Assembly: GCA_964276515.1 (NCBI GenBank)
Contig: OZ193909.1
Coordinates: 18,042,001-18,106,000, forward strand
Direction of reading: 5' to 3'
DNA length: 64,000 nucleotides
Source of the DNA: Gordius albopunctatus
Lineage: Eukaryota
In this document: positions 1 to 64,000 of the stretch, piece by piece
How positions within the stretch are numbered: position 1 is the first letter of the stretch
How the letters are laid out: every line of letters begins with the position of its first letter
Notes under the pieces: model-generated
What the model saw: the letters and a program-made list of their open reading frames with translations, nothing else
Told to the model about the DNA's origin: nothing
The model's database searches: none
Translations under genes and position numbers: made by a program

Positions 1-38
1 TTAGACTCAAATGTTTTAATATATAAATTTTATTGAAG

Positions 39-3000
39 ATTGCGCAGAATTAGTACGCAAATTTAGAGAAGAGGCTATAAAATTTCAAGAGGTTGAGAAG
101 CTGAAAAGAGATTTGGAACTGATTAATAATAAACTTTCAGCTGAGAATTCCTCTTTAGTTACCCGACTAAATAATGCGAGATGTATGTTGGAAGAGGAAT
201 TAAATAAGAACTCAACACTTGAAAAGAAGAGCAAACTACTTGTAACAACTAAATATATTAAATGTTGATTTTTTTAAGGAAAATCAAATAAATTTAATCA
301 GAGAAGTCTTATTTGATAAAAACAAAACTTTGTTAAATGATGAACAAAAGGCTAAATTATCTTTCTTAGATATACCAACTTTGATAGTTCCAACTACTAC
401 TCCTAAAGCTACCATTCCTAAGAGGTAATATTTACGTAAGAAAAAAAATTATTAATCTAGGGAAGCTAAAAGATCAGCATCTTTGCTGGCTCCTTTCAAA
501 TATGAAGCTACTGAGGACTCTCTAGATCCTGTAGCTTTGGATAAAATGATGAGTGAATATAATGAAGAAGAAATTATAAATAAAGTGGCTCCATTGAATA
601 CATCAAACAAGAAGCGTCCATCTGATGATGAACATGGAAATAATGATTATAAAAAAGCAAAAAACAATGTAAATTTTCATTTGGTGAACTATATTAACAT
701 TTAAATATCTATTCATATTAATTTAGGGTCTCTATCCTGAAATTGAGACAGCTCATAATTATGAGTTATCTGGAAGAAAAAGCTTGTTGAATCGTAGTTT
801 AAGTCAACCATCCTTAAATAATTTGGGTAATTAAATTTTAAATTTGCTTTTTCCCTTAACACTTTTAATAAAATAGATTTTATAGATGTTGATACAAAGG
901 GAGATAATGGATTTCAACCCTTAATAATTGAGAGTGTCCACGAAGAAAAATTACCAACTTCAACTAATATAAAAACTAAGACCCCAGCTCGTGAGAGGAG
1001 CAATACAATATGTAATCCAACGTTGTCAACATGGAATTCTGCAGGTTTTAATCAACAACAATTTTTATTTAAATTTAATATTTGAATGCTGTTTTTTACT
1101 GTAGCATTTTTATATTAAGTAACATTTAAAGTGAGGATTTGGAAAAAGCACAACTTTCTTCACATAAATTTTGGTGAACATGGTTTTACCTAGCATTGGA
1201 ATTAGAGAGAGGGAGGGGCAAAATAAACATTTTTTGAAATTTTAGCCAACACTCTAATAAATTTCAAATAAATTGGTTTCAAAGGGGGGCAGCTGCCCCC
1301 CCCCCACCATTGACTACGCCCATGTTGGTAAATATTATAGTTGTTATCCAACTTGCCCATATATCCTTAACGTGACTACTGTTATTTTATCCTGATTTAA
1401 ATTAAAAACGATATTCATCATATATAACGCCGCCTAATTGTTTAATAGGGTAATATCCTATTAGCTAAAGATAGAGTTGTTAAATTGCTAAATTTCTTCA
1501 AACTCCAGACGCGAGCACGCACACTGAGTTGCTTAATATACGCGTTAGCACAATATGTGCTCGCTTTTGGTGCACTAGGCAGAGCAGTAGCATATAAAAA
1601 TGCTCGAGGGCCGAGCAGAAACTAGAGCAGATGGTAGCTGGAGTTGAAGAAAGTTAGCAATATAACGACTCTAGCTAAAGAATGCTTAATTTTTCGCCTA
1701 CACGTAAACAAATTCATAATGAAAATTTTAATTTTGTGAAATGTAATGTTGCTAGGGAAATTGATCAAGTCTCGTCCACACATCTTCATGATAAAATCTC
1801 ACTTTACCAACGAGCCGTGTGGCCCGTGTGGTAAAAAGATCAAATTTGGTTCTAAAGTCCTGAAGTGCAGAGATTGCAAAGCCACGTGCCACACCTATTG
1901 CCAAGGGGATGTCCCACTGCCTTGTATACACTCGAATACCCCCAAGTTGGCTAAGCAACAAGTCCGTCCTCAGCTCTGTTGATTTTGACAATACTTTTGG
2001 CAATTTCAAAAATATTGATTAATACCATTCATTATTGGCCTAACTTTGATTTTAACTGTAAGCAAAAGGGAAAAAATTGGATTTTGGTTCTTTAAAATTA
2101 ATGATTAAGATGGAAAAATTTGTTTTTATCGGGGGTTTGAACCCGACCAAAAAATTATATGTGCCGGAAACATGAAAATATTGAAATTAGAATCGTATGG
2201 TTTTCGTAAAACTGAGATATTTAATTCACAATATATTTTTGAAATAAAAATCGGACCCCTTTTTTGTATTCATCAGGTTCGGGTTTTAAGGGTATTTTTA
2301 AAAATGGGTTCGGTTTCGGGACAAACCCCTGGTTTTTATAGCCTAAATTTATATATTAAAAAGTTTATTTTAATAATATATATAATTTCTATATTATATT
2401 CTGACAATAAAAATCCAATGCTAAAATAAAATTCTCTTTTTTACATCTAAATTCTCTATTTTCCGTGATACATTCGTCATATAGAATTATCACTTGACGG
2501 AATTTATCCCCGGAAATCCGCCGTACATACCAGCCATAGTTATACATTGCATATACGCCATCGAGTGCAGGGGTATGAAAGATGTGGGCCTCTACAGAGT
2601 TCCTGGGTAATGCCGACAAACTATTTTATTCCTCTGTACTGGGGTCTATTTGACCCCAAAAGTTTGTGTTTGGCCTGAACTAGTGATGATCAAAACCTAG
2701 GTCAGGTTTTCCCGAGGTCCAACCTCAGGTCGGTTTTAGGTTCGGGAACCTGAACCCTTAGGTTGCCTGATCAAGTTTTGATCATCACTAGCCTGAACGG
2801 TAATTCAACGTCTAAGTCTTTTAAAAACGGCTCGGTTTGGTTCGTCTATTTTCCTTACTCGACCGTTAGTCTTAGTCAAACAGCACTCAGCCATGTTTAC
2901 CCCAGAGACCAGATTGCCCGGCCCGCCCTCAACTGTCTTAAATTTTTATTTTCGAGGGTGGGCGGCACGAAGATAGGATTCGGGCTTAATAAGATTTTTT

Positions 3001-6000
3001 AAATAGTGTATTATTTTGTTACTTTTCATTTTATTGCATATTAAAATGCTAAAAAAGTTAAGAAACTTGATTTCGCCATCACAAAGTTTCTCTAATTAAC
3101 CTTTATTATTTCCTTATCATTCGTCGCTTTCGCTAAGTTACTACTTATTTTAATGATAAAAAATTTCTATACCTTTCTTTTTTGCTTTAAGTTAAAAGAA
3201 TTATCCATAAATTGCATTTAAATTCTATTGATAAATTATTGTCTTTTTATCAAAAAAGTAAGTTTTAACAGAGCACAGATTGACTAATTTAACCAATTTT
3301 ATTCATTAAGAAGTTTATTTATGGGCTGGGCAAAGGGGTTAACTCCAAAGGGGAGTATAATTTTGTTTATTGTAATATTATTTATTAAATATGTAAACTT
3401 TAAACTTAATTAAAAAATTGGTACATAAATATTTTCATGGAATTGTTTGATTAAATATGCCATTAATTTAATGCTTATTTTTTAATTGTGGTTGAAAAAA
3501 TTTGAGATCGCAAAATTTGGGGCCTAACAGGCAAATTTAATATTTCGGCCCTGGCAATGAAGTTAAAAAATTGAACCGGGCCGGGTTCGGGCATAAGATT
3601 CCTAACAAATCTGACCTCTGGTGTTTACTACACTAGTTCTACCTCAAGCCGAGCTTTAGGCAGCTACATTGTACTTTTATGCCTAAATTTTTTTGATGAT
3701 TTAAAACGAAAATTTTATTAATAAGGAGTTTTAGTACATTTTTTTCATATTATTTTTAATCGTTTATATATAGTTCGGAGAAAGAAGTCAGGGAATTGAA
3801 GGAAAAATTTTTGAAGGGAAAGACACCTTGCTTGGTAATCATAATTATTACGTTTCTCATGTATGACTGTTACGTAAACGTGTTATAATCTTGTAGCGTG
3901 TTATAAATCATTTTTAAACATGCTGCTTTTTTTTAAATTATAAATTTTTTTAAGTAAATTTCACTAATATTCGCCCCTATTGAAGGTTTTATTACTCTAA
4001 ATTTAATGAATTTATGGGTGGTTTTTTTTGTGAAAAATTGTCAAATTTTTAATTAGACGACATTTTTATTATATCCTAGTCTTTAAAAATGAAAATCTTC
4101 TTTTTTATTATCTTTCCACCTGAAAAAAGTCCTATTTTGAAATAATAGTGGAGTTTATATATTTTTTTTTGATCCTATGCAATTCGGCATTTTCCCTTAA
4201 ACTCTAGCAGTTTTAAATAAATTAAAATGTCTTAATTAAAGCTTTTTAGCTATTCTAATAAATTTTTTGTAAGGAATACCTGCAAGAACTGAATGTTTTA
4301 AATTGTAATACTTTATTTAAAATTTTTGAACTGAAATAGATTTATTTTTTAAAAAATATAATAATTTTGACAATTCTAATCTAATGGAGATCGTTCTGCT
4401 TTGGTATGTGTTTAGGATAAAATAATGGACATTAACGTTATCTGTGGCTGCCTAAAAGATTTCTTCCGAAACCTTAGTGAACCGCTCATCACACGCGCCC
4501 TATGGCAGGAATTCGTCAGTTCGGCCGGTATCTCAATAATTTCTAATAAATATTTTTTACACATTTTTTATTCAACCATTTTTCATAACTAACTATTAGC
4601 GTTGTAAAAACGGGGCTGGTTTTAGTTTGGTCGGTCTTTGCGTTTAGCCGACTAAACACCAATCAAAACCCGCTTTTTGCGAACTTGGGTATCGCGATGT
4701 GTACTTTGATTTTGCATTTAAAGGGGTCAAGCAAAAAGATTTGATCAAAGGGACCACCCTTATGTGTCAAAACATAATGAAATTGCCAGTGGCCAATCGG
4801 GATACCCTCTCGTTCCTCATGCTCCATTTGCAAAAGTATGAGATTGTTTATTAGTGCACGCGCGCTCAATTTTTTTTATAATTTTTAAAGTGTGACCCAA
4901 TAAATTTGATTGTCGAGCCCTTCGAGTAATTATATTGTGGGTCGGGAAAGGATCTATGTGAATGTTTATACGAGCTCATTTGCAGTGTATAGCGTTTCGA
5001 AATTTGGGCCTTCATTTTAGATTGTTTCTAACGAACGTTGCTACGTAAAACTTGTAATTCAAAGCAATATCGCTAACCTCTACTAGCGTCTAATAAGTCA
5101 AAATTTCCTAATTATTTTTCTGGTTAATACTATATTGACGTTTACATTGTGAGTCCGTTTAGATGTCAAACATTTAATATTTATTGTGTAAATTAATATT
5201 TTATGATAAAAAGAAATGGCAATTGATTATTTCCTCCGTTAACTTTTCGTGTGGATAGCCGTTACATTTTCGTTGATTTATAGGGTAGCTGCTATAAGAG
5301 AAAACAAGATGCCCATCTCTAATTTAGCCATGATCTTTGCCCCATCCATCGTGGGTTTCAGTTCAACTGATCCGACCCCTTTCGCGGAAATATACGATTT
5401 CGGGAAACAAGCTTTGGTAAAATTTAGGGGACTCGTATTTAAAAAAATTCCACTTTATAAGCGTAATTAATGTTTAAACTTATTTCCTAATTTTAATGTA
5501 GAATTAATATAGAATTTAAAGTAGCAACGCGCTTGTGTTGTGTTGAGGTATATCAGTTTTGATTGAGTATTTTGCGATTTTAACAGTTTTTATTATAAAA
5601 TTAGCAAAATTAGGTCTTATTGCACAATGTAATCATGCACGCTATTTTTAAACATAATATTTATATGACTTTTTAAGCACTAAAAGGAAATGTATAAAAT
5701 TACTTTTATTGATGTTTATCAACTTTTTGATTTAGTTAAATTTAAAGACGACAGTGTAAGATAAGAGAAACATACTCTCTGAAGCCTATTTGCTTTAATA
5801 ATTTTTAATTATAACTATAATTCATTTCTCTATGCAAGTTAAGGGCTCACCTTTGGTCATGTTCAACTTGTTGGCCTATAATGGGAAAACTTCAAAAATC
5901 TGCTAGAATTGCCCAAAACTAATTTGTCTAACTTCGGCCCACGGCCAGAATCCATTTTATATTTGACCCGTGCAAAATTACATAGCTTTTTCGCCTTGTT

Positions 6001-6354
6001 TTAACAGGTCATTGAACAAATGCTGACGTTACCAACTGAATTTTGGAACCAATTTATAGATACGGATGCCCTACTAACCGTAGAAGAACAATCACCCGAA
6101 AAAGGTGTCACAACTGTTTTAATTTTAAATCGAGAAAACTTAATATTATTTTTTAAAAAAATTAAAATTGTGAATTATATTTTTTTTAAATATTTTTTAG
6201 GTTCTTCCAACAATGATTGTGATACCCCCATCAAGTCCAGGTTTTACCGATTACCTTTTAATTTTTATGCTTTTTGATGTTTTTTTATAGGATCGGACAC
6301 AGTATTAAGCATCCGTCAAAGTTTTTTACTTCGCCCAGATTATTTCCACACTAA
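39..6354 (+). CDS. RACGAP1: Rac GTPase-activating protein 1 (MgcRacGAP/CYK-4), multi-exon, 5' end upstream of the window
   Basis: Inferred exons: 39-241, 279-424, 461-668, 727-826, 877-1044, 1756-1961, 2485-2606, 3774-3834, 4416-4527, 4724-4835, 5284-5416, 6008-6104, 6201-6240, 6291-6354; all GT-AG and in phase. N-terminal coiled coil (RLNNARCMLEEEL..ENQINLIREVL), C1 domain (HIF..CGPCGKKIKFG..KCRDCKATCH..C..PLPC), RhoGAP domain with arginine finger (GLYRVPG, CLKDFFRNLSEPL, LPVANRDTLSFLMLHL, KMPISNLAMIFAPSIV) and C-terminal KFFTSP. Confidence 0.93.
1472..1673. mobile_element. hAT-type MITE (~202 bp) in a RACGAP1 intron
   Basis: ~35-bp TIRs starting TAGAGTTGTTAAATTGCTAA; 8-bp TSD GCTAAAGA (1464-1471, 1674-1681); near-identical inverted copy at 21752-21954. 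Confidence 0.9.
2681..2790. mobile_element. hAT-type MITE (110 bp)
   Basis: TIRs TAGTGATGATCAAAAC / GTTTTGATCATCACTA; 8-bp TSD GCCTGAAC on both sides. Confidence 0.88.
2903..3620. mobile_element. Probable older hAT-type non-autonomous element
   Basis: Imperfect TIRs CAGAGACCAGATT / AATCTGACCTCTG, GC-rich subterminal CCCGG motifs, TGTTTAC near both ends (imperfect TSD). Confidence 0.45.
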
Positions 6355-7818
6355 TTACTACTAGCATCTCTGATTTATACACGTTTTGTGGGTTGTATAA
6401 AATGTTTTTTAATTACTTATTATTCCAATATTCTATACTTGTTTGGATTCTACCAGCTAATGTATTTTATTTATATCTCGTAATTTACTCTATTTCATCA
6501 TATAACCACCTCTAAAGTGTATATCATACGTGTATGATTGGTTGCTATGCCATTAAATACTTTTGTGAAATTCGAAAATTACATATCATAAAATACAATA
6601 AAATGTGTGTGTTTGTGGAGTGAATAAATGTTTATTTGTTATTAACACGTAACTACTTCAATTTAAAAAAGTCGCTGTAATTAGTTAATTTAGTTGCGAG
6701 GAAATTGTAACTGTAGTTGATTACATTATTTTAGCTGGTTCCTGAGGAAAAATATTTTTTTAACTATGTTTTATACTTTAGGTATAAAAATCGCTTGTTT
6801 AAATTGTTCAAATAAAACATTTTACATATGACAATGAATTTGGGCACCATCTTAAATTATGCCTTTAAAAAAATTTGACCCTGACTCCCGATAAGAAAGC
6901 ATTAATCAAGGAACCGCCCTCGAGCGTTTTTTTAACCCTCGGGGCTCAACGCTCTTTCCAAATCCTTTTGCGCGAGCCCTTACGTCGTATAATCAAAACG
7001 AAATATGCATTTAAAGCGTTTTGAAATCCATGAAAAAGGATTTTTTTACATTTTTTTTGGGGGGGGGGGGGGGTTACATATCGTACGTTGGTTGGCCTGC
7101 CTTTAAAACTTTTCTATTAGGAATAAAAAAGGAGTATGAATTTATTCATATGTTAAAATTTACAATATTTATAAGAGAAACCGCTAAGTTATATAATTTT
7201 AAGTCAGACTAGCGCCTAGTTATGGGGCACTGTCCTCACAGAACTCGTCCAGACTCTATATAAACGTAGTAAATTTGCTATGCAGTGTAAAGGAGGTGGG
7301 AAAGGCTTTCATATAAGCATAAGTTTCACTAGCAATTAAAAGAACCAAAAAGCGGGTCCATAAATTGAATAGCTATTACAATAACTAAAATGATAAAATG
7401 GATTTATTTAATATAGGGCATCAAGATCTTCCTTCGCCTTAGATTTCAGTCTACTCAAAAAATTCCATAGTAAAACAAAAAGCTAGAGTAAATGTTATAT
7501 TTATTAAAATTTGTGTTTATAACTTGCAAATTTAAATATAGCGAAACGCTAATTTATGGCAGAATTTTGAATAAATTGCAATTTTTATATTTAGCAAAAT
7601 TCTTTGAAAAAAACTTTATACCTTTCAAAGGCTGGGTTCAATGTTTTATCAAATGATCCCACATCCTTAATTAAAATCTAATAAAAATCGGGAGAAAATC
7701 GAACGTTTTTAAATATTTATACAACTCTACATAATCCTTTGCACAAACATTAAGAATTAAATGCTTTCATCACACCCATCTACTATTGCTTGATATGCGT
7801 GTTTAGTCATTTAGTATA

Positions 7819-8210
7819 TGGGCCATTGCATGACACAGATTTAAATAATTTTTAGTGAGGTTGAAGGTCGCATCATAGCGTAGTAATTTCTGAAATTTAA
7901 GCCATTTTACGCCAACACTTTTTAAGTTATGGACATTCAGAGGGGCAAAAATCTCGCTAGGGCGCGTTTTATTGATTTTACTATACACACAAAAATTGAA
8001 GAGGATAGGGCCATCACCATCAAAAATAAAATTAATCAAAAGCGCCTGAGCGTAATTTTTGGCATCTTTGAACGTGATTGGCGCAAAATGGCTAAAATTT
8101 TCAAAAATTACTATAATATTTGAGGCCTACATTCTCAACAAAAAATTATCTAAATCTGAAATGGTCGGTCGAAAATCGTCTTTTTAGAAGATTCTACATG
8201 GAATGGCCCA
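7819..8210. mobile_element. MITE with TGGGCCATT(G/C)CATG termini
   Basis: 14-bp TIR with one mismatch, flanked by TA on both sides. Confidence 0.55.
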
Positions 8211-8463
8211 TAAAATTGAGGTTATAATAAAATGTGAAAATTTCTAAAATCTTATTCATTTATGCCATATAAAAGTAAAAGAGAATATATAAAAAAATTT
8301 TAAAACTTGCCCTTTTATAAATCTATAACTAATTTCGGCCATTTATTTCATAGCAATCACACATTTAAAAACAATACAAGTTTGTTATAAATATATACAG
8401 AGTCCATGATATAATATATAATGCAAATCTTTTAAAATGAAAAATAAAATAATTATTTTTCAT

Positions 8464-9810
8464 TCACATAGTTGTTAATAAATTTTCCAATTCTTCAATC
8501 TCTCGCTCAACTTCCCCCTTTTTGGAGACTTTAGTTATCTGTTCAATGCCTGGTTTGGAGATGTGGCCAGTGTTTATTTGTTCTTCGAGCTCCTCAATTT
8601 GACGCAATTTTTTTGTTAAATTTCTAATCTTTTTCTGTATCGTTTCTTTATTACCTGGTGAACTTGTGTTCTGGATTATTGGTTTAGCTATTTCCCACAA
8701 AATATAATTATTATTATTTATATTTATTATTAATTATTATTATTAATTAAATAAAATTGATAATATTAAATCTAATAAGTTTTACAAATACACTAATTTT
8801 CATTGATTGTATAATACCATAAATAATCAAGTAATTAAACAATTTTATATTACAAAAAGGTTGGAGGGGATGAAGAGGGATTTAAATTGACAATGTGTAG
8901 TAAAGTAGAATTAATTTGAATTTAAAATGTTAATGCTTTTTGGATTATTTAAATGACAATAACTTTAAAGTTTAATGAATTTAAAGGTAAAGCAAAAGTA
9001 AAAATATGATATAGTCAAAAATAATATAGAGTGTAGTTTAAAGTAATAAGATACTCACAATCTTGGAGGCGCAATGCTGAAAACTGGGCATTCAACTCAT
9101 CTACAGGAGGAGAGCTTTCTGACTTTTTCTTTGACTTCTTTTTGATTTTTATTTCAGTGCCTAAATGCTTTGTGTTTTAATTTGTAAAATTAATTATCAA
9201 ATAAAATAAAAAAAATAATTGTTTACATTGCTTTGTGTGTAATATTAAAAAATTTGAATAATTAGATTATATTTGGTAAACTATGAAAACTTTTTAATAA
9301 TTTGAGTATTATACCATAATGTATATTAAATTACAGAAATTACAATGGTTTTTGATTCCATCTTAGCTATTTCATCAGGATGCAATCCAGGTGGATATTT
9401 GGCATATTGTTTAAGAACCTTTTTACTCTGGCACTCATATCTATAAAAATTTAATCAAATAATTAATTTCAAAATTATATGTAAAAAGGTAGCTATATTA
9501 AGTTAATAATTTTTAATATGAGATTTGAAAACTATATTTATGTATAAAAACTTAGATTATGCATTTTATAGTATATATATTTAACTAATTTTGCAGCTGT
9601 ATAATGTAATTCTTTAAATAAGCTGTAATGTATTAAATATATATTACGCTGGTACTTCTTCTTGAGGAATATACCCTTCTTTCACCTTAATTTCCTTTCT
9701 CCATGTACCGTCTGGCCTTCTGGATGCAGGTATATAAGTGCATCCTATAAATAGGAATAATTATGTAGGTAATTGCCCTTACCATCTTTTCCAATTTTCA
9801 AATTTTGCAT
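8464..9810 (-). CDS. PYM1: Partner of Y14 and Mago (PYM/WIBG), exon junction complex disassembly factor
   Basis: Exons (minus): 9810-9783, 9744-9648, 9440-9344, 9167-9059, 8687-8464. Signature [36 protein letters not shown] motif and C-terminal [39 protein letters not shown]. Confidence 0.93.
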
Positions 9811-11002
9811 ATGTTTTAATACGTTGGCGTTTAATTACATTCAAAGTTATGCTATATTCATTTAATAAAAACTCATTCCAAAAACTTTGGTTCCTTGAAA
9901 CACTTTTATCATGCTGAAATTAAGTGACTTACCGGAAAACATGGTAAATTCTAAAGTAATCTTCTCTAGGTAAGGACCAATTTACAACCTAACGAGGCAA
10001 ATACATTTATCAAGAGAGGGAATATAAATTATATCCTGAAGAAGATTTCTATCAGCATGCTCTTAATGAAACAATAAATTATGCATGAAAAATATAAGAA
10101 ATATTTGAATTTCCATACATTTTCTACTTAAATGGAGGAGGATATTCCTTAATCATCCTAAATTAAACTAAATAATTTTGATATTTATAATAGTTATATT
10201 TGGTGTTTAATACACCAATGCAAGGTATAGCAATTTATTCCAGACAGCAACAATTTTATTTCATGTAGGAGTAAAAATGTTTCGCGAGTCAAAATTACAC
10301 GACTCATTATAATTGCGTACACATTGCGTTTATATAATTTATAAAATACATAATCATTATTATTGGAAAAATCGATAATATTCTTGGAAGATTTAATTAA
10401 TCGATGCACTTCCATGAAGGATGATTATTATTCTGGGAACATCTAAATTAATCGATGCGCTTCCATGAAGGACGTCACTGGATTCAATTCTACGAAATAA
10501 ATCGTTATCGTGCAATTGATTGATTGACTCATCGGAACTTGGGTCTGAAGTTATTTCTCGAAAATTTACATCCGCTACGTATATGAAATGCTGTTAAAAT
10601 TTATTTTTGTATTGATCATAAGTTTATTATTTCTTTAACTACCTATTTTTCTAAAAGCTTAAGTGAATTTACAATATATAGAATGTCAAACAACATGTGT
10701 TTTTTTATGACCACCTTTATACAAGTTTTCGCAATCTAGAAATCAGTCATTTTTTAAAGATTTGATATGTGCCTCTCAACATCTCTTAGTATGTTTTTTT
10801 TTAAAACTGTAGTTTGAAAATTATTTGTCAATTTTAAATAAAGTGCTAGGCAAGCCTTTTTCTTTTTTATTTGTTTTTTAATTTATTTATTTTAAATAAC
10901 CATTAAATTATCATATTCTTTTCTTCTATCTATATATTTCTAGCTTTTTCACCATATTTAAAATTTTTATATTAAATTTATTTGCAGTTAATATAATTTT
11001 CT

Positions 11003-12480
11003 CGAGAAATTTCCGGAGTTCCATAACTACATCTTATTAAGTTATGGCTCAACATCCTTTTTAAGATTTGGGGATTTTAAAATAAGTTCATCGGAAGGTA
11101 TCCAACAAGGTGACCCATTGGGTCCGCCATTATTTTGCTCAGATATCCAAAGTTTAGTGGAACAAATATCGCACGAATGCGACCTAAGACTAAATATTTG
11201 GTATTTGAACGATGCCACACTTTGTGGTCATCCTCGCGAAGTTTTTAAAGCCATCAAAATTATAAAGGATTTTGAACCAATTTTAAAACTAAAACTAAGA
11301 GACCAAATGTGAGATCTTTCAAACCCCTGACCACTCATATCCCCACATTACCCCTTTTTAAGCAACCGAGAAAGACGCTATGTACCATCTTAGATCGCCT
11401 ATAGGTGGTAGAGTTGGACTCGCAACTTATTCGGAGAAAATCTCTCTATTTTAAACTCAAAATTAGCTTCACATCACGCTTTTTACATAATGGAAAACTA
11501 TTTTAATATTTCAAAAATTTAGCACTGTTTTCGCATTCAAGTGCTTTTTTACACTCGGAAATTTTGAACCTCTTCGAACAGAATATTATTAAATCTATTT
11601 TACAATCTATTTTAAATATAAAATTCAATACTCATAGCTGGTTACAAGCTTCCCTACCAACCAAATCGGGTGGTTTAGGGACTCGCTCACCTGCCGCAAT
11701 ATCTCTAGTCTCGTTTATTTCAAGTAATAATTCCGTACAAGACACCATTTTTAAGTTGTATCCGGTTAAAGAAGACCCGCTTTTACCCATTGCTTTGGCT
11801 ATTTGGGAAAACAATACCAATCCCGGAACACCTTTGCCACAAACCTCACGACAAAGAGATTGGGATGCCGGACTTGTGTTGCGCTCCGTTGATTATCTAA
11901 TTTCGAGTAGCGATCACCGGGATGATGCTGGGGGACTCGGAACTTTCGTACTCCATAGCTCTCAGGCTAGGGGTGAAATTTTCGAAGCCATTTATTTGCT
12001 GAAATTGCAGCATACTCGTAGACGAGCAAGCCAGGCATCCCTTACACTGCCTTGCAAACAAATTTAAATATGTTAGACGCAATAAGGCAATACCTTAATT
12101 CAAAGTGCACTGAAGAGAGCAAAAATCCCATCGATCTTGGAGCCATCGGACCCCTCCTTGGAGGGACGTATGCTTCCTGATGGATCTTCTTTAGTCCCAT
12201 TGAGCAATGGTCTTCACTTTAAATGGGATTTCACATGTATTGACCTATTTGCCCCCTCTAACTACAACAATGATTCTTTAGCTGTGGCAGAGGGGCGGAA
12301 AACTATTAAATACAAAGCCCTATTATCCTCAAACATTTTTATTCCATTGGTTGCTTCGTGTTCAGGCACCTTTGGCAAACAGGCCTTAACTTTTTTTAAA
12401 GATGTAGGAAGACGTTCTCCCCCCCCCGTCTAAACATTCGGTATCCTTTTTGCTTAAAACAAAGACTTGGTATTCTACAA
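11003..12480 (+). pseudogene. Decayed, 5'-truncated non-LTR retrotransposon (RT plus restriction-like endonuclease; CRE-like)
   Basis: RT motifs SSEGIQQGDPLGPPLF and LNIWYLNDATL (YLDD changed to YLND), WLQASLPTKSGGLG, and C-terminal LEP..PDGSSL..WDFTCID..AEGRKTIKY..F.P..GTFGKQA endonuclease motifs; broken by frameshifts and stops. Confidence 0.85.
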
Positions 12481-13717
12481 TTTTAAATCGTTCGCGGATT
12501 CTTGGCTAATTTTGGAAGATCCCCTCGATGATGATATATTAGAATACAGTCTAAACTTCTTAATCGCAAATCGGATTATCGCGAAAACCTTTTAATCGCG
12601 AAGTTAACCGCCATTTTGTTTTTTTTAACGATAATATTAACAAAAACATCGTTTATTGACTAATCGCTTAATAGTATAATATCGGATATTCACAAACATT
12701 TTCGAGTCCTTAAATCAACCAGATAATTATATAAATTATCGTTTTATTGTGAAGCTTAAGAAATGAATATTTAATATAATGTACATATACGTTTATTTTC
12801 ATCGTTTATTTGGCCTTTGGCCGGGGTCAGATAAAGTAGAAGTAAACAACGGTCATCATTAATTTGGCCGGAATTATTCAGACTTCGCAAACATCCGATA
12901 TATAGCAACAACCTAGACAAGTTGCAAACAGAATTTATGTATAAAGCTAATCAGTCGAGCCAGTAATGGAATTTGGGCTGGGACGAAGTCAAAAAATTAA
13001 AGCCAACCAACCACCGGTCATAGTGTATTTGAGAAAGCAAAATAAAAGGCATTTACAGAAGCATGAGTCCACAGCCATTAAAAGCTTTTATAAGTTTCCA
13101 CGGCAATTATACAAAATTTATAAGGTAGACAGGACACTCAAGACAAGACGAGACAAGGGAAACGAAAAGCGAGCCCATAAATTGCATAGCAATTAAAACT
13201 ATATTTGCATGCAAAATGTGACATTTTGAATTGTAAAAAATTGTAAACATCTACCATATTTTTTATAATTCAAAAAATACAAATAAAAGTTTTTAAGTAT
13301 CTATGATAAATTTTCATAATTAAAACTACTTTTCGTTAGATTTTATTCCACCACCGGTCCATCCGTCGAGCGCCTTTTTACTCCGGTAAATTAATATTCA
13401 TTGGAAAGTGCACTAGTTTATTAGATGACAATATCTTACCATATAATGCCTTGTGTATATACAAAATATTGAATTAATCTTATATATAAAAATGAAACTA
13501 TGTGTGTGTGTATGCCGCCCCCAATTTTGGAAAACTACCAGACCGATTTGGCTCAAAATTTCACAGTTTATTCCTGACACTCCGGAGCATGTTTCAAGAT
13601 TTGTTCGAGCCAAATCGGTCCAGGAGTTTTCGAGTTTGTTTAATACGTTTTGACGTTTAATAATATGTCAAACAAACGCAACCTCATCGTGTTCTTTGAA
13701 AATTTGAATATACAGTC

Positions 13718-16517
13718 TAGAGATCTGCAACGGGCCGTTTTTAGAAGGCCGGCCCGCCCGTACCCATTTTTTAAACTTCAAGGCCCGTCCGGGCCCGCCA
13801 GTAATTTTTTTCCAACACCTCAGGACCGTCCGCAAATTTTTTAGGCCCGTCCAAGCCCGTCCGTAAATTTTTCAGGCCCGTTCATATCTGTTTACAAAAA
13901 CGTCAGGCCCGCCAAAGCCCATTCAGATTTTTCTAAAGAACTCCGCGCCCGGCCCCATAAAAAACTTCATAAAATTTTATTTTATTTGTTGACATAATAA
14001 TAAAAAAATATCAATAATTATTATTGAAAAATAATAAATTTTCAACTATTTCTGCATTTAATACACCTAAAAATTTTCAATATAGTACTACCATTAAATT
14101 ACATTAAAGTATTACAAGAGAATATTCCACTTTCAACAATTTACTTTTATTTGATACATTTAAGTTAATAAACCTAAGAAGTTAGAATTACGTATTACCA
14201 TTAAATTAATAAACTTTAATAAAATTACATAAGAGTATTCAACCTGAAGTTTACATTGATTTGATTAATTTATATCAGTTAATACACCAAATTTTTATAT
14301 TTAAAAAATATTTATAAAATTATATGGCTCTAATAATAAGTATACCAGTAAAATTTGTGATAAAATTAAACACAAAATTTTGGTGCATTGTAACTAAATA
14401 ATTCAACTTATACTTATAAAAGAACTGGATGAACCCGGTAAACGTTGTTTAGCCATTTACCCGGGTGTATTAGCAGAATATATATCATCTTATAGATAAA
14501 TTTCAATAGATTAAGAATATATCAAATATAATTTGTAAGTGTTTATTATGCAAAAATTTTTAAACAAATAGTTAAAGAGGGTCCAAGGCCCAGGCCCACC
14601 CAAGAGAGAAAACCTGGCCCTTTGCCCCCCCCCCAAGGGAAAAATCTTTGGCCCCTGGCCCTTCAAGCAATTTTTTTTAATTTTTTGTAATTAAGAAACA
14701 ATATCATAATTATAATTATTTGTTTCTGAATAAAACTTTTAATTCTGAACTTAATAATGTCCGAAGAACTGAGATATATCAATATTTATTGGCACTTTGT
14801 TAAAAGTATTTTCATTTTTCTCCTTATTTAACGCGCATGAGAAAATTAGATTTTTTAATTTATTTAGCCACGCAGGAGGGGACACGACCGTCCTATAATA
14901 ATAATAATAATAATTGACGTGAAAAATAAGCAAAAAAATGACATTGATATTTAATGTTTCAAAGCCCATAAAAATTTTCCATTTTCCGCAACACAATGCC
15001 TACTGTATTTATCACACTACCTACACGATAGATACGCAGTACGTCAGGAGGTTGCGTTTGATTCACGTTTTATTAAACGGCAAAACATATAAAACGAACT
15101 AACTCAAAAACTACTGGACCGATTTGGCTCGAACATATCTTAAAACATGCTCCGGAGTGTGGAGAATAAACTGTGAAATTTTGAGTTCTCCAAAATTTGT
15201 GGCGGCATACATACATACATACGAATCCGGGTGAACTGGGGAACATACAAATGAACAAAAAGGATGGATGAATGCCGTTGTTAATGCTTTTAAAACATAT
15301 GAACATAGGATTCTAAAGTCTAATTTGCATAATGTTATAACTTTTATAATAAATATAAAAAGCTATAAATAGCACAATATTAAACTATTTAAAGATAATG
15401 CATGAATGTGATAGATTATTTTATATTGGAGTTTAAATGGATAATATTGTAGGTTGAATCTTTGTAAGGCAAGAATGGCACAATATATATTAATTTAAGA
15501 TATATATTAGATTGTAAATTGTATAAAATGTTAGCTTTTAAAGTCAATTTAAAAGATGAAGTGATATAATTATAGCCGTAAACTAATTTTACTCCCTAAT
15601 AAATTTACATTGTATTCATTTTGTATGCAACATGCATCCTAAAAAAGTTGATCGACTATATATGTTATTAATCACAACATTCTTAGAAACACACCTACAA
15701 AATTTTACTTATAAATTATATGTGGGTCAAAAGTAGTTACACCCTTCAAATAAATCACATGTTGCTGCTGCCTGTGCTGATCCTTTATGATACACAAAAT
15801 CACAGTTTCTAACCCTAAAAATCTATTTAAACATGACATTTTGGTATGTATTACAAATCTTAAACTTAGATACTTATATAATCCTAATATACAGTACACA
15901 TTTTGGCAAATTTTAAACAACTTAGTTTCTATCCCTAAAAATCTTCATAAACATGACATTTATAAGTTTAGTTTAAATAAATATTTACCTACTTAAAGAA
16001 GATGCAATAATATAGTATGTTGTATATTGGAGTGCGAACTTTATTATATTATCATGGACGTAGCCGGCATTTCAATTAGAGGGAGGGGCAATAATTATTT
16101 AAGAAGGTACAGAATGAACAATTTAAGAAATTTTAGGTATAATTTTAATAAATGTTAAGAATTTTTTGGATTCAGAGGAGGGCAGCCGCCCCTCTTTGCC
16201 CCCCCCCCCTTGGCTACGCCTATAAATATTGTAGATTTAAAATGAATTCAATTGTAAGGGACTATAAATAGCTTGCTATTTAATTAAAAGAAGATCCAAT
16301 AATATGGTGGTAGATTGTATATTGGAGTGCAAATCGTGTAATATTATAGCTTTTATGATAAGTTTAATTGCAGAAGGCTATAAATAGCCTGTTATAGCCT
16401 GATATTTAACTAGAGAATGTTTCAATTGCAAATTGTATATTATAGATTTTAAAATTAGTTTGATCTTTTTATTACGGGCGGGCCGACTGACCGAAACAGG
16501 CCCGTTGCAAGTCTCTA
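13718..16517. mobile_element. hAT-like non-autonomous element ends
   Basis: TIRs TAGAGATCTGCAACGGGCC / GGCCCGTTGCAAGTCTCTA with repeated GGCCCG subterminal motifs; no matching TSD found. Confidence 0.45.
14425..15225 (-). mobile_element. Second Helitron-like copy, inverted and nested
   Basis: 15050-15225 is the reverse complement of 13503-13690 with substitutions and a short deletion; minus-strand 3' end CAACGTTTACCGGGTTCATCCAG|T at 14425-14447 resembles 18063-18085. Confidence 0.6.
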
Positions 16518-16638
16518 CTCTGAAGATATTTTAGTGTTCTTACCCTGACGATGTTTTCATTATTTTATTCGACTCATTGGTCTTTACTCTCTTAGATAAA
16601 AGAATATTTTGTGCAATTCTAAATGTAGGCAAATTTAT

Positions 16639-17697
16639 TTAAATTTCTAATGGCGATTCATGACTTTGTAGATGCATATAACTAGATACATGGTCAACAT
16701 AATTATATAAATCAATTTTTTCCACGGCATAACTTTGCATTAATCGATTAATATTTGAATTTATAATTTCATATTTACAATTAACAGAGAAGACTTGCTT
16801 CCCTTGTGAAATATGTAATATATTATTATCGATTTTGGTTTTATGTTCGCCAAGATAATTGACAAAATCGTAAATATTGGGGTGGGCCTGACCAATAAGG
16901 CTCTTTATGCTATTGTGGTACCCCTCCAAATGGTTATTTGTGCGGGGCCCTGTTGCATTAAGCCTCTGCCAAATTTCATAGGGAAAAGTGGAGCTTGGAC
17001 AGACCGGTGGCCTGGGGATAAAAGCTCAGATCAGGGACATCCCTTAACCTCTGAGCAATGACCCTGTTATGTATTGTGCTAAGCTTCTCCTTAGACTCAG
17101 CAATCACTGCACTTTTTAGGTCCCGGAGTGTAATGAAATATTCATAATCTCCCCTAGGTTTTTCATGATTGTGTCCAGAAGTGACCTCAGGAAATGTGGA
17201 CATTTTTGCTTTCCTGGGGCACATTTTATCCCTACATTTATAATATGTTGTTGAGGTCTTTGTGGTTATTATTTGGTACAGAAAATTATTAAAATATAAG
17301 ATGGAGCCCTTCCTTTGAGATGGAATAAATTCCATGGTATCTAGAAAAAATCAACATATTATTAAAAGAAGGATTAAAAACGTTGTGGACTGGACTGAAT
17401 TCCTTGCATGGCATCCAACATTGCCTCTGCATCATGAATGCAACCTTAATTTTATTTAAGATTCTATTTAAATTTAAAGTTTAATATTCCAATTAAGAGA
17501 GGTATTGACTAATGATGATGAATTTATCACAGGTAAGGTTCTGGAACCCAAGGTACTTGATACATTAATACCTATATACAAGAATTAGAAAGAATAAGAT
17601 TTGTAATACTAACATCTAAAAGTGGTATTGACTAATGAAGATGATGAATTTATCAGAGGTAAGGTTATAGGACCCAAGGTACTTGATACATTATTAC
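16639..17697 (-). pseudogene. Spliced FLYWCH zinc-finger / Mutator-family transposase remnant with internal deletion
   Basis: FLYWCH-like segment (L.F..FLY...YYKC....C...H.H) at 17335-17165; in another frame FPYEIW...PRTNNHLEGYHN..HPNIYDF (MULE C-terminal motif). In-phase upstream exons 17697-17614, 17571-~17490, 17444-17382 separated by 41-45 nt introns. Confidence 0.75.
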
Positions 17698-18277
17698 CTA
17701 TATACAATTTTGTAGTTCCAAAGATGAAGTCTTAATATTATTGCATGTTTAATTATTTAGTTCTACTTATAATTATTTTAGATTATGGCTACACCCTTGA
17801 AATTGTTATTATATTTTTTTGTTTAAAGAAGTTTTAAGGTTAATATAAAATTAATAGAGTTTCAGTGAGATTTACATCGGTTATTTTGGCAAAAATCTAA
17901 TGGCCCTTTTTTGTGATAAATCTCTTTTATCAGAAGTAATTAGCCATTATGAATTAAAACTGCATAGAAGTAGAACATATAGACATCAAACTTTATTTTT
18001 ACTTCAATAACTTCTTTATCATCTTATATGCCCTGAAATTGCAACATAATTTTATACACCCTGGACGTTTGCCGGATTCATCTAGTTTTATTTTAAAGAT
18101 TGTTCTATGAGATCGCAAATATTTTACCGAGTAATCATAAATGTATTAAAAAATTTTTAAAATAAACTAGTTTCTGTGAAAAGATAACTTTAACATCTCT
18201 ATCCAATTTATATTACTTTATTTAATTTAAAAAATGTGGTACAAAAAGATACAAATGAATGTAAATAAATAATTATC

Positions 18278-20657
18278 ATATAAACTCGGGCCTTCGGCCC
18301 TCGTGGGAAGGGGGAAGGGGAGGAGGGGAAGGAAGGGGGAACTCATCTACACTCCGTATAAATGTATCATATTTGCTATGCAATTTATGGAAATACTTAC
18401 GTGAATATTGCAAAACGAAGGTTGGAAGCACTAAATAAGTGTATATGCCAAATATCATAAAGGGGGAGAGAGGGAGCGAAGGGGAAGCTTTATGGTTAGT
18501 TAAATTCAACGGGAGTTGTATTACCAAAAAGTCATAATAGCAATGGTAGGAACAGGAACAATCATAATAGTCAAAAAAACGAAAAATAATTTTCGAATCA
18601 CATTTTGGCCAAAGGTCATTTTTTCCATTGGTCAGCAGCCAGGACACGGTAAAAGTAGATATAAATTCATAATGGTCAAAAAAAAACGAAAAAAAAATTT
18701 TCGAATCACATTTTGGCCAATGGTCATTTTATTCCATTGGTCAGCAGCCAGCGGACAGCCAAAAAGTCATAATAGCAATGGTAGGAACAGGAACAATCAT
18801 AATATTCAAAAAAAACGAAAAAATAAACTCGGATACACATTTTGGCCAATGGTCATTTTTTTTCCATTGGTCAGCAGCCAGGACACGGTAAAAGTGGATA
18901 TAAATTCATAACAGTCAAAAAAAACGAAAAAAAAGTTTTCGAATCACATTTTGGCCAATGGTCATTTTATTCCATTGGTCAGCAGCCAGCGGGCGGCCAA
19001 AAAGTCATAATAGCAATGGTAGGAACAGGAACAATCATAATAGTCAAAAAAAACGGAAAAAATAATTTCGATTCACATTTTGGCCAATGGTCATTTTTTT
19101 CCATTGGTCAGCAGCCAGGACACGGTAAAAGTGGATATAAATTCATAACAGTCAAAAAAAACGAAAAAAAAGTTTTCGAATCACATTTTGGCCAATGGTC
19201 ATTTTATTCCATTGGTCAGCAGCCAGCGGGCGGCCAAAAAGTCATAATAGCAATGGTAGGAACAGGAACAATCATAATAGTCAAAAAAACGGAAAAAATA
19301 ATTTCGATTCACATTTTGGCCAATGGTCATTTTTTTCCATTGGTCAGCAGCCAGGACACGGTAAAAGTGGATATAAATTCATAACAGTCAAAAAAAAACG
19401 AAAAAAAATTTTCGAATCACATTTTGGCCAATGGTCATTTTATTCCATTGGTCAGCAGCCAGCGGACGGCCAAAAAGTCATAATAGCAATGGTAGGAACA
19501 GGAACAATCATAATATTCAAAAAAAACGAAAAAATAAACTCGGATACACATTTTGGCCAATGGTCATTTTTTTCATTGGTCAGCAGCCAGCGGACGGCCA
19601 AAAAGTCTTATTATCATTGATAGTAACAAGAACAATCATAAGAGTCAAAAAAAACTCCGGGATTCTAACCCAAAAACTAGATAAATTGCATAGCAATTAT
19701 TAAAAAGTATAGGGTAATTATCAATGTTAACCTATTCAAAAACGAACAAAAAATTTTGATTTATTTGGCCAATGGTAATTTTTTTCAATTATCAATGTTA
19801 ACTTATTCAAAAAGGAAAAACGAAAAATTAGGATTTATTTGGCCAATGTTCATTTTTTCATTGGTCAGTAGCCAGCGGACGGTCAAAAAGTCATATTATC
19901 AATGGTATTAACAAGAACAAAATATTAAATTAATTAAAAAAATAAAAATTTTGCCCTCTCCGGGATTCGAACCCACATTAAATAGAGGCATAAGCCTTTG
20001 GAGGGGAACAGGGAACCATATAAATAGAGCCATAGGCCCTTGTAGGGGAGGGCATAGGGTAATTATCAATGTTAAACTATTCAAAAACGAAAAATTAAAA
20101 ATTTCGATTTATCTGGCAAGTGGTCATTTTTTCATTGGTCAGTAGCCTGCGGACGGTCAAAAATTCATATTATCAATGGTATTAACAAGAACAATATATT
20201 AATTTAATTTAAAAAAAAATAAAAATTTTTGTCCTCTCCGGGTCTCGAACCATCAATTTAGAACGTTCGCAGGGATTCAAACCCACATTAAATAGAGGCA
20301 TAAGCCTTTGGAGGGGAACAGGGAACCATATAAATAGAACCATAGGCCCTTGTAGGGGACGGCATAGGGTAATTATCAATGTTAAACTATTCAAAAACGA
20401 AAAATTAAAAATTTCGATTTATCTGGCCAGTGGTCATTTTTTCATTGGTCAGTAGCCTGCGGACGGTCAAAAAGTCATATTATCAATGGTATTAACAAGA
20501 AAAAAATATTAATTTAATTTAAAAAAAAAAAAATGTTTGTCCTCTCCGGGTCTCGAACCCGCAACCTCCAGGTCGGGAAGCTGGTGTAAATAACTTGGTA
20601 GACGGACGGACGGACGGACGGACAACCAAAAACGAGCCCATAAATTGCATAGCAATT
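18278..20657 (-). mobile_element. DINE-1/HINE-like (non-autonomous Helentron-type) element with central tandem repeats
   Basis: 18-bp subterminal inverted repeat TTGCTATGCAATTTATGG (18373-18390) / CCATAAATTGCATAGCAA (20638-20655); terminal hairpin GGGCC-TTC-GGCCC (18288-18300); (GACG)5 microsatellite at 20601-20623; internal tandem arrays. Confidence 0.75.
18520..19620. repeat. Higher-order tandem array of alternating ~108 and ~129 bp units (~237-bp dimer)
   Basis: Core TTTTGGCCAA(T/A)GGTCATTTT..CCATTGGTCAGCAGCCAG starts at 18603, 18711, 18840, 18949, 19078, 19186, 19314, 19422 and 19551. Confidence 0.95.
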
Positions 20658-20709
20658 AAAATATCTAAAATTAAATGTACATTGAAAATTGTCATCATTT
20701 GTAATTTTC

Positions 20710-21750
20710 TTAAATAGAAGTAAGAATATCTTCAATAACTGATTCTTCTAAAAAATTTTCAAATTTCTCGAGGTCGAGAGTTCGCTGTAGTTTGCCTAAT
20801 TCATTATTTTGTTCAAGGGTTTCGGCTTCTTTTATTGCGTATCTTCTCAGTATTCTTCTTGCTCCAGATGCCCATAATCTAGTTTCTCCGAGGTTAATAA
20901 AAAATTTATTTACCACAACTTTGCTGAAAATGCTGTCCAGGGGCTCTGTGTTATCATCATCCAGAAGGGCCAAGAGTTTTGTATAGACCCTTGGACTTCT
21001 TTTGGCTGACAAGAAAGTAAAACTTTTTTTATTTAATAGCCTTGCAAAAGGCCAAGTTTGGCTTTTGTTAGACTTAAGCCATCTTAACATGCGAGTTATA
21101 TCCTTAACTGCACAGCGGTCTATTGGACCAAGAAACAATTCTACCGCTATCCTATATTGCACTTTGTATTTGTTTGCTATAACCATTGGCAGTGTAAATA
21201 TAGGCATTCCATTACAATACAATTGCTGTAGACAAGATGACTTGAAGTACATTTTGATTTGAGATTCACTATCACTTGGCTCCCCCGTTTCATTAGTAAT
21301 TTCCCGACATATTTGTTTGATTAAGGTGATGAACGGCAAAGTTGATCTCACTACAAAGCAGTTAAAATTAGTCCAGGCTCTTTGGTCTATTTGGATTGGA
21401 GGACATGAGAAAGATAAAGATTTATAGAGAGCTTTAAATAAATTGTGAGATTTTGTTGGAAATGCATTCCGTACATTAGAAACATTTTTGACAATTAGTC
21501 TGCAAAGAATCAAGCAAATATGAGACAATCTCGCCACTAGCATTTTGAGTAACCTATTTCTTCCACAAACAAGGTAGTAATAACAGGAGATTTTGTAATT
21601 ATAATCAGATGCCAATATTGCAGCATTAATTCCTTCCGATCCTGGATAATTTTCTCCTAAGATTTTTTGAGGGTCTGTAATAGAAAGTCCAAAGCCAACC
21701 AACTCATTTAAATAAGGAAGGTCTTTAGTTCCATGTTCTGGAATACATGT
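20710..21750 (-). other. Candidate endogenous viral element: rhabdovirus-like nucleocapsid (N) protein ORF
   Basis: Intronless frame open for ~346 codons in a genome whose genes have short exons. Ordered motifs ICLILCRLIVK, FKALY, QLYCNGMPIF, RCAVKDI, TWPFARLLNKKSFTFLSAK..P.VY..L resemble the conserved blocks of plant/invertebrate rhabdovirus N proteins. Recognition only; no search run. Confidence 0.7.
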
Positions 21751-21751
21751 C

Positions 21752-21954
21752 TAGAGTTGTTAAATTGCTAACTTTCTTCAACTCCAGCTACCATCTGCTC
21801 GAGTTTCTGCTTGGTCCTCAAGCATTTTTATATGCTAATGTTCTACCTAGTGCACCGAACAGAGAGTGCATATTGTGCTAACGCGCATATTAAGCAACTC
21901 AGTGTGCGTGCTCGCGTCTGGAGTTTGAAGAAAGTTAGCAATTTAACAACTCTA
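21752..21954. mobile_element. hAT-type MITE (203 bp) inserted at the 5' part of the N-like ORF
   Basis: ~37-bp TIRs TAGAGTTGTTAAATTGCTAACTTTCTTCAA(A)CTCCAG; 8-bp TSD TACATGTC (21744-21751, 21955-21962). Confidence 0.92.
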
Positions 21955-22228
21955 TACATGTCAAATCTTCCACAAAATGGCATTAACATGTAGATGAGAT
22001 GGCGAATGGCAGTAAGAAATAAAGGTCGATTCAATATAAGCGTGTTTCTACCTCTCATTATGGTGAAAGGAAACAAAATACGTTAAAGTAAATGTGTAAC
22101 GATATACATTTAAAACACTACTAAAAATAATCAATTTAACGATAATGGGCAAGGTAGTCTGAAAAATTGTATCAAAATTGATTGAACATGTATAAAAAAC
22201 AGAGTAAGTTATTACTAAGCTAAAAATA

Positions 22229-22460
<232 letters not shown>

Positions 22461-22502
22461 TTTAAAAAAGGTGTGGGAAGGGAAATGCCCATATTTTGGC
22501 AA

Positions 22503-23308
22503 CTAATAGACCTTTTTGGATGCGGCAAACGCTATTTTACCCCTGGCCGCCTTGGAAACCTGCGGGTAAAATTTGGATGCTTACTTAAGTAACAACACAA
22601 CATAATTTCTTTAATTCTTGCCCTTTAAATTATCACATAAAATTTCACAATATAAATAAAAATAAATAAGTATGAAACATCAATCTTATATATATAGGCA
22701 ATGATATAAGAGATATGCAAAATAGGCAATTTATATACATTATTCTAAAATTATATAGGGTTTTATAAACAGAAAATTAAGAAAAAAGAATACAAATTTT
22801 ATTTGAATTTTTCAATTATGTATGACGTCATTATTGTATATGATGCTATAAATGAAACTGGCCGGAAAATGTCCGATATTTTTAAAACGAAAAGGTATTT
22901 TAGGAATCTGAAGAAGCTTTTTTACCCCTGGACGCCCTGGGAACCTACGGGTAAAGTTTAGAGCGAATCGGGCTGGTAGTTTCAGAATTTAGCCCTTACA
23001 TACATACACTTTACTTTATATATATACATGGGCGTAGCCAGCTTTCGGATCAGGGGGGGGCGAGCAAAACGCAACTACTAATCTCAATATTTAATTCTTA
23101 TATAATTTAAATTTGCGTCAAAAGGTCGTCAAATAAAATTTTCAACATAAAACTTAATTTCAATCAGGGGGGGCGAAACACTAATTTTTTCCAATTTTTA
23201 CATAAATTTACATTAAAAAATAGAAAAATTCTCATTCAGGGGGGGGCGGCCGCCCCCCCCCCTGCCCCCCCCCCTGCCTACGCCCATGTATATATAGATA
23301 TATAGATA
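22503..23308 (-). mobile_element. Helitron-like non-autonomous copy interrupted by a MITE in its TA-rich 5' end
   Basis: Minus strand reads TCTATATA..[MITE]..TATATAAAGTAAAGTGTGTATG..GAAACTACCAGCCCGATT, similar to the 13478 head; GCGTTTGCCG near the putative 3' end. Confidence 0.45.
23027..23288. mobile_element. MITE of the abundant CATGGGCGTAG...CTACGCCCATG family
   Basis: 11-bp perfect TIR in a (TA)n context with poly-G/poly-C subterminal tracts. Related, mostly decayed copies near 1180, 16053, 29527, 31380, 36195, 43716, 45740, 48811, 49719, 53250, 54055, 54281, 56561, 57819, 58739 and 60262. Confidence 0.8.
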
Positions 23309-23345
23309 TACAAAGTTCCTATATTAATTTATCACAACAAATTAT

Positions 23346-24704
23346 TTGCTAAGTATTTTATACAACTAAGTATTTTTAGCGTCATTGTTAAGTATTTTAT
23401 TCATTTGCTAAGTATTTAATTCGTTTGCTAGGTTTTTTAATTAATGCTAAGTTTTAAATTCAAATGCTAGGTATTTTATTCATTTGCTAAGTATTTAAAT
23501 AAATTATGCTAGGTTTATAAATAAATTATGTTAAGTATTCAAACGATTTTATAAATTTTAAAACAAATTAAACTGTCTGTTTTTTATATAACATTTAATA
23601 TGACATTGTGAATGTGATCGAACAATAACTGGCGTTCTTTGGCACCAAGATCACACACCAATTTGACATACATTTATTTAATTACTTAATTATGCAAGTC
23701 CAACAAATCTCGCCTTATTTATGAGACGAAGAGGAAGAAGCAGGAAGCTCCGGAGTTGAAATTCATAGCAGGTAGTGGTACAGATATTTTTTTATTCAAA
23801 TCTAAAATAAATTCCCCCCCCCCTTATTTTTTACCCTTTTCGTCACCAGGGAGATTTTTTACCCTCTTTCTCACCAGGGAGGGGGGGGGGCAAATTACTC
23901 CCCTCCCCCCTGTTAAAAAGGGGTAAAAAGAGGGGGGGTGGGCAAATCACCCCCTTCCCCCTGGTTAGAAAGAGGGTAAAAAATAAGGGGGAGGGTTGAA
24001 AAAAGGGGGGGGGGGTAAAATCACCTCCCTCCCCCCCCCCAGGTGAGTAAAGGGTAAAAAAGAAGGGGGGGGGGCAAATCACCCCCCTCTCCTCTGGTGA
24101 GAAAGAGGATAAAAGATAAGGGGGGGGGGGAGGAACCAACGGGACAAAAAGATGGAGAGGGGCAAAGTTCTTAATTTATTTTAAAAAAAATTTTATACCA
24201 ATTAAAATATTATTTATACAATATAAGCGCAAAATAAATAAATCTGAGCATTTTAAAGTTAATTTACTGAGCAATTTTGAATTTTTAACTGAGCACTTTA
24301 ATAAAATACTGAGCCCATTTTACTGAGCATTTAAATAACATCCTTAAAATTAAACATTTCCTTTGAAATTATTACCATTAAAACTTTGTCCTTTTTAGCT
24401 TTAAAACCTTATTATCTTATATTTTTTTAATACTCAGCATTTTGATTAAAATTCATAATTTAGATTTTTTAAATAAAATACTTGTCATTTTAATAAAAAA
24501 AACTTAGCATATCAAAATAAAAACTTAGCAATTTAATAATAAGAACTTAGCATTTAAAAACAAAATCCTTAGCATTTCCTTTAAAATACTTAGCATTTAG
24601 ATTAAAATACTTGGCATAAAATACTTAGCCTTCTTTAATAAAATACTTAGCACTTTAATTAAAATACTTAGCATAAATAACTTAGCAATTTGTAATTAAC
24701 ACCC
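23346..24704. mobile_element. Foldback-like element with inverted arrays of short subrepeats and a G/C-run core
   Basis: (TGCTAAGTATTT)-type subrepeats at 23346-23540 and their reverse complement (AAATACTTAGCA) at 24470-24692; poly-G/poly-C minisatellite at 23810-24130. Confidence 0.6.
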
Positions 24705-26230
24705 TTAATTTATGTGGCAAGCTTCATTCCATTTTTGCGGCAAATTTTTAAAGATTCAATAATACTTATGCTGTCAACGTGTACGTGTATAACATCGCAG
24801 TAGTTCTTGCCTAACTACCTAATATTTATTTGCGTTCGTAAAAAAACACTGGCAATATAAAATTATAAGGCAAGAGACGAGGGAAGAATGAAAAATAATC
24901 AAGCAAGTATATTATCTTAAATAGGAAACGCATCGTAAACCCTCATCTTTGTCATTTTGATGTCGAGACGAGACGAAATTTTATCGGCGAGATCTCGACT
25001 TTTTTTATCGTTATATTTTAGTAAATTATTGTGTATTTTAATTTGCATGTTTTACATTTAAGGTATTAAGTTTAAATCAATACGTATGAAATATATTTGA
25101 CATTAAAAAAATTCCTGTAAATATTATATTTTTTGCAGGATTTACCTAAGTATGGTTGACTCTTAGGGTATGTGAATAATTTTATAATATCTTTATCACA
25201 TATTTGAATCCATAGCATTATTAGATATTACAAAATTATAGGCTTAGAATAAGTTCTGATTGAATAGTAAATATAAACAAAGCATATTTATATTTCGCAG
25301 TTATTCATCCTGCATAATGCGGGAATTATAAATTCGTGGTCAATCAGTTTGAATAATTAAACTAGTTAAGCTAAGGTGGCTCGAGATTTTTTAGCACCCG
25401 CTTAACGATTTCAAAAGTAAAATAGATTATTTAATGACACCGCAATAGATTAAATCTAAAGCATGAGTTTTCTAGACGTTTTATGCTTCAACTATATTCG
25501 ATAAATAACTATTTAATGTCAAAGTTAGTTAGAATTGGAAGATAATTATTTGGAATATAAATTTGATTTTAATGATTTTTGTCATAAATTTAAATACGTG
25601 CAATTTAGAGTTTAAAACCTCATATTCCGCTTTTATTGTTGTTTCTACCCCTTTTTATATGTGCATCTAGTTATCAATTCTGTAAATAATAATATTATCC
25701 ATTAAAAGTCACTCGCACATTGTGGTTTATAACGCTATAGTAAAAATTCAATAAACACTATGAGCTATAATTAATAATGGTACTAATGGACTTAAATGTT
25801 TGCCTTAAATATGTTAAGGTCTATTTGAAGCTTTAGCCAGGGTTAATAAAGGATCTCAATTTGCTAAATTGTGCAACCAAGCCAACTATAACCGAAATTA
25901 TTATTTTCTAAGTCTATATAGTTGACAAACACGGTGATTTGATACAAACGAAACGGTATAATTTGCTAGAACAATAAAATTTAATTTTCTATACTTCAAA
26001 TTTATTTATAGTTTTTTAGTCTGCACTTTCCATAGAAAATGTTATTTTTTTAATGAATTCATATCTTTATATTTACAATGAGATGTCGTGTCCCGCTAAA
26101 TCTTTAAAAAGTTTGTGTATTAAAGTTTATCAAAAAATATAAAAATTTGCCATTTTAATTTTTAAAACTTATTTCATATTTTTAATAAAACAGGAGAAAT
26201 TTTTATTCCGTATATATTTTTTTAAAAAAG

Positions 26231-26340
26231 TCGAGACGAGACGAGATCGAAATTTTTCTAGACCGAGACGAGACGAGATTTTCATAATCGCTGCCGAGAC
26301 GAGACAAGATTTTGTTTTCGAGACCGAGACGAGACGAGAT
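26231..26340. repeat. CGAGA(C/T) pentamer clusters, probably transposon subterminal repeats
   Basis: Four CGAGACGAGAC clusters here and another at 24964-24975. Confidence 0.6.
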
Positions 26341-27463
26341 CAAAACACTAAAGATTTACGAGAAAGATGATTTCTCATAAATGACATATACATAGTCAGA
26401 AGTTTAGAAGATTTGTAAATGTATAATTTAAATTTTGCTATTAATATTAAAAATAAATCTAGAGTGACAAGTATTAAGAATTCTCATAGACAAATCAGAA
26501 TTGTATTTTATAAAGTTATATGGCTAGTATAGTTCTATTATTAAACTCAATACTGTAACATATGTTTGTTTATATATATACTGTCTTATATCAAACTAAT
26601 TTATTCTTTATGCTATAAATTGTTCCATAATATTTGTTACTTATATTTATTGTCATAACCAAAATAATGCATATTTATTTCTGCAGTGTAAGGCTTAATC
26701 TATTAAATAAATGCTTTTTAATAATATCGCCCAATGATCAACAAATTTATCCTAATTTATGTTATACGGGTTTAATTTATTATATGCTTGCTTATATGTA
26801 TTGCCAATAACAACTTATGTTTACTTATTTGATATACTATATTTCTTATCATGGCGGGAAACATTTTATATTATAGTAATATAAAACTTTATATAATTAC
26901 AATTCATTAAATGAGTTTATATGTATCGCTTAATAACATATTTATATCTAATCCTTTTTATATAGTTTTTAGTATGGCTGAAGACGTTTTCATCCTACTT
27001 TGCTATACAGGAATTTTTGAACAGGCATTATATTTAAAAACTATATAAAATATATATATTATTGTATATTTGCTATATTTAAAATTAAATTTTACGATTT
27101 TGCATCTTGTTAATTAATGCGTTAGTTTGTAGAAGATGTCTACTTTATTAATAAATAAGCCAAAGATAATGTGGTTATCGTTAAACATTAGTTTATATAG
27201 CATTGTATCGAGGTTAATATGAATAACATTATTAAATCGCTGTAAGATATTAAAATTCGAATGAGCGTGAATAGAGTGAGAATAAATTTGAATTGAGTGA
27301 TATCCAAATCATAAAGATACCAGTATTCTAATCTGGTAATACCATAAGTTATTATGTCGATTAGTGCTTATGGGTCCAAATCAAAAATTGTATCTAGATC
27401 ATCTAGATGCGATAATCAGCTGATTACAAATTTTGTTAAATAAAACATGGTTAACTTCTTGAT

Positions 27464-30400
27464 ATGATTAGCTTGCCGAATAACCTATCTCAATTTTCAG
27501 ATTATGCATATTGGGAAAAGTTTTTTAAAAATTTAGGCGATAAAGATTTTGAATGGTATGTTGTTTTTTTTATATTTAATTTTTAAAGGTATGGAGAATA
27601 TAAAGATTTTTCTGACATCTTAATGCAAATAATAAAACCAGAAGACATAGTTCTGGTAGTTGGATGTGGCAATTCCAATTTAAGCTTTTCATTATATTCA
27701 GATGGTTTTCCAAATATAACTAATATTGATATTAGTGATAAGGTTGTTAAACAACTAACTGAAAAGAGTATAAAGCTGAATATGAAGATGTCTTTTTTAA
27801 AAATGGATGTTCTTAAGGTAATTACATATTAGAACTAATTATTTTAAAATATGTAAAACTTGATATTATAAATTTTATCTTAAACTATAGATTCCACTTT
27901 AATTTATAGAAATATGCCAAATTAATTTGAATATTATCTTGAGTTTTAGGCAAAATTTAATATCTAAATTTTTTAGCCTTGACCTATGGTTGGTAATACT
28001 TTAAAATATAGTGCCATTAAAAATAATTTATTGAAATTAATTCTCATATATTCATAGGATAGTCATATTTTGTTAGTGTTGATTTTGGAAAAACTCTATT
28101 GCCTAAAAAGTGGTTTATTATTCAAGTATCATTTTAATCCTTAAAAGATTAATATATCTCAAATAATAATTTTACTTATCTCCAAGATAACACTTGTTTG
28201 GGGTCATTAAAATAATTATTTCTAAAAATAATGCCTAATTACCATTCCAGTTTATTTGAGTTCTACTTATATTTCTTTACTGAGGTTGTTTTTTTTGGTA
28301 GATGACATTTCCTGATAATACCTTCAATGCAGTTGTGGATAAAGGAACTTTAGATGCTCTTGCTCATGGTTCAAGCAGAGAAACATATGAAAGGTTATCA
28401 AAAATGTGGTCAGAGATCTTAAGAGTTTCACTTGCTGAAACAAGGGAAGATGAAGAATTAGCTAGGTACATTTGTGTCAGCTTAGCTCAAGGTCATATAT
28501 TAGACATGATTGATTCATTTTTTATTTCAAAATCCTCCAAACTCCCACATAGTTCAAGCGTGGATCAACTTAAAGTTTTTGTAGTCAAAAAGGAGGGAGA
28601 AATATTTCCAATTTTTGTTTTCGTATTTTACATTGTCAAAAAACCATGTAAATCAAAGAATGCAAAAAGTGAAAAGTTAGAGAAGTCATTGAATAAATCC
28701 ATAAAATCCACGATATTTCAAAGTGTAGACACTTCCAATGATGTAACTCAGTATGAATCTTATGCCCAATTGGTAAATTGGATTAAAACACATCAGTACC
28801 ATTATGCCTTGAAGCAGAAAGACATTAAAGAAAAGTCAGCAATCTTTTAATACAACAACTTATTTAAAGTTAATTCTATGCTTGTTTTTATTTTTGTTAA
28901 ATTAAATGTGATTGATAAATCTTATTGTGCTGTCAAAATCTAAATTCGAGATTTTTATCATTTCAAATTGATTATAGTTTAAGTTTCAAGCAAAAATATG
29001 CAATATTAAGAGAAATTCAATTGTTGAATTCATATAAATGAAAATTTTTGAAGCTAGGCTACCCCCCCCCCCGGTCACTATCCCAATTTTTGTTGGTGTG
29101 CAAACCTGAATTAAAATTTAGAATATATCTTATATTTTTATTTACTTTTTTTTTAAATGTTATTTCTTATTTTAAATTTCAGTGCAGATGGAGATCACGA
29201 AATTTCGTTTAATCTTTTCATCAACGAAGAGGACAAAGAGCCCCGTTACACGTTTTACCTGACTAAATGCCCGGATGAATTTGTTGAGGATGATGGCCAA
29301 CATAAATTTGCGGCTTTTTTAGTGCCACTGGGGCGGTAATATTTTAAAAACATTTAATTAACATTTTTTTTAATATTGTTATGCAATTTATGCTTTCGGT
29401 TTTCCCCCTGTCTTGTCCTGTCCGGCTTATTTAACTTGTAGCCTTATCAATTTTCAATCTTTTATTTGAATTCTGCTTGATATGATCTTAACGAAATTTT
29501 ACATTTTGTATAAAAATGACTTTATACATGGTCTAGCCATCATTTCACATGGAAATGGTGAAAAAAACTCGGTGGATATTTTGGGAGAAGCAAAACCGTG
29601 ATATATTGAATATTAAACCATAATTTTATAAGAGGAGGGGAGGGGGCAGTGCTCCTTTTTGCTCCCCCTTGGCTAAGCCCATGTCTGTATAACTAATGCT
29701 GAAAAGCTCGAATATATCGATTCAGATTTGTTAATGAAAATTGCGTTAAAATTAACCAACAGTGTATTTGCTGTGTTTTACATCTTTTTTATGGATTTAT
29801 AGCTATGGCAAGTTAATCATGCTAATATATAATATATAGGGAAACTACGAATTTTCGGTGATTTTTTTATATCTTGCACCATAGTGGTGCCATTTTTTAT
29901 TTATATAATGCCCTTTTTCCTCCATTTTAGATCATTGCTAATACATTTCTGCTCCGTACAATAATCCAAACTTTAAATATCAATATTAATAGAGTGTAAA
30001 ATATTGTTTTTCTTCACTGCGAAAGTTTGATTTTAGCGATGCACATTTTATTTGGCTAAATATGTATTTAGGGAAGGCGAGTGGCTCTTCAATACACCCA
30101 AAGGCAGAATTACTCTAGCAAAATCGGCTCGGTTTAAACGTTTGATCATAGTACACCAGAACAGAAATCATAATTACGGAAGCCTAGAAAGCATTCAAGA
30201 TGAACTTTCCCCGGCCATAGAACGATACAAGCCCGACGACCTGCTCTCTGGCCAAAAAGTTTGTTCAGTTTTTTTTCGACTTGCAAAGTAGTTTTAGAGG
30301 GGGGGGTGGAGGTTGATTTTAAAGAAAGGAAAGGATTAAAAATTTTGACTTTTGAGTTGATTTTTTGGATTAAAGGATAGCTGGTTTATGTATATATAGC

Positions 30401-33400
30401 CCAACCACCTGTTCTCCGACGAAAAACTATGTCTAGTTTTTTTGGACTTGCAAGGTAGTTTTAGAGGGCGGATGTTTGATTTTAAAGAAGGGATTAAAAG
30501 TTTTGGTTGGTTTTAAACGGTGAAAGTTGCTAAAATTGAATAGATTTTTTTATGTAGAAGATTATAGGACCCCGGGAATGAGTTATGAGTGTCTAATATA
30601 AAAAACAAAATTAACGCTATTTATAGCTTTAATTTTGTGCGCTTTTAACGTTATTAAATAAATATCTATATTCTGGTTATATTCAGAAAAAAAGAGGTTG
30701 TGGCTATCCACCTTAGACCCTTTCGAATAAAAATTTAATTTAAAATGGCTCGAGATATATATAATATGGGTAAATTCAATTTTAGCACTCCTGGTTGTAT
30801 GAACATGGGAGTTTTTATATTTCATATATGCATGCAGGTATCAAGGCTTGCTAATGAATAAGTGATGAGCAATTTGAACCATGATTTTGTTCAATGCTTA
30901 TAATAGATTTTGGGGCAAATGACCCTTTTTGCCACTTTCTAGCTAGACTTGTGTATATAATAGTAGTAGTGTTGTGACCAAAGATTTGACCTGGTCCGTT
31001 TTTCTTAGTCGCATAAGCAGACCAAAGAACTATTGAATCTAAAGTTTTACCTGATATCTTCTCGAAATACGCTAGATTCCAATCCTGTCATTGGGAGACG
31101 ATACGCTAGAACGTGAGGTGGTAGAGAAGGGCTTGACATCGTGTAGCGGTTATGAATACCAAGTTGAGGATGTAAAATTGGAGGAGCACGAATTTTGGCT
31201 TAGGCGCCTCTACTTTTTGAACGCGCCGAGTTTGATTCAAAGCGAAATTCGCTTACTAAGTAAAAACTCACTTGCTCTGCCTTTTAATCATTTTTTTGTT
31301 AATATTTAATGGTTTTCGTGGTGGTAATGGGTAGAATTATGCTTAGACTAATGGCTAACAAGTGAATTTAGTAAATAACATTGGCGTAGCCAAGGAGGAC
31401 AGCGAGGGACTGCCCCCTCTAAATCCAAAATTTTGTCTAAATTTATTAAAATTTATGGCTAAAATTTCAAAAAATGACTTTTTTGCCTCCCTAAATCATT
31501 ATTGCCCCCCCCTCTAATTCCAATGCTGCTTAAATAAAATATATTATAGATGGCGCTAATTTTAAAATATTATCTCCTCAAACACGCGAATAATGGATTT
31601 TCATTTATTACCAATTACAATCTAGTTTAAAAATTCTTCACCTATAAATTACTTTCTTTTTTTTGTTAAGCGGTATAAGCTAAATATCAATCTTTATTAA
31701 TCATATTATATTAAACCTATAATTCTACTTATATTCTAACTTACCTAACCCCATTCTTAAATTTTAACAGACGATATAAATAACAATGTTATACAAATTT
31801 GAAAAATTCAAATAAAATTTTTGTTCATTATTTAATTTTCTGTTTATAAAAAAACAACGGCATGATAATACGTGTTAGGGCTTCGCCGGCTCCCGCCTTG
31901 ACAGCCGAGTGACGCGTATTCCTGGCCGTCACTGTAGGGTCAGGAGTTAAGGACTTGTCAGTTTCTTCTCCGTCAGCATCTATCATTGAGGCAGTTTCTA
32001 TGTTATAAAAATTAGTAATTTATTGTACTTTATTGAATATAAGGGAATTGGGTAAATTAAGATATTTTTATAATATTTACTTTTTTGTAGCGTTGTTGGA
32101 TAAGGGGATAAAATGTAATATAAGGGAATTAGGTTTAGTTGTTGGATTTGGAAAAGGGGATAAATCATATATCTGTTCATATAGGATTGCATACAGGCAT
32201 ATAATACATGTGGGTGGGAAGTTTTATCTCGCTGGCAGCATGTGCGGTGATAAAATAATAACAACATACATGACATAGCAATTAAAGGCAGTTGCTGCTA
32301 TAACCCAGTGGCGTAAATAAAGGGGGAGGGAAAAATAGTTAATAATGTTTAAATGTATATATCGCTCGCACCCAGCAAATAAGCTTGGCTCGAGAGTATG
32401 TTTTTGGGAGACATTAATTAGGGTTAATAAATAACCTATCAAAATTAATTTAGCGATAACAAATATTATTTTTTTAATTTGAAAAGGTGCCTAACATTGA
32501 GAAATATGTATTTATTAAATTACTATTAAATAAAAAATTTATGATATTTCTAGCTGTCTCGACATTTTCCTCTTCGAAATTGAAGGATTCAGGTTGTGAA
32601 GCATAATACTTCTCTAAATCTTTAGCTAATTTTGGGTGAACCGTAAATTTATTGTCTAAAAACATTTTAGTGACCCAAGCAATTGTAGTAGATGCTTCGT
32701 AATCTTTGCAACTCTGGGGGGGGGGGGGGGAAAGTCGACGTTTCAGATCATTACAACGGTCTATAAATACATACGAGTCAAAAAAAACAAAAAAAAATTC
32801 GATTCACATTTTGGCCAATGGTCATTTTTTCATTGGTCAGTAGCCTGCGGACGGTCAAAAAGTCATATTATCAATGGCATTAACAGGAACAATCATAAGA
32901 GTAAAAACGGTCTATAAATACATACGAGTCAAAAAAACGAGAATTGGCCAATGGTCATTTTTTTCCATTGGTCAGTACCAAGAGATACTCACTTTGGCCA
33001 ATGGTCATTTTTTCCATTGGACAGTAGCCTGCGGACGGTCAAAAAGTCATATTATCAATGGCATTAACAGAAACAATCATAAGAGTAAAAAACGGGAAAA
33101 AATTTTCGATTCACAATTTGGCCAATGGTCATTTTTCCCATCGGTCAGCAGCCAGCGGACGGCCAAAAAGTCATAATAGCAATGGTAGTAACACGAACAA
33201 TCATAAAAAATTGCATAGCAATTAATATATATATATATATATATATATATCAATGGTATTAACAAGAACAATATATTAATTTAATTTAAAAAAAATAAAA
33301 AATTTTGTCCTCTTCGCGATTCGAACCCACATTAATAGAGGCATAAGCTTTTGTAGGGGCACAGGGACCCATATCAGTAGAGGCATAGGATAATTAGCAA

Positions 33401-36400
33401 TGTTAACCTAATATACCAATTCAAAAACAAACAAAAAAATTCGAACAAAATTTGACCAATAGTCATTTTTTTCAATGGTCAGTAGCCAGAACACGGTCAA
33501 AAAGTCATATTATTAATGGTATTAACAAGAATAATATATTAATTTAATTTTAAAATAAAAAACTTTGTCCTCTCCGGGTCTCGAACACTCAATTTAGAAC
33601 GTTCGCCGGGATTCAAACCCACATTAAATAGAGGCATAAGCCTTTGGAGGAGAACAGGGAACCATATCAATAGAGGCATAGGCCCTTGTAGGAGAGGGCA
33701 TAGGGTAATTATCAATGTTAAACTATTCAAAAACGAAAAATTAAAAATTTCGATTTATTTGGCTAGTGGTCATTTTTTCATTGGTCAGTAGCCTGCGGAC
33801 GGTCAAAAAGTCATATTATCAATGGTATTAACAAGAACAAAATATTAATTTAATTTAAAACAAAAAAATAAAAAAAAATTTCTTCGGGTCTCGATCCACA
33901 ACTTTGCAAGTCGGGAAGCTGGTGTAAATAACTTGGTGGAAGACGGACGACGGACGGACAAAAAAACGAGCCCATAAATTGCATAGCAATTAATATTATG
34001 GAATTAGGAAAATATAAATAGAATATCTACTATAATAATTATTAATTATTAGGAAATTAATAATATATAGTATAATTTATGTTTTTTTATTATTTTTGTA
34101 AAAAGAATTACATATTTTGTGAAGGTGAGATAATTAAATTTAAAAAATTAAGAATCGTAGATATTGGGAAAACATTCGGTTATGGCTAATGAAATATTTA
34201 CAGATAGTTATGCCGATTTTCTGTCGTATAAAAAATGATTCGCGATTGTCATGGGATAGCAATGAAATTTGTTTCCCTATTTTTTTAAAAAGTTGTAAGG
34301 CTAGGTTGTTAGGGTAGTCGTCGCAATGGGACAAAATATTATAGTAGTATTGTTAATATCTGCTGAGTATTTTGAAATTTTCAGACCCTCGGCTGAGGAC
34401 AAGGGGCAAATAGGTCAGCAGTACATGTATAATCCCATGCCAAACTGAGTCCTTTTTCCCAAGCGCCTAAAGTTTGGCCATCGGGTCGTTTGTTGTCATC
34501 ACAGAGGCCGATGGGAAACCAGCTTTGGTCAGATAGTTATGGATAAGTTTGTTAACCGCGGTATGTTGAAAGTACCGGGCTTTGTTGCGATTACAGTGAA
34601 GGTGATAATGAAAATATGAAGGAATCTATAGAATAATAATTGTGAAATTTTTGAAATAAGAAATAGATACAAATTTTAAGACCGGAACAATACTATGATT
34701 GTATCCCATTGCCGCCACAACCACGCTCACGAGTCACAACCTTTGGCCCCAAAGCCTTAGAAATTATTTTAAAAGATAAGGAAACAAATTTCTTTGTTTG
34801 CTATCCCGTGATAATAGCGAATATATTTTTATAAGACAAAAAATGGGCATTACTATTTGTAAATATAATTCTATACCAATATCGGAATATTTTACCAAAT
34901 ATTTATGATATCTAACTTTTTCATTCATCTTTACACAATATGTATTTTTACCTTAATAAATTAAATTAAAACATAGAATGTGATAATGATGATAATAATA
35001 ATATGTACTGAGAAGTTAATTTATTAATTCCTAAATTAGCTTGGGGGGGGGGGGGGTGGGGGTTTAAAAAGAGAACAAATGACAAATAATAATTATATAA
35101 AATTTTTATATTCATATGATTTTTGGCAAACTCGATATAATATCGTCACCTTTCTTTTTTCTCCTTGTCGACTATAAATAAGCAACCATAAATTTAAGTT
35201 TATGATTTGTTTTTACCCAAATAGTTTTTTTATAAGTTTGACAATTGTTTAAATTTAAATGCCTCAAATTTTAGCCGACCCTAAAGGAGATTTGAGGCCC
35301 GACCTGCTGGGTCCTTTGCGATTCGAACACCACAAAGCCATGGTTACAGCCATAGCCATTACTTTTCCCAACTTTGATGCCTCCTTGAAATGCCTGATCA
35401 TCGGGCTCGGTTAGTTTGTTAGCTGTATCATTTACACTTTCATTTATATCTACTTTTTACACTAAATTTTAAGTTTTTCGATTATTTTTAATAAGTTAGG
35501 CTATAATAATATTTATTAGTTTAAAAATCTACGATTCTGGAAACATTTTTTGATCGATTTTTCCCATATTCAGAAGGTTTATTTCTCTAAATAATTACGT
35601 GATTTTGATATGGGTAGCAATAAAATATTTGGGAAGTTTTAGGATGTTAATTTTGATATTTTATTTATTAAGGGGGAGGTGCCTTGTCAACTTTTTTGCT
35701 CAACTTCTTCCCCAGCATGGAAACTACCGTGGTTGAAATAGATCAAAAAATCGTTTCGGTAGCTACTAGATTGTTCGGTTATCAAAGTAATTTTAAGCAT
35801 GTCATTTTGCATTTCTATATTTAATTAATACTGGTCAATAAGTAATGCACTTACAAAATCGACCAGCAAACGGGTTGCGGATTTGGGTAGATATTTTTGC
35901 CGTGAACACAAATATATTTTTAGTTTTTTCCTTCTTCGTTAAGTTTTTGAAATATATGCTGTCAAAGTTGCTAAAAACAGCGATTTGGCATTTTTTAAAC
36001 GTCAATAACTTGCAAATTAATCGGTAATTTTTAGTTTAATAAATTTGGTTTATAAATAAAGGAGAAAACTCTACATATTTGTTCAATCGGTAGAGTCAGG
36101 CGCTAAAAGAGTTAAATAGATATTAGTTCTTAGGCGATAATATGGATTATAATATATTAATGGCGTAAATTATTATCTGTAACAATAGAACTCATTCCAG
36201 CATTGGAATTTGAGGGGGGCAATAATGATTTAGCCAGGGGCAAAATGAACATTTTTTGAAATTTTAGCCATAATTTTACTAAATTTCAACAATTTTTTCG
36301 GATTTAGAGAGGGGGGCAGCCGCCCATCCCTGCCCCTTCCCCCTCGCTTACGCCCATGCTTCTTCATAACAATATATTATAATTGGATTAATTTGTCTTG

Positions 36401-37537
36401 ATTTAAAAATAGAAATATTTACCGTTTTCAACATGTTTTTGTGTGAACAAACCTAGCTTCTAGCAAGTGTAAAACTGAAGTTGACGATGGCCTGACTTTC
36501 TTGGCCAAAGATAAATCGGTTTACGATATAATAATCATCGACGTTAACACGAATGATCCCTCCGAAGCTTTATTTTCACCTCCGGCGTCTTTTATAACCC
36601 CGGAACATATAAAACTTTTCCAAAATTCGCTCAATATAAATGGTAAAATATCGATTTAGTCTACTTTTTCATTATATATGATGACTAAATTAAGTTGGAG
36701 AGTGAGTTTGAATTTGGTTTTAAGAGATAAGTTTGGAAAATTGTTTGTTGCATGGTCAATAATTTTAGAATATGTTGTATTAAATTCCTTTTTCCTAATT
36801 TAAAGGTTTTATTTTCAAGGGTGATAGATCGTTTTTCAGTATCACAATCAATGTCTTTTGAAACTTTCGTTAAAATGTAGAAAGAAAATTGCTAAATTTT
36901 CGGGGAAAAAATTGTTTTGATTTTAGAAATGAATACTATCTATTTTAAAATCAGTTCTTATAAATTACATATTGGATAAATCAGAATAATATCTTACTTA
37001 ATTACTTATATTTACTAAAATATTATGGATTTATCTTTTTTGGACAAATTTCATGATTTTGTTATATGTTTTTCAATATAAATTTGTACTAAGAAACATG
37101 TGAATATAATTTTTTGAAATTTTAGCGATTCAACAAATTATCTGATTCATAGGGTGGCACCCCCCCCCCCTCCCGGCTAAGAAATGTAAATTTGTGTCTT
37201 TATTGCAGGAGTGCTAATGACGACCGTATTAACACGCGATGCCCAATCAATTGAAAACGTGGAAGAAATATTTGCCAAAGCGTTCCCCGAACCATGCTCA
37301 CGCGCCCTGATTGATTTGGGTGACCAAGAATTGGATAAAGTTATACAAATAACTTATCGAGACACAAAATCCTCGGCTAATACGCAGGAAAAAGATGCCC
37401 TAACTCAAAGATATGCGGCATTTGAAAATTATTTAGGTGCTGTTCTGCGTGAAAAATTAAAGGAGAAGGGGGAGAGGGTTGAAACTGAAGATTATGTGTT
37501 TGATTTGGGAATGTATTTGGAGAGAAAATTGTTTTAA
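27464..37537 (+). CDS. METTL13: eEF1A lysine and N-terminal methyltransferase (two methyltransferase domains)
   Basis: Exons: 27464-27555, 27589-27817, 28302-28834, 29183-29335, 30072-30258, 31076-31259, 35275-35409, 35673-35786, 36457-36642, 37209-37537. N-domain [35 protein letters not shown]; linker FLVPLGREGEWLF, RRLYFL..LIQSE; C-domain [35 protein letters not shown]. Confidence 0.94.
32530..32716 (-). pseudogene. Isolated serpin-like coding fragment, antisense within a METTL13 intron
   Basis: Translates [50 protein letters not shown], matching the serpin s2A-hE-s1A-hF pattern (..F....F.....L.KYY....S.DF.....AR..IN). No other serpin exons found. Confidence 0.6.
32745..33991 (-). mobile_element. 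Second, partial copy of the DINE-1/HINE-like element
   Basis: Same TTGGCCAATGGTCATTTT..CATTGGTCAG units, long near-identity to 20150-20657, GACG microsatellite and terminal GAGCCCATAAATTGCATAGCAATT. Confidence 0.85.
34140..34605 (-). pseudogene. 3' fragment of a CRE-like non-LTR retrotransposon (endonuclease region)
   Basis: Minus-strand [21 protein letters not shown].., [25 protein letters not shown] and [13 protein letters not shown], with frameshifts. Confidence 0.8.
34680..34960 (+). pseudogene. Related retroelement 3' end in the opposite orientation
   Basis: [38 protein letters not shown] is homologous to the 34140-34300 segment; followed by AATAAA. Confidence 0.65.
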
Positions 37538-38451
37538 ATTGTCGTTATTGTTATGTAGAATATTGTTAAATAGATAATAGTATAATAAATCGGTTCAAAA
37601 TTATATTACGTGATTAAATGTGAGATCTAATGTTTTTGTACCAATATTTTGGGATTTCAAACGATCAAATACATTATGATAAAACAAAATATACTAAGAG
37701 TCAAGTTTTCGACTTAATGTTGGGTATAAAATTAATATTTTTTGCACTTCTTGTTAATCAAGTTTTTTTAGTTGTCTCATCGTACTTTTAAAAAACGTCT
37801 TTTTATATTTATGATTATTATATATGAAATATAAGATGGCTTTGTTAAATCGTTCCGTTGATTTTAAATTTTTATATTATTTCACGACGATTCAAATATT
37901 TGTTTTAAGCTTATTTAACTGAAACATGACCTGTAAATGTTTAAAAGATAGGTGTATCCTTTGCCGCTAAAGAATTATATTTTTTGTAAAAAACGCTCTT
38001 AAAACTATAAAGAATTCTCATAATAATTTAAGAATTGTAAATAATATATATAATAATTTTTGCTTGCCTTCATAACAAAATTAAGTCCCCTTTTCTAAAC
38101 AATTTATTTATCTTATGGAGATGTCAAAATTTTATAAATGGAAGGGGGGGGGGCAAGTCATAATCTTTGCATTGTCGAAACATTTCTACCTAGGGAAAAT
38201 TGTGTGATGCAAAATTCAAGTAGTTAACTTTCTTTAATTTGCTATTGCCCTTATCCAAGACCCCGGGGGTCGGAGGAGTATTTAGATTTAAAAATTATTG
38301 GTCGCCATTTATGTAATCACGAAATTCAAAACAGTTTGTAATAAGCGTTAAATTTTTAGACTCTTTTAACCATTTATTGAAGTCCATATTAGTGTTAGGA
38401 AAAGAGGTTGTTTTGTTTAGACGACGTTTGTTATTAGTCGACTAATCGGCA

Positions 38452-38665
38452 CCCGGTCAAAGTAGCAGTAAAATAGGAGGCAAATTGGTCAGATATCGTG
38501 AGAATTCATGAAGATTGGTCAATAAATTGATAAATATTGGGGTTAGGGGGTTAGGAATACATCAGAAATTCTCCCCCCCCCCTATTTGAGATTTAATTCT
38601 AATATCTTGATAATCTAAACAAATATTTTTCCGTTACTTTTTCATCATTCTGCTACTTTGACGGG
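38452..38665. mobile_element. Small MITE
   Basis: TIRs CCC(G)GTCAAAGTAGCAG / CTGCTACTTTGACGGG. Confidence 0.5.
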
Positions 38666-38867
38666 TATTCAACTAATATTCATAACAATGATAGCGCCAC
38701 GCTAGAGCTCTAGCACCTTATGTGACTATCTCCTACAGCTCTTGCGCCCTCGTGTGACTATGTGCTTTAGCTTTAGCGCCTATCAAACGCCATTTCACCA
38801 TCACTAAGTATATACAAAAGATCGGTCTTTTTACAGCACTAATTCATAATCATGGTTTAGGCATCGT

Positions 38868-39870
38868 TAGAGCCCTGCAAAATTGAATTTTATCGGCCCG
38901 AGCCCGACTCGAGCCCGAAACTTTTTTTTCATTTTTTGCCCGAGCCCGACCCGAGCCCGATTTGTTTTTTTCACTCAGGCCCGACCCGAACCCGGCCCGA
39001 CTTTTGTAAAAATTTAAATTTGTACCAATTTTATTTTAAAAATTTATTTATAAATATATTACGTATCGCCAATATTATGTGATTTAAAATATGAATAATA
39101 AAGTGGAGTCTAATTTCTCGGGTTTTAACGAAGTCCTTCTCTCTTCGTAAGCTCGCCCAGCTGTAGAAAAGGCTCGCTCACTGCTAGCTGATGTAGCAAG
39201 CAGGTATTGCCAAATACTTTCTAGCCAAATTGCTCAAACAAGTAAATTCACTCTGATGCATCTTCCACCATTCCAAAACTTCCATACCATCAATATAATT
39301 CCTATTTAAATATTTATGTAATTCATCTTCCTCAGCTTCGTTATCTATTCTGGGCTCTTCCCAACTACTAAAATCTAAAAATTCTTCCTCCGTTATATTA
39401 TCTAGAAAAATAATAAGTGCTTAATGCAAATTAAAAAATTACCATGCTCGACGGCTATACTATGCGTAACTGTATTAACCGGAGGATTAGCCTTAATCCT
39501 TTCCTCCATAATTATTAAATTTCGTATATGATGACAAATGTCATCAAATTCATAGCGAGGCAGCATTATTAAATTTCGATACTTTGGATTTAATAATGCG
39601 GATAATTTATGAATAATATCAAGTTCAAATTTTGATTTTAAAAACGAAAGGGCCTTTTTGGCCAAAGTGTTAAACTCTTCGCTAAAAAGGGTTTTTTCAA
39701 ACATTCGATTAGTCTGTAATAGCATAAGAGTACCGTGTTAATGGTCGGCTTTGCATCAGCCTCCAATTCATCACTAGCCGTTTTAAATGGCTTCAGAAAA
39801 TTTATTAGGCTTTTAACTATTTCTATATCGATATTCTCTATAATTGCCGAATCACCCCGTGATTGCAAAA
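38868..39870 (-). pseudogene. hAT transposon 3' part: frameshifted transposase plus terminal repeat
   Basis: FLKPFKTASDELEADAKPTI, SALLNPKYR and dimerisation-domain WWK..LSNLARKY..TSASSERAFSTAG..RRTSLKPE; terminus TAGAGCCCTGCA at 38868 with CCCGA subterminal repeats. Confidence 0.88.
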
Positions 39871-40337
39871 CAGCGAGACCTGTATGCTACAACAACTAGA
39901 AAATATTTTTGTTATAATCGCTTTGGTGTAGCGAGAGATTGGCAAAATCCATTTTTATAAGGCCCGACCCGAGCCCAAAATTTTAAAGTTAAAAAAATGG
40001 GGCCCCGGCCGGGAATAATAGTTATAAAAATCTAAAATACCCCTAGTAAAAAAATTATTGAACGTTTTAATATTTACAAAATTAAAATGAACAATTTAAA
40101 AATCTTTAAATTCCTAACATAAAATTTGTTGATCTCATTGTCTTTTTATTTCACCATAAACACAAGAATGTATTCCATCTTGTTCCAGCACACAAATAGA
40201 TAGCCTGACTTAGATTATTTACCAGCCTAATTAATTTGTGTAAAATTACTTTTTCCTTTCAGCTATAAGAAATAGGTTTATTTTTTGTAGCCATTTATTT
40301 AGCGCAAAGAAAGTGTTTAACAAACTTATGTTACATG

Positions 40338-41038
40338 TAGAGCCCTGCACGGGCCGCACAAAGCCCGACCCGGCCCGATCGGGTTTCGGGTCGGGCTCGG
40401 GCAAAATTTTATAATAAAATCGGGGCTCGGGTCGGGCCTGATGTTGCGGCCAGACCCGAGGCCCGAGTCCGGCCCGAATCGAACTAAAACAAATTAATCC
40501 CTTATAAAATAGGATTTAAATAAAATTCGTTATTAAATAATTATTTTTCGCACAGCGTACATTATATAGCTTCCAAGCTTTAGCTTTTTCCCTCGTCTAT
40601 TATAATCTAACTGACCTGAATTGCAAATCTTATTCTAGTATTTAAATAGATTTATAGTAGTTGTTACAACTTTAGAAATAAGATAAGTAAATATTTCAAA
40701 AGGTTTTTTTTGTTTGAACTGTTAAAAAGATATATTATAAAGTTAAATTTTTAGCTATAAATGATTAACCGAATAAATTATAATGAGTGGAAAATTTTTT
40801 ATTCAAACTTATCCTAGTTGTAAATACGTGTAATAACAATCTAATGCATTTTATATTTAGATGGTGAAATAATTTTCAAAAATATATTTCTCAAAAATTT
40901 TATTTTAAAAATCGGGTCGGGCTCGGGTCGGGCCAAAGATAAAAAAAATCTTTCGAGCTCGGGCTGGGCTCGGACAAAATAGAAATTGAGAAGTCGGGCC
41001 GGGCACGGGCAGAAGAAATTTCATTTTGCAGGGCTCTA
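40338..41038. mobile_element. Non-autonomous hAT element (701 bp)
   Basis: TIRs TAGAGCCCTGCA / TGCAGGGCTCTA; 8-bp TSD GTTACATG; CCCGA/TCGGG subterminal repeats. Confidence 0.92.
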
Positions 41039-44000
41039 GTTACATGTAATAAATTTTTTAATGTGATGCAGTTTCAGAATGAAAGACTACTTGCTTCTCA
41101 ATTACGCCGGGCGCGGGGTCTATTATTTATAAAATAGGCCCGGCCGGATTTCAGAGCCCCTAATATTCAAGACTTGCGCTTCGGGCCACCCGTGCAGGTC
41201 CCTAGGTAGAGTTAGGGACAGAAGGAAAGAACAGCTGCCCCCTACTTTATTCCAATTTTTAGTATATAAAGCGGGGTAAAAATTCTGTAAAAAAATCATT
41301 AGGCCCCTCCCTAATTCTAATCTACTAAGCCGATGGGGTGTTCTTACTTTTAATACCCTCCAAATATTTGCTCAAAAAAAGGAACTATTTTGCGGTTATT
41401 TTTTAGACACTTTATTTCTCCTATTTATTACTATAAAAACATGATAAAAAGTTTAACGGAATTGCATTTTACAATTTCCATAGTGATTTTGCTTAATGTA
41501 GAAAATGTCTTTGAAGTAGATGTGTTTGCGATAAAAAATTTGATATTTGTGAGAAATTGGCTACCCTTGAAACCTACAATATCAAAGGTCATTTATAGTT
41601 GTTTGAAAGGAATCAGGACGGCCCCCAATTTATAATGATTTAAATAAAAAAAATAAATTTTTGTTTTTTGTTGATAAATAAATTAGCTGAACGCCCTACT
41701 TTTATCCAATCTATTCTCGATTGATCGGATAATTGTCTTTGTGTAAGTCTCTCTCATTGAAATATCCTCTTATTGGGTCATAAACCCATCTAAAGTAATT
41801 CGAGATGATCTATTGCCACTCTGAGGTCTCAATCAATGGAATTAAAATCTTTACTAGAAGACAGATGGCATTTTAAAAATGATCGTTTAAACAGGGGGGA
41901 GGGGGACGAAGGGGCTTGTGTGGTTCTAAATCCTTTTGTTTAAAAGGTCTTCTTTCATAGAACTTCAAGGTTCTGGTGAGTGAGAAGAGACACGATGTTA
42001 AAGTGTACTGACCATATATTAATTATAGAGTTCTAAAGGTCTCGTGTCAGGAAGACTATAGAGATTTATAGTTTGTAGATAAGGAATTTAACATATGTTT
42101 TTTTGCCCCTTCTTTGATCTTCTCATTTATACGGTATAACCATGCCATGGTATAACAAAGATATATTTGTAAAACATATGTCAGAGCAGAGCGACGGCTT
42201 TTTTCAAAATTTAACTTAACTAATAAGAAGTTACATTATAATTTTGTGATGCTAACTTTTTTAAAAATGTTTTTAATGGCTCCAAAAAATCCTTTTTTTT
42301 GCTAATGTCAAAAATTAATTTTTCAAAATACACTTAAATTTCCTTAAGTTTTCAAAAAATCACAAAGCATGCATGGCATGGGGCAATCATCCTCACCCCC
42401 TCCCCTTGGCAACGCGCAAGAAAGTTTGCTAAATATTTAAATTTGTAAAAAATTTATTACTATAGAAATGAATGTTTTATACATATTTCTTAAATAGCAG
42501 GGCACGGGACGTTAGTTATTGATATATTTCAATCCCTATGATACATTGAACTCTGGGCCAAGCATTGGTGCTATTTAAATATAGGTTACCCTAAAGTAGA
42601 TTAACATGGTCCAGGTGGTTTTAATTTAATCTTGTCCACGTGGCTCCCTCCATATAAAAATTGTGGACACTGTCACTACAAATATCAATTGGATATAATA
42701 ATGCAGTGAAAAGTTAGTATATATATATAAAGAGAAATGTTCACCTCTTTTATGCAGCAGGCAAAGCAGACAAAGCGAATGTTACAAGTCATTTATAAAG
42801 CACTTAAAAGAGTCCAAGAGCCCAGACCAGATGTATTATTTAATAATTTTATACGTGGAGTGTGTCACAAATACGCGATAAATAGACCAGGGAAATAATT
42901 CTGAGGAGTCTACGTAGATTTTCTTTGTGTTTCGATTCTAATGCGTTCTTATGGGGCATCATCCCATACGATTTGACTTTTTGCATAACTTTGACAAGCA
43001 TGTTTTCATGTTTTTGAACTTAAACGTTCAAAATTTTTAGTTTTTTAAATGTCTGCTTTTAACATTAATTAATTAACCTAAAATTTATTACTAGTTTATC
43101 CCAGGAGGGACGATGATTTAAGCTAAAATTAATTGGGTCGGGTCAGATGGAGGTTTATGAGTCTACTGGAATCGGAATCGGTTGAAATTTCTAAATAATT
43201 TTCGGGTTTGGGTTAAAATCACAATAAAGTTCGGTTCGGGTTAAATTGAAAAAAAGTTTATATATTGCAGGAGACCACCAGTCTAATTGAAAAGTATATA
43301 CTATAGTAGTATCAATCCGATCTGACCTAAGAGGAATATACAATTTTATTTGATTAGCAGCAGATGTTAATTTGGTTTTAAAATGGATTTGGGTTAGCCC
43401 AGCTAAACCGCAATATTCATTTAACGAGTATTGGGTCAAAACTTTAAAAGGTCATCATTGTAGCACATCAACTACATAACCTCATTTTCTTAGCCTCCTC
43501 AACTTTGTGACAAACCAGGCTAAATTATGTCACAAGAGGCTATGGATCTTGTATGCATCAAATTGACTTTCTTAAAATAGGGAGGGGGGGGGGGGGTTAG
43601 TAAAACTTTTGAAAAATTTAAATATATAGATGTCTAAATGATTTTATAAAGTTTTGTTCTTTCAATTATAAAAGATTTTAAGATGCTCCAGGAAACCCTT
43701 TTGTCATGATTTTCATTGGCATAGCCCGGGGGGGGGGCAGGGAGGGGCGGCTGACCCCCTCTAAATCCAAATATCTGTTAAAATTAATTAAAATTATGGC
43801 TAAAATTTCAAAAAATGTTCGTTTTACCTCTCTCTAAATCATTATTGCCCCCCTCTAATTCCAATGCTTGCTCATGTCATGATTATTTTAATGCAAAAAG
43901 TTTTTATCGAAAAAAAGTACAATACTTTTGCGCTACAAAAAATGCCTATTCATTAATCAACTCGAGCATTGTCTGTGACCCTTGCCGCCTTATAAATCCA

Positions 44001-47000
44001 TATTAATTTAATAATTGTACTGTTTATTGTAAACTTTTGCATTGGATAGACGCAGCAAAAGCAATATAAAACGTATAAGCAAGCAGCTTATTAATGATGT
44101 CTGTGTGTGTGTTGTGTATATATTATATACTCGTAAAAAATAAAACTTTAATTGAATTAACACTTTTATTCGCTTTGGGAATGCATTTATGGCGCGCGCC
44201 TGCATATTGAAGTCACGCTTACTTAGGGGATCGTACCCGAAATAAGGTAGTGGGCAAAGCCAGGCAAGTTTGAAAATCAATGAGGCCTCATTTTATAAAA
44301 CATAAAAACTGCATATAAACACATTCATTTTTATCAATAATTTTAGATTGGACTTATGATATATTTTTTAGTATTATATAATTTTGGGCTTCCTATAATT
44401 TTCCAAACTTGAAATAAATGTATGGTTTTAGCTGTCTTGTCTTTTAGATAATTTTTATTTTTTATAAGTCTCAATTAGCTCTAAAGCTAATAAAAGCCTC
44501 AATTTTATAAAAAAAAAAAAAATTAAGGAATACATAAATACAATAATGATGTTTTTGAAAGTTTGGATACAGTTGAAAAGAGGTAAAAATGACCTCATAA
44601 ATTGCAGTGCAATTCGATCAAACTGTAATTTTCTGTAAAAATTCCGGAGTAATTGAAATAAAATATGTGTATATTACACAACCGAGTTGATATTATAAAA
44701 ATACACGAGAGTATATTATGTAAATAAATATATATTTCAAGAAGAGGCGCAGGGTGAACAATTAACGCGACAATAAGACAATATTTCACAAAGGCATTTC
44801 TTTTGTCGGTAACAATCCATGCCATGTTTGTTCGTAGTTTTACGACATTTATCCAATGCCTTTTTTTCTTTCTCTGTGTACAGCAGGCGGCTATTGCAAA
44901 AGAGACCGCAAAAAATAATAGTAGGATGAGACGTTTATAGGACCAGTTGTGGTGGGTCAGCTTGATAGCAGGGCAAAACTATTAAATCTAAATGCAAAAA
45001 AAACTCTAAAATTTCTAGCTTTTCATTCTTTCTATTAGTTTTGACACGCTGAAGATTTGGATTAAAGGAAAAACATATTGTAATTATAAATATCTCAAGT
45101 CATTATTTTTATCGTGTTTTGCTTACACCTTTATTTAACTTTATTTACTTTATTCATCTTTACAATATAAGTATTTTATAACTCTAATACTTAAATTATT
45201 TATTAAGTTTAAAGAAAAATTTGTAAGATTCAAGAGTATATTCTAGGGCCTGGATTAGGGTTGACAGTTTCAGAATTTATTTTATTATATAAATTTGATT
45301 TTCATTGTGTTTAACTTTTTTCTAATAAATCAACACTTTTTTCGCAAATTTCAAGGCTATTTTATATGCTTATTGTGTAGGTAAATCGTTAGACTTAGAT
45401 TGATATATAAAGAAACATTTAATTTTAAACAATGGGATTATGAAGGAGTTAAGTTAAACAATGTATTCTATAGTTTTGATTTCGAAGTTTTTTAGCCTTA
45501 AATTCAATTGGTATTCAGTCCTCATACAAAAAATGTCATAATAAAACCAATAAGTTTATTTAAACAATATTGGATCAATTTTAACAATGCATTTTTTAAT
45601 TTTTGTTTAGATTATTTTTTATAATAAGTTACTGATTGAAACATGCGAGCGAAATTAATTTAAGCGCCATCTAGATGGGAGATTGCCAATTTATGAGAAA
45701 GTTTCAAGTTCACTAGATATTTGTTGAAGTTTAATTTGCAGATTGAAGGGTAGAGAGGGGCGGCTGCCCCCCCCCCCCCAAAAAAAAAACTTTTGAATAA
45801 TTATAATATTGCCTAAAATTATTAAAAAATATCATTTTGCCTCTCCCCAAATCGTTATTGCCCCCCCCCCCCATACATGATTTATGTTAATCATACTTAA
45901 AAAAGGCATATATATTTACAGATAATAGAAGGGGTATAAAAAGAAGAAAATAAGTATTTGCAAAAACTTAAATATCTCCTTTATACGTTCCCTCTAAATG
46001 AGCGTGCCAAGGATGATTTAACTGAAAGAAGGGCCGAAAAGTTCAATAATATTTTACGGAGGGGGGGCGGCAAATAGGTAATAATTTTATTTAAAATAGA
46101 GTTTTGAAGAGGATTCGCACCTCTTTGTCCCAGCGTGCCGCAAAGTTTGACTTAATAACTTTACTAAAATTGATTATGCAGTAGCACAGCATGACACCCC
46201 TTTTGAGTGATATAATTCAAAGTTTGACCCTATTTTACCCCACAACGGAGCTATAACCAATTATAAATCAATTGGAATTCACGTTAATTGCATCCATACC
46301 ATACCTCTATTCCAACAATTTTTTTGCCATTTTCAAATGTCACCAACCTCGGATTTTATTTTTTGAGGGGGGGGGGGTAGTGATGCCGAGGTCAATTACT
46401 CTTTAAGATTTATCGAAAATTCCAACGGGATAATTATAAATTTAAGTGGGCGGGGGAGCAGGGATTAATAATACCAACCAATCTTTATTAATAAAGTAAA
46501 AACGGATGAAAAACCCTGCTTTCTCATTAATTTTTTTATCATCTGGCAAAAAAGTGAGGTCTTACTCAGTAGCAGGGGCTATACCTACCCCGTCCATGCT
46601 TTTAAATATTAATGGCTAGATCCTTTCTTCGTGTACTACGATGAATTGAAATTTGAAGTACTTGCACCTCAGAAATTTAGGGGATAATTGATTTATACTT
46701 CACAAAATCGATATTTCATTTTCATACCTTTAATTGGGGTTCGATGCGAATTTAACGCATTGATTATGTTTTATTTTTAATATTTGTTAACAATTATTTT
46801 ATAGAAATATAAGAAATCCCTTAACAACACAGATATAGTTGGCAGTGTAAAAATTAATATGGCTTTAGTTTAGTGTCATGCTGTTGACTTTAGAGAGGTT
46901 AGATTTAATTAAACGAGGTGCAATTAGGGTATAATTTTATTTAAGTGCTACAAATTAATAGATTTAATTGCTCCGGACACACGTGAAAGGTCAATACATT

Positions 47001-50000
47001 GGCATAAGTTTGGGTATGTGATAATACACCATAAGGTGTCGAGATGGGTCGCTTTAATTGCTTTAATTTTACACTCGCCTATAGCGTTTTGTTCAAGTGC
47101 AATGCAATTCGACGGTGTAAATTGAATAGGTTTTTATCAAATAATTTTCAAATTGTCCTTTAGTGTCGTCCGGTTGCCAACGTAATTACTATATGAATAG
47201 GAAGCAATTTATAATTAATTACAATTCAAATATGTAAACAGTTCTTCCTTCGCACTAATTTTAACATATTTTCAACTAGAATAAATGTTTTTTTTTAGAC
47301 TTTTTAAGAAATTTCAATAGGAAATTTATCAAAGTGCCGCTTGAAGGTTATATTACAGCTCTATCTTAAATTGCTGTTATCACAAGATTATTTTAAGTTT
47401 TAAATAAAAAGTTGTTTATAGTATGATGAGAAATTCTTTGAGGGGAAAAAACTGATAAGATAATATTAATATACAAACCCAGACCCATTCACAGACGATG
47501 TTGCACCCCAAAGCCAAAAAGAGTCATTTAAAGCTTTCTGCCACCCCCCCCACCCCTGCAGCTTACCCCCATATAAGAGGTGTCTCCTATGATGTCCTAT
47601 CCCACTACCCTATATCAACGACACAGGCTTCTATTTGTCCATTAATGTGATGCTTGACCATCACATCGACGCGCACACCTTCCTTTTCAATTACATATCT
47701 ATCAACGTAAAATGTATAATATATGATGCTTTGGTCACCATCGCCTAACCCTAGCAGCAGCGCATCCCATCCCCTAATGTCCCACAAATGTAACAGCCAT
47801 CATTTCAATTAAGTTTCATCATTCGCTACTACCAAATTTTGCGTCCACATAATTAATAATAATATTATGTATTTTATCATTACATTATTGATCAATAAAC
47901 AACATTGATTTTAAATCATACCTACATATGGCAACCATATTAGCGATCGATTAAAGAGCTTGGTTGGGCAAGGCCACTCCGGACATCAATCATACTTTTG
48001 TATGAGATGTCCCATTTGAAAATCATTAATCTTCACCCCCTCCCTCTAGTCCACCCATATGTGTCAAACGTGCTTGGTGGTATATAGGTTTTAAAATTAA
48101 TCGTTTATAATGTGCGTTTGCGCCTTTTAAAGCATCACTCATAAAATATTTATAAAGTACCCCGTTCCCTCCCATTCCAACATCTCTAATCTCATTTCCT
48201 CTAAACGCTATAAACACCTGTACAGTACACGGTGTAGGTTGATTTGGACGTCGGACCTCTAATTAAATTGGCTTCTCCATTTAACCCATTTCCTAACCTA
48301 GGTCCTTCTTCCCGCCTCTAGTAACTACTAATAAGTGGAACAATAACATTATCAAATTTACGACGTTATCTCTCATCCTCATGCTTGCTCCCATTTTGTA
48401 ATGATTAAATAATAATAATTAGATGTCTGATTGTTTTGTTATTAATTCATATGTTCCCCCCCCCCCAACGAGAACACAGAACTCTCTGGTAAATGAAATC
48501 CTAATGAATTCACCGATAATCACAAGAATTAACATCAAATTTCCTGGTTAGCATCCTTTTTATCACAGAGATTCTTTAATCCACGCAAAAACTAATCGTT
48601 TGAATTTTAATTTCCTAAATTTACTAATTCCTGACTGCCGTCCTTATCATCTTATTCCTATTTATTCAAATCTTTAAAGGAAAATAGAATGAGATGAAGA
48701 TTTGGGGCTCTATTTGCTGTCGCAAAAAGAAATTTCCAAATGCCCAAGGTAATTAATAAATAAATTGTGATATAAACACCTGTAACGCGATACAGGTTAT
48801 AGCATCGGGGAGCCAGTGGATGGTAGAGAGGGCCGGTTACCCCCTCTAAATCCAAAAATTGTTTAAAATTTTATATAATTCTGGCTAAAATTAATAAAAA
48901 GTTATCATAATGCCCCTCAATCCGATTCTGCCTACACCCATGGTTAGAGTTGTATTTTGCGATTTATTACGCAGTATTTGTAACTATTCTTACAATTGTT
49001 GATCTCTCATGTTAAAAGGAGATAACTTAGTGCTAGGCTATAGCGATAATTTAGGTATAGGGATTTGCTTTTTGTTGATAATAATTAAGACCCGTTAGTT
49101 TTCTTGGACAATTTTCTTGATTTCTTTACACCCCCCCCCCCCCTGGCAAGTTTAAGAAACATGGTCTGGAATTTAAGTAATAGCATATTGCTAATCCCCA
49201 ACTTCATTTATTTAACATATTTGTGGCACATATGATTGATTCCTTTGGTCAATTCACTTATTTACTCAACAAATTGCATCCGGTCAATGTGTAAAGAGTA
49301 AAGACCACCATAAATATTTGCTAATAAAATGAAAGCTTAATGAATATAGTGAAAACAAAGTTAGGGTGCAGTTTTTACGGACTTTAGTTCTGTTATGTTG
49401 TGTCCACTCTGGCTTTATGAGCAGCTGTCTTACATCAAAAAGGATTTTTACATAGAAAATATCTAGTAATGCTGAAGGATGTTTTAATACCGGAATTTGT
49501 TGTGATTTTTAAAGCTTAATACCGCCAGCCAGTCAGAATGATTTATTATTACACAATTTTATAATATCTATTGTAGTGCGTGCTGGTGTGGTAATTATAT
49601 GATATGATATACAATGTTTTTAAACTCCATATGCAACTTTTAAACCTAATATCTAAGTTGTTAAAGTTAGTATATGATGTATCCACGAATTTTTATAAGC
49701 CAACCAAGTATCCTAGATCATGGGTGTAGCCAAGATTGGAATTAGAGGGGGGGGCAATAATGATTTAGGGAGGGAAAAAATGATAATTTTTTGAAATTTT
49801 AGCCATACTTAGATTACACTTTTAAGACTTTTTAAATTTAGATGTCTTTAATTTAGAGTGATTAGATTTTTTCATTAAAACTTTATTAATTTATAATAAG
49901 CCCACAAATAAGGGTTAAGATTATGACGAGGGCGAAATTTTAAGTTTAGAATTTTAAATCATAATAGGAGTGTCATTTTTAGATTTTACAAAGAGGGGGG

Positions 50001-52201
50001 TAATGTGTTATATACATGATTTTAAATTACCGATTGCCTAGAAATGAAGTTTGCCGTTAGAAAATTATTAAAGTAGGTTATGTTGTAATAATTTGGATTA
50101 TAATATAGAAAATATCCTTACTATTAGTTGAAAACAATTTTTACGGAAGTGAATAATTAAATTTTTTTTCATTTTTAGACACTCGGTAGGGTGGGGAAAT
50201 CGCTAAATATAAGGGCTATGCTTTGGTCAAAACTTTAATTCGATAAGGAAAAGGATTCAATTTTGAATGTTGCTAATTTCCATACAACTAACGAGAGACC
50301 TATTATATATTATCCACAAAATCATGCAAAATATTATTAAATTGGATACCAATGAGGGCTTCAACCCCCTCGCTTGCGCCACTGATGAAATCTAGCAAAA
50401 TTTTGATATCGCTTTTTTCGCCATATTTTTCTCACGATATTTTTGCCCCCGGGGAGGGGTAGGCCATGCTCTAGATAACTTTGAAAATTGTCATAATCGG
50501 AAGGGGTGGGGAGATCAAGTGGAACTGGAGATTATAAGGGGACGGGGGGGGGCAAAAAGGTTAAAACTAATCTCACTTCTCTTAATACAAGACAAACAAT
50601 CGCCTTTTATACTACCACCAAAAACATGAGCATAAACATAGAATGGGTGAGGAGCTTTTAATGGTGTGAAATTCAATATTTTAATGATATACAATCTTAC
50701 ACAAAAGCTAAAACTTGGTATAATACGATTATTACTTTGCATGTAATGCAGGCTAGGTGTAATCCAAACAAGGATTTTGCGAACCAAAGTTTATCGACAT
50801 TAAGGTTTAACACGACAGGGGGGGGGGGCTGGATATTATTTTGCTGTAGTATGATAGCAAAAAGTTTTGTATATAACTATAACTTTCCGTGTGATTGCTA
50901 GTGCAGATGACCTCTATTTTCCCACATACACTGAACACCGGACTTCAGATTTATGAAAGTGAACGGACGTTAATATGCTATAAAGCCTAGGCTGGATGGA
51001 TAGTATAGTGAGAATTATTATTATATGATGCGGTGACGGCTTTACATACTTATTAATTATTGAATATAGTGGTTTCGAATTGCATAAAATGTATTTTCCA
51101 TTGAAATACGGATATTTGGAGTTTGTTGTTAGCATAACTCTTATCTTAAATATACGAAAAGTTGTGAATAAAACATGAAAAAGTCGAATAATTTAAGAAT
51201 ACTTAAAACAATATACTTTAAATACCTTAATTTAAGACTATATTAATAAAATGTCCACATTAATAGCCATTGAGGCAGGGAAAAAGGCAAATCACTTCTC
51301 TCCCCTAAAAGCCAAAATAGTTTATTTTATATATTCAAACACTAAAATTTAATAAATTTTATCTTCCACCCCCCCCCCCCCTCCAAAATTTATCCCTGAC
51401 CCCCAATTTAAATATTGGCTACGTTCTTTAAAATATTTGTACCTTAAATTTTGGCGTTTTATTCATCAAGTCTCTATGTACTAAATTATAAAAAGCGTAG
51501 CAATTAAAATTTCATACACTTGCTTTTCAAGAAATTCGCTAATAAATCTACCCTATCAAACAAGATCTTTTCATGTAATATTAAAAACCATAAATTTTAT
51601 ACCTTTAACAACTGCTAACTAACTCCTTTATCAAGGGCAAAGGGGACGGGCATTATTCAATAAAACCAAGGCGTTAGCGCTATAGTATATTGGGTAACAC
51701 ATTACGTAGTTTATGATCAGCAGAGCAGAGTAAAAGGAATGGCATTCGATTTCTAGGTTGAACTTTCCCTATAATATGTAAACCTCAATCCTAATAACTC
51801 CTTTCCCCTTCCCTGTAAGCAAAGGAAGAATCTCGATATATAAAGGAAAAAACTAACATAATGTAACATAACATAGCATATGAAACATATATAATATGCA
51901 TTCTCATTTTGTAGCATATTCCAATGTCTACCACTATATATAGAGTAAAGCAGAATTCACCTTTTTACTAACTACCTTTAGGCCCCTACGGTCGACCTTG
52001 TTGCGGTTAATATCACAGTTGGCTGTTATATAATTTGAAAGGCCTTTTTACTTTAACCACTTTTTCGCTGGTCAAATTTTTTATCCGTGAACTAACATAC
52101 CCAGAATTTTACGTAGACCAAAAAGGTTTTATATTGGAATTTCCAAAATCGGGATTTATCTTTCCCTATTCATTGTTTAATGTGTGTACGCGTAAACGCC
52201 A

Positions 52202-55200
52202 ATGAATCTTCTACACTGTAAGTGCGTCAACTTCTGCGATAGAAAATCTAAAGGTAAGCTTACATTTGATCAATGCTATATTTCTCTAACTTGCTTTTAA
52301 AACGCTTTTTTTATATAAAAAAATGGGAATTTTTGGGAGTAATATTAGAATCTACATATTTAACTATAAGATAATTGAGAATATTAAATTAGGCTCATAA
52401 ATTATAATATCTGGTTATACATAACAAATATTAATCCCTTCACATTAATTTTTATTGTTTATTATATAAAAATTCAAAACTGATAACGTATTATTTTGCT
52501 ATTTTGAATGCATTTTTTGAATTCACTACATCAAAACCTCCCACCTTGATGACCTTTGTGGTCATTCAAATTTGCTGCAGATTTATTAACCCCTTATTCA
52601 AATGAAAATAAAAAATTGTTTCACCAGGTTCAATTTAAAAGCGGTTTTTCAAAAAAATTTTAAAAAATGTATAATTTTATTCTAAAACTTAGATCTCGTT
52701 TCATAGTACAAATTTGAATGGGACCCAAACCAACCCTGCCATTGTTTATTACCCCCCGTTATATTTTCAATTCGTTAAAAATTTAAATTTAGCCAAAAAT
52801 TTAAGGTTTATATTGTCCATGTAATAAATAGATGTTTTATAAATATACAATTATGAAGCCATTTATAATTTTTGAAGGCTTTAAAAGTGAGAGAAAAGTC
52901 CACGCGAAAAAAAAGATGTTTGACAATTACATTTTTGCCGGGCGGAATACGTAATTTTTGTTTTATCAGCATAACAGGTAATGTCATTAGGTCAAATAAA
53001 ATGTATAAATTTTAAACCTCACTTAACACATAAAACACTTCTCTCGCATCTCTTCCCTTCATTTTTACTCTTGTGTCATTGCAGACACAAAGGCACCTGT
53101 TAAAGCATGTAGACGCCTGACAATTTCCTCAAATTAACTAACAATTTAAGTTCAAAATATAACGAATAGTTATTAAACAATTTCTAACAATTTAAGCGTT
53201 TTAAAGCTTTTATTGTAAGAATAAGATTAAAACAAAATTTTTGTTGTTATTGGGATTACAAGGGGGGGGGGCAATAATGATTTAGGGACGGGCGGAATGA
53301 ATATTTTTTAAAGTTTTATCCATAATTTTAATAAATTTTTTATATCAGAGGGGGGCAGCCGCCCCTCCCTACCCCTCTTGGCTACGCAGATATATAATTA
53401 TGATTATTGGTAATTTTATGGATAGTTTTTAGGTGATAAAAGAATTTTATTAAAAAAACATATATATATATATATATAAGGATTGTACATTACATTTTTT
53501 GCAAATTGCTAAAAATAGAAAGCTACCCTAGAATGCTCATCATTTGCATCAAACCTGTAACGAAAACTTTCATCGCAAAATGTCACTATTATAAGCAATT
53601 TGTCGTGGATTCTACAGAATATTGACCTTTCAACTAATGCTAGAAATCGTGATTTTTTTTTATTATTAAGCATAACCAGTTGAGAGATGCTTACACAAAT
53701 ATCACTGCGTACTACCTGTTCCTTTTGCCTTTGAAAATTACCTTCGTGCTTAACTTATCATCCATTGTGTCAATCGTCATTTGTCAACCCATCTCACCGC
53801 CCGGACAGCTAAGATAAATATTACCACAGGTTGTAAGGTGAACCCTTTGGTATTGTATGACAAAAGAACTCCCCCAAATGTTTCATTTCTGGTTGTTATT
53901 TTTTTCTTCATTTCCCTTCTAAACTACTTCTCCAAATAACAACTTGAGCCAATTATGGATTTAACGTCCTAGTGTTAAAACGCCAAATGTCTAGCATTTT
54001 AAAGTGGTTTACTACTCTTGTTTTTGATTTAAGAATATACAAAGGATGTAAGGTATTGCCGTATGTAGTCAGCATTGGGATTGGGGGGGGTGGCAATAAT
54101 GAACATTTTTTCCAAATTTTAGCCATGATTTGAATAAATTTCAACAAATTTTTGAATTTAGAGGGGGGCAGTCGCCCCTCGCTGCCCTCCCACTCCTTAG
54201 CTGCGCCCATGATGTGAGGTGTTTTTTGAGACAAATCATTTACTTATAAATTAAAATTCTGTGTTAAAATATATATTAGTATGGACGTAGCCAGGATTGG
54301 GAACTTGAAGGGGGCACTAATGCTTTGGGGGGTTGCAAAATCATAATTTTTAAAAATTTAAGCAACAAGTATATTAAATATTTAGAAATTTCTGAATCTA
54401 GGGGGGGGGGAGCCTCCCCTCCCTGCCTGCCGCCCCCTGGCTATGCCATGTATATGATGAGTTAACAATTGGTAATAAGGTATACTATTTTAAATTTACA
54501 GGTCAAATTAATAAATCTCTAAAAACGTTGCTTCACATTCTAAAAACCTTACACGAAAAAATGTCTTTTTTGTAAAAAATAGAAAAAAATTATGTTTAAC
54601 CTAAAAAGAGTAAATTGTATGTGTAGGGTATTGGAAAGCCAAAGTCAAAAAGTTGTATATATTTTCACTACTCAAACACAGTGTTCTCTGACCTCTTTAT
54701 CTTTAATCCCGTTAATTTTATACATTGATTTAGAGCAGATCCCTTCCTTGCCAATTTTGTTCACTTTTTCAGTTTGCCGCATTGCTTATAAAAGCCAGCG
54801 ACAGCGAGCGCTTAGCAGTTTTCTAAAATCGCGTATAACCCAATTCCTGCCTATCAAGCTTATGTCTGTCTGGATTAAAGGGGCTTTTAAGCAAAATAAG
54901 AGGTTTTCCCATAAAAATATCTCATTCATTTCACGAAGCCTTATTTTATTAGCATGAAAATATGAATTATATAACTGAATATAAGTTTTGAAAGCTTATA
55001 AAAGTTATCATTAATTAAAACCCTTAAATTTTACAAATTCATGATCGAGAAAGAGTTTTATGAATAACTTTAAAACTAATATTTTAATGACATCAGATGG
55101 GATGTCCCCCTCTGCCAGATTTAATTTAGATTTTTGGCTGGGCCCGGGCAGACCTCATAAAAAAATTCGGGCAATTTGGGTTCGATGATATTTTTAAAAA

Positions 55201-58200
55201 ATGTATTATTTTGTTGTCTTTTTTATTTGATTATACTATATTTGTTAATCCTATTCTTCTTCAGAAAAAGTGGAAATTAAAATAATTTTTTTTTACAAAA
55301 TATAACGAAAATAACTTCTTGAATTTTGGAAAAACATCATTTCATGGCGCGCAGTTTAGGCGTCTTTAATATATTTAGGCTTGACCGAGCGGACATTTAA
55401 AAGAGTTCGGGCTGTCAGCTTAGTTATTAAACCAGGCCGAGTTCGGGCAGAAAACTTTAAAAAATCTGATTTCTATTAAGTTATATTCTTAATTTTCATT
55501 TTTATCAACTTATTTTCTTCACACTGGAAGATTTTTAACCTTAAATACTAAATGCAAAAATTCAAGGCCCGTTAAGCTAAGCTAATGCATTTCAAACTAT
55601 ATAATTTTAGGATTTTGTAGATATATTAACGAATCAGTTGGTGCCTGAACTTAGATCGCACATTTAAATTAAAATCAACTCAAATAGCATCAAATAACCT
55701 AAGCGGACAACTAGCCGTCGATTATATATTTAAACCCAACTGTTAATGGTAATTTAAAAAATATCATTGAAAACCCCCCTCTGTTCAATTGCCAAATTTT
55801 TCATGTTTCTTTTAACTATTTGTAATATTATTAAAAAAGAATTATTGATTACTTTAAAGCACCTTTATATAAAATGTGTATGAACTAAGTTGCGACAGTT
55901 TAAGGACCTAAAATCGGGAGATTTACCATTTAAAATACCAGCTACTTTCTTCATATTTCAGAAGAAATCAATGAGAAATCTTTAGAAAACTCTGATCTTT
56001 GCGCAAGAACTTGATTTATACAATACTCTATATGCCCTACACCCGTGGCCGTGTGTGTACCAAACCAAGCCAAGTTTTCAGCATTATTCACGTGGGGAAT
56101 GTAATAAAAAAGGATATTATAAGTTGAGTGAGTGTTGAGTGTTGGAGAGGCCGGCAAAGGTCGTAAAAGATTGGCGCTCTTTATAATTTTATGACCGCAA
56201 ACATTGTTTCTTCGACATTTCACGGTTGGTATTTACTTTCTCAGCAGCACTCTTTAAGCCTATCCCGAAATAATATTGACTCCTTACGGCAGCACTACGT
56301 AGTTTATTTCCTCCATCCAAAGATTTTTGCAATTATTGTTGAAAAAAGTAAATTATTTGGTGGATAAAACAATGTTGCTGATAAGTTAGTGGGCTATTTG
56401 ATAAATTTTATATATTTAAACAGGAAATACCTAACTAGAATGTAAAGCTTAGGTTATTGCAATAAAAAATTTAATCTTAAGCATGAAATTGTAGACATTA
56501 ATTTGAAAATCAGTGAAATCATATTGTATTGAAGAAATTATTGAAAACTCGGCTCATAGGCATGGGCGTACCCAGGGGGGGGGGGGGGCGAGAGAGGCGC
56601 CTACACCCCACTCAAAACTCAAAAAAATGTTGAAATTTATTAAAATTATGGCTAAAATTTCCAAAAATGACCATTTTGCCCCTCCCTAAATCATTATTGC
56701 CCCCCCCCCTTTAATCCCAATGCTGGTTACGCTAATGATAATGTATTTAGCAAGAAATACTTAAATATAAGTTAGTTTAAGGGGTAAATTGCGATTAAAG
56801 TTTTTTTAATTTCTATAAAAACATTACGATTTTAAAATTGTAAAAATCACTTTGATAATACATAAAATATAGCTTGAAATTGCTCGTAACTCGGTCGATT
56901 TTTGAGATTTGTAGATAATTATTTTTGTGTTTAAATTCCGCATCTCAATATAATGTCTGTAACTTGTCTATCAATGGGAATCTGTGAATTAAAAGTGAAA
57001 TATGTTTCTTTCCTAACATATCTCTAAGTCGAATTAAGGCCACAACTGTGATTTCATTAGGGCGAAACCCCCCCCATTACCTTTTGCATTAGGCAGTACA
57101 TTTCTGGTGACCTCATTTGTTTTGATATTTTTTAGGGTTTAGGAAAAGAAATAAAAATATTACTAGTAATACTATAAAGATCAAAACAAACTTGAAAGCC
57201 TGTGCATTTTTGTTTGAAAATGCATTGCTATTTTCAAAAATTTTAACGCGTCCTCGCTAAAATAGCAATCATGCGTTAAATTACCCATACAAGTGCAGGG
57301 TCGATTGACGGCAAAAAACTATTTTATAGAGGATTTTGTCTGTAAGAATTTTCTGGGACAATGGGATCGTCTTGTTAAAAACCAAATCAATGCAGATTTC
57401 TCATATCTCGGGCACCTTTTTTTATTCATTTTTACTTTATAAAGTTTAATGTTTTTTTTATTTTGCTTGCACAATATTTTTATGATCTGATCAATGAAAG
57501 GCCGTGATTTTATAAAGGGAAGCATGTTTTAAATGGAAAAATCTTTGATTTCTAACGTCTTTCGCACATGTTAATAAAAGCACATAAATGTTTAAGATAT
57601 GAAAGAGGTTCACCCTGGCCCCTATAGCTATTATGTGTTGTAGAATTCCTAGGAAATTGTGTCACTCTTCACAAAAGTTATTAATAAAATAGGTTATTGT
57701 AGTGGAATGCCAATTCAATTATTGACTAGTCCCGTGGAAATAACATAGACCAGACTGCTAAGATACAGAAATAAACCTTATAAATGGATTAAACGTTTAA
57801 AAAAGCTACAATATTATAAATGGGCGGAGCCAGGTTTGGAATTAGAGCGGGCAATAATGATTTAGGACGGGGCAAAATAATCATATTTTTGAGATATTCC
57901 CGTAATTTTATTAAATTTTAAAGGATTTCTGGATTTAGAGGGGCAGCCGCCCCCCCCCCCCCGCCAGCCTCTGGCTACGTCCATGATACTATGGGTTTAT
58001 AGCGAGGGGGGGCAAGATTATTTAGAGAGGGACAAATGATGGGGGGGGGGTGGCTAGAGCCCTGCAAATGAAATTTCTTCGGTCCGAGCTCAAAATACTT
58101 TTTTACTCTTGGCCCGACCCGAGGCCAAGCCGATTTTTGTGATAAAAGTTTTTAAAATTATTTAACCTTATAAATTTTAAGATTATTAAATCGCTATTAC

Positions 58201-61200
58201 TATCTTAATTTACAACTTGGATAAGTTTGAAATAAAAATCCATTTTCACTTCTTACATTTTATTAAGCTAATAATTCAAAACGAAAAATCTAACTTTGTA
58301 AAATATATATTTTAACAGCTCCATATAAAAAACTTTTTTGAAATGTTTTTCTATTTTATTTCTAAACCGACCCGATCGGGTTTCGCACCAGGCTCGGGCA
58401 GAATGTAATAAACTAATCGGGCTTCGGGCGGTCCGTGCAGGGCTCTAGGGGTGGCAAACCTGTCCCGCGTTAATCCCATACTTGCAAACCAATGTTTCTC
58501 TTAATTCACAATCAAATTACATAGACTCGTCAATTAGAATTTAATGATTTTGTAGCCTATTTCAAATTTAAGTTTATAATAAATGATTTTTAAATCAATA
58601 TTTTTTAGCAACTATTTTAATTTTTGCCTATTTTACCTCAATAGATACCTATTTTTAAGTTGAAGCATACCATTTAACATTTTGTAGCATTTTCCTATTA
58701 TGTATTTCTACGATTTTTGATGGAGTGTAAGTAAGGGTCATGGACGTAGCTTGGGATTAGAGGGGGGGGGGCAATAATGATTTCGGGAAGTGTAAAATGA
58801 TCATTTTTTGGAAATTTTAGCCATAATTTTAATAAATTTCAACAAATTTTTGGATTTATTGGGTGGCAGCCACCCCTTCCTGTCCCGCCCCCTCCCCCTT
58901 CTTTAAATACCAAAATTCGTAATTATGGTTAAAATTTTAAAAAAGAGCCCTTTTGCCCCTCCCAAAATCATGGCCCTTCCCATCTACAACATACCCTACC
59001 TACAACATTGTGACCGCATGTTTATGCACGAGCCTAACCTTAGATTTGAATCAAAGGCGGGCTAAAATTATAATAATATGGTGGAGCAAATATTAATTAT
59101 ATTCTTTAAGCTTTTTGATTTTATAAAATAAAAGCTGATATTTGTATTTGGTTATTTGATGCCAATTTTGACATTCTTTTAAAACAGATTTCCCTGATGC
59201 TGCGGATAAAGGGTCATCTACATACATACAATACAAATATCCAACGTTATCCTCTAATGGCTGCAATAGTTTACTAAAACCCGAACCCTATGCCTGGAGG
59301 AACGGAGCCAGGAAAAATCATAATGGCATAAGCCGCGAGGATCAATCCCCTCAACGCAATGGAACTAGGGAGTTGCATGGAATTAGGAAAAAAAGGACTA
59401 CAGATCTTAAACGAGTTAAAAAAGGTATGTTTGGCTTGAAAAAATAAAAGTCTGATTTAAAAGGCTCATTATTAAAAAGGGATTTAAATAATTATTTCTT
59501 ACCGTGTGACCATAAATGATGAATAATGAATGAATAAATAAAAAAACAAATATATTGTTTGTTAATTAAAACTGTTATGACCTTAAGATTGGGGTAACCA
59601 CTTTTTAAAAATTAATGTTATTTATCATGATTAGTGTTGTGAAAACGGGTGGATGGGCCCTAGAGGTGGCCAAAATTATCACGTTAATAAATTGTGCAAT
59701 TATCACACTAATAAATGATTTCAAACCACAACTATAAAATTACACCGAAGTGGTTTAAATCGAAAAGACTATTGATAAATTTGATTAATTTCCATTATTT
59801 TTTATTTTTTTAAAATTAAATTATAATTTTACAGGTCGTGTATATTTTGGACGTGCAATAGTCGAACTAACCAAATACGACGATACCGGCAATTTCGGTA
59901 TTACGATCTCAGGTATTGTAGTAATACGTAGACAAATTGAAAAAACTTTAAATTACCCTAACTTTTAGATGCTATTAAAAAACGAATTGAAGCAATTAAT
60001 CGTTAATTGGCCCGAATTTTATTGAGCTTTTGACCCCTGACCGTGTTTGAACAACCGAGCCCCTTAGACATTTAGGCACCACCATCATAATATATATACT
60101 AATAAAACGTGATTTTTGGCTCGAGTTCCAAGTTTCCGGGTTGAGTAGCTCCTCCCAATATTAATTTTTGAAAATGTTTGGGAATTTTTGAAGTTAAAAT
60201 TATATTATATCACCACCAAGGAGACCTAACAACAGTTTTGATTTACCTCATCGGCAAAGACGTGGACGTAAGCAACGGAATCCGAGGGGGGGGGGGCATT
60301 AATGATTTAGTCAGGAGAAAATAATTGTTCTTTAATTTTAGCCTTAATTTGATAAATTTCTAAGATCTTTCGGATTTATAGGTGGGTGGGAGCCGCCCCT
60401 CCCTCCCACCCCCTCGCTACGCCCATTGAAAAAGATTTAATAAAATAAGCCTTTTAAAAGCAATTATTTTCAATGATTAAGAGTTTTGACAAGCTAAATC
60501 GGCAAAAATTTTAAAAATATCATGTCGTACACTCCTATTATCAAGGACTTAAATTAAATTGGATTTAAAGTTTCATTTGATATGTACCAGGATGAAAACT
60601 TAATTGGTTAAGGCCATTAAAATGTTGCTGATTTATTGTTAAAATTTAGAATTTTTCACTTTACTTATATTTATGAATGTAGCCACTAATAAAAAAAAAA
60701 AAAAGATTCGTATCATTTCCATCAAACCAGGATCACCAGCACACAGGTTATTCCACGTTCCCTAATTAAAATCAATCAGTTTGAATATTAAAGCAAATAT
60801 ATAAGATAATAATTATGAAGCTAATTTATGATTTCTTTTCAATATAATTTTATTAGAAAAAATTATTAATTTTGTTCTTATAAATACAAAAATTGTTTTC
60901 GAATAACTGGTTTGTTTAAAGGGCCAAAGCTTTTCTTTTAATTTCATCCAAAAATTAATAACTTCTTAAAAATATTATCAATTTTTCTTTTATTAGTAAT
61001 GTTTAATAAAAATATAATATAAATTTGGGGAAAAAATAATTAAGGAGTGACGTATTGGACGTAGGAGATTGTGTGATTAGCGTTAATGGTCATAAAATAG
61101 CGAAACCGAAACCTGCTTACGTAGCTGATTTACTTAAACATTCAGGGAACACGGTTCAATTAGAAATCGAATACCGTTTACCCGATTTATATAGTAATAA

Positions 61201-63957
61201 AATATTTTATATTTTATTTATTATTTGTGGATATTAATTAAATGGAAATTTGTAGTTTAAAATTCTTAAAAATAAACATGGTCGTTATTAGTTTATGCTA
61301 AAAGAGGCATCTGTCCCCCTAACTCTAGAGAATCTTACATATTCCAAAATTATGTTGAAATACAATCCTTATGTCCCTAACTTGAATCCTTGCTATTTAT
61401 TTACACTTCTTCTTTTATGACGTACATACAATTGTTATAAAATATTATCACAAAGCTTTTGCATCATTTGTATTTTTCTGACAAAATATATTTTATCAGG
61501 CAAGACATAAATAAACTATATTTTAAAATATATTTTGTCAGAAAAATACAAATGATGCAAAAGCTTTGTGATGATATTTTATAACAATTGTACGTCATAA
61601 AAGAAAAAGAATTAATTAGGAAAAACATAAATTAATTCTTTTACAAATTAGTAAAATTAATTTTATTTTGACAAATTATACAGGTAAACAGCAATTTCTG
61701 ACGCGCGGAACTTTTTTCGTTAAAAATGTGAATGTCAAATTGAAGAGAGATGACAATTCTAGTTTTGGTTTTAACGTTAGAGGTGGACTTCAACCCGACC
61801 GTCCATTACCTTGGCCACTTATTATCACCAAAGTTAGGAATGGGGGGCCTGCCGATAGGTAAATATGGGGTCTATATGACCCCAAAACTTACATAATTTC
61901 TAAATAAAAGTGTAATTTACCCAAAATTTAGAGTTATTGAACTAAACTATGAAAACTAGTTTTTTAAAGAACATTTTGTTTTTTTAATAAATAAGGAAAC
62001 TATGATATGTGTTAGATTTTTTGGTAAAAATGCGCTGAAATATTTGCAATTTTTTACGTAATTTATGTAGGGAAGGTTGCATTAAACCGGGTGATAGACT
62101 TATTCTCATTGATAATATCAATATAACCAACGCTACACTTACCGAAACCCTGAGTCTCATAAATCATTGCGCCGAAGAGGCCATCTTTACTATTGAATAT
62201 GATACCATTTATTATGGTAAGATTAACATAAAATCACCTAGATTTTTATACTATAATATTAAATATTTATAATTTATTTTTAATATTATTTGCTATTTTT
62301 GTAATATGTTACGTTTAGAAGCTTTAAAAATAGGCATATTATTAATGTTAGATAAAGTTTTTACACTTTGATTCAATAGACATTTATTTACAATTGTGAT
62401 GATAAATATATTTTATAGAAAACAAAAGTTGAAATTTTATACTGAAACTTGACAGATAAGCTTCAGAATTCTAAGCCGTTCCTGTTGGAGATTGAGAAAC
62501 CTGCTGGTCTTTCATTGGGAATTTCAATGTTCGTTCACAGGCACGGATCTAAATCTTATATCTGTATTAGCGGAATCAAACCTGCTAGTATAGCCGATAG
62601 GTATTATTCCAATCTTAAATTAAACATTTTAAAAACAAATATATTTTATTCCACAATTTTTATACACAATTTAGAAATAGCAGTAAAATATTTTTATCAT
62701 GGCGCGTTACAGCTTTATGATTGATTTGATTTTTCTATACTTTAACATAGGCACTTAATGAAGTTAAATAATTAGTTAATGTTTTTAGAATTTATCATAA
62801 AATCCCTAGATCATTTGCGAATTTAGCCTAAAAGGTTGCGAATTAATGTATTACTGACCCATTTCCCAATTAATCACCTATATATGTCAAAGTTAATTTC
62901 GTGATATTTTAAGTTTATAATGTATTATGGACTAAAGGTTACTAAAATTCTTAATCATAATTTAATGTTTTAATTTATGAGTTAATATTGCAACAAAAAG
63001 TAGAATTCGATTAAGATATTTCAGGCATATAATTTTATATTTTCTCACTTGTTTGTTTCTATCAAAGGTGTGGGGCCCTGAAAGCGAATGATGCCATTTT
63101 AGCGATTGACGATATGAGTACCAATAGTATGACAGTGCCAGAAGCTAGTCGACTCCTGAAATACAATGCGGGAAAAGAAGATAACGTTATAAGGTTGGAA
63201 ATTTTGAAAAATTTCTCCACTTTTTGCAATTCCGATCTTCACATATGGTCTAATGCGGCCAGTGGAAATAGTTCCAAAGAGGATGATCATCCCTACAATA
63301 ATGACAGAGGGGCTATGATAATTGAAAAATGTAAGTAAACTTGCTAACATAAATCCTAGTTATTAAAAATTATGATAATTTTTATTTTTTCGATATTTGC
63401 AATAAATTCTAAATTAAACATATAAAAAGTGTAAGGTAGCCTTATAACTGCTAAGATCAAAGTTAAAATTAAAATTTACTAGGTTTTAGCTACCGAAATA
63501 AATGAATTTATAGCAAAAATATAAATAAATATAATATATAAATTTTGCTATATAATGATTTTTTATGAAAGTAACCATATTTTGCTAATGAGAAATTTTA
63601 AGCGAATACACCTTTTTATATAAGTTCAATCAAAGTTGCCATTATTTATCTGAAACCTTTGAAATTATATTTCTTGTTTTCTATAAACATTTATAAAAAT
63701 TATATGAATATATAAGATAAGAGCTATTTTTTGGGAGATGTCTTAAAATATATTGCATAATGCGAAGCAATTAAAATTACGAATCATGGCTCAAAAAAAA
63801 AAAATATATATTATAACTAATTTGTAATTTTTTTCCTATTTAGCTTCTTCATTGGGCTCTGAAAAAACTGAGAGCAGTCTAGGAAGCCTGCCTTGTTTTA
63901 AATATTCATCCAAGGTCCCTCCCATGATTCGAAATCATAAAAAACGTATGGGCAATG
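52202..63957 (+). CDS. GRIP1: Glutamate receptor-interacting protein (GRIP1/2-like multi-PDZ scaffold), 3' part beyond the window
   Basis: Exons: 52202-52253 (putative first), 59188-59424, 59835-59912, 60683-60746, 61045-61193, 61684-61858, 62071-62216, 62456-62600, 63068-63330, 63844-~63957. PDZ1-3 with GRIP-typical strings RSDVLDVGD..VNG..LEIEYRLP, SFGFNVRGG..GGPADREGCIKPGDRL..IEYD, IKPASIADRCGAL. The GRIP1 vs GRIP2 distinction is not meaningful for an invertebrate. Confidence 0.88.
58055..58447. mobile_element. Non-autonomous hAT element (393 bp), same family as 40338-41038
   Basis: TIRs TAGAGCCCTGCA / TGCAGGGCTCTA; 8-bp TSD GGGGTGGC. Confidence 0.9.
61410..61605. repeat. Long near-perfect inverted repeat (~82-86 bp arms, 28-nt loop) in a GRIP intron
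   Basis: 61410-61495 is the reverse complement of 61524-61605 apart from a 4-nt indel and about two mismatches. Confidence 0.93.
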
Positions 63958-64000
63958 GTAAAACTTGCGATTCTGAAAGTAAATTTATTCCCCAAAATTT

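Follow-up and report, generated by a model that had tools for sequence, protein, structure and literature searches.

The minus-strand open frame at positions 20710-21750 of the window (the whole 64,000-nucleotide stretch of DNA that was analysed) is likely to belong to a non-retroviral endogenous viral element of a divergent rhabdovirus-like lineage. The explanation that we favour, with somewhat better than even confidence, is that it represents a 5'-truncated DNA copy of the nucleoprotein (N) gene of a distant invertebrate rhabdovirus, made on the N mRNA as template and carried in the germline, fixed or segregating, as a non-coding fossil.

Properties of the reading frame

From stop to stop the frame comprises 346 codons (20710-21750, minus strand) and encodes a 5'-truncated rhabdovirus-like N sequence. 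It is the longest of the six frames of at least 150 aa found in the window, whereas the longest frame in 30 local-composition shuffles of the window measured 105-179 aa. These results agree with the first-pass annotation, which had described an intronless minus-strand frame of about 346 codons as the longest in the window. The ORF is without an intron, whereas the neighbouring gene METTL13 is split into short exons. The same annotation had set the frame in AT-rich DNA, but the ORF itself turned out to be slightly less AT-rich (35.2% GC) than the window (31.5% GC). CpG is depleted in the ORF, with an observed/expected ratio of 0.47 as compared with 0.88 in seven stretches of host exons and 0.89 in the window.

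That the frame has no ATG at its 5' end, as had been noted, was confirmed: the earliest in-frame Met is residue 70. The opening two to three codons are the target duplication of a MITE, and the bounding stop upstream of the frame spans the junction between the MITE end and this duplication. The 5' limit of the frame is not of viral making. Since this limit is set by the MITE, with a multi-copy host repeat beyond it, the viral gene is 5'-truncated, and the truncation explains the absence of the ATG.

Similarity of the protein to rhabdovirus nucleoproteins

In a Pfam profile search the 346-aa frame matched PF03216 (rhabdovirus nucleoprotein) with 27.4 bits (E 2.8e-6). The curated gathering cut-off of this family is 25 bits, and PF03216 was the sole Pfam family at E<=1, so that the Pfam check proposed in the first-pass annotation came out in favour of a rhabdovirus N. 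The match (20986-21540, minus strand) places residues 71-255 on model positions 107-286 of 293, almost without gaps (185 residues versus 180 model positions). When the two halves were scanned apart (residues 60-165 and 166-270), each matched PF03216 at the expected positions and in register. The C-terminal half matched over residues 173-255 with E 4e-4; the N-terminal half matched over residues 71-110 with E 0.13, a level at which two other families score alike. Residues 1-59 and 271-346, scanned separately, had no Pfam match. The five motifs which had been listed from the sequence were found in the stated order, at residues 82-88, 105-109, 177-182, 212-218 and 233-250. The protein evidence thus consists of one profile family, 2.4 bits over its cut-off.

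Searches of other collections did not yield a relative of the 346-aa protein. There was no NCBIfam family at E<=10, none of the 2094 and none of the 1368 candidates from single-sequence protein searches was related, and no relative was found among 1.84 billion protein representatives (E<=0.001) or in viral and metagenome contigs. In the solved structures no N chain matched at E<=10. Because the single-sequence searches gave no relative, an alignment could not be built, and the structure models predicted from the single sequence had pLDDT values of 39.5 and 36.0; fold searches with these models were uninformative.

The nearest neighbours of the protein in the ESM Atlas were bacterial hypothetical proteins and tyrosine recombinases, and viral N proteins were absent among the neighbours. 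Similarity was 0.92-0.94 for integrase-like clusters and 0.95 for unnamed bacterial proteins, values that would suit a non-viral origin, in which the frame would be what is left of a Crypton/DIRS-like tyrosine-recombinase transposon, or else an orphan host ORF whose Pfam match is due to chance. We also take the size of the ORF to fit a tyrosine recombinase. However, the features shared with these neighbours numbered 76-125 of 256, below the 170 that are typical for true family members. Tyrosine recombinases have a catalytic HxxR motif. This motif was not found in the 346-aa protein, in which His occurs only at residues 6, 77 and 102, and recombinase profiles in Pfam or NCBIfam did not match the frame. 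As the motif is missing, the tyrosine recombinase identity was rejected. A non-viral origin, which is largely refuted by the absent catalytic motif, would also leave the colinear PF03216 match and the gene-end motif described below unexplained, and we consider it very improbable.

A more exact position within the rhabdoviruses does not follow from the profile match. The PF03216 domain is reported, in the available text of the sources, from the plant rhabdovirus SYNV, a midge rhabdovirus and a mite rhabdovirus (PMC10491862, PMC10535300, PMC11512250). As the domain is found across plant, midge and mite rhabdoviruses, it does not fix the subfamily. The placement close to cyto- and nucleorhabdoviruses in particular, suggested initially, is therefore not supported so far, and we consider Deltarhabdovirinae or an unassigned lineage to be as likely as a plant-virus genus. 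The ICTV genera of rhabdoviruses are defined by L phylogeny, and the family has hosts including insects, ticks, crustaceans, nematodes, molluscs and platyhelminths (PMC13249128); at this locus there is no L sequence. When 21 of the other frames (from the 99 of at least 70 aa in the window) were compared with Pfam, no viral family was detected, so that N only, and no P, M, G or L, was found.

The gene-end signal and the 3' side

At the 3' end of the frame there is a gene-end or polyadenylation-like signal, TTAAGAAAA (20705-20713, minus strand; 3'-AAUUCUUUU-5' in genome sense), which contains the stop codon. Among the 99 window ORFs of at least 70 aa the 346-codon frame alone has its stop codon within TTAAGAAAA, and GAAAA follows TAA in 5 of the 5305 TAA triplets of the window. 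In the part of PMC10747219 that was available, Table 5 gives AAUUCUUUU for the 3'-end signal of the mRNAs in several alphacytorhabdoviruses and in all five trirhaviruses. The signal at 20713-20705 is identical to this consensus. Such a signal is not family-specific, and near variants occur in lispi-like viruses according to the available text of PMC13709462. The motif at the stop codon supports a mononegavirus origin independently of the protein match; as it was spotted post hoc and has variants in lispi-like viruses, this support does not extend to a genus.

Beyond the signal lie 43 nt of unique AT-rich DNA (20662-20704), whose coding strand contains 17 A and 18 T. A poly(A) tail was not found in these 43 nt, and the signal itself holds only four A. 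There was no convincing target duplication for the viral insert, the longest matches between the flanks being 5-6 nt. Thus, the signature of a LINE-processed copy, poly(A) together with a target-site duplication, is absent from the insert. The bases that follow the motif (20704-20690, minus strand) start like the A-starting spacer of gammacytorhabdoviruses, as given in the available part of PMC10747219, and an ATG comes 5 nt past the signal. The spacer-like bases and the ATG could represent a gene junction or could have arisen by chance.

The flanking repeats and the route of capture

The MITE that adjoins the frame (21752-21954) is 203 bp long, has 37-nt terminal inverted repeats and is present in very high copy. 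It is bordered by an 8-bp target duplication (left copy at 21744-21751, plus strand; right copy at 21955-21962), from whose length we take it to be of hAT type. Another copy, at 1472-1673, shares 92% identity with it and is likewise bordered by its own 8-bp duplication. The depth of the MITE was very high in all three public runs that were read, and the family to which the two window copies (1472-1673 and 21752-21954) belong is abundant in organism B too.

Past the MITE there is a multi-copy host repeat (21955-22227, plus strand) with stops in all three minus frames. In run X1 the summed depths on this repeat were 11,009-30,940 versus 240.9 on the ORF, and many variant contigs of it were present in all three runs read, including that of organism B. 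It is followed immediately by a perfect (ATAA)58 array (22228-22461, plus strand), a tail which suggests that the repeat is possibly the 3' end of a retroposon. In the MITE and the right-hand repeat (21812-22142) private differences from the respective families are mostly G/C to A/T transitions, several of which affect CpG sites, and this suggests that the locus is methylated and decaying.

The left flank is formed by a host repeat array (18524-20662, plus strand) with a short terminal hairpin near 20642-20657; more copies of it lie at 13.2 kb and at 32.8-34.0 kb. The composite repeat (18524-20662 and 32778-33996) combines tandem units of 237 bp and 310 bp with a tRNA B-box-like word, a (GACG)n stretch and the terminal hairpin, and presumably resembles a Helitron-like non-autonomous element.

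The arrangement on the right-hand side brings up a different route of capture, in which a retroposon/virus chimera was formed. Reverse transcription would have started on the plus strand at the (ATAA)n tail, copied approximately 270 nt of the retroposon 3' end, switched inside N to the negative-sense viral genome RNA and read past the gene-end signal into the gene that follows. Later, the MITE would have inserted near the point of the switch. The plus-strand order of antisense N, MITE, multi-copy repeat and perfect (ATAA)58 tail has the polarity predicted by such a process, and the four A of the signal with no poly(A), as well as the ATG 5 nt farther on, are consistent with it. Template switching by a retrotransposon reverse transcriptase is also the route named, in the available text of PMC5497376, for mosquito viral DNA, there with LTR elements. 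On the other hand, a second copy of the right-hand repeat was found neither in the window nor in the metagenome contigs, so that its status as a retroposon is unsupported, and the sole word shared by the flanks is a 6-mer in AT-rich DNA. Repeats are dense in this region (self-repeat amounts to 28% at 10-27 kb of the window), and adjacency can be due to chance. Moreover, the insert ends no more than 43 nt past the gene end, as a copy of an mRNA naturally would, whereas for a genome template such an end would be a coincidence. Taking these points together, we regard the chimeric route as unlikely. Copying of the N mRNA is preferred because the gene-end signal marks the end of the recognisable viral sequence, which on its 5' side is truncated; with no poly(A) and no convincing target duplication at the insert, this route is one that we can only infer.

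The genomic setting

The DNA of the window is of animal origin and contains spliced genes along with many transposon remnants. Pfam matches to C1 and RhoGAP at 1-6 kb belong to a gene which we take to be RacGAP1-like. METTL13 is spliced and extends over 27473-37537 (plus strand); the gene on the other side of the intergenic region is presumably PYM-like. The METTL13 sequence shows 36-46% identity over the aligned parts to ten animal homologues, values which may indicate that the host lineage is fast-evolving or poorly sampled. In an intron of METTL13, on the opposite strand, a weak serpin match (PF00079, E 4e-4; 32474-32803, minus strand) is possibly a nested gene or a remnant.

Remnants of transposases were seen at 39184-39886 (hAT, PF05699; minus strand) and at 16639-17350 (FLYWCH-containing, PF04500, E 6e-4; minus strand), the latter assumed by us to be Mutator-like. 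Broken frames of a non-LTR retrotransposon at 10992-12433 (plus strand) contain reverse transcriptase-like and restriction-like endonuclease-like words, and we suppose that they are CRE/NeSL-like; three pieces of these frames had no Pfam match.

Integration, related sequences and age

Two of the seven public runs, both from organism A and from one study, contain 85-86% of the words. In both of these runs a single 1138-nt contig (20638-21775) was obtained, with 0 differences from the window. It overlaps the MITE by 24 nt and the left repeat by about 25 nt, and thus on both sides falls short of the 31 nt of the bridge rule. The virus-like sequence is joined to host DNA on both sides, with host repeats at the joints and spliced host genes nearby. 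The earlier claim that an RNA-virus gene had been integrated into host DNA is thus sustained by the flanking host repeats and by the identical contig in two runs. An assembly artefact or contamination by viral sequence could be argued from the short flank overlaps and from the origin of the matching contigs in a single study, which may be the source of the assembly. But the same contig with both host junctions was recovered twice without a difference, the junction has a MITE end with intact target duplication and an RNA virus has no DNA stage. An artefact is, in our judgement, the least credible of the explanations.

In the run of organism B, about half of which was read, residues 171-200 are covered by a piece of 89 nt that shows 10 differences and has no flank. 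Three of the 10 differences are listed: two share a codon whose residue they leave unchanged, and one alters the residue. The remaining ORF was nearly uncovered at 85% likeness in this half of the run. The piece points to a related viral sequence in what would be a related organism, and may equally well be an orthologous copy or a separate insertion.

The MITE copy departs from at least 99% of the depth at 3 of its 203 places (run X1), two of which are clearly of the CpG type. With assumed rates, the probability that the frame would stay open under drift at 1-2% divergence was 0.64-0.41 when indels were left out and 0.32-0.10 when 0.1 indel was allowed per substitution; at divergence of at least 4% it was 0.16 to 0.001. 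Assuming that the viral insert is as old as the MITE copy, the open frame is unremarkable and compatible with drift. The earlier suggestion that the gene has been retained for a function is accordingly not supported, as neutral drift accommodates the open frame, and the element is probably non-coding.

If the element had been domesticated, selection would keep the frame, and a short N, starting from Met70 or made by way of a spliced leader, would interfere with the nucleocapsid of related viruses. Met70 stands immediately before the entire profile match (residues 71-255), two of the three visible differences in the 89-nt piece are silent, and at a divergence of at least 4% drift alone would be unlikely to leave the frame open. 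These observations are offset by others: seven of the 10 differences are out of sight, the same pattern would be equally expected if a related virus, itself under selection, had been inserted independently, and in the half of the organism B run that was read hardly any of the ORF outside the piece is covered at 85% likeness. Besides, the frame lacks its start and was linked to no host exon. Domestication therefore appears improbable to us. A more far-reaching scenario, that a deep unsampled rhabdovirus lineage left related N insertions in at least two species of a little-studied invertebrate group, that capture was retroposon-primed on the genome strand and included a gene junction, and that the frame or an antisense RNA was kept as antiviral defence, we hold to be unlikely.

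Discussion

Returning to the truncated mRNA copy as the preferred explanation, the following course of events can be proposed. During an infection, the reverse transcriptase of a host retroelement would have copied the abundant N transcript, beginning at the transcript 3' end, i.e. at the gene-end signal, and halting short of the start codon. The cDNA would then have been integrated in the germline, in the repeat-rich intergenic region between the PYM-like gene and METTL13. The MITE, which lies no more than a few bases away from the 5' junction, may have been inserted earlier or later. That the frame is still open would most likely reflect a young insertion rather than selection, and for any current role, service as a small-RNA template is a candidate.

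Provided that the element is viral, its sequence is evidence of a rhabdovirus-like lineage that lacks a close relative in the protein libraries searched, and it could extend the known host range of the PF03216-type rhabdoviruses to a host whose METTL13 is 36-46% identical to its homologues. Endogenous viral elements of this kind are already well known; the present one is of value because it is far from sampled viruses and because its junctions can be read. With the gene-end signal retained and the junctions mapped, the route of capture (mRNA versus genome strand) becomes testable at one locus. Such ORFs also call for caution, since in transcriptome surveys they have been taken for live viruses, as described in the available text of PMC11512250 and PMC10956553.

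The element shares features with several groups of known elements and viruses, as these are described in the available portions of the cited papers. Mammalian N elements derived from bornaviruses and filoviruses by LINE retrotransposition likewise consist of a single N gene ending at the gene 3' end, but typically have target duplications and poly(A) (PMC2987831), neither of which is present here. In this respect the element is like the insect elements, which are without target duplications and poly(A) (PMC2987831). Among the rhabdovirus integrations of Aedes, Culex and Ixodes, N is commonly captured and some ORFs are intact (PMC5497376, PMC2987831). The Aedes integrations lie beside LTR elements, in piRNA clusters, and yield piRNAs (PMC5497376, PMC2987831), whereas the neighbours of the present element are a MITE, a tailed repeat and a repeat array.

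With the N proteins of Betarhabdovirinae and of insect and mite rhabdoviruses (PMC10491862, PMC10535300, PMC11512250) the element has the Pfam profile PF03216 in common, though compared with PF03216-type N proteins it scores near the cut-off and is unaccompanied by P, M, G or L. The bases past its signal do not fit the G-starting spacer of plant rhabdoviruses, while the signal itself equals the alphacytorhabdovirus/trirhavirus consensus (PMC10747219). N-derived rhabdovirus elements with long ORFs are reported from mites, mosquitoes and ticks (PMC11512250, PMC5497376, PMC2987831). In Tetranychus urticae two nucleocapsid-like elements of 1032 and 1239 nt have large ORFs and a conserved domain (PMC11512250). 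These were found by BLASTX similarity, whereas the present element is without a sequence-level relative in the libraries searched; in size and in kind, the mite elements match that at 20710-21750.
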